Source of the DNA: a virus
IMG/VR virus record: IMGVR_UViG_3300034418_004553
DNA: 62,650 bases
Reading direction: 5' to 3' (one strand)
A model generated the notes under the pieces. It searched no databases. It was given only the letters and a program-made list of their open reading frames with translations, and was not told the origin of the DNA. Both the position numbers and the translations under genes were made by a program. Of the stretch, positions 1 through 62,650 are shown piece by piece; positions within the stretch are counted from its first letter, which is position 1; every line of letters begins with the position of its first letter.

Positions 1-127
1 CTGGCTGTATCAGGTCTCTGCATATATCGTTAGCCATCATCTTGTCAACCATTACCTCAATACTGTCTACTTCGTGTTGTAGTAGACATAACTCACCACC
101 AGATATTTCTTTATACTTTTTAGTGTT
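1..127. repeat. Terminal direct repeat, exact copy of 62524..62650 (circular-closure overlap)
   Basis: Bases 1..127 (ctggctgtatcaggtctctg...ctttttagtgtt) read identically at 62524..62650. Confidence 0.95.
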
Positions 128-355
128 TCGAGTTGATGATTCGATAATCTTAAATGACTTTAACTTGTCAGGCTCTAATATAGCAGTGTGGAAGTAACCA
201 CCGACTAAGAAGTTAGGGTTGTTAGGTGTTTTGTCGTACAATGACATAGGATTCTTTAGTAACTTACTAATATGAGAGTTACTTAAGAACTGATTACCAA
301 ACTCACCGTAGTAGTCTTCATCATTACGTAGTCGATCGATTATTTCTTTACTCAT
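1..355 (-). CDS. PD-(D/E)XK (RecB/Cas4-like) exonuclease, N-terminal part. Same gene as 62144..62650 once the circle is closed (735 nt, 244 aa)
   Basis: Manual minus-strand translation from ATG 355..353: MSKEIIDRLRNDEDYYGEFGNQFLSNSHISKLLKNPMSLYDKTPNNPNFLVGGYFHTAILEPDKLKSFKIIESSTRNTKKYKEISGGELCLLQHEVDSIEVMVDKMMAND. It is open to base 1 and in frame with the 62144..62575 ORF. ATGA overlap with the erf stop. Confidence 0.7.
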   Translation of the reverse strand, partial: MSKEIIDRLRNDEDYYGEFGNQFLSNSHISKLLKNPMSLYDKTPNNPNFLVGGYFHTAILEPDKLKSFKIIESSTRNTKKYKEISGGELCLLQHEVDSIEVMVDKMMANDICRDLIQP

Positions 356-885
356 AGTTTACTTAGTTCTTCCTCTTGTTTTGAAGTAAGCTTGTACTTC
401 GTTTTAATTGCATTAACGTTTCCTCCATTAGTTATGTATTCTTTTGCTTTGTTAAACTGCTCGACAGTTATTCTAGGCTTTACGTCAGCTTTACCGTGCG
501 TGTTAGTTGCATCTGCGTCTTCAGTATCATCTATTAAGAATAGATTACCTAACGCGTACTTCTTACCGTAAGTACTTGCAGCACCAAACTGTTGAGACGT
601 CTGCATACCTTTTTGAGATAGGTCGACACCTACAACCGCAGTGGCTGTTACCTGGTTTTCACCGTCCGAGAAAATTGCTGTGGACTCGAGCATTGGCACA
701 GGCTCTGTGGCGATGATCTGTTCTTTAACTACTACAGAAACATCGAGCTCGAGGAGAAACGGTTTTACCGCTTCTAATATGTCTTCCGCTTTACGGAAAT
801 AATATTTGCCAAACGAATTATAGCTAGACTTTTTTGCCTTTAGCTTAGTTTGGACTTGAGCTAATTTGTTATTTAGTTCTTTCAT
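352..885 (-). CDS. erf: ERF-family single-strand annealing protein
   Basis: 177 aa. N-terminal coiled segment, then the GAASTYGKKYALGNLFLIDD block typical of the ERF/P22-Erf core. Adjacent to the exonuclease gene. Confidence 0.7.
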   Translation of the reverse strand: MKELNNKLAQVQTKLKAKKSSYNSFGKYYFRKAEDILEAVKPFLLELDVSVVVKEQIIATEPVPMLESTAIFSDGENQVTATAVVGVDLSQKGMQTSQQFGAASTYGKKYALGNLFLIDDTEDADATNTHGKADVKPRITVEQFNKAKEYITNGGNVNAIKTKYKLTSKQEEELSKL

Positions 886-945
886 TTTGGTATATGGTTT
901 ACATATATATAATTACAGGTTTTAACGTGGATTTACACGAGTAAA

Positions 946-1701
946 CTATAGAAAGTCAACCACTTGCGAGTAATCTACGTTTTCAACCAACTTGTCTATT
1001 GCCTGCTTTTTTAGCTGCGATATACGCACATAAGCACTGTCACCTTTTATGTTTAACTTCTCTGCTATTTGTTTAGCTGAAAGCTTATCACAGTTAAGGC
1101 CAAAGCTGTATTTAATAACATCTGCTTCACGGCTAGATAAATGCTGACTTAGCAAGTTAAGTAAGTACGAACACAAGAGCTCAGGGTTGTATCTTTTGAT
1201 CTTGTCTGGTACTTCAAAACCTATGTTAGCATCATCTAGCATTTTATCTAAGCTTACAAACACAGAGTTGAAAAACATTTCAAGTTGACTCTTATCTGCA
1301 TCGTTCTTACGTATCTCATTAAGCTTGTGCTCGGGTATACGCATCGTGCCTCGATTGATATCTACGGCTCTACGTATACCACCTTTGATACGTTTAGATA
1401 AAAATGACTTGAGCCTTTGCTCTGGATCACTAGCTTCGTATATAGTCTCCCAGTTAATTTTACCAACAGCGATAACTAAGTTCTTGTTACCTTCTTGTAT
1501 CAAGTCATTAATAGTCATTACGCCACTAGCCTGCTGCGTGGTAGAAAACTTACGCGCTAAGTTCTCTGCTAACGGCATGAACAGTAAGATCAGCTCATCG
1601 CGAGTCATTTCGTCCCAAGGCCTACAGAAGTCTGTTCGCCTTGTAAGCTGCTTTATATCTTCTTTGTATCGGATATAGTTTTGTATGTTATAACACTTCA
1701 T
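946..1701 (-). CDS. Sigma-70 family RNA polymerase sigma factor (regions 2-4)
   Basis: DLIQEGNKNLVIAVGKI...RIPEHKLNEI parallels sigma70 DLIQEGNIGLMKAVDKF...RIPVHM (regions 2.2-2.4/3.0). C-terminal LSSREADVIKYSFGL...SAKQIAEKLNI...YVRISQLKKQAIDKL matches region 4 HTH. Confidence 0.85.
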   Translation of the reverse strand: MKCYNIQNYIRYKEDIKQLTRRTDFCRPWDEMTRDELILLFMPLAENLARKFSTTQQASGVMTINDLIQEGNKNLVIAVGKINWETIYEASDPEQRLKSFLSKRIKGGIRRAVDINRGTMRIPEHKLNEIRKNDADKSQLEMFFNSVFVSLDKMLDDANIGFEVPDKIKRYNPELLCSYLLNLLSQHLSSREADVIKYSFGLNCDKLSAKQIAEKLNIKGDSAYVRISQLKKQAIDKLVENVDYSQVVDFL

Positions 1702-1773
1702 TGTCTTCTTTATTGTTTAGATGTGTTAACACGCAAGCTGTTGCACTTAGTGTTATAAAAATTATTAGTAAAT

Positions 1774-2397
1774 TCATAGTTGTTTATTTAAAAGTTCTTT
1801 TTCGCGCTTTAAGTCTTCACACATATGACGATGCACAGTACGAGATGATACACCCAGAACCTCAGAGACGCGTTTTATCGTGATCTTTTGGCCTAAGTCA
1901 TGTATATCTATCATAGCTTGATAAACGTCGTCAGGATGCGTCTTATTTGATCTGCCAATCAACTGACCTACGATACTGAGCTTTTCAGCTTTACTTAGCC
2001 CGCATCCACGTTTAAAAATAACTTTACGCAGTTTATTTTTAGGTGGTCTATCAAGATCAGACATGTATACATCATATACTATTTTGTCTATCATGTTATC
2101 ATTTATAGAGAAGCTAATAAAACCATTTGACTTGTTGCATATTGCATAAGACATTTGTTTAAACTCGTCAGGACCTTTTTCTGGGTTTAAGTACCACAGA
2201 ACAAGCAAGTGCCAATAAAGGCTCTTGTACGTGTTTATTTTAGCTTCGCTTCTAAACAGATCATAATACTCATGCGTACCGTCTTCAAAGAACATCCACT
2301 TATCTGTTTGTACAGTTGGAATGTCGTTAATAGGTAGTCTGGAGGTGATTACGTTATTGCGCCACAACATGTTATAATTACGATCAAACTGTGACAT
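1774..2397 (-). CDS. Hypothetical protein with C-terminal helix-turn-helix
   Basis: 207 aa. C-terminal ITIKRVSEVLGVSSRTVHRHM resembles an HTH. No other motif recognised. Confidence 0.55.
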   Translation of the reverse strand: MSQFDRNYNMLWRNNVITSRLPINDIPTVQTDKWMFFEDGTHEYYDLFRSEAKINTYKSLYWHLLVLWYLNPEKGPDEFKQMSYAICNKSNGFISFSINDNMIDKIVYDVYMSDLDRPPKNKLRKVIFKRGCGLSKAEKLSIVGQLIGRSNKTHPDDVYQAMIDIHDLGQKITIKRVSEVLGVSSRTVHRHMCEDLKREKELLNKQL

Positions 2398-2459
2398 AAG
2401 CCTGTTACTTAGTACTATTAGGGGCTATTGTCACACTGACCGGTTTAAGGGTCGCAAGA

Positions 2460-2478
2460 ATAATTCTTTTAGAATTAT
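2460..2478. promoter_or_regulatory. Perfect 8-bp inverted repeat ATAATTCT-TTT-AGAATTAT (hairpin or operator)
   Basis: Read directly in the 107-nt gap between two minus-strand genes. Confidence 0.3.
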
Positions 2479-2504
2479 CATAATTGGGTATTTTATTAAA
2501 TTCC

Positions 2505-3002
2505 TCAATACGTTTCTTTAGGTCTTTCTTCATATGTTTTTTCGGTTTTTAGGTTTGCGATTATTCTTTTTGCGCCTATGTAATAGTTCCAGTAAGCTTG
2601 CAGGCTACAATCGTCTTTATACTCATCTGGCATACACTGTGGAGGTTGTTCAAATGGCTCATGCGGTATATCAATAGGTGCTGCCCGTAAATGACCGCAC
2701 TTAGTTATAGACAAATGCGTTCTACCATATCTACGTTTGTATTCAGCACCTAATGCCATCATGTGCTCATACAGCCAATCATAATGTAAAGAGTTTTCTC
2801 TTACCCATATTGTTGAAGGGTGGTTGATATGCGCTTTTTTGTAAGGTACATTAACAAAGTCACCATCAACATCTCTATCACCTAGTATATGGTGGGCCGT
2901 GCAAAGCATCTGAGCAGACTCTAAGATCATCTTTACGACGTGCTTATTGTACTGATAATCAGCGGCTTTACGCGGATCTTTATGTAGATAAAATATATTC
3001 AT
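2505..3002 (-). CDS. Conserved-looking hypothetical protein (N-terminus MNIFYLHKDPRKAADYQYNKHVVKMILESAQML)
   Basis: 165-aa ORF abutting the next ORF start. The N-terminal motif looks like a recurrent phage family whose function I cannot name. Confidence 0.6.
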   Translation of the reverse strand: MNIFYLHKDPRKAADYQYNKHVVKMILESAQMLCTAHHILGDRDVDGDFVNVPYKKAHINHPSTIWVRENSLHYDWLYEHMMALGAEYKRRYGRTHLSITKCGHLRAAPIDIPHEPFEQPPQCMPDEYKDDCSLQAYWNYYIGAKRIIANLKTEKTYEERPKETY

Positions 3003-3184
3003 TAGTCTTCTATAGATGTTATACCATTACCTTTAGGACTGTTCATCAACTGCGAGTGCCTATATCTTTCATTACGAAGTTGCATCTCAAGCACTTTAAT
3101 TGTTTCGCTTTGTGTTTCAACTAATCGCTCGTATGCCTCTAATTTATTTTGTAACTCATCCATTGCTCTCTTCAAATTCTTCAA
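3002..3184 (-). CDS. Small coiled-coil protein
   Basis: 60 aa, heptad-like LQNKLEAYERLVETQSETIKVLEMQL. Packed tightly against its neighbours. Confidence 0.5.
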   Translation of the reverse strand: MKNLKRAMDELQNKLEAYERLVETQSETIKVLEMQLRNERYRHSQLMNSPKGNGITSIED

Positions 3185-3365
3185 TTACGTTTTCAATTTG
3201 TTGTGCACGGCTTGCTATTGACTCTGCAACGTCTGCAAAGCCACGTAATGCGCTGATCTCGTACTCTGATAATTCTTCTGCGTCTAAACCATCTTCAAGC
3301 GCGTATAGACAGTCGCGCATGTCCGCTAATGTATTTTCAAAGCGGCAGTAACTCATATTTCCCAT
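3156..3365 (-). CDS. Small acidic protein (YCRFENT motif)
   Basis: 69 aa, strongly acidic C-terminal half (IENVIEEFEESNG). Confidence 0.55.
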   Translation of the reverse strand: MGNMSYCRFENTLADMRDCLYALEDGLDAEELSEYEISALRGFADVAESIASRAQQIENVIEEFEESNG

Positions 3366-3366
3366 T

Positions 3367-3477
3367 TTAATATCTTTTTCTTTTGTTTCTAATTTGTTCT
3401 AATTTATCTAATAGCTTTATAGCTATGTCTACACTGATCTCGTCAGCGTAATATAGGTCGTATATTAATCTTCTCAT
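3367..3477 (-). CDS. Small hypothetical protein (36 aa, below the ORF-track cutoff)
   Basis: Manual translation MRRLIYDLYYADEISVDIAIKLLDKLEQIRNKRKRY. ATGA overlap with the ligase stop. Fills the gap exactly. Confidence 0.4.
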   Translation of the reverse strand: MRRLIYDLYYADEISVDIAIKLLDKLEQIRNKRKRY

Positions 3478-4319
3478 TCGTAGTCGCGTATACATTTAAA
3501 TAGTGGGTGACGGTAGCTACCAGCTTTGGTACGCTCGAAGTATGTGAACGTAGCTGTCTTGCCAACCCAGCCTTGCATAGCTTTAAAGTTGTCTTGTAAG
3601 TACTTGAACTTATCCATGACAGGCATACCAAACTCTACGCCATCAGCATCACGAGCTAGGAACTTACCGATCGTACCTACACGTTTGCCTTTACCTTCAA
3701 CCCAGCCAATAATTTCTGCCTCAGTGTCGTGGAAGTCTTTGAACTTACGTAGGCTGTGTGAACGCTTTTCGTGATACTCAGTATTAAGACGCAGTATTGA
3801 GCCTTCGTAACCTTGAGCAAGATTTCCATGGTGTATAATTTTAGCTTGATCTTCGTTAAACACATCTAACGTTGGTACACGTTTGATGCAGCGGTTTTGC
3901 ATAAGGTTGTATTGCAGCCACTCGCTACGCTTAGCAAACGGTAAGTGCATGCCTTTACCGATTAGATCGTAGCAGTGGAACTGCACAAGTCTAGCTGATT
4001 CAAGCCTGTACTCATCTGTTGGTTTAGTCTTACGCACGCAAGAGATGATCTTTTCGAAGTCATCTTTCAAGTCGTGGTTGTATAGCTCGCCATCGAGTAC
4101 AACTTGCGGGTTAAACTTGAAGAAAGGTTCAAGGTTAAACAAGATGTGATCGATGTTAAGCCATTGCTTACCTGTACGTGACCACGCGGTTACATTGCCG
4201 TTGTCACACTGTATGACACAGCGGACGCCGTCAAGCTTAGGCTGTAAGAATACGCCTTCGCTGTAGTCAATTGGTTTATCGCTGACAGGATATGCCAGCA
4301 TTGGTTTATGTCTTATCAT
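3474..4319 (-). CDS. lig: ATP-dependent DNA ligase
   Basis: Adenylation motif I KLDGVRC, motif IV-like EGSILR, motif V-like LRKFK. 281 aa, the size of minimal phage ligases. Confidence 0.85.
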   Translation of the reverse strand: MIRHKPMLAYPVSDKPIDYSEGVFLQPKLDGVRCVIQCDNGNVTAWSRTGKQWLNIDHILFNLEPFFKFNPQVVLDGELYNHDLKDDFEKIISCVRKTKPTDEYRLESARLVQFHCYDLIGKGMHLPFAKRSEWLQYNLMQNRCIKRVPTLDVFNEDQAKIIHHGNLAQGYEGSILRLNTEYHEKRSHSLRKFKDFHDTEAEIIGWVEGKGKRVGTIGKFLARDADGVEFGMPVMDKFKYLQDNFKAMQGWVGKTATFTYFERTKAGSYRHPLFKCIRDYE

Positions 4320-4357
4320 ATTATTATTATCTGTTAGTATTCGTATTTAGTTCGTAC
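4320..4357 (-). promoter_or_regulatory. Early-region repeat motif, copy a
   Basis: Minus strand GTACGAACTAAATACGAATACTAACAGATAATAATAAT immediately before the ligase ATG. The embedded TAA is the stop of ORF 4347..4766. Confidence 0.6.
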
Positions 4358-4766
4358 ATGTGTCTCGCTCTGTTTCGCTACAGTCGCAGTTGTCGCATAA
4401 AAACTCTTCAGTCTCGACCTGTTCAGGTGCGTACTTCTTCAGTAACATGTCTGGTGTACCTACAAATACACATCGCTCTTCTTCCCACGACGCTACTTTG
4501 AATACACTGATCCATGGCTCGGATTTGCCATGACACTGCCACACATAGTACATATACTCTATGTCGCAGTGTACTATATCAAGAGCTTCGACTTCCCAGC
4601 CTTCGACTTTACGATACTTAGTAAATGATTCGGCGATCTCTACGCCTAATCCTTCAGGATAACCATCCCAGTGATTATAGAACTGTGCGTGCCATCGATC
4701 TGGGTGTTTGTCAAAAGGTACACCCTCTTCGCGCGTTGCGAACCTTATTGTTGCTCTTGTTGCCAT
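4347..4766 (-). CDS. Hypothetical protein
   Basis: 139-aa ORF ending ...DTCTN-stop inside motif copy a. Confidence 0.6.
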   Translation of the reverse strand: MATRATIRFATREEGVPFDKHPDRWHAQFYNHWDGYPEGLGVEIAESFTKYRKVEGWEVEALDIVHCDIEYMYYVWQCHGKSEPWISVFKVASWEEERCVFVGTPDMLLKKYAPEQVETEEFLCDNCDCSETERDTCTN

Positions 4767-4845
4767 TATTCTTTAAATTTTCTATTTGATTCTATTATTT
4801 GTTCTAGTATTATGTAACCTAGTAAGCCCGCGTATAAGTATTCCA

Positions 4846-5127
4846 TTAGTCTAGTAGTATCATGTATGCGTTAGGATTCTTGATTAGAAACCAGTCCTTG
4901 CCTCTAGTAATGACATCAATGCAGTCATCTAGATCGAACACTGGTATGTTCATAACCATTGCTATTTCAGCACCTTTAATTAAATCATACATACTCAGCT
5001 CAGCAGCATCTAATAATGCTGTTTCACCAGTTAATGGGTTGCGCACTTCGTCACCTAGTTCGTATACGTCACCGTCGAACCAACTCGGTAACATTTCTTC
5101 TGCTTGTTGTTTGTTATTCATCTTCAA
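4846..5127 (-). CDS. Hypothetical protein
   Basis: 93-aa ORF, overlaps the next ORF by 14 nt. Confidence 0.55.
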   Translation of the reverse strand: MKMNNKQQAEEMLPSWFDGDVYELGDEVRNPLTGETALLDAAELSMYDLIKGAEIAMVMNIPVFDLDDCIDVITRGKDWFLIKNPNAYMILLD

Positions 5128-5350
5128 TAATATTTTCTCCTGTCATTAATGTGCTACCGTTGATACTACCAAAATCGACTCCGCCGTAGATTATAAGGTT
5201 ATTGATTTCGCTTATTTTAAGCTCGCTCCAGAATGATGTAGAATCGAGAACTTTAATAGTGCTAGTAACCGTAAATGTGTAATCATCTTGGTTTGCAAGC
5301 AAAGTATCACGTATGTCTTTGTTTAGTCTTTGGTATAATGTTCGTCTCAT
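5114..5350 (-). CDS. Hypothetical protein
   Basis: 78-aa ORF directly preceded by motif copy b. Confidence 0.55.
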   Translation of the reverse strand: MRRTLYQRLNKDIRDTLLANQDDYTFTVTSTIKVLDSTSFWSELKISEINNLIIYGGVDFGSINGSTLMTGENIIEDE

Positions 5351-5388
5351 ATTGATATTATCCGTTAGTATTCGTATTTAGTTTGTAA
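5351..5388 (-). promoter_or_regulatory. Early-region repeat motif, copy b
   Basis: Minus strand TTACAAACTAAATACGAATACTAACGGATAATATCAAT then ATG. Overlaps the 3' acceptor strand of minihelix 1. Confidence 0.6.
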
Positions 5389-5426
5389 GAGCGCAGGAAT
5401 CGAACCTGCACTAACCGTTACTCTTA
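5385..5426 (-). ncRNA. tRNA-like minihelix 1 (7-bp acceptor stem + 10-nt GG linker + T-arm; no D or anticodon arm)
   Basis: Minus strand TAAGAGT-AACGGTTAGT-GCAGG-TTCGATT-CCTGC-GCTCTTA-C. Canonical GGTTCGATTCC T-loop. The 5' acceptor strand lies only 10 nt upstream of the T-stem. Confidence 0.6.
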
Positions 5427-5698
5427 TATAAAGCGAAGACCGAGACATGTCATGTAACCTCGTCAGGTTACCTCGATCAACGCGTAGCGTGTATAGCAAC
5501 ACACCCGTTACATACATAAGCTGTTCACTTTGGGCTCGCTTCTGAACGAAGTTATATCGCCTCCCCAGCTCTATGTATGCCTTGCACCGTCGTGCTTATA
5601 TGTGCAATATGATGACTAATCTGCGAGCAATGTCTTAAGCTTCTCGCGGCGGACCATTACGGTGCTTCCACCAGTCTTGCACATTTAACTAGCTATTG
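5427..5698 (-). ncRNA. ORF-free, hairpin-dense segment upstream of minihelix 1 (candidate structured RNA)
   Basis: No ORF of 60 aa or more on either strand, and visibly more GC-rich than the flanks. Perfect hairpin GTAACCT-GACG-AGGTTAC (5454..5472), ~9-bp pairing of 5511..5520 with 5571..5580, and alternative TGTGCAA/TTGCACA/GTGCAA pairings. Confidence 0.4.
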
Positions 5699-6097
5699 TC
5701 AGACAAATTTGCCATCAATCTTACCTGAGTCGTCTTCGTTGACAAAATCTTCTTCAACTATGTTGAACATATCTTGTAACACGTTATAGATATCCGACTC
5801 AGATATTCCTATATTACTAAAATCAATATTCTCTATTACTACCGTATTACCGTAGTCCATACCAAATTCTACATCTAGATCGTGAGTGTCGACGTTGTGT
5901 ACTATTTCAGTGAATATATCTTGTAGTGCGTCTACTAAATCATCTGCCACTTTCGACTGGATTTTAGGTCTACCTGCATTAGCTAGTTCGTTTACTGCTG
6001 TGTTTAGCTCGCTTTGAGCTTGTCTTAATTCAGAGTCTTTAGTATCTCTGTTGGCTTGTAGTGCTTCCACTTTTGCCTGTAATTGTTCTTTATTCAT
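5699..6097 (-). CDS. Acidic coiled-coil protein
   Basis: 132 aa. Coiled N-terminal half, C-terminal half very D/E-rich (DTHDLDVEFGMDYG...EEDFVNEDDSG). Confidence 0.6.
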   Translation of the reverse strand: MNKEQLQAKVEALQANRDTKDSELRQAQSELNTAVNELANAGRPKIQSKVADDLVDALQDIFTEIVHNVDTHDLDVEFGMDYGNTVVIENIDFSNIGISESDIYNVLQDMFNIVEEDFVNEDDSGKIDGKFV

Positions 6098-6104
6098 GAT
6101 TATA

Positions 6105-6314
6105 TTATTTTAGCATTGTACCATAACCACGACGCCTAGTGAGCTTAGCGATACGATCGGCATCACTGCGTGACATGATTTGTATTGAGTTGCCTGTCTT
6201 GTGGTTGATAAGTGGTGCACAGCCATAACGCTCAACAGTAGAACAGTTGACACACACTTTGAAACCAAGGCGCAGACGGCCTTCAGGGATTATACTATTG
6301 CATTTGCATTTCAT
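6105..6314 (-). CDS. DksA/TraR-like C4 zinc-finger protein
   Basis: 69 aa. CKC-x(17)-CVNC arrangement with IPEGRLRLGFKVCVNC, similar to phage TraR-type zinc fingers. Confidence 0.5.
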   Translation of the reverse strand: MKCKCNSIIPEGRLRLGFKVCVNCSTVERYGCAPLINHKTGNSIQIMSRSDADRIAKLTRRRGYGTMLK

Positions 6315-6352
6315 ATATATATTATCGAAAAGTAATCGTATTTAGTTTGTAA
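6315..6352 (-). promoter_or_regulatory. Early-region repeat motif, copy c
   Basis: Minus strand TTACAAACTAAATACGATTACTTTTCGATAATATATAT then ATG. The embedded TAA is the stop of ORF 6342..6683 (…VHFTN-stop). Confidence 0.6.
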
Positions 6353-6683
6353 AATGTACATCGCGAGTACAGTCTTGAATATGCTCTACAACTTCATCTG
6401 CTTGATTAAAGTCAAGAGTGATATTACCACCTTCTTCAGTCACCGCATAAGTATTAAAGTACTCATTATCTGGGTCGAAGTAATCACAGTTAGGTATGTA
6501 GATTTGAAACTCAAACCGCTGAACTTCGTCGTCGTACCAAGTCGGTCTTTTGATTACACGTGTACAAGTTACTGATATAGAGGCAGTTGCATCATTGCCA
6601 TAGCTTGTATTTTCATATGAGTAACCTGCTTCGGTTAGCTTCATTGCTAGCGCATCATACGCTCTTTGTTCATAACTTGTCAT
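6342..6683 (-). CDS. Hypothetical protein (start trimmed to ATG 6683)
   Basis: The track ORF 6342..6761 has a hydrophobic N-terminal extension overlapping the upstream gene. Internal start MTSYEQRAY leaves only a 14-nt overlap. Confidence 0.55.
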   Translation of the reverse strand: MTSYEQRAYDALAMKLTEAGYSYENTSYGNDATASISVTCTRVIKRPTWYDDEVQRFEFQIYIPNCDYFDPDNEYFNTYAVTEEGGNITLDFNQADEVVEHIQDCTRDVHFTN

Positions 6684-6921
6684 AGTAGTTTTCTTGAAAT
6701 AAGTTAATAATATGCCTACCAGATCGAGTATGGAAACCATAGCTATGAGTAAACATGCCACTGATTGGCTTGTTTTCGAGTACTAATTGTAGTACTTCCC
6801 ATGGTGTACACTCGATCTCATAAGCGGTTGCTTTTGCTGCGTCTGTTAATGTTGCACAGCAGTGTCTTGGTTGAGAGTCTAACTCTTCAACGATATAGTT
6901 TTCCACTTCTTGTTCTGTCAT
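6670..6921 (-). CDS. Hypothetical protein
   Basis: 83-aa ORF in the tightly packed series. Confidence 0.55.
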   Translation of the reverse strand: MTEQEVENYIVEELDSQPRHCCATLTDAAKATAYEIECTPWEVLQLVLENKPISGMFTHSYGFHTRSGRHIINLFQENYYDKL

Positions 6922-6925
6922 AGTA

Positions 6926-7126
6926 TTAAATTAAAATTAAGTCATCAATATAGTCAGGTTCTAGGCCGAACTCACAGGATACGTAGTCTTCTACATCCCA
7001 TACTGTTAGCTCGCCTGACGCTAGACCTTGCATTACATAGTCTCTTGCTTCAGATACTATGTGCTCTGCTGTTTCAGGTGATATACTATCGCGCTTGATT
7101 AGCACGTCTTTGATTCTATATTTCAT
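6926..7126 (-). CDS. Small acidic protein
   Basis: 66 aa, D/E-rich. Confidence 0.55.
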   Translation of the reverse strand: MKYRIKDVLIKRDSISPETAEHIVSEARDYVMQGLASGELTVWDVEDYVSCEFGLEPDYIDDLILI

Positions 7127-7256
7127 TTGCTACATAATTTTCTGCTTCTTCAAGCGTTGTACATTGAGGTACACTGTCATAAGTGCCGTCAGTATACCAT
7201 ATTTTGTTAAGTTCTGGAGCGTAACCGTGTCGCTCTAATCCTACTATTTTTTTCAT
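7116..7256 (-). CDS. Small hypothetical protein (46 aa, below the track cutoff)
   Basis: Manual translation MKKIVGLERHGYAPELNKIWYTDGTYDSVPQCTTLEEAENYVANEI. ATGA overlap with the upstream stop. Confidence 0.4.
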   Translation of the reverse strand: MKKIVGLERHGYAPELNKIWYTDGTYDSVPQCTTLEEAENYVANEI

Positions 7257-7471
7257 TCTTCTAATTCTATTTGTAGTGTTTCACATAACCACTCGTCTTC
7301 GAACCATAGAATATCATTAAGTTGAGTTTCTGTTAATCCATCAGGATACAAATCTTCTATTAGATATTCAAAGTGCTCAGACTTGTTGTTTTCTATAATC
7401 AGTCGCTTTGTTTCTTTTGCACCTGCCCAAGCCTCAAAGCGATTTAGTTTTAAGTGTTGTATTACTTTCAT
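7253..7471 (-). CDS. Small acidic protein
   Basis: 72 aa ending ...WFEDEWLCETLQIELEE. Confidence 0.55.
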   Translation of the reverse strand: MKVIQHLKLNRFEAWAGAKETKRLIIENNKSEHFEYLIEDLYPDGLTETQLNDILWFEDEWLCETLQIELEE

Positions 7472-7483
7472 TTTACTGCTTGA

Positions 7484-7633
7484 TTATTCATGACACATCC
7501 ACTCTATTGAGCCAAGGCTGTAGCCTTTGCCGATTAAGAAGCCTTCAAGCGCTTCGTGAACTTCTGGCATTTCTGGTGGTAGCACATACGTGTCTACCTC
7601 TGCTCTTTCAAAATTTAATACTGTTATTTTCAT
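7484..7633 (-). CDS. Small hypothetical protein (49 aa)
   Basis: Manual translation MKITVLNFERAEVDTYVLPPEMPEVHEALEGFLIGKGYSLGSIEWMCHE. TAATG junction with the upstream ORF. Confidence 0.4.
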   Translation of the reverse strand: MKITVLNFERAEVDTYVLPPEMPEVHEALEGFLIGKGYSLGSIEWMCHE

Positions 7634-7806
7634 TATTTCTCTAATATATAGGTGAAACCTTTATAACCGAACCAGTGGGAAACACCATCTGACTCACCAT
7701 AGTTAATACAACCGAAATTATTCGGTAAATCTCCAATACAGTATGGCTTATAAACTGCCATTCCTATCTGTATTTTATTATTTTTTAAGAATTTAATTGT
7801 TTTCAT
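7633..7806 (-). CDS. Small hypothetical protein (57 aa)
   Basis: Manual translation MKTIKFLKNNKIQIGMAVYKPYCIGDLPNNFGCINYGESDGVSHWFGYKGFTYILEK. Preceded directly by motif copy d. Confidence 0.45.
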   Translation of the reverse strand: MKTIKFLKNNKIQIGMAVYKPYCIGDLPNNFGCINYGESDGVSHWFGYKGFTYILEK

Positions 7807-7844
7807 ATTATTATTATCTATTGTGTTCCGTATTTAGTTTGTTA
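7807..7844 (-). promoter_or_regulatory. Early-region repeat motif, copy d
   Basis: Minus strand TAACAAACTAAATACGGAACACAATAGATAATAATAAT then ATG. The embedded TAA stops ORF 7834..7962 (…DLTN-stop). Confidence 0.6.
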
Positions 7845-7962
7845 AATCTGACGCTACATTAACAAGTAGCATTATCATAGCGATACCAAATGTACCAATG
7901 TTCAAAGCAAGTACTGCTTTCATAGTAATCTCTGCGATTACAAAGTGATTGAATTTTCTCAT
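7834..7962 (-). CDS. Small membrane protein (42 aa, one TM)
   Basis: Manual translation MRKFNHFVIAEITMKAVLALNIGTFGIAMIMLLVNVASDLTN. Confidence 0.4.
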   Translation of the reverse strand: MRKFNHFVIAEITMKAVLALNIGTFGIAMIMLLVNVASDLTN

Positions 7963-7968
7963 ATTATA

Positions 7969-8283
7969 TTATTTTAGTAGTTTCATAAGTGCATTGACAA
8001 CGTCATTAGCGTTTGAAGTGTAATCAACGCCTAAGGATAGTGCATTGCTGTAACAGTCATCGCACTCGTCTTGCCACTCGACAAACTGCCAATAGCCAAA
8101 CATAGTTGATTCAAGTGCTGTGCTACGCACTGAGTAGTCACTGATGTTGTAAGTGATACTGATTTCACTGTCACCAATCAGAGTTAAATCATGATTTGGT
8201 AAGTGATGCTTGAGTAATTGATGTATAGCGTTACGCTGTAGTTTTACTTGAGCTCGTAGCTCTTTATTGAATATCATTGCCAT
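7969..8283 (-). CDS. Hypothetical protein
   Basis: 104-aa ORF directly preceded by motif copy e. Confidence 0.55.
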   Translation of the reverse strand: MAMIFNKELRAQVKLQRNAIHQLLKHHLPNHDLTLIGDSEISITYNISDYSVRSTALESTMFGYWQFVEWQDECDDCYSNALSLGVDYTSNANDVVNALMKLLK

Positions 8284-8321
8284 ATTATTATTATCTATAA
8301 GTTATCGTATTTTGTTTGTAG
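8284..8321 (-). promoter_or_regulatory. Early-region repeat motif, copy e (TAA mutated to AAA)
   Basis: Minus strand CTACAAACAAAATACGATAACTTATAGATAATAATAAT then ATG. The upstream ORF reads through the motif (…TTNKIR-stop). Confidence 0.55.
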
Positions 8322-8436
8322 TATTAGGTCTCACCATTGCCACCTCTTCAAACTCTTCACGAGTGATAAGATTCATCATTAGTGCTAAGTAGTACTTAGT
8401 TACATCTCGCTTAGTTATTTTGTTAATTACTTTCAT
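8302..8436 (-). CDS. Small hypothetical protein (44 aa)
   Basis: Manual translation MKVINKITKRDVTKYYLALMMNLITREEFEEVAMVRPNTTNKIR. Confidence 0.4.
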   Translation of the reverse strand: MKVINKITKRDVTKYYLALMMNLITREEFEEVAMVRPNTTNKIR

Positions 8437-8451
8437 ATTATTTTTAGTTTA

Positions 8452-8495
8452 GTAGTAGCTTGCGAATCGAACGCAACTCGGCACCATGACTACTA
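8452..8495 (-). ncRNA. tRNA-like minihelix 2 (same architecture as 5385..5426)
   Basis: Minus strand TAGTAGT-CATGGTGCCGAG-TTGCG-TTCGATT-CGCAA-GCTACTA-C. Both stems differ in sequence from copy 1 but stay complementary. Same T-loop, U7-G66 wobble, discriminator C and trailing AAACTAAA. Confidence 0.6.
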
Positions 8496-8560
8496 TGTAA
8501 GTGTTCATATTTGATATACCAGTAAACACTAAACTAACTGGACTATATGTTGAAGAGTAG

Positions 8561-8815
8561 TTATGACACTACTGCGTCAGTTTCACGCAACACTTTTGGT
8601 ATATTGTTACTAGCAGTGTACGACTTATACTTTGCCCAACATGGCATTGCTTCTAAAGCTGACTGCATAAGAGTGAATGCTTTGTCGTGATTGTAAGTAA
8701 CTGTGTTACCATTCTTGAATGTTACTGTTATTGTAGCGCCTTTGCCTACAAGTGATTGACGTAAAACGAAACGCTTGCTAGTTAGAGTGTTAGTCACTGC
8801 ATTTGAATTTGACAT
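8561..8815 (-). CDS. Hypothetical protein
   Basis: 84-aa ORF. Confidence 0.55.
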   Translation of the reverse strand: MSNSNAVTNTLTSKRFVLRQSLVGKGATITVTFKNGNTVTYNHDKAFTLMQSALEAMPCWAKYKSYTASNNIPKVLRETDAVVS

Positions 8816-8842
8816 GTTATATATATTTTTAAGTTATTAGTT

Positions 8843-8880
8843 ATATTTATTATCTGTTGCTTGTCGTATTTAGTTTGTAA
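8843..8880 (-). promoter_or_regulatory. Early-region repeat motif, copy f
   Basis: Minus strand TTACAAACTAAATACGACAAGCAACAGATAATAAATAT. Here the ATG (8815) lies a further ~27 nt downstream. Confidence 0.5.
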
Positions 8881-8958
8881 AAGTAGTAAGTTTGTTTATG
8901 TATTAGTTTTAGTAGAGTAGTACTCCGCCGCGCTCGCAAGTGAACGACATAAATTATT

Positions 8959-9066
8959 TTACAACAACTCACTGAGTGAACAAGTTAGCATTATGTAAAG
9001 AGTAAATACTGTAGCGAAAAGAATTGTATAAATTATTTCTTGAAGTAGTAATTTTAGAATACGCAT
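8959..9066 (-). CDS. Small hydrophobic protein (35 aa), first ORF of the leftward arm
   Basis: Manual translation MRILKLLLQEIIYTILFATVFTLYIMLTCSLSELL. Confidence 0.35.
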   Translation of the reverse strand: MRILKLLLQEIIYTILFATVFTLYIMLTCSLSELL

Positions 9067-9089
9067 GTAGAATATTTTTGTTTTGTTAT

Positions 9090-9127
9090 ATATATATTAT
9101 CGAAGCGTTGTCGTACTTACTATGCAA
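9090..9127 (-). promoter_or_regulatory. Early-region repeat motif, copy g (degenerate, outermost)
   Basis: Minus strand TTGCATAGTAAGTACGACAACGCTTCGATAATATATAT. It keeps the TACGA and CGATAAT blocks and sits at the head of the leftward arm. Confidence 0.4.
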
Positions 9128-9189
9128 AAATCGAAACTGAGGCAAAGCCAAAGGCGGGGCCCGGTAAACTATATGCACTTTTCCTGGCA

Positions 9190-9213
9190 GGGGGAGGGGC
9201 CGGGGGAGGGGGG
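9190..9213 (+). other. Canonical G-quadruplex motif G5-A-G4-CC-G5-A-G6
   Basis: Read directly: gggggaggggccgggggagggggg. Four G-tracts of 4 or more with loops of 1, 2 and 1 nt, inside a GC-rich island (about 9140..9230) of an AT-rich genome. Confidence 0.8.
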
Positions 9214-9353
9214 CTACATTTCCCTCCAATATTTATAATATCCGAAAAAAGTATGACACTAGGTAGTTAATAGATATTAGTAACAGGCATATGTCACACT
9301 TTTTAAATAGCGAAGTAAGTGTGTAACTATAAAGAGTATAAAGAAGAAAAGCA

Positions 9354-9746
9354 ATGGCAACTACAACAGCACAAGTAATTATATCAAGCACGAACTTACT
9401 TTCTAGTTCACTTAGCATTAATAACACACGTACATTAAAGCAGTCTGACGGAACAGATGTGGATGAGTCTACAGGTCTAGCAGCAACTAAGAACGGTGGT
9501 ACTAGTATATATACTTTGTATTTAGCGTCAGCTTACGGTAACAACGGTGCCGCGAAAGTGTACATTAAGAATAACGATACTACGTTTGCTAACTTTGTTA
9601 CGATCACGATAGGCTCACAAACTCTTGGTAGATTATACGGCGGTGATTGGGCGCTTATACCTTGGGATGCTACAAACGATTTCAAAGCTACAAACAACAA
9701 CAGCGGTACTACTATTGAGCACATGCTGTTACATGAAGGAGCATAA
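9354..9746 (+). CDS. Hypothetical protein, first ORF of the late arm
   Basis: 130-aa ORF, T/S/N/G-rich. Confidence 0.6.
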   Translation: MATTTAQVIISSTNLLSSSLSINNTRTLKQSDGTDVDESTGLAATKNGGTSIYTLYLASAYGNNGAAKVYIKNNDTTFANFVTITIGSQTLGRLYGGDWALIPWDATNDFKATNNNSGTTIEHMLLHEGA

Positions 9747-9780
9747 TACTATATATATATAACATACAACATAATTAATT

Positions 9781-10242
9781 ATGGCATACAAAATGAAGAA
9801 TCCATCTGCTATGAAGATGGCGAAAAAAGCAGGTTGTCCTAGGACTGCTATGAAAATGAAAGCTGAGGAAGCTGCGGCTATGAAGATGAAGAAAGCTGCA
9901 ATGAAGCTTAAAGAGGCATCTGCTATGAAAATGAAGAAGTCTGCTATGAAGGCTGAAGGTGATCCTAAAAAAGAGATGACTCAAGCTGAAAAGGACGCTG
10001 CTATTGCTAACGCTATGCCAGCTGCTAAAAAAGAAGCGCTAAGCGATGAGACAGTTGCGGGTATGAAATCGTACTTTGGTGGAGTTAACGCTGATATTGA
10101 TGCAGTGAAAGCAAAGATGAGAGAGCTTAAGAGCAAGACGGAAAGATCTGGAGTAAGTCCAAAGAACCAGGCTAAATTCGACGCAGACCTAAAAGCAGCG
10201 GAGCGCGCAGCTAAAGCTAGATACCCACAAGTATTTAGATAA
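9781..10242 (+). CDS. Lys/Met-rich repeat protein (M-A-Y-K-M-K N-terminus)
   Basis: 153 aa. The N-terminal 57 aa hold 7 (A)MK(M/L/A)K units, and the C-terminal half is basic and helical. Confidence 0.65.
   Translation: MAYKMKNPSAMKMAKKAGCPRTAMKMKAEEAAAMKMKKAAMKLKEASAMKMKKSAMKAEGDPKKEMTQAEKDAAIANAMPAAKKEALSDETVAGMKSYFGGVNADIDAVKAKMRELKSKTERSGVSPKNQAKFDADLKAAERAAKARYPQVFR
9787..9951 (+). repeat. In-frame tandem (S/A)AMKMK(K) peptide repeats
   Basis: gctatgaa(g/a)atg recurs at irregular 18-30 nt spacing: YKMK, SAMKMAKK, TAMKMKAEE, AAMKMKK, AAMKLKE, SAMKMKK, SAMKAEG. Confidence 0.8.
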
Positions 10243-10294
10243 ACAACGTAAAGGATTTACCTTTACACCATATATAACCTAAAACCCAATAAAT

Positions 10295-10585
10295 ATGACC
10301 TATTTATACTACAAGACGTCGTCTACGACGCACACTACAAAGCCAAGTAAGCAAGAAATCGCAGAATGGACACACATGTCTGCTAAATCTAACTGGCGAA
10401 TCACCCAATTACCTAACGGATACTATCAAACAGAGGTTTCGAACCCACAAGATCAAGAAAGTTGGCATTCTGTTACCCGAAGAGAAACGCTCGAAGGTGC
10501 AGAATCTGCCATTGACGGTAGCATCGACTACTTTTCTAAAAAATTAGAGGCTACAAAAGGCCCGAAAGTTGTAAAGACTTTCTAA
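10295..10585 (+). CDS. Hypothetical protein
   Basis: 96-aa ORF. Confidence 0.55.
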   Translation: MTYLYYKTSSTTHTTKPSKQEIAEWTHMSAKSNWRITQLPNGYYQTEVSNPQDQESWHSVTRRETLEGAESAIDGSIDYFSKKLEATKGPKVVKTF

Positions 10586-10597
10586 AAAATAAAAATC

Positions 10598-10888
10598 ATG
10601 GCATTTAAAATGAAGGCATTCTCTGGTTTTAAATCAAACGGAGATCCAAAGAAAAAATCTACGGCTACAGCTGGTACAATTGTTGGTGATATCGACAATA
10701 AGCTTGGAGACGCATTTGCAAGTGGAGACATGAGCGCAGCAAGAAAAGCTTATAGAGAAGTAAAAAGCGATATCAAAAGCGTTCTAGCTGGCGGAGGTAA
10801 AGAAGCGGAAAGTCTACGTGATCTTATAAACGTTGATAAGTACAAAAACTTCAACTCAGTAAAAAACGCTTACAAAAGCGATCAATAA
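10598..10888 (+). CDS. Small Lys-rich protein (MAFKMK N-terminus)
   Basis: 96 aa. The start ATGGCATTTAAAATGAA is identical to that of ORF 53292. Confidence 0.6.
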   Translation: MAFKMKAFSGFKSNGDPKKKSTATAGTIVGDIDNKLGDAFASGDMSAARKAYREVKSDIKSVLAGGGKEAESLRDLINVDKYKNFNSVKNAYKSDQ

Positions 10889-10923
10889 TCCAAACAAACC
10901 AATATAATTTAATTTAATACAAT

Positions 10924-12495
10924 ATGGAATACAACTTACCTAGTGAGTTGATCAAGGAACTAGACTTTGGTCATACCGCTAAAAGTAAAATCATTGCCGG
11001 CGTAGATAAGCTGGCACAAGCCGTGAAAAGCACACTTGGCGCATCGGGTAAATGCGTCATCTATGAGGATGCTCGCGGCAGACCGGTGATCACAAAAGAC
11101 GGAGTAACCGTGGCTCAAAGCGTAGTCTTATATGATCCGGTTGAAAACATTGGCGCTACATTAATTAAAGAAGCAGCCAACAACACAGTGAAAGAAGCAG
11201 GTGACGGTACTACTACAGCTACTGTCCTTGCTGAAGCACTATTAAAAGAAGTAAATAAAGATGAATACTCTAAAGAATCTATACGAGAAATCAAAGCAGG
11301 TATTAGCTCAGGCCTGGACAAAGTTGTGCAACATCTTGAAGGAAGGGCTATTGAAGTTGAAGGGAGCATGCTTAGCGCTGTTAGCGCGATTAGTTGCAAC
11401 AATGATCAAGCCCTTGGAAACATTATTGCAGAAGCTTACGAGCAAGTAGGCAAAGACGGTGTCGTACTTATGGAGGAAGGTGACACCGATGAAACGCATG
11501 TAGAGTTAGTTGACGGGGTGCAGTTTGACTGTGGGCTTACGTCACCGCACTTCGTCACTAACACTGACAAACATCTAGCAGAGCTAGATAACCCATACGT
11601 GTTAATTGTATCTAGCGAAATACCAAACGTGCGTAAGATACAAAATGTACTAGAGCATGTTATTAAAAAAGGACGTTCTTTACTTATTATAGCACCTGTA
11701 GCATCTGGCGTTAAGTCTGCGCTTATGATGAACAAGGTTAAAGGTAATATAAAAGTTAATATTATTGACTTACCTGGCTTTGGTCCTACAAAGAAAGATG
11801 CTACGGAAGATCTAGCTATCATGACGGGTGCTACTGTTATTAACGAAGAGCTGGGTGATGACTTAGACCTTATAGGTGTAGAACACTTAGGAGAAGTTGA
11901 GTACGCCGTAACTAGTGATACTAATACAGTGATTACTCTTGAGGAGATGACAGAAGAGATCAACGAACGTATTGAGCAGGTGTCTAAGAAAGTTGAAGAT
12001 GCTAAAGACGGCTTTATGAAAAAGAAGCTACAAGAGCGCTTAGCTATGTTATCAGGCTCTGTAGGTATTATTAAAGTTGGTGCTGCATCTAAGGTTGAGC
12101 TCAAAGAAAAGAAAGACAGAGTTGAAGATGCTATATACGCAACTAAAGCCGCGCTTAAAGAAGGTATCGTACCTGGTGGCGGATCTGCATTATACTGGGC
12201 GTCTCAAAAAATTTCTCCCACTAACGTGGGTGAGGAGATCCTCCTTAAATCTATTAGAGCTCCGTTCTACACTATACTAGACAACGCTGGTATTTTAAGC
12301 GCTGAAGTTATTAATAAAGAATATCACGGCGTAAACGTTATCACTGGTGAGTGTGTGGACATGATTGAAGCTGGCGTAGTAGATCCAGTGTTAGTTACTA
12401 AGTCTGCACTCAAGAACGCTTGCTCAGTGGTGTCAACTATTATTTCGGCTGATTGTGTAATCTCAAATGCTAGAGCAGATGAAAGCAATAAATGA
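10924..12495 (+). CDS. groEL: GroEL-like chaperonin (Cpn60)
   Basis: 523 aa. Hallmark GDGTTTATVLA ATP-binding motif, ITKDGVTVA, VPGGG, and C-terminal AGVVDPVLVTKSAL. Confidence 0.9.
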   Translation: MEYNLPSELIKELDFGHTAKSKIIAGVDKLAQAVKSTLGASGKCVIYEDARGRPVITKDGVTVAQSVVLYDPVENIGATLIKEAANNTVKEAGDGTTTATVLAEALLKEVNKDEYSKESIREIKAGISSGLDKVVQHLEGRAIEVEGSMLSAVSAISCNNDQALGNIIAEAYEQVGKDGVVLMEEGDTDETHVELVDGVQFDCGLTSPHFVTNTDKHLAELDNPYVLIVSSEIPNVRKIQNVLEHVIKKGRSLLIIAPVASGVKSALMMNKVKGNIKVNIIDLPGFGPTKKDATEDLAIMTGATVINEELGDDLDLIGVEHLGEVEYAVTSDTNTVITLEEMTEEINERIEQVSKKVEDAKDGFMKKKLQERLAMLSGSVGIIKVGAASKVELKEKKDRVEDAIYATKAALKEGIVPGGGSALYWASQKISPTNVGEEILLKSIRAPFYTILDNAGILSAEVINKEYHGVNVITGECVDMIEAGVVDPVLVTKSALKNACSVVSTIISADCVISNARADESNK

Positions 12496-12736
12496 TTACA
12501 TAGTAGTTAACGTAGAGAAAGAAGGTCCCAAAAAAGTTGGTGGCCTTCTTCTTACTGAAGAGCTAGACGAAAGCAATAGATATATTAAAGCTACGATTAT
12601 CTCTACAGGTAATCTTGTTGAAGGCTTAAATGATGGTGATGTAATTTACTACGATAAGCACGCTGGTCATGGTATTTCATGGCAAGATACAGTGTATCAA
12701 GTAATTCGTGGTAGAGATGTTGTACTCGTAGAGTAA
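12479..12736 (+). CDS. groES: GroES-like co-chaperonin (Cpn10)
   Basis: MKAINDYIVVNVEKEGPKKVGGLLLTEE...DGDVIYYDKHAG fits the GroES pattern. The start is taken at the second ATG (the track ORF starts at 12467) and overlaps the groEL end. Confidence 0.75.
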   Translation: MKAINDYIVVNVEKEGPKKVGGLLLTEELDESNRYIKATIISTGNLVEGLNDGDVIYYDKHAGHGISWQDTVYQVIRGRDVVLVE

Positions 12737-12836
12737 CTACTTCACTAAACATGTGATAAGGATAATAGACCTAAACCTTAAATCACAAACTTTAAACGGT
12801 AAATCAATAAACATTAACATTTAAAATTTTTCAAAC

Positions 12837-13169
12837 ATGACACAAAGAGAAGTATTTTTATATTTCCAGGATGGCAATGATGATGCTTACTGCTATCCTC
12901 TTAAAAACTTCATTGGTTTCCAGCACGCTGCTGACGGTACTCTTCTAATGAGATTTGTATCTGTAGTTACTGGACCTGGAGCTACAACAGAGATTGATAC
13001 GGTAACGTTAACATTAGCTTCTAATAAAGAAAAAGATGCTATTAACGATATTGTTAACTTAATCAATAGTGGACCTCACTCAGTAGGGGTTATAACTATT
13101 GCTGATAACGTTAATCAAGTTTATGCTTCTACGCATATTACTGATGTAGCTGGTACACTTGACTCATAA
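12837..13169 (+). CDS. Hypothetical protein
   Basis: 110-aa ORF after a 100-nt gap. Confidence 0.55.
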   Translation: MTQREVFLYFQDGNDDAYCYPLKNFIGFQHAADGTLLMRFVSVVTGPGATTEIDTVTLTLASNKEKDAINDIVNLINSGPHSVGVITIADNVNQVYASTHITDVAGTLDS

Positions 13170-13172
13170 CAC

Positions 13173-13613
13173 ATGAGACTAACAGCGCAAGATTTGCGTG
13201 ATATGAATATCCTTAAGTACTACAGGCTCACGCGTAAGTGGGCCTGTAAGACTTATGGGTTGACTGATGCTGATCTAGAACTACTTATATATCTAGATCA
13301 CAAGGGTAGATTTACCCGCAACGAATTTATCGAGGGTGCTTACACATATTCTTGGGATAAGAAAAGGTGGGAGAAACTACGATCAGCTGGCTGGATAGAG
13401 GTCTGGCGACATAGAAACAGAACTAGTATTAAGTACTCTGTTTACAAGACGTCGTTTAAATGCTCACAGCTAGTTACACGAATATATCGCATACTGCTAG
13501 GCGAAGAAGATCTACCAACTTCAGAGCGCAGTGTGTTTTTTAACAACAAGTCGTATACAGATAAAGTCTATAACAAAGCTATAGATGATATGATACGAGA
13601 CAAAGATAGATAA
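13173..13613 (+). CDS. Putative winged-helix DNA-binding protein
   Basis: LTDADLELLIYLDHKGRFTRNEFIEG...KLRSAGWIEVWR resembles a MarR-type wHTH. Weak call. Confidence 0.4.
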   Translation: MRLTAQDLRDMNILKYYRLTRKWACKTYGLTDADLELLIYLDHKGRFTRNEFIEGAYTYSWDKKRWEKLRSAGWIEVWRHRNRTSIKYSVYKTSFKCSQLVTRIYRILLGEEDLPTSERSVFFNNKSYTDKVYNKAIDDMIRDKDR

Positions 13614-13614
13614 C

Positions 13615-13953
13615 ATGCCTTTCAAAATGAAACCTAAAAGTCCTCTTACTAAGAAGCTAGTGGGCAATCAACATAAGCTACCTGATCATCTAAAGAAAAA
13701 GATTTTAGATGCTCCAGAAACTCCTATGAAGAAAAGCAAGGAAGAAAGAATCAGAGGTAAAAAACAAGGTACAACCGCGAACGTTACAAGACGCTTAAAT
13801 GAAGGTAACATAAAGGGTGCTAAGCTTTCTAGAAAAATGAACGTAGCTTCAACAAAGGGTAAAAAAGCTAAAGCAGATAGATTAGAAAGGAAAAGAGATG
13901 CTGCTGATCAAGATTTTTTCAAAAAAGAAGTTCAACGTAGTAGAAACAAGTAA
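13615..13953 (+). CDS. Small Lys-rich protein (MPFKMK N-terminus)
   Basis: 112 aa, very basic. Confidence 0.6.
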   Translation: MPFKMKPKSPLTKKLVGNQHKLPDHLKKKILDAPETPMKKSKEERIRGKKQGTTANVTRRLNEGNIKGAKLSRKMNVASTKGKKAKADRLERKRDAADQDFFKKEVQRSRNK

Positions 13954-14303
13954 TGGCGTATAAGCTAGGCAAAGAACGTAGAAAAACACGTACACCTGAG
14001 AATACACCTATATTCAGAAAGAAGCTAGATAAAGGTATATTAGGTGAAGCTAATATGGATGGTAGCATCTATGTTAGTAAAGACGTGCCTAAAGATAGCG
14101 CTCTTGAAAAAAGAGTTATACGTCATGAGAAGGTTCACGCCAAAGAGATGAAGGAAGGTAGAATAGCTTACGGTGACGACTATGTAAGAGATGGTAACAA
14201 GACTTACCATAGGAGAGACGGTAAGATTAAATACAACGGTAAGTGGCATGATGAAGGAAGTAATGTGTTTCCTTGGGAGAAGAGAGCTAAGAAAGCAGAG
14301 TAA
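13953..14303 (+). CDS. Small basic protein (MAYKLGK N-terminus) with an HExxH motif
   Basis: 116 aa. Contains VIRHEKVHAKEM (HEKVH). ATGA-type junctions on both sides. Confidence 0.55.
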   Translation: MAYKLGKERRKTRTPENTPIFRKKLDKGILGEANMDGSIYVSKDVPKDSALEKRVIRHEKVHAKEMKEGRIAYGDDYVRDGNKTYHRRDGKIKYNGKWHDEGSNVFPWEKRAKKAE

Positions 14304-14731
14304 TGAAAAAGATTAAAGATACGGGCCTAGGTAAATGGTTGGCTAACAAAGCACCGAACGTACTTGATGTAGTTGGTGAGATGTTACCAGATCAAGGGGC
14401 ACTAGGCATAGTTAAAAACCTTATTGATAAAGACCCTGAGGTAGATACAGAAGCTGGTAAAGCCGCTGTAGAAGCTGAGGTTCAGTTTCAAAACAATGTA
14501 AGCGAAAGATGGAAAGCTGATATGGGTAGCGATGTAAAGCTAGCTAAGATGATCAGACCACTGACACTTATCGCTTTAATGAGTATGTTTATGCTAACAA
14601 TGGTTTTTGATAGCATGGACAACTTACCTTTCAATGTTAAAGATTCATATGTAGATTTACTACAGATACTTATGCTAACTGCTTTCGGTGCATACTTTGC
14701 TGGTAGATCAATAGAAAAAGTAAAAAAATAA
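14303..14731 (+). CDS. Membrane protein with two C-terminal TM segments (possible holin)
   Basis: 142 aa. Hydrophobic stretches IRPLTLIALMSMFMLTMVF and LLQILMLTAFGAYFAG. The holin role is a guess. Confidence 0.4.
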   Translation: MKKIKDTGLGKWLANKAPNVLDVVGEMLPDQGALGIVKNLIDKDPEVDTEAGKAAVEAEVQFQNNVSERWKADMGSDVKLAKMIRPLTLIALMSMFMLTMVFDSMDNLPFNVKDSYVDLLQILMLTAFGAYFAGRSIEKVKK

Positions 14732-14732
14732 A

Positions 14733-15122
14733 ATGGGAATTAATTCAACAGAAGTTTCATACGGCTTCGGACAATTAGGATCTGCTTTCAACGATGGAAC
14801 AGCTGTAATGGCTCCTCCAACAGGTAAAGTTTTTGTAGCTATAACTATGCTAACAGACACAACATTTGATACAAGTGCTGGTTTAGTAGCAGACAACGAC
14901 AGCAGCAATGGTTTAGAGTATGTAGGAACTGTTTTTGCTAGAGATACTGATGGCACAGCAAACGATGCTGCTCACGATGAATCATCATCTACCGCTACTC
15001 TTGGTTCTGGCGGTGTTGTAGTTGACGTTAGTAACACGTTTCCAAAAGGTATCACTATATACGGTAGATGGACGAGCATTAACCCAGCTTCAGGTAGTTT
15101 TATAGCTTATATTGGTAACTAA
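14733..15122 (+). CDS. Hypothetical protein
   Basis: 129-aa ORF. Confidence 0.55.
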   Translation: MGINSTEVSYGFGQLGSAFNDGTAVMAPPTGKVFVAITMLTDTTFDTSAGLVADNDSSNGLEYVGTVFARDTDGTANDAAHDESSSTATLGSGGVVVDVSNTFPKGITIYGRWTSINPASGSFIAYIGN

Positions 15123-15889
15123 TGTTAGGGTTAGGAGCTAGCTTATTATCACCGTACGTAGAAGGGGTAGTACCGTATTCGAACACGAAGTCTCTGGATT
15201 GTGATTTATCTCAAAGTAACGGTGTTAATACAAATTACGATCCTCAGTCGCTTATTAGAGCGAGTCACAGCTGGAGTTGGTGGATGAAACCAGATGATGG
15301 CCGTCCATCATCGGCTTACACTGTATTTGGTCAGAGTGAAACTAATGACGCTAATAACAACTATAGAATCACCATTGGAACAAATGGTACGATGGGTTTT
15401 TATTGGTACTCTAACGGTGATATTGCTTTAACGCAGACAACGGCAGCTATGTTTAGCGATGGAGCTCAGTCAGACTTCACTCACTTTGTGTTGACTAGAG
15501 ACCATTCTGGTACGGATGTAGTTCACAAGCTATATAAAAACAGTATAGAATTTAGTGTGACTATTTTAGCTGGTTTCAATGTAACTTCAGCTAACGCCGC
15601 ACTTTATGACTCTAATAGTGTTCCGTTAGGTATTGACGGTATGAATAGTAAAACCACTGTTCAGTTAAGTGGCGGTTTCGATGGTTTAATTGATGAATTT
15701 GCTGCTTTCACAAAAGTTTTATCTCCTAGTGAGGTTACGGCTATTTACAACGGCGGTACTCCTAAAGACGAAAGCGGCCACGACGGGCTAGAGCTATACT
15801 ACAGATTCGAAGACAACCTTGTAGATACAGCTGGAACAAGTAACGGAAGTGCTGTCGGAACAGTTACATTCAGCTCAACAACACCTTAA
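15122..15889 (+). CDS. LamG/concanavalin-A-like lectin domain protein
   Basis: 255 aa. GLIDEFAAFTKVLSPSEVTAIYNGG is the typical C-terminal LamG signature (DE-x-R/A-hy-x-x-x-L-S-x-x-E-hy). Confidence 0.5.
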   Translation: MLGLGASLLSPYVEGVVPYSNTKSLDCDLSQSNGVNTNYDPQSLIRASHSWSWWMKPDDGRPSSAYTVFGQSETNDANNNYRITIGTNGTMGFYWYSNGDIALTQTTAAMFSDGAQSDFTHFVLTRDHSGTDVVHKLYKNSIEFSVTILAGFNVTSANAALYDSNSVPLGIDGMNSKTTVQLSGGFDGLIDEFAAFTKVLSPSEVTAIYNGGTPKDESGHDGLELYYRFEDNLVDTAGTSNGSAVGTVTFSSTTP

Positions 15890-15890
15890 C

Positions 15891-16100
15891 ATGAAGTACA
15901 TAATACTAAACAGCGACGAACTGTTAGACGAAAAGGATACTCTAGCAAGTAAAGACCTAATAGCTGGATCTGATAATACAGTTTTAGTAAGTTACGAAAC
16001 GGTTCCTGCCAAGTACAGTTCTAAGACGACTTATACGAGATCACAAGTTGAAACGATGATGAGAGACTCGTCTAACACTTATTATCTACAAGGATTTTAA
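15891..16100 (+). CDS. Hypothetical protein (start trimmed to ATG 15891)
   Basis: Track ORF 15849..16100. The internal ATG follows directly after the upstream stop. Confidence 0.5.
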   Translation: MKYIILNSDELLDEKDTLASKDLIAGSDNTVLVSYETVPAKYSSKTTYTRSQVETMMRDSSNTYYLQGF

Positions 16101-16131
16101 ACAAACAATTTTAATTTAATATAATTTAATT

Positions 16132-16410
16132 ATGGGAAAAAAGAAAAACAAGGTCGTAGACCTAAAGCCAGAGAAGATCTCTGAAGAAGAGCTAATACAG
16201 CTAAGAAATGTTGTGTCAGCAATTAACAAGTTGCAGTTCGATATCGGAACTATTGAAGTTCAAAAACATAATGCATTACACGCTTTGTTTGAAGGTAACG
16301 ATAAGCTAAATGAAATGCAATCTAATTTTAAAGAAAAGTACGGAACTGATGATGTAAATATTCAGGACGGTACTATTAAATACAAAAACGATGAGCCATC
16401 TGATTCGTAA
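16132..16410 (+). CDS. Hypothetical protein
   Basis: 92-aa ORF. Confidence 0.55.
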   Translation: MGKKKNKVVDLKPEKISEEELIQLRNVVSAINKLQFDIGTIEVQKHNALHALFEGNDKLNEMQSNFKEKYGTDDVNIQDGTIKYKNDEPSDS

Positions 16411-16612
16411 GATCACGATCGGTAAAGATTATAAAAATGACGCCATGCACTATTCTGTTGGACAGGAAGTGTATGGTGGTCATACCATCTGTGATATTTT
16501 AGAAGAAACTGAAAAGTACTCTATATACATTAGAAAAGACAAAGCCGTTATTCCTTGGAAGGACTTTAATAAGAACATGGCTATATCTGTAGAGTATAAT
16601 TTAGAGTACTAA
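16391..16612 (+). CDS. Hypothetical protein
   Basis: 73-aa ORF, 20-nt overlap with the upstream gene. Confidence 0.5.
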   Translation: MSHLIRKITIGKDYKNDAMHYSVGQEVYGGHTICDILEETEKYSIYIRKDKAVIPWKDFNKNMAISVEYNLEY

Positions 16613-17202
16613 TGCGAGGATTATACAACTTTATTGTAGAGCCTATTGGAGAGCGATACGACAACACTACTAAAGTTGGAGACAAAGAGTTAATACTCAA
16701 CACCGATATATCAGACCACTCACACGTTAATAGATTAGCTAGAGTTATATCTGTACCTAGGTTTACTAATTACGATATAAAAGAAGGTGACACAGTTATA
16801 GTTCACTTTAACGTGTTTAGGCGTTGGCATGATGTAAAGGGCCGTGAGCGTAATAGCAGATCGTACTACGAAGAAAATAGATACTTTGTAAACTACGATC
16901 AGATATTTTTGTACAAGCGTGACGAAGAGTGGGTATGCCCACAAGGTTATTGCTTTGTGCAACCTATTAAGGACAATAGCAAGTTAAGCGTCGATACTGA
17001 AAGACCCTTAGTTGGTGTTGTTAAACATACTGATGGCAGAGCAGAGCTAAACTCACTTATTGGTTTTAGACCAAATACAGAGTGTGAGTTTATTATTGAT
17101 GGTAAAAGGTTGTACCGAATACCATCTCAATTTATTACAATTAAATATGAATATCAAGGAGACGAAGAAGAGTATAATCCAAGCTGGGCAAATAGCCGTT
17201 AA
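16612..17202 (+). CDS. Hypothetical protein whose N-terminal segment resembles a GroES/gp31-type barrel
   Basis: 196 aa. IVEPIGERYDNTTKVGDKELILNTD...ARVISVP...IKEGDTVIVH loosely follows the Cpn10 pattern. Weak call. Confidence 0.35.
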   Translation: MRGLYNFIVEPIGERYDNTTKVGDKELILNTDISDHSHVNRLARVISVPRFTNYDIKEGDTVIVHFNVFRRWHDVKGRERNSRSYYEENRYFVNYDQIFLYKRDEEWVCPQGYCFVQPIKDNSKLSVDTERPLVGVVKHTDGRAELNSLIGFRPNTECEFIIDGKRLYRIPSQFITIKYEYQGDEEEYNPSWANSR

Positions 17203-17425
17203 TGAGCTTATCAAAGTAGCAGAAGAAAAGATCATCACCAACACTGAAGATGATGTATCTGCTGATAGGCTTAAGAACGCAGCTGCCACAAAGAAGCTTG
17301 CGATCTTCGATGCCTTCGAGATATTATCCAGAATCCAAGAAGAACAAAACTTACTAGATGGTAAGTCTCCAGAAGAAAAGAAAGAGCGTGTCTTCAAGGG
17401 TTTTGCTGAAGGTAGATCAAAGTGA
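17147..17425 (+). CDS. Hypothetical protein immediately upstream of terL (possible small terminase)
   Basis: Track ORF 17060..17425. ATG 17147 minimises the overlap. The position before TerL is the only support for a TerS role. Confidence 0.3.
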   Translation: MNIKETKKSIIQAGQIAVNELIKVAEEKIITNTEDDVSADRLKNAAATKKLAIFDAFEILSRIQEEQNLLDGKSPEEKKERVFKGFAEGRSK

Positions 17426-19644
17426 TGTACGAGCAGAGTTTAGTAAAGGTTGTAGAACCAATTAAGAAAACAACTATCACGAGACTTAATCGTGGTAAGA
17501 AATGGAAATACGGTTATGATAAAGACCATGATATCGTTGTTGTATCGAAAACTGGGCAGATCGGCGAAATCCTTGAAATCCAAGGGTTGCAAATTGCACT
17601 GCCTAGAGTGCCCACCGGGAATGTGCTTCAACATAAAGAAGATAAATGGGTAAGAGCTGAATACCCAAAAGAGCTAGGCCGTATAAAAAGTATATTCGAC
17701 TGGAGAGATTATCCAGACGAACAAAAAGAAAAGTGGTACGACTATATTGACGAAGAGTTCAAGCGCAGAGACGAAGGATTCTGGTTTACTAATAAAGGCA
17801 TACCGACATACATAACAGGTGCACATTACATGTACCTACAGTGGAGTAAGATTGATGTTGGAGCTCCAGATTTTAGAGAGGCAAACAGACTATTCTTTAT
17901 ATTCTGGGAAGCCTGTAAAGCTGATAAGAGATGCTATGGGATGTGCTACCTTAAAAACCGTCGTTCAGGTTTCTCGTTTATGTCATCAGCTGAAACAGTT
18001 AACTTAGCCACTATATCGAGTGATAGTAGATATGGGATACTCTCTAAGTCTGGAGCCGATGCAAAGAAGATGTTTACTGATAAGGTTGTACCTATATCTA
18101 TAAATTATCCTTTCTTCTTCAAGCCAATACAAGACGGTATGGACCGTCCAAAGTCTGAGCTCGCGTACAGAGTTCCGGCTAGTAAGTTTACTCGTAAGAA
18201 AATACAGAGTAACGAACAGCTTGAGGAGATAGTAGGGCTTGATACTACGATTGACTGGAAGAACACTGGTGACAATAGTTACGATGGTGAGAAGTTAAAT
18301 CTGTTAGTACACGATGAGAGTGGTAAGTGGGAGAAGCCCGATAATATATTAAACAACTGGCGAGTTACTAAAACCTGTTTAAGGCTAGGTAGTAAGATCG
18401 TTGGTAAGTGCTTAATGGGTAGTACCAGTAATGCACTTGACAAGGGTGGAGATAACTTTAAAAAACTATACAATGATTCTGACGTCAAACGACGAAATCG
18501 TAATGGACAAACGAAGTCTGGGCTTTATTCTCTCTTTATCCCGATGGAATGGAACTATGAAGGATTTATTGACGAGTACGGACTTCCAGTCTTTGATAGT
18601 CGAAGTGATGATGTACGATATGGACCAGACGGTGAATTAATTGATGTTGGAGTTATAGATCATTGGGAAAACGAAGCTGATGGTTTAAAAGATGACCAAG
18701 ACGCTTTAAACGAATTTTACAGACAGTTTCCTCGCACTGAAGAACACGCGTTCAGAGACGAAACAAAGAATAGTATATTTAATTTAATGAAGATCTACGA
18801 GCAGATCGATTTTAACGAAGGTAGCAGATACAATGCTCACGTTACTCGAGGAAGCTTTGGTTGGGTTAATGGTGTTAAAGATACACAAGTGGTATTTCAC
18901 CCAGATCCAAACGGTAGGTTTAGTGTTAGCTGGGTGCCGCCTGCTAGCTTACAAAATAGGCAGATTATAAAAAATGGAATACGATATCCTGGCAATGAAC
19001 ACGTTGGTGCTTTTGGATGTGATAGTTACGATATTAGTGGGACTGTCGATGGTAAAGGTTCTAAAGGAGCATTACACGGATTAACAAAATTCTCTATGGA
19101 AGACGCACCTTCGAGTACGTTCTTTCTAGAATATATAGCAAGACCACAAACCGCAGAGATATTCTTTGAAGATGTTTTAATGGCATTAGTATTTTACGGG
19201 ATGCCTTTACTTGCGGAGAACAATAAACCACGTCTACTGTATTATATACGCCGTAGAGGATACAGAGGTTATAGTATGAACAGACCAGATAAGTCTTGGA
19301 AGAAGTTATCGACAGCTGAGAAAGAAGTTGGTGGTATACCTAACTCAAGCGAAGATATCAAGCAGGCCCACGCATCAGCTATTGAAATGTATATCAACGA
19401 TCATGTTGGTCACAAAGGAGATGGTGAGTATGGAACGATGTATTTCAACGATACGCTGCTTGATTGGTCTAGGTTTGATATAAATAAAAGAACTAAGCAT
19501 GATGCTTCGATAAGTTCAGGCTTAGCTATTATGGCTTGCAATAAACATTTGTACGCACCTAATCCAGATAGACAAAAGACACCATTAAGTTTGACTATAT
19601 CTAAATACGATAATAAAGGGTACACATCCCAAATAATTAAATAA
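17422..19644 (+). CDS. terL: Terminase large subunit
   Basis: 740 aa. Walker-B-like LLVHDESGKW, RNaseH-like nuclease Asp block GAFGCDSYD. Directly followed by the portal-sized gene. Confidence 0.65.
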   Translation: MMYEQSLVKVVEPIKKTTITRLNRGKKWKYGYDKDHDIVVVSKTGQIGEILEIQGLQIALPRVPTGNVLQHKEDKWVRAEYPKELGRIKSIFDWRDYPDEQKEKWYDYIDEEFKRRDEGFWFTNKGIPTYITGAHYMYLQWSKIDVGAPDFREANRLFFIFWEACKADKRCYGMCYLKNRRSGFSFMSSAETVNLATISSDSRYGILSKSGADAKKMFTDKVVPISINYPFFFKPIQDGMDRPKSELAYRVPASKFTRKKIQSNEQLEEIVGLDTTIDWKNTGDNSYDGEKLNLLVHDESGKWEKPDNILNNWRVTKTCLRLGSKIVGKCLMGSTSNALDKGGDNFKKLYNDSDVKRRNRNGQTKSGLYSLFIPMEWNYEGFIDEYGLPVFDSRSDDVRYGPDGELIDVGVIDHWENEADGLKDDQDALNEFYRQFPRTEEHAFRDETKNSIFNLMKIYEQIDFNEGSRYNAHVTRGSFGWVNGVKDTQVVFHPDPNGRFSVSWVPPASLQNRQIIKNGIRYPGNEHVGAFGCDSYDISGTVDGKGSKGALHGLTKFSMEDAPSSTFFLEYIARPQTAEIFFEDVLMALVFYGMPLLAENNKPRLLYYIRRRGYRGYSMNRPDKSWKKLSTAEKEVGGIPNSSEDIKQAHASAIEMYINDHVGHKGDGEYGTMYFNDTLLDWSRFDINKRTKHDASISSGLAIMACNKHLYAPNPDRQKTPLSLTISKYDNKGYTSQIIK

Positions 19645-19647
19645 AGC

Positions 19648-22008
19648 ATGGCTGAGTCAGTATATGTTAATTTTCCTTCTCAAGTAGTTAGCGACTTAGA
19701 GAAAATGAGCCCAGAGTATGGGCTTAAAATAGCGAAAGCTATTGAGCAGGAGTGGTTCAATGGTGTACAGTCTAATAGATATGTGGATACTCAAAATAAA
19801 TTCCACAGACTAAGACTATACGCTAGAGGCGAACAATCAATACAAAAATACAAAGATGAATTATCTATTAACGGTGATTTATCTTATCTTAACTTAGACT
19901 GGAAGCCAGTTCCAATTATTCCTAAGTTCGTTGACATTGTTGTTAACGGTATGTCTGAGCGTATGTTCGATGTTAAAGCATACTCACAAGATCAATATGG
20001 CGTAAGCAAACGAACTGAATATATGGAGTCTCTTATTAGAGACATGCAGGCTAAGACATATAATGATCAAGCTGCAAAGCTTTTTAACGTAGACTTATAC
20101 GAAAACGACAAAGAAGAATTACCTGACACTCAAGAAGAGTTAGAACTACATATGCAGCTTAACTATAAGCAAGCTGTAGAGTTAGCTGAAGAGCAAGCTA
20201 TTAACGTATTGCTCGATGGTAATAAATACGATTTAACTAGAAGAAGATTAATACACGATATTACTGTGCTAGGTATCGCTTGCGTTAAGACTGGTTTCAA
20301 CACTAGCCAAGGCGTAACAGTAGAATACGTAGACCCAGCTAATATAGTTTATTCATATACAGACTCTCCGTACTTTGACGACATCTATTATGTAGGTGAA
20401 GTAAAGACGTTATCGATTAACGAACTGGTAAGAGAGTTTCCACAACTAACTCAGTCTGATCTTGAAGAAGTAAAGAAGAGCTCTTACAGGCCTAGACGTA
20501 AGTACAATAGAGTTGAAGTAAGAGATCAGAACAAAGTTCAAGTTTTATACTTTAACTACAAGACTTATATGAACGACACATATAAGTTGAAAGAGACTGG
20601 TAGCGGAGGCGAGAAAGCTATACCAAAAGATGATACGTTTAATCCACCAGAAAACAAAGAAGGTGGATACGCTAAACTACAGAGAGCTGTAGAAGTAGTA
20701 TACGAAGGTGCGGTTGTTGTTGGTATTGACAAACTACTTAAGTGGAACATTTGTGAAAACATGATGCGTAGTAAGTCTGACTTCAACAAAGTTAAGATGA
20801 ACTACAACATCGTAGCACCACACCTATACGATAACCGTATTGAGTCACTGGTTAGTAGAATCACTGGGTTCGCAGATATGATTCAGCTTACGCACCTGAA
20901 GCTACAACAGGTTATGTCTCGTATGGTACCGGACGGTGTATACCTTGACGCAGATGGATTAGCTGAAGTTGATTTAGGTAATGGCACCAACTACAACCCG
21001 CAAGAAGCACTTAACATGTTCTTCCAAACAGGTTCTGTTATTGGTAGATCGTTTACTCAAGACGGTGATCCTAATCCAGGTAAAATACCTATTCAGCAAA
21101 TTAGCAATGGCGCAGGTCAAGATAAGATCGGTAGCTTGATTAGTACGTACAACTACTACCTACAAATGATCCGTGATGTAACGGGTCTTAACGAAGCTAG
21201 AGATGGCAGTATGCCAGATCCTAAGTCTTTAGTAGGTGTTCAGAAGCTAGCTGCTGCAAACTCAAATGTAGCTACTAGACATATTCTACTAGGCTCAATG
21301 TACTTGACATCTGAAGTTGCTGAGTCATTATCTCTTAGAATATCTGACGTGTTAGAGTATTCACCAACAGCTGATGCGTTTGTTCAGTCTATTGGTGCTC
21401 ATAATGCAGCTACGTTAAAAGAAATGTCTGAGCTATATCTATATGACTTCGGTATATTTATCGAGCTCACGCCAGACGAAGAAGAAAAACAACTTCTTGA
21501 AAACAATATACAAACAGCGCTAGGTCAACAGCTAATAGATTTAGACGATGCTATTGATATTCGTGAGATTAGAAACGTAAGGTTAGCTAATCAACTGTTG
21601 AAAATTAAGCGCAAGAAAAAACAAGAACGTGATCAAAAGATCCAGCAAGAAAACATCAAGGCGCAAGCAGACGCGAACGCGCAAGCTCAACAAGCCGCTG
21701 CTCAAGCTGAGGTACAGAAAAATCAGGCAAAAACTCAAGCGGACATGCAACTCGAGCAAGTAAGAGCTCAAGGTAGATTAAACCAGCTAGAAGCTGAGGT
21801 AAGACTAAAGAAAGAGCTTATGCAGTTTGAGTTTGAGTTAAACCAAAAGCTACGTGATCAAGAGCGTGGCCAAGCAATGAAATTAGAGCAAGTTAAGCAA
21901 GACGGAAAAGTTAAGCAAGAACAAGCTAAAAAATTCGAGTCTTCAGGTAATGATATACTTGGAAGCGGAGTGGGTTTAGACAAGTTCAACCCACAAATAG
22001 GAAATTAA
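19648..22008 (+). CDS. Portal protein
   Basis: 786 aa. Position between terL and scaffold/capsid. C-terminal Q/K/E-rich coiled tail. Confidence 0.6.
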   Translation: MAESVYVNFPSQVVSDLEKMSPEYGLKIAKAIEQEWFNGVQSNRYVDTQNKFHRLRLYARGEQSIQKYKDELSINGDLSYLNLDWKPVPIIPKFVDIVVNGMSERMFDVKAYSQDQYGVSKRTEYMESLIRDMQAKTYNDQAAKLFNVDLYENDKEELPDTQEELELHMQLNYKQAVELAEEQAINVLLDGNKYDLTRRRLIHDITVLGIACVKTGFNTSQGVTVEYVDPANIVYSYTDSPYFDDIYYVGEVKTLSINELVREFPQLTQSDLEEVKKSSYRPRRKYNRVEVRDQNKVQVLYFNYKTYMNDTYKLKETGSGGEKAIPKDDTFNPPENKEGGYAKLQRAVEVVYEGAVVVGIDKLLKWNICENMMRSKSDFNKVKMNYNIVAPHLYDNRIESLVSRITGFADMIQLTHLKLQQVMSRMVPDGVYLDADGLAEVDLGNGTNYNPQEALNMFFQTGSVIGRSFTQDGDPNPGKIPIQQISNGAGQDKIGSLISTYNYYLQMIRDVTGLNEARDGSMPDPKSLVGVQKLAAANSNVATRHILLGSMYLTSEVAESLSLRISDVLEYSPTADAFVQSIGAHNAATLKEMSELYLYDFGIFIELTPDEEEKQLLENNIQTALGQQLIDLDDAIDIREIRNVRLANQLLKIKRKKKQERDQKIQQENIKAQADANAQAQQAAAQAEVQKNQAKTQADMQLEQVRAQGRLNQLEAEVRLKKELMQFEFELNQKLRDQERGQAMKLEQVKQDGKVKQEQAKKFESSGNDILGSGVGLDKFNPQIGN

Positions 22009-22025
22009 TTATATAATATTTTATC

Positions 22026-23201
22026 ATGGAAGAAAACAAACAAACAGATCTTGAGGATGTAATCCAAGAGGTCGAGCAAGAAACGTCTGAGGTTGAAGAG
22101 ACTAACGAAGTTGTTGAAGAACAACCTGAGTTAGACTTAGAAAAGTTCGAAAGTAAAGATGACCCTAATGTTATTAAGGTAGACTTATCGCAGCCAACTA
22201 CTGAAGAACCTCAAGTTGAAGAGGTTGTGGAAGAAGTTGTAGAGCAAACTGAAGAGCCAGTTATTGAAGCTGTAGAAGAAAACGCTACGCTACAAGAGGT
22301 AACTGATGAAGACGTACAGGATTTTAAAGAAGAAGTAGTTGAAGCTATAGATCAAGCTGAAGCTAGTGGCGAACCTCTACCAGAGAACGTTCAGAAGCTA
22401 CTTGATTTCATGGCAGATACAGGTGGTGATCTCGAAGATTACGTTAGATTAAACCGTGATATTCAAGATATCGATGATCAAGACGCTCTACGAGAGTACT
22501 ACCAAAGAACTAAACCGCATCTATCATCAGATGAAGTTGACTTTCTAATGGAAGATCAATTTGCTTATGATGAATCAATAGATGACGACAGAGATATTAA
22601 ACGAAAGAAATTAGCCCGAAAAGAGCAAGTTGCTGAGGCTAAAGCCTACTTAGACGGGCAAAAGTCTAAATACTACGAAGAGATTAAAGCTGGAAGTAAG
22701 CTCACTCCTGAGCAGCAGAAGGCAATTGATTTTTTCAACCGATACAATAAAGAGTCTGAGCAAACGCAGAAGACTGCAGAAAGACAGAAGTTAGTTTTTA
22801 ACAAGAAGACCAATCAGGTTTTTAACGACAGTTTCAAAGGTTTTGATTATAACGTCGGAGATAAAACATACAGGTACTCAGTTAAAAATACTGACCAAGT
22901 GAAAGACACGCAGAGCGACATCAACAATTTCGTTAGAAAGTTTCTAAACGAAGACAATACGATGGAAGATGCAAATGGTTATCACAAGAGTCTTTTTACA
23001 GCCATGAACGCGGATGCTATCGCTAGACACTTCTACGAACAAGGAAAGGCTGATGCTTTAAAAGATACAGTAGCTAAGTCTAAAAATGTTAATATGGATC
23101 CAAGACAATCGCATAGTGCGGTTGAAGCGGGTGGTATTAAAGTTCGTGTGTTAGGCGATGATTCAAGCTCTTTTAAATTTAAAATTAAAAACAAAAAGTA
23201 A
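22026..23201 (+). CDS. Scaffolding protein
   Basis: 391 aa. Extremely acidic E/V-rich N-terminal third. Position between portal and capsid. Confidence 0.5.
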   Translation: MEENKQTDLEDVIQEVEQETSEVEETNEVVEEQPELDLEKFESKDDPNVIKVDLSQPTTEEPQVEEVVEEVVEQTEEPVIEAVEENATLQEVTDEDVQDFKEEVVEAIDQAEASGEPLPENVQKLLDFMADTGGDLEDYVRLNRDIQDIDDQDALREYYQRTKPHLSSDEVDFLMEDQFAYDESIDDDRDIKRKKLARKEQVAEAKAYLDGQKSKYYEEIKAGSKLTPEQQKAIDFFNRYNKESEQTQKTAERQKLVFNKKTNQVFNDSFKGFDYNVGDKTYRYSVKNTDQVKDTQSDINNFVRKFLNEDNTMEDANGYHKSLFTAMNADAIARHFYEQGKADALKDTVAKSKNVNMDPRQSHSAVEAGGIKVRVLGDDSSSFKFKIKNKK

Positions 23202-23213
23202 AATTAAGAAATT

Positions 23214-24689
23214 ATGGCAATTACTGCAGGAGGTAATTTAAATAGCGTATTAGCACCACAGAAGGTGACGCTATCATCAAATTATTTAGATTTAGCTGCT
23301 ACAGCCAACGAAGGTTGGGCGCAGCAATATGTACCAGATCTAATGGAGAAAGAAGCTGAGGTGTTCGGTCCAAGAACAATCTCTGGTTTCCTTTCACAAG
23401 TTGGAGCTGAAGAAGCGATGACTGCTGACCAAGTTGTTTGGTCTGAGCAAGGTCGTTTACACCTTTCATACAAAGGTACAATGGATGTTGACGGTGGTGT
23501 CACTGGAGGTAACGGTGGTAAGTTCACTTGTACTACTGATATCGACGGTAACGCAATCACTACTACTCACGGTGTACGTGTTAACGATACTGTAATCTTA
23601 GCTTCTAATAACAAAGTTATTAAGGCTCTTGTTACTGAAGTAGATGGTGCCGCTATCGAAGTTGAACCATATGATGCTGCTGACTGTACGGGTCTTTCTG
23701 AAACTGCTAGCGCTACTACACTACTTGTGTACGGTTCTGAGTTTGCAAAGGGGACTAACTACAACAGCGCTGCTGCTGCTGCTACAGACCAGCGTGGAGC
23801 TAACGAGCCTACGTTCAAGTCTTTCAGCAACAAGCCTATCATTATCAAAGACTACTACGAAGTATCTGGATCAGATGCGTCTCGTATTGGTTGGGTAGAA
23901 GTAGCTGCTGAAGACGGTCAATCAGGATACCTTTGGTACCTAAAGGCTGAAGCTGACACTCGCGCTCGTTTCACTGATTACCTAGAAATGGCTTGTATTG
24001 AAGGTATCAAAGGTAGCGGTTCTAACGACGCTGACGCTTTCCTTGGTAGTGACGGTGATGCTATCGGTACTGAAGGTTTATTTGCTGCTATCGAAGATCG
24101 CGGTAACTTATCTTCTGGTATCACTGGTGTTAACGCTGCTACTGACCTAGCTGAGTTTGACGCTATTCTAGCTGAGTTCGATAAGCAAGGTGCTATTGAG
24201 GAAAACATGCTTTTCCTTAACCGTGCAACTTCTCTAGCTATTGACGATATGCTTGCATCTATGAACTCATACGGTGCTGGTGGTACTTCTTACGGAGTAT
24301 TTGATAACGACGAAGACATGGCTCTAAACCTTGGCTTCTCTGGTTTCCGTCGCGGATCTTACGACTTCTACAAGTCTGACTTCCGTTACTTAAACGATCA
24401 AGCTACTCGTGGAGGTATTAACGCTACTGCTGGTTCTGCTGCTATTCGCGGTGTTATTGTCCCAGCTGGTACTTCAACTGTATACGATCAGCAGTTAGGT
24501 AGAAACCTTAAGCGTCCGTTCCTACACGTACGTTACAGAGCTTCTCAAACTGATGACCGTCGCATGAAGACTTGGGTGACTGGTTCAGTAGGTGCTGCTA
24601 CATCTGCGCTTGACGCAATGCAGCTTCACATGCTATCTGAGCGTTGCTTAGTAGTTCAAGGCGCTAACAACTTCATGTTGTTAAACTAA
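23214..24689 (+). CDS. Major capsid protein
   Basis: 491 aa, A/G/T-rich. Position after the scaffold gene, followed by the strongest rho-independent terminator in the arm. Confidence 0.6.
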   Translation: MAITAGGNLNSVLAPQKVTLSSNYLDLAATANEGWAQQYVPDLMEKEAEVFGPRTISGFLSQVGAEEAMTADQVVWSEQGRLHLSYKGTMDVDGGVTGGNGGKFTCTTDIDGNAITTTHGVRVNDTVILASNNKVIKALVTEVDGAAIEVEPYDAADCTGLSETASATTLLVYGSEFAKGTNYNSAAAAATDQRGANEPTFKSFSNKPIIIKDYYEVSGSDASRIGWVEVAAEDGQSGYLWYLKAEADTRARFTDYLEMACIEGIKGSGSNDADAFLGSDGDAIGTEGLFAAIEDRGNLSSGITGVNAATDLAEFDAILAEFDKQGAIEENMLFLNRATSLAIDDMLASMNSYGAGGTSYGVFDNDEDMALNLGFSGFRRGSYDFYKSDFRYLNDQATRGGINATAGSAAIRGVIVPAGTSTVYDQQLGRNLKRPFLHVRYRASQTDDRRMKTWVTGSVGAATSALDAMQLHMLSERCLVVQGANNFMLLN

Positions 24690-24703
24690 TACTATACTGA
24701 CTG

Positions 24704-24738
24704 AAACTACCTCACCTTCGGGTGGGGTAGTTTTATAT
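24704..24738 (+). terminator. Rho-independent terminator
   Basis: 13-bp stem AAACTACCTCACC / GGTGGGGTAGTTT with TTCG loop, followed by a T-run. Confidence 0.85.
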
Positions 24739-24757
24739 TATTTAATTATATTATATT

Positions 24758-25609
24758 ATGGCTAAAAAGAAAAAAGAAGTAGAGGTTGTAGAAGAACCTC
24801 TAGTGGTAGAAGAAGTAGTTGTTGCTGAAGCACCAGCTCCAAAACCACAACCTAAACCAACTCTAGTTGTAGAAGAGAAACCAAAAAATACTTGGGAGAT
24901 TAAAGATAGAGTTTATTATCTAACTGGTAATAAAAAACCTTTATCTAGATCAATTAGATCAACAGGTGTATACTGGTTTGACGAAGAAAAAGGATACGAA
25001 AGAGAACTTAAGTATTGTGAAAATCAAAGAACTTGCTTCGTAGATGAAATGAAAGGTGATCAAAGACTTTCACATATCATATTTAGAAACGGTGCTTTAT
25101 TTGTTCCTAAAAACAAAACAGTTCTACAAAAGATGTTATCATTGTACCATCCACATAATGGGTCAATGTTTTACGAATATAAGCCAGTTGAAATAGCTGC
25201 TAATGAATTAGATATTCTAGAGATGGAAATCGAAGCTCTAGACTTAGCTAGATCGCTAGACATTGAGTTCATAGAAGCTATTATGCGTGTAGAGATTGGA
25301 TCTAAGGTATCAGAGATGAGTTCTAAGGAGCTTAAACGAGATTCTTTACTATTTGCACGTAAGAATCCAACTTTGTTCTTAGAACTTGCGAAAGATGATA
25401 ACGTACAGTTGAGAAACTTTGGTATCAGAGCTGTTGAGATGGGTATCATTAAGCTATCTAATGATCAACGATACTTTATCTGGAGTTCTAACAATAGAAA
25501 ACTCATGACTGTTCCGTTTGACGAGCATCCTTATTCTGCTCTAGCACAATGGTTCAAGACTGATGAAGGTATGGAGGTTTACTCTAATATCGAAAAAAGA
25601 TTAAACTAA
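24758..25609 (+). CDS. Virion-module hypothetical protein
   Basis: 283 aa. Low-complexity E/V/P/K N-terminus. Bounded by terminators on both sides. Confidence 0.55.
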   Translation: MAKKKKEVEVVEEPLVVEEVVVAEAPAPKPQPKPTLVVEEKPKNTWEIKDRVYYLTGNKKPLSRSIRSTGVYWFDEEKGYERELKYCENQRTCFVDEMKGDQRLSHIIFRNGALFVPKNKTVLQKMLSLYHPHNGSMFYEYKPVEIAANELDILEMEIEALDLARSLDIEFIEAIMRVEIGSKVSEMSSKELKRDSLLFARKNPTLFLELAKDDNVQLRNFGIRAVEMGIIKLSNDQRYFIWSSNNRKLMTVPFDEHPYSALAQWFKTDEGMEVYSNIEKRLN

Positions 25610-25617
25610 TTAGTAAT

Positions 25618-25641
25618 GTGACTGCCCTTCGGGGCGGTCAC
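25618..25641 (+). terminator. Hairpin terminator
   Basis: 10-bp stem GTGACTGCCC / GGGCGGTCAC with TTCG loop. The U-tract is weak (TATACTTT). Confidence 0.6.
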
Positions 25642-25660
25642 TATACTTTAAAAACGAATT

Positions 25661-26410
25661 ATGGCAGTAAGTGTAGACACGGTATATCAAAGAGTATTAG
25701 CTCTTGCTAATAAAGAGCAGAGAGGTTATATTACACCACAAGAATATAACTTGCTTGCCAACCAGGCTCAAATGCAAATATTTGAGTCTTATTTTTATGC
25801 TAAGAATCAGAGAGAAAGAGCTGAGCCAGATAGGACAGCTGAGGTTGACGAGACTGATATTAGCGAACTAATAGATTTAAAGCTTAGACCTTTTCTAAGC
25901 GTAGAGACTGTAACAAGTGGAACTACATATCCAGCTACAATAACCGCTGACAGTGTTACATATAACATATATCAGACAGGTAATATTTTCTACAACGGTC
26001 AAGTATGCAGCAAGATATCGATTAACGAACTGAACCGCATGTCTCAATCAGTGAGACACTACAGCACTACACAAAATCAAAGCCCAGTTTATATCGACAG
26101 TTATAACTCAGGCCAAGACGTGCTTGTTTATGCTGGTCCGTCAGCTGATGGTACTTTTGCTAATAAAACATCTGGCGTAAACATAGAGTGTTTTAGAAAG
26201 CCAAAGATCGTTGAGTGGGCTTATGTAGTTGTAAACGAAAAAGCTTTATACAACTCAAACGTAGCTGTAGATTTTGAGCTACACGTATCTGAAGAAGATA
26301 CTCTAGTAAATATTATTCTTGGTCTAGCTGGTATTGTAATAAGCAAGCCTGGTCTACTTGACGTGGCTTCTCAGATAACAGCTAACGAGAACAACAATCA
26401 AAAACTGTAA
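25661..26410 (+). CDS. Virion structural protein (head-tail joining region)
   Basis: 249-aa ORF. Called on position only. Confidence 0.45.
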   Translation: MAVSVDTVYQRVLALANKEQRGYITPQEYNLLANQAQMQIFESYFYAKNQRERAEPDRTAEVDETDISELIDLKLRPFLSVETVTSGTTYPATITADSVTYNIYQTGNIFYNGQVCSKISINELNRMSQSVRHYSTTQNQSPVYIDSYNSGQDVLVYAGPSADGTFANKTSGVNIECFRKPKIVEWAYVVVNEKALYNSNVAVDFELHVSEEDTLVNIILGLAGIVISKPGLLDVASQITANENNNQKL

Positions 26411-26413
26411 TAG

Positions 26414-27349
26414 ATGGGTATAATTAAATCAGCTCCTCAAGCATATTACGATAATACAAACCCAGACTTTGGTAATTATCGATATGTTCCACTGAGTGAC
26501 ATTATCGCTTCGTTTAACGCGGCGTACGTAGGTAGAGGTAAGATATGTGAAGGCGTGTTAGGTATGGATGTAAACTTCCATGCTATACGCGCGTTACAAG
26601 AGTTAAGCTACGATACTCTAAAATGTACTAAAGACTTGGAGGTTGAAGTGCCTTCATCTTTGGTTTTAGTTATGCCTTTAGATTATGTTAATTATGTAAG
26701 CCTTCAGTGGGTTGATGATAGCGGTATATTCCGCCGATTATATCCTACTAATAAATCTGGTAATCCTTTTGACGTCAACGAAGCAGTTCAAGGCTATGGT
26801 GGTTTTACTACGACAGGAGCTAATGACGACCTAACGAGAACAGCGGCAGACAGCGACGGCAACTTTGGTTCTGAGAGTTTCGATAAGTTTAAAGCTCAAA
26901 CAGCTAATGATATTGGTAATCTAGATGCTGACGAAATCGATGATGTATATGGTGATTTAGTTGGTAGTAGATACGGTATTGAGCCTCAGTATGCTCAAGC
27001 AAACGGTACGTTCTTTGTAGATGAAACTCAAGGTAAGTTCCACTTCAGCTCGAGCATAGCGGGTAAAACAGTGGTACTCAAATACATTAGTGACGGTATC
27101 GTATCTACAAGCGCTGCTGGTATTGATCTTACGGCTTGTGAAGTACCGAAGCTTGCTGAAGAAGCTATTTACAAGCATATCCTTTACGGAGTGCTATCAG
27201 CGAGAAAAGATACACCAGGCGGTTTGCTTGGTCAACTCAAGCGAGAGAAGTTCGCTGAGACAAGAAAAGCCAAGCTTAGGCTTTCAAATATTAAGCTAGA
27301 AGAATTAACTCAAGTACTTAGAGGTAGCTCTAAAATAATCAAGCACTAA
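26414..27349 (+). CDS. Virion structural protein
   Basis: 311-aa ORF. Called on position only. Confidence 0.45.
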   Translation: MGIIKSAPQAYYDNTNPDFGNYRYVPLSDIIASFNAAYVGRGKICEGVLGMDVNFHAIRALQELSYDTLKCTKDLEVEVPSSLVLVMPLDYVNYVSLQWVDDSGIFRRLYPTNKSGNPFDVNEAVQGYGGFTTTGANDDLTRTAADSDGNFGSESFDKFKAQTANDIGNLDADEIDDVYGDLVGSRYGIEPQYAQANGTFFVDETQGKFHFSSSIAGKTVVLKYISDGIVSTSAAGIDLTACEVPKLAEEAIYKHILYGVLSARKDTPGGLLGQLKREKFAETRKAKLRLSNIKLEELTQVLRGSSKIIKH

Positions 27350-27352
27350 CAT

Positions 27353-30300
27353 ATGGCAGAGTTGAGAAAAGACTTCTCAAAAGCCCGCATGAACAAGGAC
27401 ATGGACGAACGTCTTGTCCCGCCGGGCGAGTATAGAGACGCAAACAATATACAGATATCTACGTCTGACGGTTCTGACATAGGAACTGTTCAGTCGTTGT
27501 TTAGTAATAAAAGCAGAGCTCTTGTTAACTATAGCAGCACTGGAGCTGCTCAAAACCTATACGGCGGATCAACTGTTAAACATACTATCGTTGGTTCTGT
27601 AGCAGATGCCAGCAAAGATAAGATTTACTATTTAGTTTCTGGTGGAGATCAATATGACTCTTCATCATATAATAGCACACGTAAAGATTACATAGTAGAA
27701 TATGACACTGTAAAAGAAACTAACAAATATGTGTTTGTAGATATATTCGGTGTAGATACAACTGTGTCCGGCACGCCAGGATCAAACACAACTTTCCATA
27801 TAGCATTAGGAGCTGGTAGCTCTATTTACAATATAGGTGTAAGAGTAGGTATGAATATAACTAGTACCGCTACTACGCCTAATACTATTTTAACTAGTGA
27901 TGTGATCGTGACAAATGTAGAGTACGACACAAGTGGTGGCACTAACAAGTGGAAGATTACTACCAACAAAGCTCACGGTCTATCTGACACGAACGCTTTA
28001 ACGTTTGAGTCAAAAAGAGTTTTAAACTTTTCTAAGTTTACGCTGATAACTGGTATTAATATTTTAGATGATTTTATATACTGGACAGATAATGAGCACG
28101 AGCCTAAGAAGATTAGCATCAGCAGAAGCATTGCTGGAACAGGTGGAACAGTAGAGTTAAATACAGAAGCGACTCAAACATTTAACGGAGACACTGACAA
28201 CTTCCACACTAGACTAGTAAAAACTAACAACGCTTACGCTAACGTAGAAAACATACTTTCTGTTGCGGTTAACAACGCGGGTGCGAGACCTGTATATGTA
28301 GACGAAAGTCACGTCACTGTTATTAGAAAATCACCAACTCAACCGTTAGAGCTAGACATGTTCAGAACTGGTGTTGAGCGTATAAAATCTAATGGCGATG
28401 TAAACCCGACAGAGGGCTTTGTGTCAAATGTATCATTAAGCTTTGGTAACGTAACGTCAGGTAATCAGAACTACACTAACGCAGCAAGCATTACATTTGA
28501 TGATCAGGTTGATTTTAGAGATGATGATATACTACTTATCACGCTACAAGACAACTTAGATCAAGACCTACCTGAAGAAGATTATTTTGATATTAGAGTT
28601 AGAGTTTTAAATTCACCTATAACTAATGCGAATAATATATCTTTCGGTCCTTTTATTGTAGAGTTTTTAGGTGCTAGTGTAGATGGTCAAGCTTATTTAA
28701 ACGGAACATCTACAGACACGTTAAGCGTTAAGCTCGATACTAAAGATGTTATATTTAAACACAAGTTCCCTAGATTTTCTTATAGATACAAGTATCAAGA
28801 TGGTGAGTACTCAACGTTCGCGCCGTTTAGTGAGGTAGCGTTTTTAACTGATGACTACGAGTATCAACCAAAGAAAGGTTATAACTTTGGCATGTCTAAT
28901 CAGCTTAGAGGTTTAAAGATATCTGGCTTCGTAGGTAATGAAGATATCATGCCTGAAGATGTGGTTGAGATCGATATACTGTACAAAGAAACAAACAACC
29001 CAACTGTATACTCTGTTAAAACTATTAAGCCTACAGACACAGAGTGGCCTTCAGCAAACGGTATTACAGATGGAGACAGAGGCGAGTTGTTAATAAACAC
29101 AGATCTTATACATGCTGTAGTTCCATCTAATCAGTTACTCAGACCCTACGATAACGTACCAAGGAAAGCGTTAGCGCAGGAAATTACAGCTAATAGATTA
29201 ATATATGGTAACTATGTTCAGAACTACACCGTAGACGGAAGCACGAGCTTAAACGTAGGTTGCGAAAGAACTACGTACGCGGATGGAGAGTTTAACTACG
29301 CCCCACCTTCGGTTAAGTCCATACGTAAATACCAAGTTGGTGTAGTATTTAGCGATGAGTACGGTAGAGAAACTCCAGTATTGAGCTCGAAGTCTTCTTC
29401 AATATCTATACCTATAAACTACTCTGATACTAGAAATAGAATATCTGTATCATTTGATCCTAAAAAAGCTAACGTACCTAGTTGGGCAAAATACTTCTCG
29501 TATTACATTAAAGAGCCGTCAGCGGAGTATTATACTATGGCTAATGACAGATGGTATAACGCTGATGACGGAAATATATGGTTATCGTTTCCTTCTGCTG
29601 ATAGAAATAAAATACAAGAAGACGACACTATTATACTAAAGAAAGCAGCAGGCCAAGATACTGCTGTAAAAATAGACAACAGATATAAAGTATTAGCTAT
29701 ATCAAACGAAGCTCCAGACTTCATAAAAAGAACTAGAAAAGTTCTAGGTTCAGTAACAGGTACTTTAGGTGTTATCGGTGAAGCGAGTGGTAACTTGTAT
29801 CCTCTACCTAACTCTAACAAGATACAGATTTCTGGTGGTAACTTTATTACAGCGTTCGGAGATAAGCTACACGTGTTAACTCCTGATGAACTATATTTAA
29901 AGGTTTCTTTTGGTAACAATCAGTCTGAAGAGTACGAAGTATCTAGATTAATAAAGGACGGCGCTGTAACTGAAAATAATCCAGAAGGTAGTGGCGATTT
30001 TATACTAACTACAACCAAAGTCTTCGGCCAAGATATGGCGTTTACGTCGCCAACAGAAAGTGCTGCAGACGCTGTTGACACGATACGTATAGAGTTAATA
30101 GAATACGAAGTTCAAAACAAGCCCGAGTTTGACGGTAGATTTTTTGTTAAGATTTATAAAGACTCTTTAGTACAGCAATATGTTTTAATAGATCAAAATC
30201 AAGATTTAGTACCTACTTTATCTTGGGAGTTAAGATATTTAAACAACAACGGGTACAACAACGTCGCGGCAGACGGGTCTCTTGTACCTCCAACAATTGA

Positions 30301-33300
30301 GGCTAGTTCGGGTGCATTTCCATACGGTATATCTTTTGCTGAAGATATTAATGGCAACGAGGCTTTAGGCTCTACTTTTGTTTTACCTAGTGACTCAGGC
30401 GACTCGCTACACCCAACTGAGTGGTCTTATCATACCCCAGCCTACGATTGGACTAGCGACTATGTATCTGCTGATGATATAGATGATAACCCTATACAAG
30501 CTATTAACAATCACTTAGGTACTATACTCGGTGGTGGTGGTGTTTCTGGTTTTTGGCAGTCTATAGATAATGCTAATTGCTTTTTTATTGATCAAGCTAC
30601 TGCATACTCTTGGGACGGTTACAACAGGCCTGGTCAAATGGGTATTGACGACGACTTCTATTCTATAGGTGGTTTAGCGAGTAACTATTCTGAAGGTGGT
30701 ATTACTTTCGGTGGAGTTGTAAATACAGTGGCTAACACTCCTGGTAGCTCCTCTTCTAATGCTGAGCATAGAGGCCAACCAAGTAGAGGTATATGGACAG
30801 ATGGTGTTTACTCTTATATTGATATATCGTGGGTTGGTGCTAATCCGGGGTATAACACGCCAGGTGCGGATAATCAAAACTTCAACCACCTGCTTCAAAA
30901 CGATCAACAAAGCCAAGACGCTTGGGAGTTTATACAAGAGCTGGTTACGCCTAACACTACATTTAGGTTCAGTAGAGATCCAGACGCACAAGAATACACT
31001 GTTCAAGGCACATACGGATATGGTGGTTCTTCCACTACAACTATAGATTATAGTAATCCTAATTTTTATGCTAATGGAACAACCAATTATACAGGTGTTT
31101 TTGGCATAAGAAACTTCAGAACACTCTCTACTCTTTACAGTAATAAAGATCAGTTTAGACGTGAAAATATGCGTCAGCGCTGGACAATAAAAGTTTTTCC
31201 AGCAATTGGCGACACGGCACGTGGATATAACCCTGTTAAAGGTACTAAGCCACCAACTTTAGGAGGTCCAATCAGTTCGGAAGATGGCTACAGACGAGCT
31301 TTACATCATGACTTTAGTGACTTTGATACAATACAAATACTAGAGCCTATCAGCAGTTTAACTGGCCAAGATGACACGTTTACTGAAAACCCAGCGGTTT
31401 GGGAGATAGAACCTAGAGAGTCTGTTGAACTCGATATTTACTACCAAGCTTCACCAAAGATACCAATTGTACTAGACAACTCAACTAACGAAGAGCTTCT
31501 GCCTATTGGATCTACATTTGTTTTACCAGCGCAAGAAGCTACTCAAACCATTGACACTATACCTGAAACAACACACACGATTACGGGTTGGGACGAGCAA
31601 ACTATTACGTTCACACCAGCGCTAACTCAAGGTTATCAGTTTATAGAAAACCAAGTTGTGAGGTTTAACAAGTATAATAACTACTCGCTAGACCTTAGGC
31701 TAGACATACAAGCCTCTTCTTCTGCTGGTGGTACGACGCTGAAATTAAGTGGTGGCCCGTCAGAGGAATTAGTATCTCTACAAACACCTTATCAAACACA
31801 TTACCTAGACTGGAGTAACTGCTGGTGCTTTGGTAATGGAGTTGAGTCGGACAGAGTCAGAGACATGTTCAATGATCCTCAAATGGATAACGGTGTTAAA
31901 GCATCAACTGTGTTAGCAGATCCATCTTTACTAGTAGAAGAGAGACGTAAGCACGGTTTAATTTGGTCTGGTATATACAATGGTAATAGCGGTATCAATG
32001 AGACTAATCAGTTTATTCAAGCTGAACCTATAACGAAAGATATCAATCCGGTATATGGTAGTATACAACGACTACTTAACAGAGAGACTAGATTAGTTAT
32101 GTTCTGTGAAGACAAGGTGCTTAGAGCGGTTACAAACAAAGATGCGTTATATAATGCTGATGGTAATCCTCAGCTTGTGTCTAGCAACGCTGTTGTTGGT
32201 GATGTAACTCCGTATGCTGGTAGATACGGTATCGGTAGAAACCCTGAATCACTAGCTGTTACTCCTAGCTCTTCGTACTTTACAGACGTTATTAGAGGTA
32301 AGGTCTTAGCTTTGTCAAACTCAGGTGACGGTGTAAGAGAGATATCGGCGGTAGGTATGAAAGATTATTTCGCTGATTACATGGCTGAATACGTGGGTAC
32401 AGCAAGAGGTAGTTACGACTCTCGAAAGAAAGAGTATAATATTACTATAAACAAAAAATACGAAAACTACCAAGCGCAACCTCACGAGCAGACTACAGTA
32501 TCTTACAGTGAGTACTCAAAAGGTTGGATAAGTTTTAAGTCGTATTATCCTGATACAGGTGTAAGCTTAAATAATAAATACTATACGTTTAAAAACGGTT
32601 TAATTTGGGAACATCACTACGAGCAAGACGCAGGTACATCAAATTCTCAAAATCAATTTTATGGTACTCAATACAAGTCTGACGTAACCGCTGTATTTAA
32701 TGAGATGTCTGAATCTGTTAAAGGTTTCTCAACTATTAAGTACGAAGGCTCAAAATCAGCCGTTCCAGTATTCCAGTCTCTTAATAACCAAAACTATTTT
32801 AACGGAGACTACAGCACTAACAACGGTTTAGTAGACACTGATAATGTAAATGACGGTGAGTACTACAATATATTCGGTAAAAACGAAAGCCCACTTGGTT
32901 GGTACGTTGATAATCTAGAAACAAATCTTCAAACATGCGGTGAGCTTTATTTCAAGAATAAGGAAGGTAAATATTATGCATATCCTACTGGAGAAACTAC
33001 AGCTTTAACCAACTTAGATACTAGAGAGTTTTCTGTTCAAGGTATTGGCCAAGCTAGTATCGTCCACGGCGATAACACCGTAGGTAACCAAGCTACACTA
33101 ACGTTTATCAATAACATAAGTTCGTCAGAATCAGGTATGGATGATACTGATGGAAGCCCACAAGCTGTAGGTATAACTCGATGGACAGTTTCAAGCGCTA
33201 CTTATTCAGCTACTGTTGGAACAGCTATTGGATCTAGTCAAAGTGTAGAGATGATAATTAGTCCTTTTTATGACGGTGTGTATACTGGTCACCCAGTCAC

Positions 33301-35206
33301 GGCTTCTAACTTTGAGCTTCAAGATGGCAACGAAAGTCCTACTGGTACATTCACTGTAGACTCTGACACTAAGATTAAAACTGGTAGCGCTCTCAATGTT
33401 AACTCAGCGGTATCTAGTGTTGTGTTCTCTGACACTAGCGTTGCTGGCGATCCTGCGAATACAGTCAAAGTAACAGTCAACTTGAGGTCAGACTTTAATC
33501 CGTCTGGCGATAGCACTACTATATTAGATATTGATGAAACAGAAGCTAAGAGCAGTAGAGACAGATCATCATGTTTGTTAGTTCAGTACGACAACCTTGA
33601 TAATGCAACTGAGACTATTAACGCAGTAACAGGTATATCTACGTCTAACGTGGTTAACACTAGCCACGTTGTTACTGAACACTCTGGTAACGTAGCAGAA
33701 GGTGAGACAAATATCATCGCTAGTTATACGTTTAGCGCTACTGGAACTAGCTATTACCAAGGTGGAGATCTTGCTCCTGCCGTTATATTTGTAGATCTTG
33801 GTGAATACGAAGGCTACTATGAAGCTGAAGTTGAAGAAACACTTACAAGTGGTAACATAACACAGTTTACTGTTAAGATAAAATACACGCCACCAACATC
33901 TGGCTACCTAGTTCAAGATCCGGTAGACATGTGTGCATTGTCACATAAAGCTATAATTAAAGCTCTCATCGAAACACCAGCTGCAGCGGCTGACATACCT
34001 GGTATATCTAGCGTTGTTATGGATTCAGAAGCTATGGCTCTACCTAATATGAAATCAATATTAGTTAACGGATCAGCGGGCAGCAAGTATCAACTTTCGT
34101 TTGAAAAGAAAACTAGCTTAACTAGTGGTGTTACAGCTTCTAGTGCGGGTCACTACAACTTTGTAACAAACACTTTCGTAGATAATCCAGCCCCGATCAC
34201 TGGTACTATACCTAACTCAGGTTTTATACGTCACTATGTAGCGTTACCATCTGTAACAGCTGACACTAGATACGACGCTACTATAAGTGGAATAGTTGGT
34301 AGCGAAACATCTACTTTAGCTAGTAGAGTTCCTACTGCACCAGGTGATATGAGCATGACACAAAGAGGTGTTAGAACTATTACTATTACCCCAACAACTC
34401 AAACAGCATCTGATTTCGGTGTTATACCTACTGCGACTGTAACTAGACTAGCTAACACTAACAGCGATAGGCCACTACCAACTTCTCGTAGAGTAACTGC
34501 TATATGCGAAACAAGCGGATCTTCGACGAAGCTGACTATAAGCAAACAAAATGGTCGTATCAAAGAGGGTATGATAGTTATTGATGTATCAAGCAACACT
34601 TCAGTACCGCATGAGACCACTGTCTCAGAGATTAGAGATGGTTTTGTAATACTCAGCACTGCTTGTAACATAGCACAAAACACTAGTATTACATTTATAG
34701 AGAATAGAGGTAGCTTAGCTTCATTTAGCTTAAGAGTACCAGCTGGATCAGGTAAGACTCTTGCATTAAACTCTAGTGCTAAACCTAGAAGAACAGTAGG
34801 TGGTTTAGGAAGTTTGTCTTTTGTTCCTGATTTAGTTACTTCTTCTGCAAGTAGAATAAGACCTAGTACTACAGAATACACTACTGCTCAGCAATTTGAG
34901 ATTGTCAGCCAAATACCTGTTGGCGCCGCAGTAAGCGGTGATAAAGTCACAATTACGGGTATTGAAGTAACCGCGGTTGACACTAGTATCCCTGCTTTCG
35001 ATATAAGTCCAGCAGATCCAAACGTAGAGCAATCAAGAGTTGTAGAAATATCTGGTGATATAAACGAAGGAATATCTGTAGAGCAGGTTATAACATCTTT
35101 AGTCGGTGGCGACTTGATGGTGCAAGGATATTTAGATGTACCTCAAATAAATATTACTAGCACTGTACCTATTTTTATTGATAACCTAGTAAACGTAACT
35201 CCTTAA
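27353..35206 (+). CDS. Giant virion structural protein (2617 aa), putative tail/host-recognition protein
   Basis: Uninterrupted 7.85-kb ORF, T/S/N/G-rich beta-type composition. Position after the head-tail genes. Confidence 0.6.
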   Translation: MAELRKDFSKARMNKDMDERLVPPGEYRDANNIQISTSDGSDIGTVQSLFSNKSRALVNYSSTGAAQNLYGGSTVKHTIVGSVADASKDKIYYLVSGGDQYDSSSYNSTRKDYIVEYDTVKETNKYVFVDIFGVDTTVSGTPGSNTTFHIALGAGSSIYNIGVRVGMNITSTATTPNTILTSDVIVTNVEYDTSGGTNKWKITTNKAHGLSDTNALTFESKRVLNFSKFTLITGINILDDFIYWTDNEHEPKKISISRSIAGTGGTVELNTEATQTFNGDTDNFHTRLVKTNNAYANVENILSVAVNNAGARPVYVDESHVTVIRKSPTQPLELDMFRTGVERIKSNGDVNPTEGFVSNVSLSFGNVTSGNQNYTNAASITFDDQVDFRDDDILLITLQDNLDQDLPEEDYFDIRVRVLNSPITNANNISFGPFIVEFLGASVDGQAYLNGTSTDTLSVKLDTKDVIFKHKFPRFSYRYKYQDGEYSTFAPFSEVAFLTDDYEYQPKKGYNFGMSNQLRGLKISGFVGNEDIMPEDVVEIDILYKETNNPTVYSVKTIKPTDTEWPSANGITDGDRGELLINTDLIHAVVPSNQLLRPYDNVPRKALAQEITANRLIYGNYVQNYTVDGSTSLNVGCERTTYADGEFNYAPPSVKSIRKYQVGVVFSDEYGRETPVLSSKSSSISIPINYSDTRNRISVSFDPKKANVPSWAKYFSYYIKEPSAEYYTMANDRWYNADDGNIWLSFPSADRNKIQEDDTIILKKAAGQDTAVKIDNRYKVLAISNEAPDFIKRTRKVLGSVTGTLGVIGEASGNLYPLPNSNKIQISGGNFITAFGDKLHVLTPDELYLKVSFGNNQSEEYEVSRLIKDGAVTENNPEGSGDFILTTTKVFGQDMAFTSPTESAADAVDTIRIELIEYEVQNKPEFDGRFFVKIYKDSLVQQYVLIDQNQDLVPTLSWELRYLNNNGYNNVAADGSLVPPTIEASSGAFPYGISFAEDINGNEALGSTFVLPSDSGDSLHPTEWSYHTPAYDWTSDYVSADDIDDNPIQAINNHLGTILGGGGVSGFWQSIDNANCFFIDQATAYSWDGYNRPGQMGIDDDFYSIGGLASNYSEGGITFGGVVNTVANTPGSSSSNAEHRGQPSRGIWTDGVYSYIDISWVGANPGYNTPGADNQNFNHLLQNDQQSQDAWEFIQELVTPNTTFRFSRDPDAQEYTVQGTYGYGGSSTTTIDYSNPNFYANGTTNYTGVFGIRNFRTLSTLYSNKDQFRRENMRQRWTIKVFPAIGDTARGYNPVKGTKPPTLGGPISSEDGYRRALHHDFSDFDTIQILEPISSLTGQDDTFTENPAVWEIEPRESVELDIYYQASPKIPIVLDNSTNEELLPIGSTFVLPAQEATQTIDTIPETTHTITGWDEQTITFTPALTQGYQFIENQVVRFNKYNNYSLDLRLDIQASSSAGGTTLKLSGGPSEELVSLQTPYQTHYLDWSNCWCFGNGVESDRVRDMFNDPQMDNGVKASTVLADPSLLVEERRKHGLIWSGIYNGNSGINETNQFIQAEPITKDINPVYGSIQRLLNRETRLVMFCEDKVLRAVTNKDALYNADGNPQLVSSNAVVGDVTPYAGRYGIGRNPESLAVTPSSSYFTDVIRGKVLALSNSGDGVREISAVGMKDYFADYMAEYVGTARGSYDSRKKEYNITINKKYENYQAQPHEQTTVSYSEYSKGWISFKSYYPDTGVSLNNKYYTFKNGLIWEHHYEQDAGTSNSQNQFYGTQYKSDVTAVFNEMSESVKGFSTIKYEGSKSAVPVFQSLNNQNYFNGDYSTNNGLVDTDNVNDGEYYNIFGKNESPLGWYVDNLETNLQTCGELYFKNKEGKYYAYPTGETTALTNLDTREFSVQGIGQASIVHGDNTVGNQATLTFINNISSSESGMDDTDGSPQAVGITRWTVSSATYSATVGTAIGSSQSVEMIISPFYDGVYTGHPVTASNFELQDGNESPTGTFTVDSDTKIKTGSALNVNSAVSSVVFSDTSVAGDPANTVKVTVNLRSDFNPSGDSTTILDIDETEAKSSRDRSSCLLVQYDNLDNATETINAVTGISTSNVVNTSHVVTEHSGNVAEGETNIIASYTFSATGTSYYQGGDLAPAVIFVDLGEYEGYYEAEVEETLTSGNITQFTVKIKYTPPTSGYLVQDPVDMCALSHKAIIKALIETPAAAADIPGISSVVMDSEAMALPNMKSILVNGSAGSKYQLSFEKKTSLTSGVTASSAGHYNFVTNTFVDNPAPITGTIPNSGFIRHYVALPSVTADTRYDATISGIVGSETSTLASRVPTAPGDMSMTQRGVRTITITPTTQTASDFGVIPTATVTRLANTNSDRPLPTSRRVTAICETSGSSTKLTISKQNGRIKEGMIVIDVSSNTSVPHETTVSEIRDGFVILSTACNIAQNTSITFIENRGSLASFSLRVPAGSGKTLALNSSAKPRRTVGGLGSLSFVPDLVTSSASRIRPSTTEYTTAQQFEIVSQIPVGAAVSGDKVTITGIEVTAVDTSIPAFDISPADPNVEQSRVVEISGDINEGISVEQVITSLVGGDLMVQGYLDVPQINITSTVPIFIDNLVNVTP

Positions 35207-35207
35207 T

Positions 35208-35597
35208 ATGCCTTCAGCAACATTAACATTTTCTGCACCACTTAACGTTTCATGTCAAGTTGGTGACACCGTGTACTACGTCGACACAAATACGGTTGGT
35301 GGTTTTTCAGCTTCTACTAACGTTGGTGGTAGTGCTGAAAACACTATAGTAGAGATCGGTGAAATACGTGAAATACAAAACCCTACAAGTAGTGCGCCGG
35401 TTATTATAGCTGAAACTACTTTAGGTTATAACGAGCTTAATGGATTAAGTAAGTTTATATTCTTCTCTAAGAATAACAAAGTAAACTTAAACTCACCGCT
35501 TGGTTACTACGCTACAGCTAAGTTCATAAATGATAATCATTATAGAACAGCAGAGCTTTACGCAGTAACTACGGATGTGTTTGAGAGTAGTAAATAA
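35208..35597 (+). CDS. Hypothetical structural protein
   Basis: 129-aa ORF. Confidence 0.5.
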   Translation: MPSATLTFSAPLNVSCQVGDTVYYVDTNTVGGFSASTNVGGSAENTIVEIGEIREIQNPTSSAPVIIAETTLGYNELNGLSKFIFFSKNNKVNLNSPLGYYATAKFINDNHYRTAELYAVTTDVFESSK

Positions 35598-35603
35598 GAA
35601 GTA

Positions 35604-35633
35604 AAAAGTGTAACTATAGATGAGTACACTTTT
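35604..35633 (+). terminator. Hairpin (possible terminator)
   Basis: 9-bp stem AAAAGTGTA / TACACTTTT with a 12-nt loop. Confidence 0.4.
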
Positions 35634-35658
35634 ATATAATTAAAAAAAATATATACAA

Positions 35659-36438
35659 ATGCCCTTTCCAGTAACACCTATGATGGTTGGCCAAGGTTTA
35701 AAAGCCGTGGGAGGAGTCGTACAACTCGTAGACGGAGCCATCAAAGCCAAAGAAGCTAAGCGAAAAGCTGAAGAGGCTGAGAGAGAAATGGAAAAGCAGA
35801 AGAATCTTTTTGCTAGTTTAGATACTAGTAATCCATACCTTAATATGGAGAACACAATGGAAGATCTTACTGTTAACCAGAAAGAAGCTCAGTTCATGGC
35901 TCAACAATCACAGCAATCACAAGCTAATATTTTACAGCAGATGCGTGGCGCTGCTGGAGGCTCGGGTATTGCAGCGTTAGCTCAAACGCTAGCTAACCAA
36001 GGAGCTCTTGAATCTCAGAAAGCCGCAGCGTCTATTGGTGCTCAAGAAGCAGCTAACAGGCAGTTAAGAGCTCAAGAAGCTAGTAGAATACAAGATTTAG
36101 AGCGTGAAGGTGACGTATTAAGTAGACAAGCTGAAGCCGATAAGGTTGGTACATTACTGGGTATGGCTGCTGAAGATGCTGCTGCGCAAAGAGACGCTCA
36201 ACAACAATTTAGAACTCAAGCTATACAAGGTTTAGGTTCGGCTATACAAGGTGGTATTGGTATTGCTGGTGAGTTTGGTGGTAGTGAATCTCTTACAGAT
36301 GTTACTAATCTCAACCAAGCACCACTAGAAGACCCTTTGGCTAGAGCAAATCAGTTGCAAGAAGATTCTATGAAACGGCTACAAGGCTTTGACCTGCGAA
36401 CCCAACTCCTTAATATTAATCCCCGCAAAACTGATTAA
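35659..36438 (+). CDS. Q/A-rich putative internal virion protein
   Basis: 259 aa, low-complexity Q/A/G coiled composition. Precedes the 3081-aa ORF. Confidence 0.45.
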   Translation: MPFPVTPMMVGQGLKAVGGVVQLVDGAIKAKEAKRKAEEAEREMEKQKNLFASLDTSNPYLNMENTMEDLTVNQKEAQFMAQQSQQSQANILQQMRGAAGGSGIAALAQTLANQGALESQKAAASIGAQEAANRQLRAQEASRIQDLEREGDVLSRQAEADKVGTLLGMAAEDAAAQRDAQQQFRTQAIQGLGSAIQGGIGIAGEFGGSESLTDVTNLNQAPLEDPLARANQLQEDSMKRLQGFDLRTQLLNINPRKTD

Positions 36439-36441
36439 GAC

Positions 36442-37530
36442 ATGGCAGAAACAACAAAATCATTAGACTACTCTGGCGGTAGCATGCTAGACAGATATGC
36501 TGCGGCTAGGGAAAAACAAGCTACTGGATCCGCAAGCGTGGATGTCGGTGGTATAATTTCTGGTGTTGGAGAGATGGTCAGCCAAGAAGCTCAGATTAAA
36601 AAAGATACTGAAGACGCAGCTTTAGCAAACTGGGATAAAGGCTTTGACTCTATGGGTGATCGAGGTTCATGGGCATCACCACAATTATTCGATCAGTTCC
36701 AAGATTTAGAGTCTACATTTAAAGACCAGTACGTGGCTGCAGTTAAAAGCGGTGATAAAAAGTTACAACAAAGCTTACTAACGCAGCAAGGTAATAGAGC
36801 TTCGTCTTTACAAGCTTGGACAGAGACAATGGAGACTGCGTCGCAGATTAATAACGGCCCAGGTTGGGGACATGTTGTAAACGGAAACGACGAACATAAA
36901 GCCCTACTTGAGGCATTAGCTAAAAACGATGGATCAGCAAAGCCTGTAGTTGGCGAGGGCGGAGAGCTTATGTTTGAGTTTAACGGTAAGCAATATTCAA
37001 GACGCGATGTTGACGATATAGTAGCTAAAGGAACGTTCCCTTCTTCTATGAAAAACGACTTTCTTAATGGCGCTGCTAATCAACTAAACGCAGGGCTTCA
37101 AGGTGGTTACTTTGATCAAGAGTTGACTTATCAAACAAACCTTAATAGCTTAAGCGATGATAACATGTCTTCATACATACACGACCCAGTCACTGGCGCT
37201 ACATCGTTCGCCGAAGATATTAAAAAGTTAAAAGGATCTACATTTAGTATAGCGGTAGAAAAAGATAGTGCTTTAGATCCTAGTGGCGATGGTAAATTTA
37301 CAGCAGCAGACTTTAAGGTAGAAAATGCTGACATTAATAAGATGTTAGAGATGATCGAAAGCGATCCTAAAATAGGTAAGCCTATAATCGCTGAATACTT
37401 GACACTCAAGCAAAAGGCTAACTTTGATAGAGGTGAAACTGAGTACAAAGAAAGACAAAAAGCAAGTGATCCTACATATGGCATGACTACTGAGCAGAGA
37501 CTAGAGTACTACAAAACGGTTAAAAAATAA
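36442..37530 (+). CDS. Putative internal virion protein
   Basis: 362-aa ORF. Called on position only. Confidence 0.45.
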   Translation: MAETTKSLDYSGGSMLDRYAAAREKQATGSASVDVGGIISGVGEMVSQEAQIKKDTEDAALANWDKGFDSMGDRGSWASPQLFDQFQDLESTFKDQYVAAVKSGDKKLQQSLLTQQGNRASSLQAWTETMETASQINNGPGWGHVVNGNDEHKALLEALAKNDGSAKPVVGEGGELMFEFNGKQYSRRDVDDIVAKGTFPSSMKNDFLNGAANQLNAGLQGGYFDQELTYQTNLNSLSDDNMSSYIHDPVTGATSFAEDIKKLKGSTFSIAVEKDSALDPSGDGKFTAADFKVENADINKMLEMIESDPKIGKPIIAEYLTLKQKANFDRGETEYKERQKASDPTYGMTTEQRLEYYKTVKK

Positions 37531-37534
37531 CTAG

Positions 37535-40500
37535 ATGAACGAAGAGTTGTTGAAAATAATTGAGGCTATGGAGGCTGCTAATGAACCAGCAGAGTCTATA
37601 GCAGCTGTAGTACAGCAATACATGGCGGAGCAAGGCACGGATACGGCAGATACACCTGCTGCTGACGTTATGTCAGTTAGCCAGCGTGATGTAGATGCTG
37701 GTATAAAACCAGAGTCGTATGTTAACTCTACTTACTGGAACACCTTAAGTGACGAAGTAGATAGATCCCAATATTATGATTCTGAAGGCAACTTTATAGC
37801 TAATGATTCTCTTTTGTCCGACCCTCACTATAACCAAGCGTTACAGGAAGAGCAAACTCGTGAAACTATTGTGCGAGATTCTTCTGTAACTGGATTAACA
37901 GAGACTGAAAAGAGGTACGATATTACAGAGGAAGACGAAAAAATTATTGAGTCTGAGGCTCTAAATGTGTACAACAATTACGCATCTAACAGTGAAGAGC
38001 TGGCTAATATACCAGAAGACAACGTCGGTAGTGGTGACATGTTTGCTGGTATGATGAATGACATCGTAAGCGGTAGACTTAACGGTGTTTTACCTAGGAA
38101 GTTTAGACCTGGTGGTAATGAATACGGTAAATTTTCAGCAAATCCTCGAGCGGTGTATGAAGCTTGGCTTAGAGAAAACACCAAAGACTCTGAATCTGTT
38201 CTCATGCAGAACATCAATCGCTTTGGTAAGTATCAAGATCTTGTTCTTAAATTTGCAAACGAAGGCTACCAAACAGATACTCAAATAAGAGAACAATCAG
38301 AAGCTAACGAAATAAAGTACTTTAATACTAGACTACGTTTAGCTTTAAATAAATATTTAGAAGAAGCTTATGGTTCTGCTGACTCTGCTGAAGCTGAAGA
38401 GTTTTTAAAAAACGCTGGTAACATCACATTAAAAGATATTAAAGACGATGTATACGGTACGAGAGGCAAGGGTAAGAGAAAACTTAAAGATATTTATGAC
38501 GCTTTAGAAGGTACTGACGAGCTAAGATCAGAAATATTAGCTCAAGAAAACAGGGGTATAAGATCTAATCTTATTAAAAATAGAGCTAGTGAAATAGCTA
38601 AATCAACTGTAGAAGGCGGAACTTATGAAGGAAGTGCGCTAGCAGGTACGGGTGCTATTAACTCTATATTTGGTAAAACAGAACAGCAGTTAGCTATAAT
38701 AGACGCCTCTGAAGAAGATTTTGCACAAATACAAGATGACGCTAAACAAAAAGCTATTGAAGGAGATTTAGTCCATCAACAGCTGAATGTCGTTAATGAT
38801 AGGTTAAGTAGTTTAGCTTCTGAAATAAAAGATTTTGGAGACCCTAAAGAGTACATTAAATCTATTAAAGACAAATATGATTTAAATACAGAGCAAGGCA
38901 TTAACGACGCTAATAAGGAGATACAGGATTTTATTGGTAAGTACACTAATTTAATAGACGAGTACAACGTAGCTCTAGATTCTTCTAAATCTTTGCATGA
39001 TTCAGTAATAAAGGTCGGTGCTGAATTAGAGCAATTAAGTATTAGAGAGCAAGATCTTAATGCTTTTACTAATCAAATAAGTAAAAATCATAGAGTAGCT
39101 ACTCAAATGGCTCTATCTTTCCACAACGGTATAGTTAGTCTTGGTGAAGGTGGTTTAGAGCTTGCTTACATGGTTAACCCTTTGGGTGCGCTAAGTGATG
39201 AACTTGTCGACCTGTACGGTGAAGATTCTTTTGTAGATGCGGTTATTGAAACCGCAAGGTTCGCTACAGCTTTACCTACTGGTGGTATATCTTTATATTC
39301 AGGTGAACGCAGAGACAAGATCAGAGGGTCTATAGATGGTTACAAAAACCATGTTAACTCTCTAGTTGTAGAGCCTCCAAAATTCGATGACATAGATGGT
39401 TTTGGTAGTGCCGTTGAGTGGGCGTTGATTACAGGTGCTAGTCAAGCTCCGCAACTAGCTTTGCTCGCGGCTACTGGAGGTACCGCTGGTTTAATTATGA
39501 TGGGCGGTATATCTGCAGGTAATAAATTTAGCGAGATGGACTCCGCTAGAGATTTATACAGAAGAACCGGTGGTATGTATGGGCAGAACCATAGTTTTGG
39601 TGAAATGTATGCGGCGTCTCTTGCTTCGGGTACTATAGAAGCTTTATCTGAAAAAGTAACGTTAAACTTACTTAAAGGTACAGGAGGTATTAGCTCTAAG
39701 TTTTTATTCGGTGATATAGGTAAAAGAGCTGCTACTACTTTCTTGAGAAAAGACGTACTTAAAGTAGGTTTAAGAAGCACAGCAGCTGCTGGTTTAGATT
39801 TATTTGACGAAGGTGCTTCTGAAGCGCTAGCTCAAATGGGTGGTAACTACATTGATAGACTAGCCGGTGACAAAGAGATTGGTATATTCGACGGTGTTGA
39901 TGAAGCGTTTGTTACAGGTGCTTTAATAGGCGGTACGTTATCTGCACCAACCTTGTTTAGAAACACTTACCGCGCTTTCCAAAGCGTTGAGGCATCTGAC
40001 GTTCTAGATTCTAATAGAGCTAGAATACAAGAGCTAAACTCTATTATAAACGATCCAAACTCTACAGAAGAAACTGTAAGACAAGCTGAGGAAAACATAC
40101 AAAGTTTAGTCGCGGAAAATGCAGAGCTAATAGCGTTTGATTTAAAACGCGTTGACTCGCTAAGCAAAGAGCAAAAAGCAGAGCTACTTAAAATAGACGA
40201 GTCTCAAAGAAACTTAGAGGTAAGGCTTTCTGAAATTGCAGCTTCTGAAGACTTGACTAAAGAGCAGAAAGAAAAGATTTATGCTGAAATGAACATCGGC
40301 TATAACAAAAACCTTGCTCGTAAAAATCAAATACTAAAAAGCATACCTACAGATGAAGTTCTTAAAAACCACGAGAACGACATCAAACGCATAGAAGAAG
40401 AGAGTGCTAGGCTAGTTGCTGAAGGTGGACCTGCTATTAATGTAACTAGATCTAATGGGAAGAACGATGCTGATATTGCTAGTCAGTTTGAAGAGTGGAA

Positions 40501-43500
40501 GAACAGCGCTAAAAAAAGAGGTAACGTAAAGATAGCTGCGTCAGAAGACGGCACGCGAATTTACGGTGCTATGGTGCCTATATTAGACAATAGTGGTAAA
40601 GTTGTTAGCTACGAGATGTTTTTTAATGATAAGAACATCTACGAAGATGGTGTCACTACTACTGGAACACACGAGCTTTTACATGCAGCTATATTCAACA
40701 CTATACGAGCTAACCCTGTGTTAAGAAATAGATTTGGAGACGCTATTAATAGAATACTAGATGGTCCAGGCGTAAAGATATCTAAAAAAGCTCAAGAACA
40801 GTTAGATTTATTAAACCAATACAGCAAAGAACAAAGAGGCGAAGAGTTGTTTGCTAAGGTTTCTGAACTAATGGTATCTGGTGATATAACAATTGACGGT
40901 GGTGCTGTGGGTAAGTTTAAAGATTTACTACGTAGAACGTCTATGCAAAATACAGATACTGACATTGTATTCGACGGAGACGTTGACGTTAGAAACTTTT
41001 TGAAAGACTACTCAAGATCTAGAAAAAAAGGCATAGCTGACAAACGTATAACAAGCTTGTTTACTAAAGGAGCAAAAGGACGTATAGTAGAGCAACCTAA
41101 AACTAGAGAAGAAGCTAGAAGAGTTGTTGAAGGAAGACTAGAAGAAGCTCTAGAAGAAAGCTTTATGACTACACTGTCTGCTAGTATTAGATCTAATCCA
41201 GACCTACGTCAAGAGTTTGATCAGTTTACTAAAAACGAAGATGGAACTCCTAAGTATAAAACTCAACAGGAGTGGGAGAGCAGTCAAGACTACGTAGATG
41301 CATACCAAAAGATAGTAGAAAGTAACCTTCTAGATGGTTTAATTCAGACTAAGATGATAGAGCGCGGGGTGCCACCAGCTGCTCTTAGAGATTTTACTAG
41401 AAAGGTTAAAGAAAATATAGGTTTAAGATTCTTACCTACAGTAGATAAGAAAACAGGTAGAGTAAAACCTGATTCTGGTTATAGAATTTCAAATGATAGT
41501 TTGTTTGGCTGGTTAACAGGTGTTGCTGGTGGAGCTGGTCAATCCGTTATATACAGAGCCAAAGGTGACGTTATGAACGAGTATAAAGAAAGCGGTAATC
41601 TTGAAACTGTTTCTCTTGATGCTCCTATGGGTGAAACAACTACGTTTGAAGCTACTATAGAAGCTGAAACTGATGCGCTCATGCAGCAGCTTGAAGAAGC
41701 TGATTTAAGTAGAACTCGCGTAGAGCGTGAAGCTAGAAAACCAAAGAAAGTTGTTAATGAGCTAAACATTGACAGTGACGGTAAAGCCGCTATAAACAAA
41801 GCTGTAGCAGATGCAGCCGTTGATATAGCTGGATTACAGTATAAAGACGTTAAAAAGCTTGGTAACTCTGTTGATGCGCCACTGTATAAAACACTACAAA
41901 TCGTATCAGAAAAGTTCGGCGTAAATCCTAAAAACGTTATAAAATCTGCTAACTTAAACACTAAGCAGCGAAAAGCGGCGCAGCAGTTTATTAACGATAA
42001 CGTAGAGTTTTTATTAGAAATGTTACCTGATGGTGAGACTAGAAGCGGAGAAGCTACTGGTGTACCTAGAGTGTTGTTAAATAATTTCTACGAAAAAGGT
42101 GAGAGATTAAAATATAAAGACGGAGCTACAGCTGCAGGTAAATTTACACAGCAAAAGCGAACTGATATAACACCCGAGCAGTTTAAAGAAGCTTTCGGTA
42201 TTAGACCAGATGGCACTCTAGATAACAATAGAAAATACGACAGCGCTATAAATGCTTTAGTTAATCAAGCTACTATGCTAGCCAACAATCAGGCTCTACG
42301 CGAACACGCTATGAAAGAAGGTACTGCATCAGAAGCAGTAGTTGCTAAATTAGGTGAAGGTAAAGCTGAGGTAATGTTTAGTGTAAAGGTAAGAGATAAC
42401 GTTAAGAACACTTTCGATCAATTATACCCTGATCTAATAACAGCTGTAGCAGCATCTAATACTGGCGATATAGACTCTATAAGAGTAGCTGTTGAGTCTG
42501 TTTATGGTAATGTACTTAGTACGTCTGAAATTAAAAGGCTAGTAAATGAAATATACGATCAAGCCGACGAGTACAACACTATAAACCAAAACCTTAAAGG
42601 TGTCGGTGTTGATGTGCCTGTGAGCTTAGAACAGTTTTTACAAGCTAAATACGAAAGCAATAACAGTGAAAAAGGTATATTAAAAGCATTAGAAGATAAG
42701 TTACCAAAAGACGAATTAGGCAAAACAACAAGGATAGGCACTCATTTCTTAGATCTTGTAAGAATAAACAAGCAGCGAGCTGTACCAGGTTTGTTTGTCG
42801 CTGAAGCTAGAGCACTATTAGACAAAAAAGGAAATAGAATTTATTCGGATAAGCAAATAGCTGAAATGCTTATAGCTCACGCTATGCCTATGTTTGCTGG
42901 CTCGGGTAGAATAGCTGATCGTAGATTTATTGTAGAAAAAAGAGAGCCAGACGGAGAAAGAGTTGTTGTTAAAGACCCCAATTGGAAACCTACTAAGAGA
43001 AATAAAAAAGGCCAAGAGGTACCTCAGAAAAATAGAAAACAAGCTTTTCAAAGCGTACCTGATTTTATCGCTGTACTTAACACTCTTGGTTTAGGTAAAA
43101 TAGAAAAAGTTGGAAAAGGTTATACTCTTGATGGAGCTCCGTTAGATACTACGTTAATACCTGAAACATCAGAAGCTAGACTGTCAAGATCTAAGACAGA
43201 AAAGGCAAAAGCTGATTTATTTGAGAAAGGTAAAAAACAGGCTAAAGACGCAAGAGTTGTTACTAAAATAATATTAGACTCTCTATACGCTAAGGCTAAT
43301 GACCCTAGTAGTAGTTACGACTATGCTGATTTTGCTATGACTTTAACTAGTCTTGGCTCGAATATGCAAGCGCCTATGAGACGAGCTGCTTTGTTCGAAT
43401 ATTTTATGGAAGGTGTTGAAGATGTAGTAGCTAATAGAGGTGATGCAAGCATTGGATCTGTTACTGAGTTTGAGCACTTAAAACCTCAAGAAGAAGCTAT

Positions 43501-46500
43501 TGGAGAGATTATACACTCTTACTTAACTACTGGTGAACTTGATATGCGTATATTTGAAGGCGGTGGACCTTATAGACCATACAAGACTGGCGTTATTAGC
43601 AAGAGCATGGATAATGCGGTGACAGACGCTGGTCATAAGTTTATTTCTCCGAGATTAGGAAGAGGTGACAGCAGACAATACTCGTATGAAGCTATTGGCG
43701 ATAGTAGAATTAGACCTCTTAGAAGCATTGATCCAGCTAAAAAAGGTACTAACAAAGAGTTTATTGGTAGAGAGTGGGTTCAAATGAACGACGCTGTGTC
43801 AAGAGGTGATGGTACTGTAATTAAAGATATGAGAGTGCTGCAAGGTATATTTGGAAATATATCTTTCTCGAAGCGACCTGCTAAAAACAAAGGGGCTAGC
43901 GTACTTGATTTTGATGACACATTAGCTACAACTAACTCTAGCGTGTTGTTTACTGCGCCTGACGGAACTAAAGGTAAGTTAAACGCAGAAGAGTATGCTA
44001 GAGATTACGTTGAGCTGCTTGGTCAAGGCTATGAGTTTGATTTCTCAGAGTTCAACAAGGTTGTTGACGGAGCGCCTGGACCTTTGCTTGATAAAGCTAA
44101 AAAATTAGCGAAGAAGTTTGGTACTGATAACATGTTTATCTTGACCGCTAGAGCACCACAGGCTCAAGAAGCTATATTCGAGTTTATGAAATCTCAAAGC
44201 TTAGAAATACCTATTGACAACATCGTAGGCTTAGGTAATTCTACTGGTCAAGCTAAAGCTAACTGGATCGCTGAGAACTTAATAAAGGAAGGATACAATG
44301 ATATGTACTTCGCGGATGATGCGTTACAAAACGTAGAGGCCGTTAAAGCTATGTTTGAGCTGTTTGATGTTAAGAGCAAAGTCCAGCAAGCTAAGGCTGA
44401 GTTTAGTAGAAGAGCGCCTAAGAAAATGGATGGTATCATCGATGAAGGCGCTGCTGATCTTGATTCAGACTTTAATATTATACTAGAGCAAACTAAAGGT
44501 GTAGCTAGATTCAAGCAGTTCTCTGCTGGTAAAGCTAGACAACGTGGTAAAAACAAAGGTAGATTTAAATTCTTTATACCACCTTCAGCCGATGATTTTG
44601 CTGGTTTACTATATAGCTTCATGGGTAAAGGTGAGATTGGTAACAAGCACCACGCCTTCTTCAAGAAGCATTTGTTCGATCCGTTTAGTAAAGGTGTTAG
44701 ACTTTTAAATAGAGTAAACCAAATAGCAGCTAATGATTTAAAGAACTTGCGTAAGTCTTTCCCTGATGTTCGCAGGAGCCTTAAAGATAAGTTGCCAGGG
44801 CTAGAGTACACTACTGAAGATGCTATAAGAGTATACAACTGGAACAAGCAAGGATTTGATGTTCCAGGTTTATCACAGACAGATCTAAACGCTATTGTTA
44901 AAGCTGTTGAAGGTAACGCTAGCTTGAAAGCATTTGCTGATGGTGTTAGTAGAATTATTGTTGGAGAAGCTATTATGCCAGACGACTCTTGGTTAGGTGG
45001 TACTATAGCATCTGATATTAACGATTCTCTTGAAAACGCTAGATCGACATACTTGCAAGAGTGGATAGATAATAAAAACGCTATATTCACTGAAGCTAAC
45101 ATGAATAAAATTGAAGCTGTTTATGGCTCTAATTTTAGAGAGGCTTTAGAAGATGTGCTATTCCGTATGGAAAACGGTGGTAACAGATCTCAAGGTCAAG
45201 GTAGACTAATGAACACCTTTACTAACTGGATACACGGATCTATTGGTACTACTATGTTCTTCAATGCAAGATCAGCTATGTTGCAGATGATTTCAAATGT
45301 TAACTTTATTAACTGGAGTGACAACAATATGTTAAAAGCAGCAGCTGCGTTTGCAAATCAAAAACAATACTGGTCTGATGTTGCTATGATATTTAACTCT
45401 GACTTCTTAAAGCAGAGAAGAGGTAGAATACAAACAGATGTTAACGCGGCAGAGCTACTAGCAGAGATACGTGATTCTAAAAACCCAATGAAGAAAGCTA
45501 CGGCTTACCTTCTTCAATTAGGTTTTACACCGACGCAAATTGCGGATAGCTTTGCTATTGCAACTGGTGGTGCTACGTTCTATAGAAACAGAGTTGATTC
45601 GTATATCAAAGAAGGTATGTCTAAGAAAGACGCTGAAACAAAAGCGTTTGAAGATATGATGGAGATCGCTGAGGAAACTCAGCAGTCTACAAGAGAAGAT
45701 AGAATATCTCAACAGCAGGCTTCACCTCTTGGTAAGTTTATACTGGCTTTCCAAAACACACCTATGCAGTACAATCGTTTGATTAAGAAAGCTGCTCAGG
45801 ACTTAGTTAACGGAAGAGGTGATGCTACAGCTAATGTCTCTAAGATCGTTTACTACGGTGCTATACAGAACATGATATTCTACGGGCTTCAGCAAGCTTT
45901 GTTCGCAGCAATGTTCGGTGACGACGAAGAAGATAAGATCGATGACAAGCAGAAAGAGCGTATGATTAACGGTATGCTTGATACTGTATTAAGAGGTTCC
46001 GGTATTGGCGGTGCTGTTGTATCTACAACAAAGAACGTTATCTTGAAGTTCATGGAGCAAGAAGAGAAAGCTAAAGATGATAAGTTCTTCACTGAGCCAG
46101 ATCACGCTTACACTGTTATCGAGGCACTCAATATATCTCCACCGATCGGTATTAAAGCTAGAAAGCTATACAGCGCTTTGCAGTCTTGGGAGTTTAACAG
46201 AGAAGTTATCGATTACATGGACAAGACTGATATCGATAACCCAGTTTACGATGCGGTATTTAGCGCTACTGAGGCTGTTACAAACCTACCTTTATCAAGA
46301 CTGTATAGCAAATACCAGAACTTGAAAGAAGCTGCTAACTCAGATCACGAAACGTGGAAGAGAGTAGCCATGCTACTGGGTTGGAGTAAGTGGAGCTTTG
46401 GTATTAAGAACCAAGACGTGATGTCTGCTAAGAACGAGATTAAAGAAATCAAAGCTGAAGAAAGAGAAGAGCGTCAAGAGCAGAAAAAGCTCGAGCGACA

Positions 46501-46780
46501 GATAGCTAAAGACGAAGAAGAACGTCAAGTTATTGAAGATAACAAGCTTGATCAAGACGAAAAGAGAGAAGAAGGAGATGCAGAAGTTCAATGCGCTGCT
46601 GTTAGTAAATCCGGTAAGCGATGTTCTAATATTGCTTTAGATGGTAAAAGCTTTTGCACGGTGCACGATGAAGTTCCTCAACAAGAAAACGAAGTTCAAT
46701 GCTCACACACAAAGAGTAACGGTGAGCGCTGTAAAATGAAAACTAAAAACAAATCAGGAAAATGTTACTACCACGATTAA
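37535..46780 (+). CDS. Giant polyvalent protein (3081 aa): zincin HExxH, HAD-phosphatase-like domain, twin C-terminal Zn-ribbons
   Basis: HELLH at 40670..40684. HAD motif I VLDFDDTLATT (43901..), motif II MFILTARAP, motif IV YFADDALQNV (about 44305..44345). Two copies of EVQC-x6-G-x-RC-x9/10-C-x2-HD (46581..46777). Confidence 0.65.
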   Translation: MNEELLKIIEAMEAANEPAESIAAVVQQYMAEQGTDTADTPAADVMSVSQRDVDAGIKPESYVNSTYWNTLSDEVDRSQYYDSEGNFIANDSLLSDPHYNQALQEEQTRETIVRDSSVTGLTETEKRYDITEEDEKIIESEALNVYNNYASNSEELANIPEDNVGSGDMFAGMMNDIVSGRLNGVLPRKFRPGGNEYGKFSANPRAVYEAWLRENTKDSESVLMQNINRFGKYQDLVLKFANEGYQTDTQIREQSEANEIKYFNTRLRLALNKYLEEAYGSADSAEAEEFLKNAGNITLKDIKDDVYGTRGKGKRKLKDIYDALEGTDELRSEILAQENRGIRSNLIKNRASEIAKSTVEGGTYEGSALAGTGAINSIFGKTEQQLAIIDASEEDFAQIQDDAKQKAIEGDLVHQQLNVVNDRLSSLASEIKDFGDPKEYIKSIKDKYDLNTEQGINDANKEIQDFIGKYTNLIDEYNVALDSSKSLHDSVIKVGAELEQLSIREQDLNAFTNQISKNHRVATQMALSFHNGIVSLGEGGLELAYMVNPLGALSDELVDLYGEDSFVDAVIETARFATALPTGGISLYSGERRDKIRGSIDGYKNHVNSLVVEPPKFDDIDGFGSAVEWALITGASQAPQLALLAATGGTAGLIMMGGISAGNKFSEMDSARDLYRRTGGMYGQNHSFGEMYAASLASGTIEALSEKVTLNLLKGTGGISSKFLFGDIGKRAATTFLRKDVLKVGLRSTAAAGLDLFDEGASEALAQMGGNYIDRLAGDKEIGIFDGVDEAFVTGALIGGTLSAPTLFRNTYRAFQSVEASDVLDSNRARIQELNSIINDPNSTEETVRQAEENIQSLVAENAELIAFDLKRVDSLSKEQKAELLKIDESQRNLEVRLSEIAASEDLTKEQKEKIYAEMNIGYNKNLARKNQILKSIPTDEVLKNHENDIKRIEEESARLVAEGGPAINVTRSNGKNDADIASQFEEWKNSAKKRGNVKIAASEDGTRIYGAMVPILDNSGKVVSYEMFFNDKNIYEDGVTTTGTHELLHAAIFNTIRANPVLRNRFGDAINRILDGPGVKISKKAQEQLDLLNQYSKEQRGEELFAKVSELMVSGDITIDGGAVGKFKDLLRRTSMQNTDTDIVFDGDVDVRNFLKDYSRSRKKGIADKRITSLFTKGAKGRIVEQPKTREEARRVVEGRLEEALEESFMTTLSASIRSNPDLRQEFDQFTKNEDGTPKYKTQQEWESSQDYVDAYQKIVESNLLDGLIQTKMIERGVPPAALRDFTRKVKENIGLRFLPTVDKKTGRVKPDSGYRISNDSLFGWLTGVAGGAGQSVIYRAKGDVMNEYKESGNLETVSLDAPMGETTTFEATIEAETDALMQQLEEADLSRTRVEREARKPKKVVNELNIDSDGKAAINKAVADAAVDIAGLQYKDVKKLGNSVDAPLYKTLQIVSEKFGVNPKNVIKSANLNTKQRKAAQQFINDNVEFLLEMLPDGETRSGEATGVPRVLLNNFYEKGERLKYKDGATAAGKFTQQKRTDITPEQFKEAFGIRPDGTLDNNRKYDSAINALVNQATMLANNQALREHAMKEGTASEAVVAKLGEGKAEVMFSVKVRDNVKNTFDQLYPDLITAVAASNTGDIDSIRVAVESVYGNVLSTSEIKRLVNEIYDQADEYNTINQNLKGVGVDVPVSLEQFLQAKYESNNSEKGILKALEDKLPKDELGKTTRIGTHFLDLVRINKQRAVPGLFVAEARALLDKKGNRIYSDKQIAEMLIAHAMPMFAGSGRIADRRFIVEKREPDGERVVVKDPNWKPTKRNKKGQEVPQKNRKQAFQSVPDFIAVLNTLGLGKIEKVGKGYTLDGAPLDTTLIPETSEARLSRSKTEKAKADLFEKGKKQAKDARVVTKIILDSLYAKANDPSSSYDYADFAMTLTSLGSNMQAPMRRAALFEYFMEGVEDVVANRGDASIGSVTEFEHLKPQEEAIGEIIHSYLTTGELDMRIFEGGGPYRPYKTGVISKSMDNAVTDAGHKFISPRLGRGDSRQYSYEAIGDSRIRPLRSIDPAKKGTNKEFIGREWVQMNDAVSRGDGTVIKDMRVLQGIFGNISFSKRPAKNKGASVLDFDDTLATTNSSVLFTAPDGTKGKLNAEEYARDYVELLGQGYEFDFSEFNKVVDGAPGPLLDKAKKLAKKFGTDNMFILTARAPQAQEAIFEFMKSQSLEIPIDNIVGLGNSTGQAKANWIAENLIKEGYNDMYFADDALQNVEAVKAMFELFDVKSKVQQAKAEFSRRAPKKMDGIIDEGAADLDSDFNIILEQTKGVARFKQFSAGKARQRGKNKGRFKFFIPPSADDFAGLLYSFMGKGEIGNKHHAFFKKHLFDPFSKGVRLLNRVNQIAANDLKNLRKSFPDVRRSLKDKLPGLEYTTEDAIRVYNWNKQGFDVPGLSQTDLNAIVKAVEGNASLKAFADGVSRIIVGEAIMPDDSWLGGTIASDINDSLENARSTYLQEWIDNKNAIFTEANMNKIEAVYGSNFREALEDVLFRMENGGNRSQGQGRLMNTFTNWIHGSIGTTMFFNARSAMLQMISNVNFINWSDNNMLKAAAAFANQKQYWSDVAMIFNSDFLKQRRGRIQTDVNAAELLAEIRDSKNPMKKATAYLLQLGFTPTQIADSFAIATGGATFYRNRVDSYIKEGMSKKDAETKAFEDMMEIAEETQQSTREDRISQQQASPLGKFILAFQNTPMQYNRLIKKAAQDLVNGRGDATANVSKIVYYGAIQNMIFYGLQQALFAAMFGDDEEDKIDDKQKERMINGMLDTVLRGSGIGGAVVSTTKNVILKFMEQEEKAKDDKFFTEPDHAYTVIEALNISPPIGIKARKLYSALQSWEFNREVIDYMDKTDIDNPVYDAVFSATEAVTNLPLSRLYSKYQNLKEAANSDHETWKRVAMLLGWSKWSFGIKNQDVMSAKNEIKEIKAEEREERQEQKKLERQIAKDEEERQVIEDNKLDQDEKREEGDAEVQCAAVSKSGKRCSNIALDGKSFCTVHDEVPQQENEVQCSHTKSNGERCKMKTKNKSGKCYYHD

Positions 46781-47805
46781 GTTTATTATTAACCTTACTA
46801 TTTAGCTGCACAGTACTGCAAGCTCAAGAGTTAAAGAAAGCATTTAAGTTTTCTACATTCTACGCGGCTGTTAACGGAGGTAACTCCGTATCAGATCAAA
46901 CAGTATACTCAATACTTGACGGTTTGAACGAGGAAGTTATATCAACACCGTTTGACTACAGCTTATCTATTGGTGTACGTAAGATCGCTAGGTTTGGTTA
47001 TGAAAACAGAGCCAACGCTTTCTACGACGGAACAGAAACATCGTGGTCTGCTGATGCTAACATCGGTAAGCGCAACGGTATAGAGTTCCTTGGAGAGGTT
47101 ACATACGAAAGACAGCAAGGCCGAGAGTTCTTCAACCAACACCACTTTTTTCGCTACATTGGAGATAAGTTCATGGCAAAGGTTGAATACCTTGAAGACG
47201 GGTTTGCAGATGTTGGGTACTTTGAAGGATCACAAAGATATAGACTTAAGCTCGGTAAAAAGTTCTCTCTTCACGCAGGTATCGCACAACGTATCTCAGA
47301 GCCTTACGGATATGATCCACTTGAAGAGTGGAGACTTTCAAACGGAGATATTCACTACACTTACCTCGCACTTGAGGAAGGATATACACACGACCTTGTT
47401 ACAGGCGAGTACCTCGCTCCTGACGGAACAATCGTTGCAACAAGCACTGAAGTCTGGGAAGCAGTCACTATCCCTGAGATCTTATCTGAATACACTGCTA
47501 GAAAAAGAAATGAACTCACTGATCAATGGAATTACTCGTTGGTTGCCGGATACGACTTCTATCACTTTACAGACGACTTCTGGTTCCACTCATGGGGAAA
47601 CATTTTACCCTATCATTACGACACTGGAGGTGAATATATGTATCACAATACGGTAGATGGACAATGGTTAGATTACTCTGGTGGTTTGATTTTTGGTAAG
47701 AAGTTTAAGAAAAGCTTAGGAGTATTTCTCGAAGGTAGATATTACAAGTACTGGAACAGAGAGTGGTACAACTTTAAGTGTGGTGTAAACTATGTAATCT
47801 TTTAA
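46762..47805 (+). CDS. Outer-membrane beta-barrel-like protein with signal peptide
   Basis: N-terminus MLLPRLSLLLTLLFSCTVLQAQ. Aromatic/Gly-rich alternating composition. C-terminus ...CGVNYVIF ends in Phe (OMP beta-signal). Confidence 0.6.
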   Translation: MLLPRLSLLLTLLFSCTVLQAQELKKAFKFSTFYAAVNGGNSVSDQTVYSILDGLNEEVISTPFDYSLSIGVRKIARFGYENRANAFYDGTETSWSADANIGKRNGIEFLGEVTYERQQGREFFNQHHFFRYIGDKFMAKVEYLEDGFADVGYFEGSQRYRLKLGKKFSLHAGIAQRISEPYGYDPLEEWRLSNGDIHYTYLALEEGYTHDLVTGEYLAPDGTIVATSTEVWEAVTIPEILSEYTARKRNELTDQWNYSLVAGYDFYHFTDDFWFHSWGNILPYHYDTGGEYMYHNTVDGQWLDYSGGLIFGKKFKKSLGVFLEGRYYKYWNREWYNFKCGVNYVIF

Positions 47806-47808
47806 GAT

Positions 47809-48093
47809 ATGGCAAAACAAATAGGTGAGGATACTAAAGTAACATTAGACCTCAAAACAATCGGTATGGCATCAGCAGGTTTAGCTGCTTTAATTGGTAT
47901 GTACTTTACGCTACAAGCTGATATAGCTTTAGCAAAAGAATTACCTGAACCACTTCCACCAGACGTAACTCGCATGGAGTTTGACATGAAAGATAAGCTA
48001 GTACGTCAGACCATTATGACAACGCAGGAGGACGTATCAGAACTTAAAGAAGATCTTGATCGTATCGAAGAAAAAATTGACAAACTAAAATAG
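47809..48093 (+). CDS. Single-pass membrane protein with C-terminal coiled coil
   Basis: 94 aa. TM IGMASAGLAALIGMYFTL, then DVSELKEDLDRIEEKIDKLK. Confidence 0.5.
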   Translation: MAKQIGEDTKVTLDLKTIGMASAGLAALIGMYFTLQADIALAKELPEPLPPDVTRMEFDMKDKLVRQTIMTTQEDVSELKEDLDRIEEKIDKLK

Positions 48094-48095
48094 TT

Positions 48096-48464
48096 ATGGA
48101 AGAGACATTGAACTTCAAAACTGTGTTAACATACATACTGTTAATGCTGTTTATGCTTGTTGGCGGAACAGTGCTAAGTCAAAACATGTGTAACAGCGAT
48201 ATTTGTGTAGTACAGTTTAACGCTGGTTGGAACGAGGCTAATGGAGTAGATTATCTAGATGATCTAAAAGACTGCAGTGTTATGAACGTTAATATCGAAG
48301 ATGGCACTTACCAAGCTGACTATGATATTGTAGTTGTACCTACTATCATAGTATTTAACGGTAAAGAGATCGAAAGATTTCAAGGTAATATTATGATGAA
48401 GATAGAAGCTACGCGCAAAGAAGTACAAAGTGTAGTTGATGAAATTATATATAGTGATTTTTAA
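48096..48464 (+). CDS. Signal-anchored thioredoxin-fold protein lacking the CxxC site
   Basis: VVQFNAGWNEAN sits where Trx has F-x-A-x-WCGPC. The cis-Pro loop VVVPTIIVFNGKE is retained. N-terminal TM LTYILLMLFMLVGGTVL. Confidence 0.5.
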   Translation: MEETLNFKTVLTYILLMLFMLVGGTVLSQNMCNSDICVVQFNAGWNEANGVDYLDDLKDCSVMNVNIEDGTYQADYDIVVVPTIIVFNGKEIERFQGNIMMKIEATRKEVQSVVDEIIYSDF

Positions 48465-50678
48465 ATGAAGAAGTTAGGATACATTTTTGTAATACTGTTT
48501 TGGCTTTTAGCTAGTGCAGTACTGGGTCAGGGTAGCTGGCTAGACGTAGCTGTACAAGTTGATCAATACCCAAATGAAACTTCGTGGGTAATTATGCAAG
48601 ACGATAGCATTCTTGTAACAAGCCCGCAGTATCAGCCTAATCAATATCTAACTACACCAGTGTTTTTACCTGCAGGTGATTACACTTTTATCATTAGTGA
48701 TACTTTTGGTGACGGTATATGTTGTGAGTTCGGACAGGGTAACTACGAGTTAAAGAACTTCTGCGGACTATACGAAGCAAACTTTGAGTTCAACGCAGCC
48801 GCAGACACAATTGACTTTACTCTCGAGCCTTGCGACGTGCCGGTGTTTGGTTGCATGAACGAGTTGGCTAACAACTTCAACCCATGGGCTAATATAGATA
48901 ACGGCAGTTGTAACGTTGTATCGTGTAACGAAGATCAGGCTTTAGTGACTATGGAGCTAACTCTTGATACTTGGCCTAACGAAACTGGATTCACTCTAGT
49001 GAACTTATCAAACGGACAGCCTTACCATGAGGTGCTTGTTAACGAGTATAACTTCGGTGATCAAATGCTAACATACACATATGACTTCTGTGTAGAACTA
49101 GGCTTTGAGTTAATCTTATACGACTTATTTGGTGACGGACTAAACGGTTCTGCGTCAGGCGGTCAGGATGGGGCGTGCGTAATTACTTCATGTGACAGTA
49201 TTCTATGGGAGCTTGAGGACTTAGCTTTTGAAGAGTGGGATGGTATTGTTATGTACTCTGGTCCTATATTCACTGAGCCATGTGAGCCTGAACCAGATGT
49301 AGTTGGCTGTATGGATGACGACTACGTAGATTACAACCCACTTGCTACGATTCAAGACACTTGTATGACATTACACACTTGGGGTTGTATTGATCCTACA
49401 GCCTTGAACTACGATAGCTTAGCTACTATAGCAGACTACGCTAGCCCTTGTACTCTTGAGATTATACTTGAGGATGACGCTGGTGATGGATGGGGAGCAT
49501 CCACCATCGGTATGGTGCAAGGCGATCAGCAGTGGTTGTTTAGTATGGCACCTGGTGAGTTTGTTCATACGTGGGAGCTAACGCTAGACTCTGATGAAGA
49601 GGTTGATGTGTACTACTTTCAAGCTGGTACTCAGCAACAGTCGCCGCAAGAACTTGCTTTTCAGACGCTTCATAACTCTATATTAGTATTAAATGCTAAT
49701 GGAGACACACTACTAAACGAAGGAGATAATCCATTTATGAACAATGGTCAAAGCGCTTTACAGCCTTTCTCTACTCCAGAGTGGACTATATATAACTTTA
49801 CACCTTTCTGCGGCGATGGTTGTATACCTCATATCTATGGCTGCACTGATCCTTTAGCTTGCGACTATAACGAAGAAGCTAATACTAACACTGAGTGTAC
49901 ATATCCTGTAGAATACTACGACTGCATGAATCACTGTATCAACGACACGGATGGTGATGGCATTTGTGATGAACTAGAAATAGTAGGTTGTCAAGACCCA
50001 ACAGCTTTTAACTACGATGCTACAGCCACAGACCCTGGTGAGTGTATTGAAGTTGTGTTTGGCTGTACTGATCCTACAATGTTCAATTATAACCCTGAAG
50101 CCAACGTAGACAACGGTAGCTGTATTGAGATTATTTATGGTTGTATGGACCCACTAGCTCTAAACTACGACGAAGATGCTAACACCGACAACGGTAACTG
50201 CATCGACCCAGTAGCTGGTTGCATGGATGTAGACGCTTATAACTTTGAACCACTCGCTAATGTAGCAGATAACGAAAGCTGCTTATACGAAGCTGTTGGT
50301 TGCGTGAGTGGTGTTGGTGAACCTTACGGCGATGGCTTCTGGCTTAACGATGATTGTTATGCTTGGGTTATTGAAGCTGATCCATATTGCTGTGAAGAAG
50401 CTTGGGATGCTACTTGCCAAGCAACATATGACTACTGTAGTGTAACAGGTATAGAATCCGTGCTAGCTGGCGAAGACTTAATTGTCTACCCAAACCCAGT
50501 GGGCAACGTGTTAAACATAAATCAAAACGTTGACGTAGACGTGATCGATTCAAATGGGCGTATCATAGTATCTAAAACAAATACGAACGCGATAGACGCG
50601 TCCCTATGGCCTCCAGGAATGTATATGGTACGTATTATTTGGAACGGTCGCGTCGTCGTCAATAAAGTTGTTAAATGA
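48465..50678 (+). CDS. Secreted Cys-rich repeat protein with T9SS type-A C-terminal sorting domain
   Basis: Signal peptide MKKLGYIFVILFWLLASAVLGQ. Eight GC(M/T)D-x-x-A-x-NY-x-x-x-A-x-x-D-x-x-x-C modules. The C-terminus LIVYPNPVGNVLNI...VIDSNGRIIV...LWPPGMYMVRI...VVNKVVK matches the Por secretion tail pattern. Confidence 0.75.
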   Translation: MKKLGYIFVILFWLLASAVLGQGSWLDVAVQVDQYPNETSWVIMQDDSILVTSPQYQPNQYLTTPVFLPAGDYTFIISDTFGDGICCEFGQGNYELKNFCGLYEANFEFNAAADTIDFTLEPCDVPVFGCMNELANNFNPWANIDNGSCNVVSCNEDQALVTMELTLDTWPNETGFTLVNLSNGQPYHEVLVNEYNFGDQMLTYTYDFCVELGFELILYDLFGDGLNGSASGGQDGACVITSCDSILWELEDLAFEEWDGIVMYSGPIFTEPCEPEPDVVGCMDDDYVDYNPLATIQDTCMTLHTWGCIDPTALNYDSLATIADYASPCTLEIILEDDAGDGWGASTIGMVQGDQQWLFSMAPGEFVHTWELTLDSDEEVDVYYFQAGTQQQSPQELAFQTLHNSILVLNANGDTLLNEGDNPFMNNGQSALQPFSTPEWTIYNFTPFCGDGCIPHIYGCTDPLACDYNEEANTNTECTYPVEYYDCMNHCINDTDGDGICDELEIVGCQDPTAFNYDATATDPGECIEVVFGCTDPTMFNYNPEANVDNGSCIEIIYGCMDPLALNYDEDANTDNGNCIDPVAGCMDVDAYNFEPLANVADNESCLYEAVGCVSGVGEPYGDGFWLNDDCYAWVIEADPYCCEEAWDATCQATYDYCSVTGIESVLAGEDLIVYPNPVGNVLNINQNVDVDVIDSNGRIIVSKTNTNAIDASLWPPGMYMVRIIWNGRVVVNKVVK

Positions 50679-51727
50679 TTAAGTGGATAGGTCAACATAT
50701 ATGGGATTTTGTTTCAAGGTTTAGAAACAAGGTTATACTCGAAGATTTAACAGAATCAACTGAAGAGTACACCATAATGGTTACGACAAGTGGTGAGCTT
50801 GTTAAAAGCACTCACCCTATGGAAAGATCAAGACTTCAGATTAGAAACGATGAAGGCTCAACTATACCAGCTGGAGCTCCACTGTATTCCAAAGGTGAAA
50901 TTGGTGGTAGCGAAAGAATCAAGGTTGGTATAGCTGATGCTAATGATGCTAGCAAGATGCCGTGTATAGGTGTTGCTGAAGCTGAAATGAATACATCTTC
51001 TACTAAAGATAATTTTGCTATATCACAAGGTGTTTTTAATACCAACATATCTGGCTTTACAGGGTTATCTGATGGTGATATATTATATGTTGATGACTCT
51101 GGTTCAACTCCTTATTTAACTCAAAATAAATCTGACATAACTGGTAGTGCTAACAAAATACAAAACGTAGGTATTGTTCTTAAAACAAATGGTACTATAT
51201 GCCAAGGCCTTTTAGTATCAGCAATTGGTAGAACTAATGACGTACCGAATCTCGATAGTGGTAATATATTTTATGGAGACACCGGTAATCAAGCCACAAC
51301 AATATCGTTAAATAGCGTGCTTGGTTGGCATGGATCAACAACTAGAATAAAGATATTACCATCAGACTTTGTAGCTGACGACGTTGGTAGACCTGTTATG
51401 ATAAACGACAGTAGCATCGGAAGTAGTTCTGTGCACTTAAAAACATTTGGTTCTGCATCGGCTTTTGTTTGCGTGAACATACCAACTGGTTATAAAGCAA
51501 CTCATGCTATGATTCACGGTAGTGATACATCTCAAAACTACAAAGTATACGAAGCAAACATCAACTCAAGCACTGTAACATCTAAATCTAGTGCGACAAG
51601 CATTGGTACTGAAGCTGATATAACAGATGTCACAAGTAGTACAACGAACTATTTACTTATAGAAGTTCTATCAGACGGAGAAACTGACGAGTTTTATGGA
51701 GGCTACGTAACTATAACAAGTGTATAA
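50675..51727 (+). CDS. Hypothetical protein (possible fibre/spike)
   Basis: 350 aa, S/T/G-rich. ATGA overlap with the upstream gene. Confidence 0.45.
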   Translation: MIKWIGQHIWDFVSRFRNKVILEDLTESTEEYTIMVTTSGELVKSTHPMERSRLQIRNDEGSTIPAGAPLYSKGEIGGSERIKVGIADANDASKMPCIGVAEAEMNTSSTKDNFAISQGVFNTNISGFTGLSDGDILYVDDSGSTPYLTQNKSDITGSANKIQNVGIVLKTNGTICQGLLVSAIGRTNDVPNLDSGNIFYGDTGNQATTISLNSVLGWHGSTTRIKILPSDFVADDVGRPVMINDSSIGSSSVHLKTFGSASAFVCVNIPTGYKATHAMIHGSDTSQNYKVYEANINSSTVTSKSSATSIGTEADITDVTSSTTNYLLIEVLSDGETDEFYGGYVTITSV

Positions 51728-52176
51728 TGGCATTAGAAAATAAAAGATATTCAAGAATACACGCTAAGACTGGTTCTGACCTGACAAGGATGGAAACTAG
51801 GTTTAACAATAACGAGCATGCTGGTTTAGATGCATTCCCTGCGGAGTCAGCTTTAATGTATCAGATGCAAAAGATGCAAGAGGAATTAGACTATCTTAGA
51901 GGTGAAATCAGCTCCAATAAAGACAAGTCTACATTCCCAGGTTTTGGAACGTCAAGCAGCACGGCGTTAAGAGGGAATACTACAACGATATCTTCATCAC
52001 AAGCAAGCGCTATATTGTTTAATACAGCTAAGGTTAGTCAGAACTTAAGAACTGCCAACCATACTTTACAGTTTGATGTAATAAACAATAGAGGTAGTTA
52101 CACACTTAGAATTACTGTTGTTGATAGCAGCGGAAGATCGCCTGTAACTAAAACAGCAGATATATCGTTATCATAG
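51727..52176 (+). CDS. Hypothetical protein
   Basis: 149-aa ORF. Confidence 0.5.
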   Translation: MALENKRYSRIHAKTGSDLTRMETRFNNNEHAGLDAFPAESALMYQMQKMQEELDYLRGEISSNKDKSTFPGFGTSSSTALRGNTTTISSSQASAILFNTAKVSQNLRTANHTLQFDVINNRGSYTLRITVVDSSGRSPVTKTADISLS

Positions 52177-52203
52177 CATGTCAAAAACTCATACATTAGC
52201 ATA

Positions 52204-52509
52204 ATGCAATTATTTAACATAACAAGTCTTACAACTACAACTCTAGTAGCTCTGTACAAAGAACAGAATAGCATTGAGTCAATACACATGGCTAATACAC
52301 ACGCTAGCACTGATGTTAGAATACAATTGTTTTTAGAAGACGAGTCTGCTAATAAGTACTACTTACTTAGAACTGATATACCAGGTTTGACTACGTTAGT
52401 GTTTGATGACGGTATAACATTTGACAATAGTTCATTTAGCTTAAAGCTAACAACTCAAACGTCGGCTGACATAAGTGCGACAGATCCTTTAACAGTAATA
52501 GTAAAATAA
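52204..52509 (+). CDS. Hypothetical protein
   Basis: 101-aa ORF. Confidence 0.5.
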   Translation: MQLFNITSLTTTTLVALYKEQNSIESIHMANTHASTDVRIQLFLEDESANKYYLLRTDIPGLTTLVFDDGITFDNSSFSLKLTTQTSADISATDPLTVIVK

Positions 52510-52970
52510 TGGATAATATAAGTGATCATATAAGTTATAGAGAAGCCACTCGTTCAAACACTGCTTTACGTAGAGGTATCGATAATATACCTGACGTTGA
52601 AGAGCTTGAGAACATGAAGCTAATAGCTGAAAAAGTTTTTGAGCCGCTGCGTAAACATGTCGGTGGTCCTATTAAAATAAATAGTTTTTACAGATCACCT
52701 GAGCTAAACGTAGCTATCGGTGGTAGTAAAAACTCTCAACACTGTAAAGGTCAAGCTATCGACCTTGATGATACATATGGGCATAAAAGCAATGCTGCAA
52801 TGTTCCAATGGATGCGCTATCACCTAGATTATGATCAAATGATCTGGGAGTTTGGTGACGATAAAAACCCAGCGTGGATACACGTTAGTTACGTATCAGA
52901 AGAAGAGAACAGACACAGGTGTCTTAAAGCTGTTAAGAAGAACGGTAAGACACATTACGAATTAATGTAA
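52509..52970 (+). CDS. Peptidase M15 family endolysin (L-alanyl-D-glutamate / D-Ala-D-Ala peptidase type)
   Basis: SFYRSPELNVAIGGSKNSQHCKGQAIDLD plus downstream WIHVSY give the H-x6-D...H zinc ligands of Peptidase_M15_3-like lysins. Confidence 0.8.
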   Translation: MDNISDHISYREATRSNTALRRGIDNIPDVEELENMKLIAEKVFEPLRKHVGGPIKINSFYRSPELNVAIGGSKNSQHCKGQAIDLDDTYGHKSNAAMFQWMRYHLDYDQMIWEFGDDKNPAWIHVSYVSEEENRHRCLKAVKKNGKTHYELM

Positions 52971-53287
52971 TGCCATATAAGCAACTAAATAACCCTTTCA
53001 AAAAAGCTGAGCCTCGAAGAACAATAGGTAGAGGTAAAAACTTTAATCCTGTTGCTAAAGACAAAAGCGCTACCGGTGGAGCAGCAGGTGGCGGCATGAC
53101 AGAGAAAGGTGTTAAAGAATATAAAAGTAAAAACCCTGGTAGTAATTTACAGACAGCTGTAACTACTAAGCCTTCAAATCTAAAGCCAGGTAGTAAAGCT
53201 GCTAAACGTAGAAAATCGTTCTGCGCTAGATCAAAGAGTTGGACTTCTGAAAGAGGTAAAGCTGCTAGACGTAGATGGAACTGTTAA
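52970..53287 (+). CDS. Small basic protein (MPYKQLNNPFKK N-terminus)
   Basis: 105 aa, K/R/G-rich. Confidence 0.55.
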   Translation: MPYKQLNNPFKKAEPRRTIGRGKNFNPVAKDKSATGGAAGGGMTEKGVKEYKSKNPGSNLQTAVTTKPSNLKPGSKAAKRRKSFCARSKSWTSERGKAARRRWNC

Positions 53288-53291
53288 GATC

Positions 53292-53459
53292 ATGGCATTT
53301 AAAATGAAAGGAGCGCCTTATAAAAAAGGCATTAGTCCGGCTTGTAAAACAGCTGCTAAACGTAAGTTTAAAGTATGGCCTAGCGCTTATGCTTCAGGCT
53401 GGGGAGTACGCTGTACAAAAGCTGGTGGACCTGGTAAAATGGGTAAGAAGAAAAAGTAA
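53292..53459 (+). CDS. Small basic protein (MAFKMK N-terminus; 55 aa, below the track cutoff)
   Basis: Manual translation MAFKMKGAPYKKGISPACKTAAKRKFKVWPSAYASGWGVRCTKAGGPGKMGKKKK. TAATG junction with the next gene. Confidence 0.55.
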   Translation: MAFKMKGAPYKKGISPACKTAAKRKFKVWPSAYASGWGVRCTKAGGPGKMGKKKK

Positions 53460-54277
53460 TGGCTAATTTATTTAAGGACTTTGATGCAAAGCCGTTTATG
53501 AAACGTAAACCGCCTAGTGACAACTCGTTTGACACCGATCAGGAGCTCAAGCAGTTATCTAAAATTCCTATTAATAAAAAGTTTGTTGAAGAAAAAGACG
53601 ACATAGAAGCTACATTTAAAAAAGCTTCTGATGCTGCAGGTGTAGAATACCCTAGTGCGTTAGTTAAAAAGCTTATTAACGACTCGAGAGGTACTATATT
53701 AAAATTAAAAAAACATTTTAATAGACCTAGACCTAGTGAACTAGCTAAGAGAAGAAATATAAAGCTTGATAACGTTGAGGCTAAGTCTACGAAAACTCCG
53801 TCGTACCCGTCTGGTCACTCAACACAGGGCGTTTTAATTGGTGAAGTATTAGCTGATATGTACCCTAAAGCTGCAGCTAAGTTTAGAAAAGCTGGTAAAG
53901 ATATATCGTACAGTAGAAACGTAGCTAGAGCTCATTACAAGTCTGACTCTAAAATAGGTGAAGAGTTAGGCAAAGAAATGTTTAAGCATTACAAAGCCAA
54001 CATGTCTAGTAGCCCGTTAGCTAAGAAGCCTAAAGGTGCTCCTGACTGGCATGACTCTGACGCACCTGACGCTAAAGGTAAGTTCAGAGATTTATCTGCT
54101 AGCGGTTTAGCTAGCTGGTTAATTAAGAGTAGACGTGGTAACTTATCTAGAATTATCAGCAGCTTAAATCAGCAGATAGTATTTAACCGCAAGAAGAATC
54201 CTAAGTACGCCGCTAAGATGCGTAAGACTCAAGACATAGTTCGCAAGCGACTAGGTAAGAAGAAAGATGGCAAGTAA
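53459..54277 (+). CDS. PAP2-superfamily (type 2 phosphatidic-acid/acid phosphatase) domain protein with basic C-terminal tail
   Basis: Tripartite signature K-x6-RP (KKHFNRPRP), PSGH (PSYPSGHS), SR-x5-H-x3-D (SRNVARAHYKSD). I saw no obvious TM helices. Confidence 0.75.
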   Translation: MANLFKDFDAKPFMKRKPPSDNSFDTDQELKQLSKIPINKKFVEEKDDIEATFKKASDAAGVEYPSALVKKLINDSRGTILKLKKHFNRPRPSELAKRRNIKLDNVEAKSTKTPSYPSGHSTQGVLIGEVLADMYPKAAAKFRKAGKDISYSRNVARAHYKSDSKIGEELGKEMFKHYKANMSSSPLAKKPKGAPDWHDSDAPDAKGKFRDLSASGLASWLIKSRRGNLSRIISSLNQQIVFNRKKNPKYAAKMRKTQDIVRKRLGKKKDGK

Positions 54278-54521
54278 AGCATACAGAGGAGTACTTAAAG
54301 CTAGAATATCTAAGCTTTATGGTGGCGACGTTACGATAGAGAAAGCACGTAAGCTCAAAGCTAGAAAAGATGCTACAGCAAGAGACAAGCAACTTGCTAA
54401 TTGGTTTATTAATATGCAGACTAATAGACCAATGAAAAAACGCAAAGACCCGGTAGTTGGTACAGGTAAAAAACCTAAAGGATCTGGTTTTCAGTTATTT
54501 TTGTCATTTACTTCATTTTAA
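54267..54521 (+). CDS. Small basic protein
   Basis: 84-aa K/R-rich ORF, 11-nt overlap with the upstream gene. Confidence 0.5.
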   Translation: MASKAYRGVLKARISKLYGGDVTIEKARKLKARKDATARDKQLANWFINMQTNRPMKKRKDPVVGTGKKPKGSGFQLFLSFTSF

Positions 54522-54523
54522 TA

Positions 54524-54556
54524 TTTGCAAATGCAACATTTTTTTATCTATCTTTG
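54524..54556 (+). promoter_or_regulatory. Bacteroidota-type promoter candidate (-33 TTTG, -7 TATCTTTG)
   Basis: TTTG at 54524..54527, a 21-nt spacer, then TATCTTTG (= TAnnTTTG) at 54549..54556. Confidence 0.45.
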
Positions 54557-54561
54557 TACAA

Positions 54562-54668
54562 TCAAGTAGAAAGAAAAATATTTAAGATATCTCACCAACC
54601 AACTTTATGGTGTAAGTGTTGAAAGAGAAACGAAGCCGTTAGGATTGCCTAGCGGCTTCTGCTTTTAT
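54562..54668 (+). ncRNA. Candidate ~105-nt sRNA bounded by the promoter above and a strong terminator
   Basis: No ORF (only ATG-GTG-TAA). Ends in a 12-bp hairpin plus a U-run. Confidence 0.35.
54632..54668 (+). terminator. Rho-independent terminator
   Basis: 12-bp stem GAAGCCGTTAGG / CCTAGCGGCTTC (one G-U pair) with ATTG loop, followed by TGCTTTTAT. Confidence 0.7.
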
Positions 54669-54854
54669 ATACTTTTCATACTCTTTGATATGTTTTTGCA
54701 TTTGTTTATTTCCTTTTATTAAATAGGCTCGTCGTACTCACAACACCACGAAAGATACAGATTCTTACAGTTCTTGAGCAGAGAGCAGAGGTTATGGGAA
54801 AAATTGAGCAGGCTAGGCTGGCTAGATCAGCTAAGCGCGAATTAAAAAAGCAAC

Positions 54855-55130
54855 ATGGCATACAATCAAAAAAATAATCCGTTTAAAAAAGTAAAAGGTG
54901 GAGGCACAAAGAAAGTGTGTTTACCCGCTGCTAAGGTTCGCGGTATGAGCAAGAGTGAGCGTGACAAAGTTGTAAGAGCTAAACGCACTGCCGCTAAAAA
55001 AGGAGACTACAAACGGTCTAGCAAAAGCTTTGTTAAAGGAGCGAGGAAGAAAGGAGCTACGCTACGAGACTGGTTTGAAAAAGAAAACTGGGTACAAGTT
55101 AATAACCCAAGTAAAAAGTGTGGGGAATAA
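54855..55130 (+). CDS. Small basic protein (MAYNQKNNPFKK N-terminus)
   Basis: 91 aa, last gene of the plus arm. Confidence 0.55.
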   Translation: MAYNQKNNPFKKVKGGGTKKVCLPAAKVRGMSKSERDKVVRAKRTAAKKGDYKRSSKSFVKGARKKGATLRDWFEKENWVQVNNPSKKCGE

Positions 55131-55154
55131 AAAAGGGGACTTGCGTCCCCTTTT
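55131..55154. terminator. Bidirectional terminator between the convergent arms
   Basis: AAAAGGGGAC-TTGC-GTCCCCTTTT, an A-run/T-run flanked 10-bp hairpin. Confidence 0.85.
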
Positions 55155-55173
55155 CTGTATCCGGTAGTTTAGG

Positions 55174-57039
55174 TTATGTAACCTCACACGATCCGCCTGC
55201 GCAAGCTAGCTCACCAGAGAGATCTGTATTATCCTCGGTCTCCATTACATTTGATAAGTCAACAGTATCTAGCGACTTAACCATTTCATTGAATTTAGTT
55301 TTAGTAATGTCCTCAAATGGCGCTTGAGTATATGTACCACCGTTATATGGTAGAACAGATAAACCGTTATAGTACTCCCTGTTCTTCCACATCCACTCAC
55401 CAGCTTCTTCCCACTCATTAGCTTTTAAACTAATGGTAGCAGAAACATTGTGAGTGTTTGAACCGTTCCTGTGTCCAGATGAAACCCAGTCTATTGATAC
55501 TGCCTTTACTCTTTCAAGTAAATCAAAAGCAGATTCAGTTCTTACAATAGAACCTTCAGGTGCCGCTTGCGGTACACTGATCACTGCTGTATCATGAGGT
55601 CTGAAGTATTCATCTTCGATTAACTCAGGATGGTTATTAACTAGGTAAGAATAAATAGCTTCATTCTTACCAACTCGTAGTCTACGCACGTAATGCTTGT
55701 TATGCCAAGCGTGTATACCAGATGATGTACCCAGTACTAGAGATGTGGTACCAGCTGGCTTAACACATGTTGTACGTGCAGCTTTGTTGATACCTATGAG
55801 CTTTGCAACTCTACTGTTTTCGCGCTTAACAATATCAGCGGCTTTCTTCATATCAAGATTCATAACCTTGTTAGAGCCGATACCTGTCATTGACACGCCG
55901 ATCAAAGCGTCTTTCTCAGTTGTATCTTTCCATACTTCACGTAAGTAGTGGAAGTCTGTATAACCAGCTTGCAACGTACCTATGAAGGCAGCAACTTTAA
56001 CTCTAGCGTTTAAATCATCTTGATCAACTATATCTGATACGTTAACCTCACATAAGTTACAGAACTGATAAGGACGAAGAGCAATCTCACAGCATGGGTT
56101 TGTTCCCCAGTCCTTATCATTGTTTAGGTAGATACCTGGTTCACCAGCTCCTGATGCTTCAACTCTTTTCCACAGATCCATAAAGAACTCTTTCTTAACT
56201 TTATGTCTCATTAACACGGCAGAGTTGTTAGCTCTACCACGCTGAGGGTTAAGCTCCCACCAGTTACCTGACTTACAAGAGATCATCTCTTCATCCGTTG
56301 CACTAAATAATGATATGAGTGCTGCACGTCGAATCCCACCAGCCAGAACAGCATCTGCGATGTGACAAATGATATCGTGTACTTCAAGACTTGAAAGTTG
56401 TGTTCCATCTTCTTTATCATCTAGTATACCTTTGATTTTAACTAAACACTCTTTGAGTGGCTGTGGGCCAGGAGCTTTACCTCCTGACGTCACTAGCCTT
56501 GCACCTTTAGGTCTGATGTCTGAGAAGTCAAACTTCACCTTAGAACATCTACGACCACCGAGGTACGACTCAATAAGTACCTTCACACTGTCAGCCCAAC
56601 CTTCAATACTGTCACCGATTACAAATCTTCTCTCTCGTTTTTCAAAAGGCTTGATGACGAAAGGAAGCTTTCTAACGTGGTGATTCTGGACTGAATAGCC
56701 AACACCACATCCCGATAATAGTAAGAACATAGTTTCACTGAAACTATCAATGTGATCAACGGGAAGGTAACTACAGTTGTAAAGACGATTAGGAGAAATC
56801 TCAATAGGCTTTCCACTAAACTGAAGAGATCGCATCGACGGCAGAACCTTTTTGTTGTAAACCATTTCATAAGCTTCTTCTATTTGTTGCTTCAGATCTG
56901 GATATTTCTTAACATGCATCTCTTTGTTACGCGTAACTAACTCTCCCCACGTTTCTCTTCTGTTAAGCTCAGGTATATACTTGGCATACTTCATATGCAC
57001 TGTAATATCTGATAAAATATCTCTACTGATCTGGCTCAT
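55174..57039 (-). CDS. nrdJ: Ribonucleotide reductase, class II (B12-dependent)-like single-chain enzyme
   Basis: 621 aa. Active-site block NPCCEI, C-terminal redox tail CAGGSCEV, N-terminus ...YAKYIPELNRRETWGELVTR. No beta-subunit gene is present. The class assignment is by eye. Confidence 0.7.
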   Translation of the reverse strand: MSQISRDILSDITVHMKYAKYIPELNRRETWGELVTRNKEMHVKKYPDLKQQIEEAYEMVYNKKVLPSMRSLQFSGKPIEISPNRLYNCSYLPVDHIDSFSETMFLLLSGCGVGYSVQNHHVRKLPFVIKPFEKRERRFVIGDSIEGWADSVKVLIESYLGGRRCSKVKFDFSDIRPKGARLVTSGGKAPGPQPLKECLVKIKGILDDKEDGTQLSSLEVHDIICHIADAVLAGGIRRAALISLFSATDEEMISCKSGNWWELNPQRGRANNSAVLMRHKVKKEFFMDLWKRVEASGAGEPGIYLNNDKDWGTNPCCEIALRPYQFCNLCEVNVSDIVDQDDLNARVKVAAFIGTLQAGYTDFHYLREVWKDTTEKDALIGVSMTGIGSNKVMNLDMKKAADIVKRENSRVAKLIGINKAARTTCVKPAGTTSLVLGTSSGIHAWHNKHYVRRLRVGKNEAIYSYLVNNHPELIEDEYFRPHDTAVISVPQAAPEGSIVRTESAFDLLERVKAVSIDWVSSGHRNGSNTHNVSATISLKANEWEEAGEWMWKNREYYNGLSVLPYNGGTYTQAPFEDITKTKFNEMVKSLDTVDLSNVMETEDNTDLSGELACAGGSCEVT

Positions 57040-57175
57040 TTACTTCTTTTAAAACTGTTAAACATAAATCTACAAATGGTAGGTAGAACACGTGGTTATT
57101 CCTATCATCTCCTTCGTAAGACCTAAACCCTACTAATATTCCTGGGTAGAACCCAATTGTTATTTCCCAACTCAT
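57023..57175 (-). CDS. Small hypothetical protein (50 aa, below the track cutoff)
   Basis: Manual translation MSWEITIGFYPGILVGFRSYEGDDRNNHVFYLPFVDLCLTVLKEVNEPDQ. ATGA overlap upstream. Fills the gap. Confidence 0.35.
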   Translation of the reverse strand: MSWEITIGFYPGILVGFRSYEGDDRNNHVFYLPFVDLCLTVLKEVNEPDQ

Positions 57176-57630
57176 TGTTTGCTTTTAATTATTTCAACAA
57201 CCTTATCGCATTCCTTCTGATTCTGGGGTTTATATAAAGTCACAGGCATATCGTGTTTGTTAATGTATTTCTTAAACATCTTCCAACGCATAGGAAAACT
57301 TTCGTTTGCCCTGCCTTTTGTTTCAATTATAAAACCCTCACCGATGAAATCAGGAGTGTACTTGATAGGTAATATTTTCTTTTCTCCGCGATTCACCATA
57401 TCGCCTTTACCGTTACTCTGACGCTCGTAACATTGTATGTCGCACATAAATCCTTCTTGAAGAACAAATGTCTCCGGCTCGTACTCGGCTTTGATCTTAG
57501 CTTTCTTTAGTGCTTGATACATATAACGTTCAAGACCCGAGGCGAAGGTTATACCATCGTATTTAACCTTCTTTGACCTTACTGGACCTCGTTTCTTGCT
57601 TTTAGTTTTATGCGTCGTCTTTCGTCCCAA
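57172..57630 (-). CDS. PD-(D/E)XK-type nuclease (DUF1064/Holliday-junction-resolvase-like)
   Basis: Basic N-terminus, then KYDGITFASGLERYMYQAL ... YTPDFIGEGFIIETKG (D...E-x-K). Confidence 0.45.
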   Translation of the reverse strand: MGRKTTHKTKSKKRGPVRSKKVKYDGITFASGLERYMYQALKKAKIKAEYEPETFVLQEGFMCDIQCYERQSNGKGDMVNRGEKKILPIKYTPDFIGEGFIIETKGRANESFPMRWKMFKKYINKHDMPVTLYKPQNQKECDKVVEIIKSKQ

Positions 57631-57889
57631 CGATATCGTGGATTAGTTCACGAGCTGTTTGTATATACAATATCGCATCCATTAGTTCTTCTTGAATATC
57701 ATTGAGATACCCATCAAGATCTTTATGTCCGCCTTTCATTTCAGCGTGCAGTGTGCGACCGTACTTAACAAAGCCTTCGTCAGATCGCTGCGTAAACTTT
57801 TCACATACGCGTTGTACTACTGGGTCACGAAACTTGAAAGTCTTAATATTATCTACCGACTTTGAATCCATTATTTCTCTGCTGCTCAT
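57608..57889 (-). CDS. All-alpha NTP pyrophosphohydrolase-like protein (MazG/DUF550-type)
   Basis: 93 aa. ...GFVKYGRTL... and LNDIQEELMDAILYI helices. Confidence 0.4.
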   Translation of the reverse strand: MSSREIMDSKSVDNIKTFKFRDPVVQRVCEKFTQRSDEGFVKYGRTLHAEMKGGHKDLDGYLNDIQEELMDAILYIQTARELIHDIVGTKDDA

Positions 57890-58695
57890 AGTGTATCTTT
57901 TACAAATGTTCCGTTAATCATTTTACCTGTACGCTTACTAATAACGTCGTATGCTGAGTCAATGCAGGTTTCAATTGATACACCACCTAGTCTAGCTAGA
58001 TTAGTTAACACAACAACCATATCACCGATAGCATCGATAAACTCAGGCTCATCGTTCTTTAGTATGGCTCTACCAAGCTCACCAGCCTCTTCCATAAGCT
58101 TTAAGTATTGAGTTTTAGTATCGCCTTTATCATATAAGCCTCGCTCATTAGCCCACGCTCTAATTAAATCAAAACGATCAGGTTGTCTACGACCACCTAT
58201 ATGTAGAGAACCTGTCTTTGTTTCAGTGAAACTGTTGTTATCAAAGAATCTAGCGAACGCTTTGTTATATACATAGCATCTATCATTATTATACATAGAT
58301 GTTTTTACGTTATTCATAATCCAGTCTATCGACTTAGCGTCAATACAACAACGTCCGTGCTCTGTTTCCCAGCTCATACCGATCTCGTACATAAGTCTAC
58401 CTTTTAGCTTATTAACCGGACACGGAAACGTAGTTGTTTGTTCTGTTATATTTATCTTCATTAAATTTAATTCTTGTTTTATAGGGTTTAAATCTTTATA
58501 CAGTTTGCGATCTACTTTGTAGCCATATTCTTTCTGCAACTCTATTTCTCTGTGAGAGATATAGCAAATGTCATCCGACATATCTAGTATTTCATATTCA
58601 TCTTCTGTATAACCTTGTTGCCGTGTAACTCGTTCCTTCAGGTTATTAGTTACACCTATCTTTTTACCTGGTATATGGTATATGCAGTACGTCAT
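57886..58695 (-). CDS. Fusion protein: GIY-YIG-like N-terminal module + C-terminal MazG nucleotide pyrophosphohydrolase domain
   Basis: N-terminus YCIYHIPGKKIGVTNNLKERV...REIELQ. C-terminus YLKLMEEAGELGRAI...FIDAIGDMVVVLTNLA (EExxE...D motifs of MazG). Confidence 0.6.
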   Translation of the reverse strand: MTYCIYHIPGKKIGVTNNLKERVTRQQGYTEDEYEILDMSDDICYISHREIELQKEYGYKVDRKLYKDLNPIKQELNLMKINITEQTTTFPCPVNKLKGRLMYEIGMSWETEHGRCCIDAKSIDWIMNNVKTSMYNNDRCYVYNKAFARFFDNNSFTETKTGSLHIGGRRQPDRFDLIRAWANERGLYDKGDTKTQYLKLMEEAGELGRAILKNDEPEFIDAIGDMVVVLTNLARLGGVSIETCIDSAYDVISKRTGKMINGTFVKDTL

Positions 58696-59042
58696 TTTCT
58701 ACGTCTAGCTTTAGATACTCTAATCGTTACATCACCCCACTCTTCTCTAGTGTATAAAGAGTTATTAGAGGAGCTAAATGTATTATTAATATTATCACCG
58801 TCGTTAAACGTTGTAGTTACGTCTCTGTATCTTTTCTTTTCATCGCAAAGATGTAAACACATAACCTTACCGCCATCAATACGGAGTGTGTACTCACCGT
58901 CGTGATCAACCCTGTTTATAACTTCGCTGGTCACGTAGTCAAACACGATTATTTCATCTAGTGTAACCATCGTACATAATGTATCTTGTGCGTACGAAGC
59001 TAAGCTTATTAGCATCATACATGTTGTTAGTATTTGTTTCAT
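58692..59042 (-). CDS. Small secreted protein
   Basis: Signal peptide MKQILTTCMMLISLASYAQ. 116 aa. Confidence 0.5.
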   Translation of the reverse strand: MKQILTTCMMLISLASYAQDTLCTMVTLDEIIVFDYVTSEVINRVDHDGEYTLRIDGGKVMCLHLCDEKKRYRDVTTTFNDGDNINNTFSSSNNSLYTREEWGDVTIRVSKARRRK

Positions 59043-59677
59043 AGTTTATTATTATATAAGTGTAAATTATGAGCATAATGGTAATACTCACCGACATCAA
59101 TACCTAGCTGATAAGCAACAAGCATTTGTAAGCTAGCAAAACAATACTGATCATTGCAGAAACCAAACCACAAATCGTTTGATCGCATAACCACAGCCAT
59201 GTTAAGCTTGTTGTTTAGTATTGTAAACTGCACTGCGTAAGTACACGGAGTATCGTTATCATATGCGTGTATCTCCTTGCCATCGTAGATACTTATAGCT
59301 GCTTGTCTAGTATTTGGATTAGATAATTTATCTATAACTTTCTCTAGCTGATCGTTACGATTCCACTGCCAGCCATAGTTAGAATTAACGTTACCATTTT
59401 CATCAGCCATTCGCGTCCATATAGGTGGTATTTTACCATAGATATCGCCTAGCTTATTTATGCTAGGGTTACCTGACAAGTACCACTGCCATTCAGCTTC
59501 TGCATACTCTCTGTTCCAATTACGCTCTCTGTCTAGTATAAACATATCGCGTGGTTTTTCCAGTGTAAAGCCTACATTAAATAAAGCTTTGGTATCACCG
59601 AACTCTATGCCATTACATCTGATCTCATTTAAGAAATATACAAATGCTTCATCTGCATTTTCAAATCTTGTTTTCAT
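59039..59677 (-). CDS. Thymidylate-synthase-family enzyme, C-terminally truncated (ThyA or dUMP hydroxymethylase-like)
   Basis: 212 aa. Aligns by eye to E. coli ThyA blocks: IWTRMADENGNVNSNYGWQW, catalytic DTPCTYAVQF, RSNDLWFGFCNDQ (Asn at the N177 position), HLYNN then stop, so it lacks the ~55 C-terminal residues. Confidence 0.7.
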   Translation of the reverse strand: MKTRFENADEAFVYFLNEIRCNGIEFGDTKALFNVGFTLEKPRDMFILDRERNWNREYAEAEWQWYLSGNPSINKLGDIYGKIPPIWTRMADENGNVNSNYGWQWNRNDQLEKVIDKLSNPNTRQAAISIYDGKEIHAYDNDTPCTYAVQFTILNNKLNMAVVMRSNDLWFGFCNDQYCFASLQMLVAYQLGIDVGEYYHYAHNLHLYNNKL

Positions 59678-59948
59678 CTTTATTGTATTTATCGTAATAG
59701 TATTTATAGTATTCGTAAACCTTAGTCATAACCTCTTCGCCTCTATAAGACGTTGGATCAACACTAACAGTTGCATTAATCTGAATATCAATTTGCCATT
59801 CGTCTTTAGTATCCCATAAAGGAGTAAAGCCTACGACTATATTGTTATTCATACACCAAGCAACGTGCCTCATGTTTTCATCACTGTAGCCTATTGACAC
59901 CGGTGTTCGACCACCCTTCTTTTTCTTCTTGTTGTTACCTATTCCCAT
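59661..59948 (-). CDS. Hypothetical protein
   Basis: 95-aa ORF. Confidence 0.5.
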   Translation of the reverse strand: MGIGNNKKKKKGGRTPVSIGYSDENMRHVAWCMNNNIVVGFTPLWDTKDEWQIDIQINATVSVDPTSYRGEEVMTKVYEYYKYYYDKYNKDENKI

Positions 59949-61654
59949 GGCATAGCGTCATCTTGTGCAACATCAGCCATCATAGGTATAAAGCTACCAG
60001 ATCTAGGCTCCCACGTGAAATGAGCTTCAGCTCCGTTCTCGCCTAAGTTTTGGAACTTGACTTTGAGGACTTTTGCTTTAACCGTTTTTGCTTCATAGTC
60101 ACGGTGGACCAAGAGTCCATGGTAAGAAGCGTCATACCACTCTCCACCACCTTTGATATTATACATAGTAGGTTCTTCAATTTTTCCATCTTGTCCTTTA
60201 TACATTTTAGTTGGGTGAGCTACAATAAATACTAGTACATCATACTTCTTAGCAAACGTTTCGATCTTCTGTAGGTATTCCATTGTGTAACGGTTTACAT
60301 CATCAGAGTTAGCGTTTGTGTCTCTAACCTTATTAAAAGGGTCGATAACTAAGCATTTAATACCTTTACGTTTTACAAGTTCAGCGCCTTTGCGTAACAC
60401 AGACTCAAGCGTGTAGCGGTCCATATCAATAAAGAAATAGTTGTCATTAACATGATCAGCTACTTGCTTCCATCGATCACCGCCGATATCGCTTGGCGTT
60501 GGCATATCTTGCCAGTGTTTACGCATTAGCTTATGAGCGTGTAGATATGTCGGTTGGTTTTCAGGCGACGCGTACGCAGTCTTCCATCCATAGTTGTTAT
60601 TATAACCAACAACCATTTGATCAACGAAGTCAGACTTACCAGAAGACGGGATACCTGTAACAGTGATGAACTGACCAGTATAAGTACTGAATATCTTATC
60701 AAAGTTAGGAAGTCCGACCTGGAAACCAGGCTTAAAACCATTTTGTACAAAGTCTTTAAGTTCATCTTCTATATCATATAATGTTGATACACCTTCTAGC
60801 GGTACCTGTTTACAACTGCTTATAACATTACGTAAATTATCTTTACCGTGTTTAAGCAGGTACTCATTGGCGTCTTTACAATCATCGAAGTCGACTAAGT
60901 AGCATACCTCAGCGCCTAGTCTACGTATAAACTCTTGCTTAAGAGCTTGACCAGGTTCATCGGTATCAAGAGCTAAGATAATCTCAGTCTTGTCTTCAAA
61001 ATAGTCGATGCAATTATCTAGGTAATCGAGATTGTTTGAGTTTAACGTTGCACCGTTGGGTACTGATATAACGTTTTTAACTCCCGCCTCGTGCATTGCA
61101 AGCACGTCCATCTCGCCTTCTACAATGACACATGATTCGTAACCAACGATAGAGTTGATATTGTAAAATACTTTTTCAGCGCCTTTGTACAGCTTAAAGT
61201 TTTTACGACCGTCTCTATATTTAACGTTGATCAGTTCATCACCTATAAAGTAGTTAAACTGGATGGTATTTTCGGACTTACCTGTCTGCGGCATGAACTC
61301 AAGACCTTCACCGACACAAAGGTCAGCTAAGGTCTGAGTCGATATACCACGCGATGCAAACCACTCTTCAACTTTAGTACCTACTTTAGGTAAGCTAATA
61401 GGTTCAGGCTTTACATAAACCTTTTCGCTATTACCTTTGCGTTGGTAAGTATGTAGCTGAAAGCTTGTATCGCAATTATGACAGGTTCCGAGACCACGTT
61501 CCCAATCATAAGACGCACACTTGGCCTTTTGATTTTCAGGTTTCCTATCGTGGGAACACATAGGACAAACGCCCTGTGTTTTACCCACTTCTAGGTTGTG
61601 CTGATTGAACTTGTCAATCGCGAATCCATTGATCTCTCTGTCTTCTACGTTCAT
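59939..61654 (-). CDS. Bifunctional primase-helicase (T7 gp4-like)
   Basis: Zn finger CPMC...CHNC. TOPRIM VIVEGEMDVLA and ALDTDEPG. Walker A GIPSSGKS, Walker B CLVIDPF. Confidence 0.85.
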   Translation of the reverse strand: MNVEDREINGFAIDKFNQHNLEVGKTQGVCPMCSHDRKPENQKAKCASYDWERGLGTCHNCDTSFQLHTYQRKGNSEKVYVKPEPISLPKVGTKVEEWFASRGISTQTLADLCVGEGLEFMPQTGKSENTIQFNYFIGDELINVKYRDGRKNFKLYKGAEKVFYNINSIVGYESCVIVEGEMDVLAMHEAGVKNVISVPNGATLNSNNLDYLDNCIDYFEDKTEIILALDTDEPGQALKQEFIRRLGAEVCYLVDFDDCKDANEYLLKHGKDNLRNVISSCKQVPLEGVSTLYDIEDELKDFVQNGFKPGFQVGLPNFDKIFSTYTGQFITVTGIPSSGKSDFVDQMVVGYNNNYGWKTAYASPENQPTYLHAHKLMRKHWQDMPTPSDIGGDRWKQVADHVNDNYFFIDMDRYTLESVLRKGAELVKRKGIKCLVIDPFNKVRDTNANSDDVNRYTMEYLQKIETFAKKYDVLVFIVAHPTKMYKGQDGKIEEPTMYNIKGGGEWYDASYHGLLVHRDYEAKTVKAKVLKVKFQNLGENGAEAHFTWEPRSGSFIPMMADVAQDDAMPWE

Positions 61655-61655
61655 G

Positions 61656-61970
61656 TTAGAATGGCAGGTCTACTTTTTCTTCTGGCACTTGCATTGGTGG
61701 CGGACCTGCTTGTACGTCACTTCGCGGTGCGGCTTCAACATTATTACCGTTAGTCCAAACTACTTTGACATTACCTAGATATGTCTTTGCAGTCTTAGCA
61801 TCACGCTCTTCTTTCGTCTGATCTACACAGACTGGACCTTGGTTACCGAACTGATCGAGATCATCGTTCAGTGTAATCGTAATAGGTAAATACTTACCTT
61901 TCTTACCATTGATGATCTTGTCTTTTGGTATCTCACTAAGGTTGATACTCGTTTTTAAAATACTTGCCAT
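61656..61970 (-). CDS. ssb: Single-stranded DNA-binding protein
   Basis: 104 aa. Position next to the primase-helicase. C-terminus PPPMQVPEEKVDLPF mimics the acidic D-(I/L)-P-F tail of SSBs. Confidence 0.5.
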   Translation of the reverse strand: MASILKTSINLSEIPKDKIINGKKGKYLPITITLNDDLDQFGNQGPVCVDQTKEERDAKTAKTYLGNVKVVWTNGNNVEAAPRSDVQAGPPPMQVPEEKVDLPF

Positions 61971-62140
61971 TACTTAATATCAGCTAATTGGTTAAACATA
62001 CGTCTCATTTGCTCTTTAGTAGCACCGGTGCGACGTCTTAAATTATCCACCGGTTTTAAATGCGATTGCTTCGCATAAAAGTTAGACTCTTTTGTCTTAA
62101 TGCCTGTTACGTCACAGGTCTTCATCTTTGCTCTTGGCAT
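61970..62140 (-). CDS. Small basic protein (56 aa, below the track cutoff)
   Basis: Manual translation MPRAKMKTCDVTGIKTKESNFYAKQSHLKPVDNLRRRTGATKEQMRRMFNQLADIK. TAATG junction with ssb. Confidence 0.4.
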   Translation of the reverse strand: MPRAKMKTCDVTGIKTKESNFYAKQSHLKPVDNLRRRTGATKEQMRRMFNQLADIK

Positions 62141-62143
62141 GGT

Positions 62144-62650
62144 TTATAGGGTTTTAGTTATTAAATGTTGCTTGTGATCAAAGTTTTCTGTCTTGTAAAA
62201 CAGGTCATATATCTCACTAGCTTTTTCTACTTTATCTCTACCTGTTCTGTAAAAATCAGGTGAACAGTCGTACAGACCTATTTGATGCGTGTTTTTATCT
62301 ATAACGATAAACAACATATCGTAACCAAATAAGGTTCTGTATATATAAGCTTGACTGTCATAATTAAACTTTTGTGCAGACCACTTGAACTTATCAATAT
62401 CGCCTGTAGTTTTAAGATCGATAACGAGCTTTTCATTATGATTAATTATATCAGCCTTGCCTTTCCAAGTATTACCAAACAAGTTTGTTATACCTGGTTC
62501 TTCATACACGACACTGCCATTATCTGGCTGTATCAGGTCTCTGCATATATCGTTAGCCATCATCTTGTCAACCATTACCTCAATACTGTCTACTTCGTGT
62601 TGTAGTAGACATAACTCACCACCAGATATTTCTTTATACTTTTTAGTGTT
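62144..62650 (-). CDS. PD-(D/E)XK exonuclease, C-terminal part (true start is ATG 355 after circular closure)
   Basis: KGKADII...LVIDLKTT (D...D-x-K) and SQAYIY (QxxxY). The reading frame stays open to the window end and continues in 127..355. Confidence 0.7.
   Translation of the reverse strand, partial: NTKKYKEISGGELCLLQHEVDSIEVMVDKMMANDICRDLIQPDNGSVVYEEPGITNLFGNTWKGKADIINHNEKLVIDLKTTGDIDKFKWSAQKFNYDSQAYIYRTLFGYDMLFIVIDKNTHQIGLYDCSPDFYRTGRDKVEKASEIYDLFYKTENFDHKQHLITKTL
62524..62650. repeat. Terminal direct repeat, exact copy of 1..127
   Basis: See feature 1..127. Confidence 0.95.

Follow-up and report, generated by a model that had tools for sequence, protein, structure and literature searches.

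Between positions 4320 and 9127 of the virus record IMGVR_UViG_3300034418_004553, which was analyzed over its whole length of 62,650 nucleotides (the window), a 38-nt motif recurs seven times in front of minus-strand genes. This raises the question of what the repeats do and, if they direct transcription, which factor reads them. The original prediction offered three readings: repeated promoters with ACAAAC as -35-like and GATAAT as -10-like box, a signal for RNA processing or translational coupling, and recombination boundaries between small-gene cassettes. The comparisons described below indicate that the repeats are almost certainly a phage-specific promoter common, nearly letter for letter, to hundreds of uncultured marine Flavobacteriaceae phages, and that the reader of this promoter is probably phage-encoded.

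Seven copies in a leftward gene block

A search for ACAAACTAAATACGA-N9-GATAAT with up to three mismatches returned six matches (4326-4355, 5357-5386, 6321-6350, 7813-7842, 8290-8319, and 8849-8878), with none expected from 100 dinucleotide shuffles. When an A was added (ACAAACTAAATACGA-N9-GATAATA) and up to 5/22 mismatches were allowed, a search of both strands of the ~62.5-kb genome gave exactly seven matches, the relaxed search adding only the degenerate copy g at 9125. The minus strand carries all seven copies, within positions 4320-9127, and each precedes an ORF. The coordinates originally given for the seven copies are thereby confirmed, as is their bias to one strand.

Copy g (9090..9127), the first copy of the leftward block, reads GCATAGTAAGTACGA-N9-GATAATA with 4/22 mismatches, and its predicted start at ~9089 is followed by a 23-nt leader and ORF 8959-9066. 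Copy f (8843..8880) is a perfect match with a predicted start at ~8842 and a 27-nt A/T-rich leader in front of ORF 8561-8815, which encodes an 84-aa protein conserved at 68 related loci. As had been noted, the ATG lies ~27 nt (f) and 23 nt (g) past the 38-nt motif, which corresponds to 33 and 29 nt after GATAAT. In copies a-e, the ATG follows the motif directly with a gap of exactly 6 nt after GATAAT, also as described, and the predicted start is the A of the ATG. Copies e (8284..8321; start 8283, ORF 7969-8283) and d (7807..7844; start 7806, ORF 7633-7806) each have one mismatch, TAA to AAA and ACGG for ACGA, respectively. Copies c (6315..6352; start 6314) and b (5351..5388; start 5350, ORF 5114-5350) are perfect matches, the former preceding the gene for a 69-aa Cys-rich protein, a probable zinc-ribbon, that is present at 44 related loci. 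Copy a (4320..4357; ACGAACTAAATACGA-N9-GATAAT-AATAAT) has its predicted start at 4319, the first base of a DNA ligase gene (3474-4319).

The motif contains a TAA that was proposed to serve as stop codon of three upstream genes, all ending in Thr-Asn. This proved correct for ORF 4347-4766 (...CTN; TAA of copy a at 4349-4347), ORF 6342-6761 (...FTN; copy c), and ORF 7834-7962 (...LTN; copy d). In copy e, which carries AAA instead, the upstream ORF 8302-8436 indeed continues to ...TTNKIR and stops at a TAA 9 nt beyond. The reported overlap with a minihelix was also found, as the 5' end of copy b overlaps the 3' strand of a tRNA-like acceptor/T-arm helix (GCAGGTTCGATTCCTGC-GCTCTTA-C), at which no tRNA was called by ARAGORN.

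Conservation in related phages

More than 120 IMG/VR stretches contain the 18-base core of the motif. In related viral contigs totalling about 1 Mb, 461 copies were counted, compared with 1-3 in shuffles, and 38% of the phage copies are perfect. All copies share a single strand in 116 of 119 loci, and an ORF starts within 90 nt of 90% of the copies but of only 41% of random positions. In 176 unique copies, even the flanks that had not been selected for are nearly invariant, with T/C-A-C-A upstream in 145-176 and an A after GATAAT in 175. The contigs bearing the motif are relatives of this phage, with identities of 77-83% for TerL, up to 85% for the ligase, and up to 78% for a sigma factor (see below); in a set of sigma-anchored loci, the identity of the latter ranges from 49 to 89%. 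Lineage variants show small changes in the upstream block and in the -10 box (GATATTA, GATAATT, GATAAAW). No copy was detected at up to five mismatches in MW202828.1 and phi18:3. The original prediction had made its case depend on relatives, and in these, which make up a large phage clade, it is conserved in sequence, in strand, and in its place before ORFs. As judged from these comparisons, the motif occurs almost exclusively in the sigma-bearing clade and is a clade-wide family signature rather than a local oddity.

Anatomy of the probable promoter and its predicted transcription start

The distance between GATAAT and the ATG has a sharp peak at 6 nt, which was found in 94 of 449 clade copies compared with one copy at 5 nt and none at 7 nt, while the remaining four fifths have variable distances of 8-50 nt. 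In 351 leadered copies, the seventh base after GATAAT is nevertheless a purine (A or G) in 98%, with a T directly in front of it in 72%. Transcription probably starts at this seventh base, a position deduced from sequence statistics alone. Relative to the deduced start site, the invariant GATAAT has the properties of a sigma-70-type -10 element, which are an A at -11, a T at -7, and an end 6-8 nt before a purine start. Because GATAAT occupies the -10 position, is followed by a purine 7 nt on, and has the ATG exactly there in 94 copies, we infer that the motif is very probably a promoter. This first reading is further supported by the conservation in the clade, the placement on one strand before ORFs, and the T at -1 next to the purine at +1.

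Two details of this reading need correction. Transcripts had been suggested to be nearly leaderless, and the start does adjoin the ATG; in copies a-e and the 94 of 449 clade copies, about one fifth, the mRNAs would however be fully leaderless, with their 5' end at the A of the ATG. The assignment of ACAAAC as a -35-like box is right in its distance of 18 bp upstream of the -10 box, but the element bears no likeness to TTGACA. No TTGACA-like hexamer was found 16-19 bp upstream of the -10 box, and CAAACT in the 17-bp register matches TTGACA at 2/6 positions.

Numbered from the deduced start, ttACAAAC extends from -38 to -31, TAAATACGA from -30 to -22, and GATAATA from -12 to -6. The most persistent piece of TAAATACGA is ACGA (-25 to -22), and the 9-nt spacer is weakly conserved, often with T-G at its end. 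The TAAATACGA block is conserved as strongly as the boxes that it separates, and this is not accounted for by a simple two-box model.

Cassette boundaries and RNA structure

The repeats overlap upstream stop codons, adjoin start codons, and mark the beginning of homology blocks between relatives, all of which would also suit a function mainly at the RNA or DNA level, be it RNA processing, translational coupling, or primarily recombination in the exchange of cassettes. Upstream ORFs (n = 416 copies) stop on the first TAA in 63 cases and on the one that is part of GATAAT in 48; in 45, the end lies 4-5 nt upstream. Among 84 long homology blocks (HSPs), 27 have their start no more than 8 nt from that of a motif compared with 2.3% expected, and none ends in a motif. 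As homology blocks start at the motif, it also marks cassette boundaries between relatives, and the third reading is supported as a secondary consequence. The expectation that breakpoints between relatives would coincide with the motif thus holds for 5' boundaries and fails for 3' boundaries, and the stem-loop that the proposed analogy to promoter-stem-loops (PeSLs) implies is lacking at the repeats.

As the main function, however, such an RNA- or DNA-level role is very improbable. RNA folded in 56-nt windows around each copy shows no structure (MFE 0 to -3.8 kcal/mol, z -0.7 to +1.2), inverted repeats are absent from the motif, and no terminator-like hairpin was found on the minus strand between 4300 and 9100. 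The only upstream hairpin, at copy b, is the tRNA-like T arm. Unstructured RNA, together with an ATG distance that varies in four fifths of the copies while the purine stays fixed 7 nt after GATAAT, speaks against the second reading, RNA processing or translational coupling. Recombination alone, in turn, does not explain the base-by-base conservation of a non-palindromic 23-nt sequence in one orientation among phages whose proteins are only 50% identical, and recombinase-type inverted or direct sub-repeats are absent.

Which factor may read the probable promoter

A candidate reader is encoded by the phage itself. The minus-strand ORF 946..1701 encodes a sigma-70-family sigma factor of 251 aa with region 2, a 3.0-like RIPEH segment, and region 4; it clears the sigma-70 family threshold, aligns to SigA/RpoD regions 2 and 3.0, and is absent from all 50,697 deposited phages. 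The gene has the same orientation as the seven copies and lies downstream of them all, and in 43 of 43 loci the sigma gene is downstream of the motif array. Some relatives have a motif copy ~570 nt upstream of the sigma gene, which presumably belongs to the transcription unit of that copy. This sigma factor is the most likely reader, although the assignment is tentative and falls somewhat short of even chances. A phage-encoded reader is favored by the near restriction of the motif to the sigma-bearing clade, by its rarity in bacterial chromosomes, by the small lineage-specific changes in upstream block and -10 box, and by the lack of an RNA polymerase domain in the ORFs scanned (all >200 aa and part of the smaller ones). 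The sigma gene itself, however, lies downstream of these promoters, so that a first round of transcription would need another trigger. The classical scheme, with host sigma early and phage sigma late, would moreover assign the phage sigma to the structural block, which counts against it as reader. Since a sigma factor alone normally needs no conserved block from -30 to -22, a second DNA-binding protein may take part.

The start-up problem would be solved if the host polymerase alone read the promoter, either through its primary sigma working off-consensus or through an unrecognised alternative sigma or activator, as the array heads the leftward block with the sigma gene downstream. On this view, the repeats would be genuine immediate-early promoters and the phage sigma would act on the structural block, which has no host-type promoters and hence needs some phage factor. 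Exact 23-nt copies are indeed found before ordinary host genes on long contigs of three Flavobacteriaceae/Flavobacteriales MAGs. These are a TerB-domain gene beside parAB and, at loci orthologous between two MAGs, a gene for a signal-peptide protein; no phage homologue was found for any of them. Such copies would be expected with a host factor as reader and count against the phage sigma. The -10 box of the T7 A1 promoter is GATACT. A T7 A1 promoter fragment is transcribed in vitro by purified Cellulophaga polymerase (holoenzyme) (10.1101/2020.03.07.982082), so the host sigma may tolerate GATAAT. Reading by the host alone is nevertheless unlikely. The mismatch to the Bacteroidota -33/-7 consensus was recognized correctly in the original prediction: GATAATAT has only 2/6 of the specified bases of TAnnTTTG (A-11 and T-7), there is no TTG/TTTG element at -33, and none of the motif copies carries this consensus, which is clearly visible in the phi14:2 promoters that were run as controls. 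In the whole genome, TTG-N17-TAnnTTTG occurs at chance level (7 observed vs 6.3 expected), and it does not precede the sigma gene in any relative. The sigma-less sister phage MW202828.1, by contrast, uses a different repeat plus ordinary host-type promoters and is enriched in the host consensus (16 observed vs 5.3 expected). Furthermore, if a host regulon had this consensus, numerous copies would be expected in the thousands of searched Flavobacteriaceae genomes, but only 3-4 exact chromosomal copies were found among 185,579 bacterial species genomes, and the drift of the -10 box between phage lineages is unexpected for a conserved host sigma.

An injected polymerase or specificity factor carried in the virion, N4-like or crAss-like, would also remove the start-up problem. 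It could be a 3081-aa protein (37535-46780) or the packaged sigma, and it would fit the long, strictly conserved recognition sequence, which is typical of phage-encoded polymerases, and the crAss-like layout, with GroEL heading the structural block, a giant protein at the end, and a muzzle-protein domain in a 2617-aa protein. This explanation is improbable, as -10 box and start site are arranged as in sigma-70-type initiation, the hairpin of N4 promoters is absent, and comparisons with Pfam, PHROG, and PDB sequences gave no polymerase match for the 3081-aa protein. Its sole DxDxD is missing even from an 80%-identical homologue, and its conserved features are a C-terminal domain and two motifs, HExxH and the HAD-like DFDDT. 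Fold prediction covered the C-terminal domain, which is predicted to be all-helical (pLDDT 68.6) with no fold match; the N-terminal 2000 residues are poorly conserved. In addition, the early genes of the crAss-like phage phi14:2, which are read by a virion polymerase, have no common motif (10.1101/2020.03.07.982082).

Proposed mechanism

The best explanation for the whole, with about even chances of being right, combines a lineage-specific phage promoter, the phage sigma as its likely reader, and cassette crossover points. Host core RNA polymerase with a sigma-70-type factor would melt the DNA at GATAAT and begin transcription at the purine that lies 7 nt further on. For copies a-e, this purine would be the A of the ATG, leading to leaderless mRNAs, and transcripts from copies f and g would have a 23-27-nt A/T-rich leader without a Shine-Dalgarno sequence. 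Each small gene cassette would carry one promoter copy, in a packing so tight that the preceding gene often stops on one of two TAA triplets within the promoter. The phage sigma, encoded downstream of the array, would reinforce its own synthesis, and this loop could be started by weak recognition through the host sigma or by a virion-carried protein. The near-identical copies would double as crossover points at which promoter-plus-gene cassettes are swapped between relatives.

Comparison with known systems

The crAss-like Cellulophaga phage phi14:2 resembles the present phage in host family, genome layout, and lack of Shine-Dalgarno sequences. Its middle promoters are canonical Bacteroidota promoters (TTG-N17-TAnnTTTGTA) that depend on the polymerase of its Flavobacteriaceae host (10.1101/2020.03.07.982082), and the motif described here is neither of this host type nor comparable to the motif-less early genes. 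An N4-type system (DNA hairpin with a 5-7-bp stem and a 3-nt loop, plus giant virion polymerase) was not found. Unlike the contiguous ~23-bp block of T7-type promoters (-17 to +6), conservation spans -38 to -6 with a variable gap, and the RNA polymerase domain (RNA_pol) that a T7-like polymerase gene would encode was not found in the scanned ORFs (all >200 aa and part of the smaller ones). TAAATACGA has some likeness to TAATACGA of the T7 promoter, which was taken as coincidence.

Middle promoters of Bacillus phage SPO1 are read by gp28 and late promoters of T4 by gp55. Like these systems, the present one has a phage-specific, non-host consensus repeated before a block of phage genes and a phage sigma-70-family factor, with no phage polymerase detected in the ORFs scanned. 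In contrast to them, the promoters are located upstream of the sigma gene at the head of a presumed early block with no host-type early set before it, the -10 box closely resembles TATAAT, conservation includes a 16-nt upstream block, many of the transcripts are predicted to be leaderless, and the pairing of sigma and motif is drawn from sequence alone. T4 middle promoters combine a MotA box centred at -30 with a sigma-70 -10 box. The geometry here is similar in that a good -10 box is combined with a conserved block at about -37 to -22 and a TTGACA-like -35 box is lacking, but T4 middle promoters follow host-type early promoters, none of which are evident here. A Pfam scan of 15 early-region proteins, which covered part of the small ORFs, gave no match to MotA or AsiA, and such proteins diverge fast.

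The PeSLs of T4-type phages are composite elements in which a stem-loop terminator is followed by a host sigma-70 early promoter (PMC2839356, PMC4122927). The repeats described here have no stem-loop terminator, and their promoter is not host-type. They share with PeSLs the near-identical promoter copies flanking small, variable genes of unknown function, and the coincidence of repeats with boundaries of gene gain, loss, and replacement, in this case the 5' boundaries only.

Conservation of the motif in a phage clade

On the evidence of sequence comparison, the 38-nt motif is a real, strongly conserved and previously undescribed promoter consensus of an abundant clade of uncultured flavobacterial phages. 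Six good copies and a degenerate seventh lie on the minus strand between 4320 and 9127, where the original prediction had placed them, and the distances to the following ATG were also correct. The predicted copy number and strand bias hold genome-wide, as a scan with 22 specified bases, including the invariant A after GATAAT, and ≤5 mismatches returned these seven sites alone from both strands and none from shuffled sequences. The first copies after the operator-like repeat described below have no systematic excess of degeneracy over later ones, and a literature search on the 9-mer gave nothing relevant.

The 18-base core is present in >120 stretches on IMG/VR contigs of 40-72 kb. These contigs are kin of the window phage and have early and replication genes in common with it. 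With four mismatches allowed, 461 copies occur in ~1 Mb of related loci, compared with 1-3 in shuffled sequence. The unspecified flanking bases are almost invariant in 176 unique copies, so that the true motif is (T/C)ACAAACTAAATACGA-N9-GATAATA, with slight drift between lineages that includes the -10 box. The motif is confined to the clade bearing the sigma-70-family protein encoded at 946-1701 on the minus strand, and is absent from the relatives MW202828.1 and phi18:3. This sigma protein has >8000 homologues, mostly in marine metagenomes, many of them from Tara Oceans, and none among deposited phages.

Predicted start site and leaderless transcripts

The arrangement of the copies is that of promoters. 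All copies occupy a single strand in 116 of 119 loci, and in the 43 sigma-anchored loci every copy is on the strand of the sigma gene. Of the copies, 90% have the start of an ORF of ≥30 codons within the next 90 nt downstream, compared with 41% of random positions. The distance from GATAAT to ATG peaks sharply at 6 nt (94 copies; one at 5 nt, none at 7 nt) and ranges from 8 to 50 nt in the remaining copies. Of the 351 off-peak copies, 98% have a purine (A or G) as the seventh base after GATAAT, and 72% have T directly before this base. A pyrimidine followed by a purine is the usual signature of a bacterial start site. This signature would place GATAAT at -12 to -7 and makes the seventh base the probable start site.

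In the 6-nt class, the predicted start coincides with the A of the ATG, and the promoter consensus thus predicts leaderless transcripts, i.e. mRNAs without any leader. This class would imply that leaderless mRNAs are used heavily in the Bacteroidota, a phylum in which <4% of mRNAs carry very short leaders (PMC7366714) and leaderless translation is rare. Another proposed function, an RNA processing or translational-coupling signal, is opposed by the variable distance to the ATG and by the unstructured RNA; folding of all seven copies yielded no structured element.

Architecture of the proposed promoter

The most persistent pieces in the lineage variants are ttACA (-38 to -34), ACGA (-25 to -22) and (G/T)ATAAT. 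Some two helical turns separate ACGA from the predicted start downstream, and one turn separates it from the -10 box, a location at which sigma-70 factors do not normally recognize bases. A further protein may take part, or sigma may make an unusual contact. Two known promoter types do not fit. The motif is 4 bp short of the spacing of FliA/sigma-28 promoters (TAAA-N15-GCCGATAA), and FliA is not known from Bacteroidota. The GG and GC dinucleotides of the sigma-54 -24/-12 geometry are missing from the motif.

One relative (L149, 348-12400) carries two promoter classes in series, six AAAACGA-N9-TATAATA copies followed by five copies of TTGCAGA..ACGn-N9-GATAATA. A second sigma was not found in the 20 kb examined, which contain a single sigma gene. 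The series hints at two temporal classes with an ACGA-N9 -10 core in common.

Recognition of the proposed promoter

The usual host sigma is contradicted as the reader of the motif. As read from its genome, the Cellulophaga phage phi14:2 has host-dependent promoters of the textbook Bacteroidota type (TTG-N17-TAnnTTTGTA), and the motif has A-11 and T-7 alone in common with the Bacteroidota consensus. Matches to this consensus occur at chance level in the window (7 observed vs 6.3 expected) and are threefold enriched in the sigma-less MW202828.1, e.g. upstream of GroEL. The evident transcription proteins of the phage are the 251-aa sigma-70-family factor, with regions 2, 3.0-like and 4, and a 207-aa HTH protein, with no others; an RNA polymerase domain was not found in the ORFs scanned (all of >200 aa and some of the shorter ones). 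The best candidate for the reader is the phage sigma, favoured by the confinement of the motif to the sigma-bearing clade, its near-absence from bacterial chromosomes and its drift between lineages. The alternative is that the host polymerase reads the motif unaided, in line with three Flavobacteriaceae/Flavobacteriales MAGs in which exact copies precede ordinary host genes and with the published in vitro transcription of the T7 A1 promoter by Cellulophaga polymerase.

With the phage sigma as reader, sigma and motif would form a self-amplifying sigma-promoter loop. The sigma gene always lies downstream of the motif array, and some relatives have a copy ~570 nt upstream of it. No host-type promoter was found in front of sigma in any of 35 relatives, so a sigma-dependent array would need a separate first trigger. 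A late promoter read by sigma was also considered. AGTGTAACTATA occurs at chance level, A/T-rich leaders and nothing else lie upstream of GroEL and TerL, and the search did not define a late promoter.

The motif is nearly absent from bacterial chromosomes, and chance matches in other phyla are without the TACA extension. Exact 23-nt copies occur on three chromosomal contigs (1.39 Mb, 812 kb and 195 kb) of Flavobacteriales/Flavobacteriaceae MAGs, at L187 327-353, L188 150-176 (minus strand) and L200 4278-4304. One copy precedes the gene of a TerB-domain protein adjoining parA/parB; the others precede a signal-peptide (secreted) protein at orthologous loci in two MAGs. The genes behind these copies have no homologue in the phage loci. 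These rare host copies raise the question whether regulatory DNA has been exchanged or co-opted between phage and host. That they are infection sensors, which remain silent until the phage sigma appears and then switch on a host response, seems improbable. If true, it would, with the self-amplifying sigma loop and leaderless translation, make a phage-host promoter arms race visible in sequence.

Other conserved elements

An inverted repeat of 44-46 nt, GTGACAnnnGCC-N20-GGCnnnTGTCAC, is a second element present clade-wide, with 155 occurrences in related loci. The copy at 2391-2434 overlaps the HTH gene (1774-2397) at its start codon, and sigma comes after this gene; the copy at ~9252-9297 lies at the head of the divergent early/structural region, where relatives have it 10-200 nt upstream of the first promoter copy. 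The repeat resembles an operator, possibly that of the HTH protein. In the interval between this repeat and the first promoter copy there is a tract rich in C and in G (9130-9250, minus strand; GGAGGGAAATGTAGCCCCCCTCCCCCGGCCCCTCCCCCTGCC...), with a conserved TTATAAATATTGGnGGG-like box before it. Relatives have similar tracts at this place, and the tract may serve as a packaging site or replication origin or encode a small RNA.

Upstream of promoter copy b, a relatively G+C-rich non-coding stretch of ~310 nt (5389-5698, minus strand) folds better than shuffled sequences (-101.6 kcal/mol, z -2.6) and ends in a tRNA-like acceptor/T-arm minihelix, whose predicted overlap with the motif was borne out. 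Neither ARAGORN nor Rfam returned anything for this stretch. In several relatives (L003, L017, L026, L064), too, T-arm-like sequences (GGTTCGATTCC) lie directly against the promoter, and the 10-mer GTGTATAGCA, akin to GTGTTGCTATACAC of 5389-5698, is over-represented in the clade.

The sole clean intergenic match to the Bacteroidota consensus, the host-type promoter TTTGCAAAT-N-TATCTTTGTA, lies in the stretch 54524-54665 on the plus strand. Behind it are ~100 nt that end in a G+C-rich hairpin and a T run (54633-54665). The stretch, which has no match in Rfam, is a candidate small RNA that would be made by the unmodified host polymerase. A short hairpin at 10243-10294 (plus strand) precedes a conserved 96-aa gene (10295-10585) and has homologous sites in ~45 loci. 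Its position is kept and its sequence is not (e.g. GTAAAGG-ATTTA-CCTTTAC, or TAGGGAAAnnCCCTA); TACC...TTAACCnAAAACC and the ATG come next, and the hairpin may be a late regulatory or processing element. The early region of MW202828.1 (L002, 43000-60850) contains 16 copies of a perfect palindrome, GTGTCGTTAACGACAC, at sites 739 to 15090, often with TAA before and ATG 16-25 nt after it. Candidate functions for this palindrome are hairpin promoter, terminator and operator.

Genome layout and host

Both ends of the window have 127 identical bases in common, indicating a complete, circularly permuted phage genome of ~62.5 kb. Its G+C content is 39%. A leftward block on the minus strand runs from ~9130 down through position 1 and on to ~54,700. 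It begins with many small ORFs of unknown function, followed by genes for DNA ligase, pyrimidine-dimer glycosylase, the HTH protein, the sigma factor, ERF and a PDDEXK nuclease, and further encodes a primase-helicase, thymidylate synthase, MazG and ribonucleotide reductase. The rightward block (9354-54521) encodes GroEL, terminase, portal, a 2617-aa protein with a crAss muzzle domain, a 3081-aa protein and the 737-aa protein described below. ARAGORN found no tRNA in the window, and Rfam gave no match in 1-12000 or 5330-5730.

The host is placed in the Bacteroidota, most likely in the Flavobacteriaceae. This is supported by the motif copies in chromosomes, by the lack of visible Shine-Dalgarno sequences and by a C-terminal type IX secretion sorting domain (Por_Secre_tail, E 2.6e-10) on a 737-aa protein (48465-50678, plus strand), which is unusual in a phage and a marker of a Bacteroidota host. 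By terminase, the nearest deposited relative is MW202828.1, a spring-water metagenome phage (65% identity), followed by Flavobacterium, Cellulophaga, Maribacter and Tenacibaculum phages (32-46%); no deposited phage is near-identical to the window.

The 3081-aa protein (37535-46780, plus strand) has no match in Pfam, PHROG or PDB, and is not detectably similar to the giant proteins that MW202828.1 and phi18:3 encode at this position. Its single DxDxD motif (at 1147) is not conserved. Homologues of 2200-4000 aa contain HExxH near residue 1046 and a HAD-like DFDDT near 2130, and have a C-terminal domain of ~700 aa in common. Structure modelling, which covered this conserved domain, predicted an all-helical fold with no match, whereas the N-terminal 2000 aa are variable. 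A virion polymerase is thus unsupported, and the protein looks like a polyvalent, injected cargo protein.

Cassette exchange and comparison with known systems

Genes and promoters are interleaved with no spacers or terminators between them. Among 416 copies, the upstream ORF ends in or just before the promoter in 156, at the first TAA (63), at the TAA of GATAAT (48) or 4-5 nt upstream (45). The TAA stop within the motif that had been described for upstream ORFs of the window (...CTN, ...FTN, ...LTN) and the read-through of the upstream ORF at copy e were both found again. Recombination boundaries at the motif had also been proposed. When the window was compared with its relatives, 27 of 84 long homology blocks started ≤8 nt from the motif start (2.3% expected) and none ended in the motif, so the coincidence is confined to block starts. 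Promoter-plus-gene cassettes are thus the unit of exchange.

Knowledge of the promoter makes the transcription programme of the clade readable from sequence and allows early-gene cassettes to be delimited in metagenomes. In Bacteroidota, where standard sigma-70 promoters do not work, a compact promoter of 38 bp paired with its own sigma would offer a candidate orthogonal switch for gene expression. The motif belongs to the already known class of phage-specific promoters. It resembles the PeSL, the promoter-stem-loop cassettes of T4-type phages (PMC2839356), in the exchange of promoter-plus-gene cassettes, but differs from them in that it is without a stem-loop.

Follow-up and report, generated by a model that had tools for sequence, protein, structure and literature searches.

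The evidence strongly supports the view that a marine, Flavobacteria-type dsDNA podophage carries a tRNA-derived acceptor/T-arm mimic that is under selection and is not a decoding tRNA. The window, meaning the whole stretch analysed, is the 62,650-nt IMG/VR virus record IMGVR_UViG_3300034418_004553, and it holds two copies. The element retains the top half of a tRNA, with the acceptor stem, the T arm and, left over from the D loop, two Gs able to close the elbow. The data show that its fold is selected, that it keeps to one strand and position, and that it is modular. By analogy with organellar t-elements and mascRNA, we propose with a probability of about one half that it is the phage counterpart of these, a processing signal for host tRNA-trimming enzymes. 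We infer both the individual enzymatic steps and processing as the selected function.

If this holds, Bacteroidota dsDNA phages would punctuate early transcripts with stripped-down tRNA mimics, which until now has been documented for organelles and a handful of eukaryotic long non-coding RNAs. The family provides a natural, evolutionarily maintained acceptor/T-arm minihelix, previously known only as a laboratory substrate and a hypothetical tRNA ancestor. A graded series from tRNA through degenerate tRNA-like element to minihelix, found at two separate loci, indicates which features are kept once decoding is lost. At least two unclassified structured phage RNAs and a tRNA-like class with alanine identity also came to light; neither tRNA finders nor Rfam detect them, which leaves them invisible in current phage annotation. 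A full-text literature search found no description of a phage element of this kind.

Fold and class of the minihelix

Copy 1 was read on the minus strand (Table 1). Its acceptor stem has the seven base pairs claimed in an earlier note on this DNA, closed by U7:G66, and the 10-nt GG-bearing linker, perfect T arm and discriminator described there are all present; CCA is not encoded. Just 10 nt separate the acceptor and T stems, as expected from the claim that D arm and anticodon arm are lacking. The second copy, said to have the same architecture with compensated stems, does so: 8495..8452 reads TAGTAGT-CATGGTGCCGAG-TTGCG-TTCGATT-CGCAA-GCTACTA-C.

Table 1. Features of the two minihelix loci in the window.
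Feature	Position	Strand	Basis or remark
Copy 1, tRNA top-half mimic	5385..5426	minus	sequence read, structural scan, covariance model, orthologues
Copy 1 acceptor 5' strand, TAAGAGT	5426..5420	minus	
Copy 1 linker, AACGGTTAGT, 10 nt	5419..5410	minus	GG at 5416..5415
Copy 1 T stem, GCAGG + CCTGC	5409..5405 + 5397..5393	minus	
Copy 1 T loop, TTCGATT	5404..5398	minus	
Copy 1 acceptor 3' strand, GCTCTTA	5392..5386	minus	
Copy 1 discriminator, C	5385	minus	
Promoter-like gene-start motif ACAAACTAAATACGAATACTAACGGATAATA	5356..5386	minus	abuts and overlaps the mimic 3' end
Structured non-coding RNA	5427..5684	minus	directly 5' of copy 1; alignments, RNAalifold, helix variants
Spacer UUUAUA	5432..5427	minus	
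Long helix GCG-UU-GAUCGAG / CUCGGUC-UU-CGC	5483..5472 with 5444..5433	minus	
Enclosed hairpin GUAACC-UGACGA-GGUUAC	5471..5454	minus	
Hairpin at variable site 2	5505..5488	minus	
Helix closing variable site 1	about 5580..5567 with 5524..5511	minus	
Conserved hairpin GCAC-GACG-GTGC	5595..5584	minus	alignment
89-nt insertion, long hairpin closed by AUGUGCAA/UUGCACAU	5596..5684	minus	alignment and fold
Start motif TGACAATAGCTAGTTAA, stops in all three frames	5685..5701	minus	identical in all orthologues
Copy 2	8452..8495	minus	structural scan; covariance model R1, 74.5 bits
Promoter-like motif AAATATGAACACTTACA	8496..8512	minus	ends exactly at copy 2 nucleotide 1

Covariance model R1 scores copy 1 at 55.6 bits (E 1e-11). 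In a structural scan of the window, copies 1 and 2 are the only sites that combine a complete T stem (5/5), a TTCRANN loop and a complete acceptor stem (7/7); 300 dinucleotide shuffles gave 0.087 such sites per window and none with the TTCGATT loop. The acceptor stem of copy 1 is A/U-rich, and in RNAfold the minimum-energy fold lengthens the T stem and does not favour the acceptor stem (z = -1.9). Support for the fold of copy 1 is comparative. A 50-codon ORF (5365..5517) overlaps copy 1 but is not conserved, as the inserts found at this place in orthologues have lengths (61, 70 and 83 nt) not divisible by three. The ACAAACTAAATACGAATACTAACGGATAATA motif precedes the ATG at 5350 of a 78-codon ORF.

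The earlier statement that this is not a decoding tRNA agrees with ARAGORN, which called 0 tRNA or tmRNA genes, and with Rfam, which gave nothing at the gathering threshold and nothing at E <= 10 over copy 1 or copy 2; the Rfam tRNA model scores a genuine tRNA of a relative at 65.7 bits. These null results exclude an ordinary or intron-containing tRNA. The canonical tRNA stack is present, with a 7-bp acceptor on a 5-bp T stem and G53-UUCRANN-C61. A tmRNA was rejected because the 10-nt linker leaves no room for a tag frame and pseudoknots, ARAGORN and Rfam were null, and G3:U70 is absent (A3:U70 in copy 1, G3:C70 in copy 2). A permuted or two-piece tmRNA would likewise need G3:U70, and both acceptor strands here flank the T arm. 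YrlA and other bacterial Y RNAs were set aside on a null result with the Rfam YrlA model and the finding of a TROVE domain in no ORF of at least 490 codons. An aminoacylatable viral tRNA-like structure does not fit an element that is internal in a DNA phage and whose acceptor sequence is not conserved. A hammerhead-like reading of CUGACGAG fails, as the GAAA/stem III arrangement is absent and the Rfam ribozyme models are null.

A family of elements in related phages

Copy 1 is not isolated; this phage group has a great many tRNA-derived elements, of which it is one. Searching GenBank (blastn of the region against 50,697 phages) gave no homologue, and an IMG/VR search with the two small flanking proteins gave nothing. 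Relatives in IMG/VR were recovered by anchoring on GroEL and DNA ligase; an exact 16-mer of the non-coding RNA matched only three already known IMG/VR contigs apart from chance matches. About 120 distinct elements derived from tRNAs occur in the related marine podophage contigs, each in the early arm and in sense orientation. Structural matches number 148 on the sense strand and 0 on the antisense strand. A pairing-independent census of about 2.2 Mb counted 147 sense-strand occurrences of GTTCGANTC and none antisense; a perfect T stem surrounds 137 of these sites, and an acceptor complement is present in 105 of the 137, against 19 expected. A covariance-model search run without filters found the minihelix absent from phi14:2 (first 12 kb), from part of MW202828.1 and from Flavobacterium phage elemoF, the nearest cultured relative examined.

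The earlier note had named conservation and covariation of the two stems as a check on its fold, and both are found. Among 19 distinct short-linker members, picked by a scan that itself required pairing, 11 of the 12 pairs show compensatory changes on both sides, 95.6% of cells are paired (66.8% in shuffles) and covariation scores 0.79, where shuffles reach 0.19 and slid controls at most 0.16. The family consensus is an acceptor stem of 6-7 bp followed by A-C; the outermost pair, 1:72, is present in 9 of the 19 members and in copies 1 and 2. Eight of the 19 have U7:G66, and because such pairs exist only on the sense strand, structure at the RNA level is favoured. The T loop U54 U55 C56 G57 A58 N59 U60 is invariant together with G53:C61, with position 59 varying as it does in tRNAs. 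The linker GG, 3 nt past the acceptor strand, is nearly invariant and behaves like G18-G19 of the D loop. Acceptor-stem sequence varies freely between phages, which makes a partner that reads sequence, as a synthetase does, less likely.

In the metagenome orthologues of copy 1 (n=32) both stems are kept in all, and the linker site holds either the same 10-nt linker or unrelated arms of 61, 70, 81 or 83 nt. Copy 1 is the minimal form of an element that bears a 61-83-nt arm in many relatives. Orthologues of copy 2 occur in L005, L007, L008, L012 and L076, and L004 has a version with a 42-nt linker. A Flavobacteriales-type tRNA-Gly(UCC) contains, as its D loop, variable loop and T arm, the same sequence as the linker and T arm of the commonest family members. 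The decoding half is dispensable, judging from the variable arms at the copy 1 locus, the long linker in L004 and this tRNA-Gly identity. Relatives also hold a separate class of tRNA-like elements with alanine identity (G3:U70 and A73), with which copy 1 has its T arm (GCAGG/CCTGC) and linker (AAnGGTTAG) in common.

Genuine tRNAs lie in the same arm of relatives, and they and the mimics have a common CCA-less trailer, N73-C74-[A/U]AA. The layout in relatives runs from a three-frame stop through a helix-closed structured leader and a UUUAYA/UUUUAU spacer to either a genuine tRNA or a tRNA-like element. This arrangement suggests that mimic and real tRNA are interchangeable. Each genome has one to three copies of the element, which share their strand with all flanking ORFs and are followed by a start codon 14-36 nt downstream, behind an A-rich leader. 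The genes downstream belong to at least 5 unrelated families, so that a gene-specific regulator, such as a riboswitch or leader, is excluded.

The structured RNA upstream of copy 1

The stretch 5427..5698 had been described as the sole long non-coding part of the early arm, and 5351..5698 is the longest inter-ORF gap there, at 348 nt against 124 nt for the next. Its GC-richness is also borne out: 5385..5698 has 47.1% G+C against 39.1% in the window, which places it in the top 0.3% of 314-nt windows. The hairpin reported at 5454..5472 was found as GTAACC/GGTTAC (5471..5454), and the pairing of about 9 bp between 5511..5520 and 5571..5580 is there as CATACATA/TATGTATG. The proposed mutually exclusive pairings of TGTGCAA, TTGCACA and GTGCAA did not survive. 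In the orthologue alignment TGTGCAA/TTGCACA closes the window-specific 89-nt insertion (5684..5596), missing in 12 of 12 other aligned orthologues, and GTGCAA belongs to the separate conserved GCAC-GACG-GTGC hairpin, which excludes a three-way switch.

The ORF-free stretch is a real structured RNA: its core is conserved, its helices covary and it has variable hairpins at four sites. Fold stability reaches z = -2.56 for the whole stretch and -3.17 for its 3' part; Rfam has no matching family. At its 5' side, the TGACAATAGCTAGTTAA motif contains the TGA stop of the ORF 5699..6097. The ORF upstream of the motif stops at this TGA here and in L180, and at a second TAG in 17 other contexts.

A candidate processing signal and its rivals

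The reading of the element as a processing signal follows from what it has kept: only features read by tRNA end-processing enzymes, with the decoding parts lost. Bacterial RNase P, RNase Z and CCA-adding enzymes act on minihelices made of acceptor stem and T arm. The shared ORF strand, the lack of any intrinsic terminator predicted on the minus strand of 4200..9600 and the gene starts of L174, L181 and L187, where the promoter-like motif is missing between a copy-1-type mimic and the gene, point to polycistronic embedding. We propose that the element is transcribed within a sense-strand early polycistronic RNA. Host RNase P would cut at the 5' edge of the mimic, about 5427|5426, giving the structured non-coding RNA, bounded by the 5701..5685 motif and the mimic, its 3' end. 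RNase Z, or an equivalent 3' activity, would cut past the discriminator/C74 at about 5385/5384 and free the downstream message with a short A-rich leader. The minihelix of roughly 42 nt would be released and probably CCA-tailed; the freed RNA of 42-45 nt would end ...GCUCUUAC(C)CA, with the CCA untemplated. In 20 further ORFs Pfam detected no gene for tRNA processing, CCA addition, RNA ligation or Ro60, so any processing would be left to host enzymes. Several observations stand against this scheme, among them the A/U-rich acceptor stem of copy 1, with the longer T stem preferred by RNAfold, and the lack of the element in elemoF. The 6-bp stem in half of the family gives an 11-bp stack, suboptimal for RNase P/Z measuring, and nucleotide -1 is A or C and not the U preferred by RNase P, unless the 6-bp register is used. 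A processing signal alone also leaves unexplained the need for anything beyond a simple hairpin and the purpose of the upstream non-coding RNA.

Several known systems resemble the phage element in part. In MALAT1 (mascRNA) and MEN-beta an RNase P cut makes the 3' end of the upstream RNA and the small RNA is CCA-tailed. The element likewise lies directly 3' of a structured non-coding RNA, in all orthologues. MascRNA is a full cloverleaf with an anticodon-like arm, and its upstream RNA is protected by a triple helix, whereas the phage RNA is about 200-310 nt and part of a transcript shared with protein-coding genes; the Rfam mascRNA-menRNA cloverleaf model has no match. Synthetic acceptor-TΨC minihelices are model substrates for RNase P, CCA-adding enzyme, EF-Tu and some synthetases. 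They have the same coaxial 7+5-bp stack, T loop and discriminator, but their stems are contiguous; in the phage element a linker bearing GG stands at the junction and CCA is not encoded. The large structured RNAs of GOLLD/ROOL type that are associated with phages are 580-800 nt and often lie beside tRNAs. These are also structured phage non-coding RNAs adjoining tRNA or tRNA-like genes, but the phage RNA, at about 200-310 nt, is smaller and has no Rfam sequence or structure match. The tRNA-like domain of tmRNA shares the acceptor and T arm, a GG-containing D-loop analogue and the lack of an anticodon arm; copies 1 and 2 are without G3:U70, tag reading frame and pseudoknots, and the large RNA lies outside the phage domain, not inside it.

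A further parallel is with the t-elements of plant mitochondria (Hanic-Joyce et al. 1990; Forner et al. 2007, PMC1920247), non-decoding tRNA-like folds with a GGTTCRANYCC motif that mark mRNA 5' and 3' ends through RNase P/Z. The phage element shares this fold and T-loop motif and, as in t-elements and mitochondrial tRNA punctuation, is embedded in sense orientation near gene ends. Real tRNAs can replace t-elements as RNase P/RNase Z signals, to which the swap of position in relatives is the phage likeness. The phage element differs in coming from a bacterial dsDNA phage and not an organelle, in being pared down even more, to nothing but an acceptor/T-arm helix and its 9-13-nt GG linker, and in forming a covarying family across many genomes; cleavage here is predicted. 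The bacterial world also has tRNA mimics in the YrlA Y RNAs, which have a T arm and D-loop features and occur in 22 phages (Chen et al. 2014, PMC4201824). One member, from M. smegmatis, has a 7-bp acceptor stem and is cut by RNase P and CCA-tailed (PMC4201824). YrlA has a D arm, a Ro60-binding stem and an adjoining Ro60/TROVE gene; the phage element has none of these and no Rfam match.

The two copies sit in different contexts: copy 1 ends the non-coding RNA, and the class of copy 2 begins 7-11 nt past a promoter-like motif. Copy 2 is followed by TAAACTAAAAATAATATG and then a 44-codon ORF (8302..8436). A broader reading, of low probability, is that free natural "top-half tRNAs" of 42-45 nt may be excised, CCA-tailed and act in trans as sequence-independent decoys or competitors of host enzymes or defence toxins that read the elbow and acceptor end, with the promoter-proximal class possibly a tRNA-like 5' cap and the linked 200-310-nt RNA a new functional phage non-coding RNA whose maturation is coupled to theirs.

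That the released minihelix is itself the product, a CCA-tailed top half acting in trans as decoy, competitor or substrate, is in its simple form unlikely. Possible targets are host factors or toxins that read the acceptor end or elbow, e.g. nucleotidyltransferase toxins, acceptor-stem nucleases and RNase P. Conservation of the T loop and GG is much tighter than cleavage signalling might demand, expression from the early arm is usual for anti-defence genes, each genome has its one to three copies, and the Ala-identity elements of relatives look built for charging. The unconserved acceptor stems, however, would require a sequence-independent target, and neither a dedicated promoter and terminator pair around the element nor an adjoining defence or tRNA-modifying gene was found.

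We also doubt that the element is a cis-acting 5' module kept on the mRNA, guarding it against 5'-end-dependent decay or aiding ribosome loading in a host that makes no use of Shine-Dalgarno pairing. Such a role would suit the half of the minihelices, copy 2 included, that begin at the predicted +1 of the promoter-like motif, 7-11 nt past AAATAYGAA, where GATAATA opens in ordinary gene starts, and also the nearby start codon behind its A-rich leader. The motif stands 7-11 nt upstream of 11 of 22 minihelices, against 0 of 28, 1 of 25 and 3 of 44 in other element classes. This promoter-proximal class may act differently, as a 5' cut is unnecessary where the element starts at the predicted +1. 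Copy 1 and its 32 orthologues, by contrast, close the non-coding RNA and precede the motif; protection would take no more than a plain hairpin, yet neither the T loop nor the GG varies; and the motif is a putative promoter for which no matching phage RNA polymerase was detected.

Less probable again is that non-coding RNA and mimic form one RNA, in which the mimic is a permanent 3' domain, CCA-tailed and either nuclease-resistant or a protein handle, and not a cleavage site, on the model of bacterial Y RNAs and plant-virus tRNA-like structures. The two occur together in all orthologues with enough upstream sequence, the UUUAYA spacer between closing helix and mimic is fixed, and the minimum-energy fold allows pairing between UAGCUAGUUA in the 5' segment and UAACGGUUA in the linker. 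Against this, an accessible 6-7-bp acceptor stem and T arm behind a long 5' leader would be expected to be an RNase P substrate, real tRNAs that need release hold the same position behind a similar leader in relatives, and no Ro60/TROVE gene or Y-RNA, tmRNA or other Rfam match was found.

The clear derivation of the elements from tRNA genes, with real tRNAs in the same arm of relatives, might suggest a functionless decaying pseudogene or an element acting at the DNA level (hairpin promoter, replication origin, attP core), but this is very improbable: the compensated pairs and invariant T loop across diverged phages and the 148 to 0 strand bias mean that the element is neither chance nor decay, its G:U pairs would be C·A mismatches on the opposite strand, an attP core needs no compensated 5' strand and would not occur in many different contexts, and N4-type promoter hairpins have 3-nt loops, whereas the element has a 7-nt loop, two stacked helices and G:U on one strand, and no N4-like polymerase was detected by Pfam or PDB sequence search.

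As for the motif itself, neither Pfam nor a PDB sequence search detected an RNA polymerase of single-subunit or N4-like type in the 3081-codon ORF, and sigma-70-type consensus sites show no enrichment. The gene-start motif repeats at 4348, 5379, 6343, 8312 and 8871, with a variant form at 8512, and its AAATACGAA-N8-G form, which resembles TAATACGACTCACTATA|G, may be a T7-like promoter.

Two tRNA top halves in the early arm

Its large terminase, portal, GroEL, ribonucleotide reductase and primase-helicase assign the window to the podophages of Flavobacteriia. Terminase identity is 64.6% with MW202828.1 and about 45% with Flavobacterium phage elemo and Cellulophaga phages. Minus-strand genes at 1..9000 form the early/replication arm (among them those for an Erf recombinase, a DNA ligase and a sigma-70 region-4 protein, besides numerous small ORFs), and no tRNA-processing enzyme gene was found among the window ORFs scanned. 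Elsewhere, a 737-codon protein has a C-terminal T9SS sorting domain, which fits a host in Bacteroidota. A 3081-codon ORF of the virion module, without sequence match in Pfam, PHROG or PDB, contains VFDGDVD (a DxDxD motif, residues ~1144-1151), which brings to mind the catalytic motif that crAss-like virion RNA polymerases carry.

Copy 1 of the minihelix contains every part read in the earlier note: seven acceptor pairs (the final one U:G), a 10-nt linker (AACGGTTAGT) whose GG occupies 5416..5415, a T stem of five perfect pairs, a TTCGATT loop that fits the universal T loop, and a discriminator; CCA is not encoded. The second copy, claimed with different stems, is also present. A scan of both strands of the entire window for this architecture returned these two sites only, against a chance expectation of 0.087 per window (dinucleotide shuffles), or 0 with the TTCGATT loop. 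Nearest-neighbour folding of copy 1 favoured an extended T stem at the expense of the A/U-rich acceptor stem (z = -1.9). Since folding alone is unconvincing, support for the copy-1 fold comes from sequence comparison.

The view that this is not a decoding tRNA is borne out at both copies. ARAGORN called no tRNA or tmRNA in the window, and Rfam gave no match there at the gathering threshold and none at E<=10 around either copy, whilst its tRNA model scored 65.7 bits on a genuine tRNA from a related contig (positive control). The copies were rejected as tRNA or tmRNA, and the element likewise as mascRNA (by its model), YrlA, an aminoacylatable viral tRNA-like structure and an N4 hairpin promoter. 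Full-text literature searches turned up no account of an acceptor/T-arm minihelix from a phage genome, in agreement with the earlier claim of novelty; by that search the minihelix is undescribed in phages.

Positions of features in the window and in related phages
Feature	Source	Position	Strand	Sequence or remark
Copy 1	window	5426..5385	minus	TAAGAGT-AACGGTTAGT-GCAGG-TTCGATT-CCTGC-GCTCTTA-C
Copy 2	window	8495..8452	minus	same design as copy 1, stem sequences differ
Three-frame stop motif	window	5701..5685	minus	TGACAATAGCTAGTTAA; also L101 8082, L022, L004, L011
Gene-start motif	window	4348..4340, 5379..5371	minus	AAATACGAA
Gene-start motif	window	6343..6335, 8312..8304	minus	AAATACGAT
Gene-start motif	window	8871..8863	minus	AAATACGAC
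Gene-start motif	window	8512..8504	minus	AAATATGAA
Sigma-70 region-4 protein	window	946..1701	minus	early arm
GroEL chaperonin	window	10924..12495	plus	
3081-codon ORF	window	37535..46780	plus	virion module
737-codon protein	window	48465..50678	plus	T9SS sorting domain
Second leader, unclassified	L101	8082-8322		closed by ACGAGGTG(A)GGG / CCC(A)CCTCGT, TTTAT spacer
Second-leader flanks	L027			tRNA-Arg
Second-leader flanks	L091, L039, L070, L028, L097			class-4 elements
Ala-like class, examples	L106; L138; L129; L124	4417-4493; 8165-8242; 7408-7496; 7409-7482		
AAGCTAG/CAACTAG class, examples	L028; L119; L105	2101-1996; 7104-7202; ~7780-7860		
Tandem tRNA-like elements	L001 (MW202828.1)	522-700	plus	
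Predicted tmRNA	phi14:2 (L200, NC_021806)	4031-4500		tag GSSVQKLAMVA*
Perfect T arm	phi14:2	~1826-1842		in the 1619-1984 gap

A family of minihelices and its likely origin

The minihelix belongs to a family under selection. We collected 152 related IMG/VR loci, with GroEL and ligase as anchors, in which a covariance model derived from six elements with short linkers (the class of copies 1 and 2) gave ~50 matches, nearly all on the early-gene strand. A structural census yielded 148 elements (119 distinct), all on the sense strand, and a pairing-free census of GTTCGANTC gave 147 sense and 0 antisense occurrences. Of the sense occurrences 137 have a perfect T stem, and for 105 of these an acceptor complement lies within 6-75 nt (19 expected). 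The antisense form of this T-loop word, which has eight specified bases, is absent from 154 related loci (~2.2 Mb), where we estimate ~10-25 from base composition; avoidance of TCGA or CG may be the cause.

The earlier note had staked its reading on covariation of the two stems, and they covary. Among 19 distinct short-linker members, a set whose selecting scan itself demanded pairing, paired cells make up 95.6% (66.8% shuffled), 11 of 12 pairs show both-sided changes, and the covariation score is 0.79 against 0.19 for shuffled and <=0.16 for slid partners. The outermost acceptor pair is kept in 9 of the 19; thus the 7-bp acceptor stem holds for copies 1 and 2 but not as a family rule, the family stem being 6-7 bp long with a conserved A-C after it. 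Apart from position 59, which also varies in tRNAs, the T loop does not change, and almost all members have the linker GG 3 nt past the acceptor strand.

The commonest linker and T arm, AATGGTTTAT-GTGAG-TTCGATT-CTCAC, match parts of a tRNA-Gly(UCC), namely its D loop (AATGGTT), its variable loop (TTTAT) and its T arm; this tRNA lies on a contig binned with a Flavobacteriales MAG. Because of this match the minihelix resembles a tRNA gene from which an internal stretch, D loop to variable loop, has been deleted, and the linker GG, earlier called D-loop-like, is plausibly G18-G19. Orthologues at both window loci form a reduction series. The copy-2 orthologue of the closest relative has a 42-nt, tRNA-sized linker and is no longer called as tRNA by ARAGORN; some copy-1 orthologues carry unrelated 58-83-nt arms at the linker position, and ~17 others have the bare 10-nt linker. 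Across orthologues the top half alone stays constant.

The upstream RNA and a layout shared with real tRNAs

The ORF-free, GC-rich, hairpin-dense segment described 5' of copy 1 stands up to comparison. The gap at 5351..5698 is the longest in the early arm (47.1% G+C versus 39.1% overall), and 13 distinct orthologues align as a conserved core with four sites of hairpin inserts that vary in length and sequence. An 89-nt hairpin insertion (5684..5596) is private to the window. Compensatory changes occur in the helix closing variable site 1 (GCGUAC/GUACGU versus GUGUAG/CUACAU), an internal hairpin (CGGG..CCG versus CAGG..CCUG), a hairpin with a YGACGR loop (GUAAUU/AAUUAC, UCUCU/AGAGA, GGUAACC/GGUUAC) and a long helix (GCG-UU-GAUCGAG/CUCGAUC-UU-CGC), in which two U:A pairs replace the UU·UU loop in L175 and L083 (GCAUUGACC/GGUCAAUGC). 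Six nucleotides, UUUAYA, separate the long helix from the mimic. On these alignments the segment is a structured RNA, and an unclassified one, with no Rfam family found in the window and four orthologues. The one loosely related report found, on Cellulophaga phage phi14:2, describes early long non-coding RNAs that are abundant and have no assigned function (bioRxiv 10.1101/2020.03.07.982082); one is transcribed from the long early intergenic region in which ARAGORN predicts a tmRNA, and a further perfect T arm lies in another gap of that genome.

The ncRNA always starts with TGACAATAGCTAGTTAA, a motif with a stop codon in each of the three frames. Its TGA ends the upstream ORF in the window, and the second TAG does so in 17 other contexts, so the motif is conserved whichever frame is used; it has the look of a barrier that stops translation ahead of a non-translated RNA on a shared transcript. 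At least two different structured non-coding RNAs follow it, and in L004 (plus strand, 7925) and L011 it occurs without a nearby T loop.

The same motif precedes a second structured leader of ~220 nt. This leader differs from the window ncRNA and is closed by ACGAGGUG..GGG/CCC..CACCUCGU and followed by a UUUAU spacer. Immediately 3' of it come real tRNAs or tRNA-like elements (Rfam detects tRNA only): in L101 tRNA-Asp follows, and its 3' flank recurs ahead of tRNA-Arg and other tRNA-like classes. The common stop-leader-spacer layout implies that the tRNA-like part is interchangeable with a real tRNA. The same arm of relatives carries, on the same strand, genuine tRNAs (Met, Arg, Asp, Ala, Gly, Thr, Gln); none encodes CCA, and they share with the mimics the trailer N73-C74-[A/U]AA. 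Flavobacterium phage elemoF, a cultured relative, has an early-arm tRNA-Met and no minihelix in NC_055853.1 8000-33000 (covariance search, filters off); no cultured model system carrying one was identified.

Candidate function and neighbouring elements

The features kept (a 6-7-bp acceptor stem stacked on the T arm, an intact T loop, a GG able to close the elbow and a discriminator) are the ones that RNase P, RNase Z and the CCA-adding enzyme recognise, all of which tolerate acceptor/T-arm minihelices; those lost, the D stem and anticodon arm, are required for decoding only. The minihelix is sense-strand, intergenic, swappable with real tRNAs and independent of the neighbouring gene. A 7-bp acceptor stem is important for RNase P (PMC4201824). 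We propose, with a probability of about one half, that the minihelix is a processing signal, all of whose enzymatic steps we infer: cleavage at the minihelix would form the end of the upstream ncRNA, and processing there would free the downstream message. In position and structure the phage element corresponds to a t-element-type signal; its proposed function would resemble that of plant-mitochondrial t-elements (PMC1920247) and of mascRNA. Terminator prediction for 4200..9600 gave no intrinsic terminator on the minus strand.

Genes downstream of copy-1 orthologues belong to at least five unrelated families, which excludes a gene-specific leader. A decoy acting in trans is unlikely, and equally so a retained 5' stabiliser or translation module; a permanent 3' domain within one larger RNA seems less probable still. 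A pseudogene or DNA-level element is very improbable. G:U pairs (U7:G66 in 8 of the 19 short-linker members) occur on the sense strand only and favour structure in RNA over a DNA cruciform.

A ~32-nt gene-start motif, tACAAACTAAATACGAAtACTAACaGATAATA(N5)ATG, occurs six times in 4.3..8.9 kb of the early arm, overlapping the final codons of upstream genes in two different frames. It also has a promoter-like placement in the divergent region ahead of the first early gene. We take it to resemble a compact phage-type promoter (compare T7 TAATACGACTCACTATA followed by G); it is unlike the Bacteroidota TTTG/TAnnTTTG type, and no RNA polymerase matching it was found. One of these motifs stands a little downstream of copy 1. 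L174, L181 and L187 lack it, and the gene comes directly after the mimic, so there the gene must be co-transcribed. Half of the short-linker class, copy 2 included, starts 7-11 nt past the motif, the distance at which GATAATA begins in ordinary gene starts; other element classes almost never do. This promoter-proximal class may work by means other than processing.

Relatives carry further tRNA-like classes. In an Ala-like class, called neither tRNA nor tmRNA by ARAGORN, acceptor stems (GGGCGTG/GGGGGTG/GGGAGTG) always have G3:U70 and A73, the identity set for alanine; the 5' part is similar to a tmRNA 5' end (GGGGGUGACCUGGUUUUGACG), and a variable 20-65-nt insert occupies the anticodon-arm position; these could be chargeable mini-tmRNA-like RNAs. 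The AAGCTAG/CAACTAG class runs GTATGGT, a long insert with AAACGTTTTCACGAGC, a hairpin TAC-TGACGA-GTA, then TGAGG-TTCGATT-CCTCA-CTAGCTA, often with the Ala-like class directly next and then tRNA-Met; its UGACGA-loop hairpin is also found in the window ncRNA (5471..5454). MW202828.1 has two tandem tRNA-like elements not called by ARAGORN, one with a D arm and a long aberrant arm, the other with acceptor, D arm and T arm and an 11-nt stretch for the anticodon arm, followed by a hairpin resembling an intrinsic terminator.

Follow-up and report, generated by a model that had tools for sequence, protein, structure and literature searches.

tRNA-like processing signals in mRNAs are already known from organelles, archaea and mammals. 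In plant mitochondria, mRNA ends are generated by RNase P and RNase Z at sites marked by t-elements; these are non-canonical tRNA-like folds in mRNAs with a T arm of the GGTTCRANYCC type, they lie beside coding regions, and they are interchangeable with true tRNAs as signals for the two enzymes (PMC1920247). The element described here resembles them in its fold, in its T arm and in its place beside coding regions, in slots that true tRNAs can also occupy, and the short or absent downstream leaders recall mitochondrial tRNA punctuation. Unlike t-elements, however, it occurs in a Bacteroidota virus, is only 42-44 nt long, lacks a D stem and an anticodon arm, and is paired with a conserved upstream pseudoknot; it is known here from metagenomic sequence, and its cleavage is a prediction.

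A similar order of parts is found at the 3' ends of MALAT1 and MEN-beta, where a triple-helix ENE is followed by the tRNA-like mascRNA, a substrate of RNase P; published work on MALAT1/NEAT1 describes a dependence on tRNA processing. There, as here, a compact A-rich structure is separated by a few nucleotides from a tRNA-like fold that is, or would be, a substrate of RNase P, and a cut would leave the upstream RNA ending just past a protective structure. In contrast to the phage element, mascRNA mimics the entire cloverleaf and belongs to a eukaryotic, nuclear system, and where the phage has an H-type pseudoknot the upstream part there is a U-A-U triple helix whose A tract is encoded in the genome. 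We regard the similarity as one of logic only, with no homology.

The tRNA-like domain of tmRNA also combines an acceptor stem and T arm with a stemless D-loop analogue and nearby pseudoknots, but the phage element differs in having neither G3-U70, A73, an mRNA-like domain nor a tag ORF between the acceptor strands, and its pseudoknot lies outside the acceptor stem. Natural non-tRNA substrates of RNase P in bacteria and phages include 4.5S RNA, the C4 RNA of P1 and P7, and intercistronic operon cuts; unlike the element, none of these is a conserved mimic of the tRNA top half that carries a D-loop GG, but they are precedents for cleavage of phage RNAs and polycistronic mRNAs by RNase P. The top-half element has the architecture of the acceptor/T-arm minihelices used as model substrates, the smallest that RNase P accepts in in-vitro work with bacteria other than Flavobacteriia. 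Among phages, PeSL cassettes (promoter-early stem-loop) border small, shuffled early genes of T4-type phages and likewise place a structured element beside a repeated early promoter, just as a 44-aa gene here is seemingly inserted within a copy of a promoter-like motif; the PeSL stem-loop is, however, a simple terminator-like hairpin and not a tRNA mimic. The promoter of the N4 virion RNA polymerase is a hairpin with a 5-7-bp stem and a 3-nt loop, functional on the template DNA strand. To our knowledge, no family of top-half RNase P substrates has been described for phage early operons, and in full-text literature searches we found no such elements reported for flavobacterial or crAss-like phages.

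Results

The early gene block

The DNA analysed (IMG/VR virus record IMGVR_UViG_3300034418_004553, 62,650 nt at its full length and hereafter called the window) comes from an uncultured Bacteroidota podophage that belongs to a marine Flavobacteriia phage group. Its genes include those for a crAss-type muzzle-protein domain, TerL, portal, GroEL, ribonucleotide reductase, primase-helicase, ligase and ERF, together with those for a sigma-factor-like protein (946..1701) and for a protein that has a T9SS sorting domain. Judged by TerL, the closest cultured relatives are phages of Flavobacterium, Cellulophaga, Tenacibaculum and Maribacter (identity at most 46%), and no DNA-level match to the window was found among 50,697 phage records. 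No RNA-processing enzyme and no single-subunit RNAP were found encoded in the window, and in a 3081-aa ORF neither a DFDxD motif nor an RNAP domain was detectable.

From position 1 to about 9700 the genes lie on the minus strand and are mostly small ORFs. Both top-half elements are situated inside this block in sense orientation (Table 1). A terminator scan of the minus strand of the 9.7-kb block (1-9700) detected no terminator-like sites, and the elements themselves were rejected as intrinsic terminators, the trailer being A-rich (TAAACTAAAAAT) where such a terminator has a U tract after a GC-rich hairpin.

Table 1. Coordinates of the elements and neighbouring features in the window.
Feature	Position	Strand	Remarks
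Top-half element, copy 2	8452..8495	minus	Reads (8495..8452) TAGTAGT-CATGGTGCCGAG-TTGCG-TTCGATT-CGCAA-GCTACTA-C; basis: sequence, covariance model (59 bits), covariation
Copy 2, acceptor 5' strand	8495-8489	minus	TAGTAGT
Copy 2, linker	8488-8477	minus	CATGGTGCCGAG, 12 nt; D-loop-like GG at 8485-8484
Copy 2, T stem	8476-8472 / 8464-8460	minus	
Copy 2, T loop	8471-8465	minus	TTCGATT
Copy 2, acceptor 3' strand	8459-8453	minus	GCTACTA; discriminator C at 8452
Top-half element, copy 1	5385..5426	minus	Reads (5426..5385) TAAGAGT-AACGGTTAGT-GCAGG-TTCGATT-CCTGC-GCTCTTA-C; 3' end overlaps promoter-like motif
Gene X	8561..8815	minus	Conserved, 84 aa; stop codon, then pseudoknot in all relatives examined
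H-type pseudoknot	8500..8541	minus	Conserved; 16 loci, both stems covarying
Pseudoknot S1	8541-8537 / 8523-8519	minus	CCAGT / ACTGG
Pseudoknot S2	8530-8525 / 8505-8500	minus	AGTGTT / AACACT
Pseudoknot L1	8536-8531	minus	TAGTTT
Pseudoknot L2	8524	minus	T
Pseudoknot L3	8518-8506	minus	TATATCAAATATG, A-rich
Spacer	8499-8496	minus	TACA, 4 nt; between pseudoknot and copy 2
Leader	8437..8451	minus	TAAACTAAAAATAAT, A-rich, 15 nt; between copy 2 discriminator and ATG
44-aa ORF	8302..8436	minus	MKVINKITKRDV...; directly downstream of copy 2
Promoter-like motif, full copy after copy 1	5357..5388	minus	Followed by 6 nt, then ATG of ORF 5114..5350
Promoter-like motif, other full copies	8880-8849, 8321-8290, 7844-7813, 6352-6321, 4357-4326	minus	

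Two copies of a tRNA-like top half

A first-pass annotation made from the sequence had read copy 2 on the minus strand as built to the same plan as copy 1, and this reading was confirmed. All seven acceptor pairs, including a U7-G66 wobble, and all five T-stem pairs are present in each copy, and both share the T loop TTCGATT, the wobble, the discriminator C and the GG in the linker, as the annotation had stated. It had also noted acceptor changes at two positions with pairing retained; two acceptor pairs indeed differ, and they do so by compensatory changes. Its statement that the T stem differs at all five pairs held as to complementarity but not as to number, since four pairs differ, again by compensatory changes, and the fifth, G53-C61, is shared by the copies. 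A 7-bp acceptor on a 5-bp T stem, a T loop of the form TTCRANY and G53-C61 are features of a canonical tRNA gene that the element has, and in this reduced form (42-44 nt in length) 10-12 nt lie between the acceptor and T stems.

A canonical tRNA gene was rejected as an identity, as there is neither a D arm nor an anticodon arm, ARAGORN found no tRNA genes in the window, and neither copy gave an Rfam match (RF00005 included) at the gathering score or at E<=10. A tmRNA, degenerate or not, was likewise rejected: 3:70 is G-C, the linker has only 12 nt, and ARAGORN and Rfam (RF00023) were negative. A tmRNA is present in the early region of the related cultured phage phi14:2, and there ARAGORN/Rfam do detect it. 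Single-sequence folding of the whole spacer did not favour the structure (z = -0.66), and MFE folding was uninformative.

The top-half element is more than a chance arrangement. The first-pass annotation had considered that equally good hits might be as frequent in shuffled or unrelated AT-rich phage DNA; with a strict descriptor, two matches were observed in the window versus a mean of 0.073 per window in 300 dinucleotide shuffles, none of which reached two, and 107.7 kb of unrelated AT-rich flavobacterial phage DNA gave no match. The annotation had also proposed a two-sequence covariance model. Such a model, built from the two copies and run unfiltered over the whole window, returned the copies as the only sites (59 and 55 bits, with the next best at 12.7 bits), and it found more copies in related contigs (28 matches).

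An exact match of either 3' half was absent from 185,579 species genomes, in line with the earlier claim that the copies are not fragments of one host tRNA gene. When only the T loop and GCTACTAC (the 3' acceptor strand) were required, 118 chance matches were obtained in bacterial genomes, of which three had the T stem and none the 5' acceptor strand. A phage attP site, or a captured 3' half of a host tRNA, was rejected on the lack of exact matches and because the matches to looser patterns are not tRNA genes; the attP reading is further weakened by the 5' acceptor strand present here, as an attP core would be without one.

Covariation among relatives

A GroEL-based scan of IMG/VR yielded 80 related loci (GroEL identity 70-90%; full contigs 61-71 kb). 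All 28 matches of the two-copy model in these loci lie on the strand equivalent to the minus strand of the window. Perfect T arms with a TTCGANN loop were counted 46 times in sense and twice in antisense orientation, compared with about 18 in shuffles for both strands combined. Roughly three quarters of the loci with at least 4 kb of upstream sequence have at least one such element or tRNA, and genomes with at least two different element copies occur.

Acceptor stems in the relatives vary, with the 3' strand matched in each case (TAGTAGT, AAGTAGT, CTGTAGT, CGATAGT, AAGTGTG, AAGTATA, TAGCCTG, TAGCATG and others), and T stems vary likewise; within sublineages the acceptor sequence TAGTAGT / GCTACTA is kept (six or more contigs). 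Common to the relatives are an invariant GTTCGA.TC, the pair G53-C61 that closes the loop (29 of 29), NNNGGT, located in the linker a constant distance past the acceptor strand, and the 3' end ...AC. The discriminator is nearly universally C in the elements and A in the true phage tRNAs, and no encoded CCA follows any element or tRNA.

For the analysis of covariation, 29 distinct elements were collected with sequence-only anchors (the upstream pseudoknot loop, the first NNNGG and the first TTCGA), which were chosen because of the need to limit circularity. In this set 87.4% of the cells were paired versus 31-51% with slid partners, 111 cells were changed on both sides versus 31.6 in shuffles, and the covariation score was 0.848 versus 0.207, a score that none of 500 shuffles reached. 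The first-pass claim of selection on RNA structure over sequence is borne out by the degree of pairing and by this score. Pair 1:72 is unpaired in 20 of the 29 elements, and both window copies are among the canonical ones. As G-U pairs are A-C mismatches on the other strand, the structure is under selection on the sense strand, which points to RNA.

Searches of cultured phages (blastn with the spacer, tblastn with gene X, and scans of elemo, Calle_2 and phi14:2) did not turn up the element; the lone exception was a weak long-form candidate in the last of these.

Kinship with phage tRNA genes

Close relatives carry 74-99-nt versions of the element at equivalent loci. At the copy-1 locus, L002 and L010 have the same acceptor stem (TAAGAGT/ACTCTTA), AACGGTT and T arm, and in addition a central insert of 60-67 nt, an irregular hairpin, at the position of the anticodon arm; at the copy-2 locus, L002 has a 74-nt version. 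Among such relatives the central part is freely lost or enlarged, but both stems remain. Other relatives have genuine tRNA genes in this block and on this strand, Arg-TCT (five loci), Ala-TGC and Asp-GTC, an Arg tRNA of L025 lying at 4016..3942, and these genes are followed by the same promoter-like motif or directly by an ORF start, so that element and tRNA gene are interchangeable in these slots. The linker (AATGGTTAAT, AACGGTTAGT) resembles a stemless tRNA D loop, as a comparison with the D loop of the Asp tRNA in L076 illustrates.

The tRNA-sized versions at the same loci, together with true tRNAs in equivalent slots, argue for an origin from phage tRNA genes and not de novo. The minihelix is likely a reduced phage tRNA, the shortest form of a family. 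The simplest history would be a repeated loss of D stem and anticodon arm from phage tRNA genes, with the top half and the elbow contact remaining under selection. Having lost these two parts, the element is unable to decode.

A repeated promoter-like motif

The 3' trailer, AAACTAAA, had been taken in the first-pass annotation for a conserved part of the minihelix. The sequence is indeed shared by the copies, with an offset of one T in copy 2, but it belongs to a separate repeated motif, being the upstream part of the 32-nt tripartite motif TTACAAACTA-AATACGA-N9-GATAAT. The window has six full copies, all on the minus strand, and four of the six lack an adjacent minihelix. Over the window and the 80 loci the motif was found 149 times in sense and once in antisense orientation, always upstream of an ORF. 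Five of the window's six copies have exactly 6 nt between GATAAT and ATG; this distance is also the most frequent one over all loci (27/118), with the remainder at 8-49 nt. The motif overlaps the final bases of copy 1 (TTA-C), and copy 2 is followed by a derivative without the central 17 nt (TAC-T-AAACTAAA joined to AATAAT-ATG), in which AAACTAAA is shifted by one extra T. This overlapping motif accounts for the conserved trailer and for some of the conservation at the 3' end (TAC).

In L010 the same minihelix is followed by an intact motif and then by an orthologue of the window gene 7969..8283. Given this intact motif and the absence of the 44-aa gene from L010, the 44-aa gene of the window looks like a cassette inserted at the motif. 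Homologues of the 44-aa ORF follow the top-half element in L026, L038 and L068, and the ORF appears to behave as a gene cassette.

We infer that the tripartite motif may be a promoter specific to this phage group, possibly one that yields leaderless mRNAs. Although the T7 promoter also contains AATACGA, a T7-like promoter was rejected, since the 9 nt that precede GATAAT lack conservation and no single-subunit RNAP was found. The motif also does not correspond to the mapped 'tripartite' middle promoters of phi14:2, which are of the host type TTG...TAnnTTTG and look different; sites of this host type are almost absent from the window.

A conserved pseudoknot after gene X

Upstream of copy 2, a hairpin-rich spacer had been annotated at 8496..8560. 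The spacer is structured, but it holds a conserved H-type pseudoknot (Table 1). S1 occurs as CCAG/CTGG, CGAG/CTCG and GTCG/CGAC, and S2 is wholly different among relatives. When pseudoknot and minihelix were examined in eight aligned sequences, 94% of the cells paired versus 26-52% when slid, and eight pairs were changed on both sides. A second subtype of the pseudoknot (loop TTATAAAAAATGYG) has an identical topology; the two subtypes were analysed separately because a joint MAFFT alignment misaligned them. Scanning IMG/VR for the loop 17-mer gave 28 further genuine pseudoknot contexts. In all contexts the pseudoknot starts 9-25 nt past the stop of the same conserved gene X. The tRNA-like element is usually, but not always, found 3' of it; in L016, L215 and L267 the pseudoknot occurs without the element, and the two therefore need not work as one device.

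Rfam holds no family for the top-half element or for the pseudoknot. Known cis-regulatory families, including the preQ1 type and other riboswitches, were rejected for the pseudoknot on this ground and on its loop and stem lengths, which differ. A pseudoknot acting in stop-codon read-through or frameshifting was rejected as well, since the spacer from the stop varies (9-25 nt) and no ORF is conserved beyond it. Likewise, a small ORF from an ATG in L3 has 19 codons in the window but meets a stop after 3-5 codons in relatives. A hammerhead ribozyme, suggested by CUGACGAG, was rejected because this sequence forms the end of a simple hairpin (NNCU-GACG-AGNN); GAAA and stem III are missing, and the topology is wrong. 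The sequence CUGACGAG recurs near elements, at 5472..5454 in the window and in 'class B' relatives.

Position relative to the next ORF

A position just upstream of an ORF start, as the first-pass annotation had described, is general across loci. ORFs of at least 30 aa start 0-2 nt past the discriminator in seven loci (L003, L006/7, L038, L042, L019, L065 and L073) and 13-16 nt past it in about 12 loci, the window included, where the leader from copy 2 to ATG is 15 nt. Distances of 0-2 or 13-16 nt leave no room for a promoter, and the downstream ORFs must therefore be transcribed through the element.

Discussion

The reading that we tentatively favour, with a confidence that comes close to even but does not reach it, is that the element would be a t-element-like processing signal punctuating a polycistronic early mRNA. 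As in t-elements, a non-canonical tRNA-like fold with a conserved T-arm motif is found in sense orientation in a putative mRNA precursor. RNase P reads the 12-bp coaxial helix and the elbow formed by T loop and D loop, and RNase Z reads an acceptor/T arm without encoded CCA. The parts retained by the element, a 12-bp coaxial helix, an elbow and a 3' end with no CCA, are only these determinants.

In the proposed mechanism, the acceptor stem would stack on the T arm and the D-loop-like GG would dock on the T loop to form a tRNA elbow. Because no phage RNA-processing enzyme was detected, host enzymes would act: host RNase P would cut 5' of T8495 and host RNase Z after C8452, and the two cuts would excise a minihelix of about 44 nt. 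The mRNA of gene X would be left ending four nucleotides past the pseudoknot, which could block 3' exonucleases, and the downstream ORF would be freed with only a very short A-rich leader ahead of it, 15 nt in the window and 0-2 nt in several relatives. The mechanism assumes, by analogy, that RNase P and RNase Z of Flavobacteriia accept a substrate with a bulged linker of 10-12 nt. Several observations count against a processing signal. In copy 1 the promoter-like motif follows directly, which makes cleavage dispensable for expression of the downstream gene, pair 1:72 is mismatched in 20 of the 29 relatives, the element was not found in the cultured relatives examined, folding of the spacer as a single sequence gave no preference for the structure, and the pseudoknot can occur alone.

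The minihelix, whether excised or made independently, might instead be the functional product itself: a small, stable, tRNA-like RNA with a role in trans and perhaps a CCA tail. Such an RNA could, for instance, serve as a decoy or sponge for a host factor that binds the acceptor/T arm or elbow, such as a defence toxin directed at tRNAs, the CCA-adding enzyme or a modification enzyme. The structural conservation applies equally to such an RNA, and the acceptor sequence kept within sublineages, the near-universal discriminator C as opposed to the A of true phage tRNAs, and the presence of at least two different copies per genome would all fit. We nevertheless consider it fairly unlikely, as neither the tight coupling to the next ORF start nor the fixed place after gene X and the pseudoknot would be explained; furthermore, the stems differ freely between relatives, which leaves no specific acceptor identity (there is no G3-U70 and no G-1), and the conserved 'AC' 3' end is largely due to the overlapping promoter-like motif. 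The location of copy 2, 15 nt upstream of an ATG, in turn fits an uncleaved cis-regulatory structure, in which the pseudoknot and the tRNA-like fold would control translation initiation or stability of the flanking ORFs, for example through a bound protein, ligand or ribosomal component, and RNase P and RNase Z would not cut. The host clade is without Shine-Dalgarno initiation and no such sequence is visible upstream of these ORFs, the conserved pseudoknot loops (TAGTT, TAAATCAAATATG) suggest a specific partner, and an alternative pairing of TTAGTTTAGT (8537-8528) with the trailer is possible in the window. This pairing is specific to the window and not conserved in relatives, however, and no match to a known riboswitch or leader family was obtained. 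As the same slots hold genuine tRNAs, which are certainly processed, and as in L003 and L006/7 a stable helix would hide the ATG that directly adjoins the discriminator if the RNA stayed uncut, we regard regulation by an uncleaved structure as distinctly unlikely.

A role at the level of DNA appears very improbable to us. The element would then be a cruciform or hairpin promoter for a phage RNA polymerase, comparable to that of the N4 virion RNAP, or a recombination hotspot for early-gene cassettes, and it is true that the elements adjoin or overlap a highly repeated promoter-like motif, that gene content changes exactly at these junctions (the window has the 44-aa gene and L010 lacks it), and that the phage group has crAss-like structural genes (muzzle protein), early promoters not being known for the crAss-type virion RNAP. 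But only the sense strand tolerates G-T wobbles, the conserved GG and the TTCGATT loop are features that make RNA tertiary contacts in tRNAs, a top-half element is missing at most copies of the promoter-like motif, and the 3081-aa ORF is without a detectable DFDxD motif or RNAP domain. An N4-type hairpin promoter in particular was rejected, since the loop has 7 nt versus 3 nt in N4 promoters and G-T wobbles are A-C mismatches on the template strand. That the elements are non-functional relics of decaying phage tRNA genes is disfavoured, and we give this explanation hardly any credence. The true tRNAs at equivalent positions, the highly unstable central regions and the frequent loss of pair 1:72 are what decay would leave behind, yet neutral decay would not keep 11 of 12 pairs by compensatory double changes in genomes whose GroEL is only 70-90% identical, nor would it be expected to spare an invariant GG and T loop or to remove the same arms repeatedly at two different loci.

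If the element is indeed a processing signal, as we favour, a bacteriophage would possess a conserved signal for mRNA processing that derives from a tRNA, the counterpart of mitochondrial tRNA punctuation. A wider generalisation, which we put forward as a possibility on the doubtful side, would be that a group of marine Bacteroidota phages turned their own tRNA genes into anticodon-less punctuation, leaving downstream mRNAs leaderless or nearly so and upstream 3' ends capped by an A-rich pseudoknot, which would also make it a bacterial-virus analogue of the MALAT1 ENE/mascRNA module. The present analysis adds two unannotated RNA motifs and one promoter-like motif to widespread uncultured phages of marine Flavobacteriia, and it gives precise coordinates for candidate cleavage sites. 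Phage tRNA genes kept for processing after decoding had been lost would bear on the question of why phages carry tRNAs, and the same signals would offer a route to internal gene expression in a phylum without Shine-Dalgarno initiation.

Promoter-like motif and apparent exchange of small early genes

A 32-nt tripartite promoter-like motif occurs six times in the window (Table), usually placed 6 nt upstream of an ATG. In the window and 80 related loci taken together, 149 copies were found in the sense orientation (the minus strand of the window) versus 1 in antisense. The motif is dissimilar to the Bacteroidota sigma-A consensus. A sigma-factor-like protein is encoded by the phage itself, and its gene, together with the adjoining gene for a weakly HTH-like protein, shares a block with the motif-bearing genes.

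The 44-aa gene that follows copy 2 of the minihelix is present in the window and in three related phage loci (L026, L038 and L068), and missing from a fourth, L010, where the minihelix is directly followed by an intact promoter-like motif and the next gene. The motif copies appear to be exchange sites of small early genes.

Table. Location of features in the window and in related phage loci.
Feature	Location	Strand	Remark
Promoter-like motif	8880-8849, 8321-8290, 7844-7813, 6352-6321, 5388-5357, 4357-4326	-	TTACAAACTA-AATACGA-N9-GATAAT
44-aa gene	8302-8436	-	
Sigma-factor-like protein	946-1701	-	Sigma70_r4, PHROG 351
HTH-like protein	1774-2397	-	
Giant ORF, 2617 aa	27353-35206	+	
Giant ORF, 3081 aa	37535-46780	+	
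Inverted repeat, 5' arm	8528-8537	-	TTAGTTTAGT, pseudoknot L1/S2
Inverted repeat, 3' arm	8444-8453	-	ACTAAACTAA
Hairpin	5454-5472	-	GGTAACCU-GACG-AGGUUAC, tip CUGACGAG
Further T-arm class	L037 3898, L039 799, L067 1372	-	3' end ...CTTGGGC-A
tmRNA	phi14:2 (L081, NC_021806.1) 4031-4502	+	ARAGORN call
Possible long-form tRNA-like element	phi14:2 (L081) about 1761-1857	+	non-coding g002-g003 gap

Giant ORFs

The 2617-aa ORF contains a crAss muzzle-protein C-terminal domain. The 3081-aa ORF gave no Pfam or PHROG match and a DFDxD motif was not found in it, and for these reasons it could not be called a virion RNA polymerase.

RNA structures near the minihelices and in relatives

The two inverted-repeat arms around copy 2 match exactly, and the 3' arm extends over the discriminator and trailer. 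In the MFE fold they pair with each other in place of the pseudoknot and acceptor stem, and this pairing is conserved in part only (L010, L026).

Upstream of copy 1, the 270-nt non-coding stretch 5427-5698 holds a hairpin, which was considered as a hammerhead and rejected. Relatives have another class of tRNA-like elements (L026, L037, L042, L065, L068 and L076), in which this tip is found again, directly 5' of their T arm. Three loci carry a further T-arm-containing class; a search within 95 nt found no 5' partner strand for its 3' end, and the class may therefore represent a larger structured RNA.

A tmRNA and a possible tRNA-like element in the cultured phage phi14:2

The tmRNA of Cellulophaga phage phi14:2, with the ARAGORN tag peptide GSSVQKLAMVA*, is covered end to end by the Rfam model RF00023 (46 bits against a gathering score of 47, E = 9e-16). 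Its position is the gap between g005 and g006, where the phi14:2 transcription study reports a "long non-coding RNA" that is early, abundant and stable.

The g002-g003 gap of the same phage holds the sequence CACGGGT-ATCAGTGTTGGTTAA...long hairpin...GAAGG-TTCGAAT-CCTTC-ACCAGTG-G. Acceptor pairing is 6 out of 7, and ARAGORN makes no call here. This candidate, if true, would be a tRNA-like element in a cultured phage with RNA-seq data.
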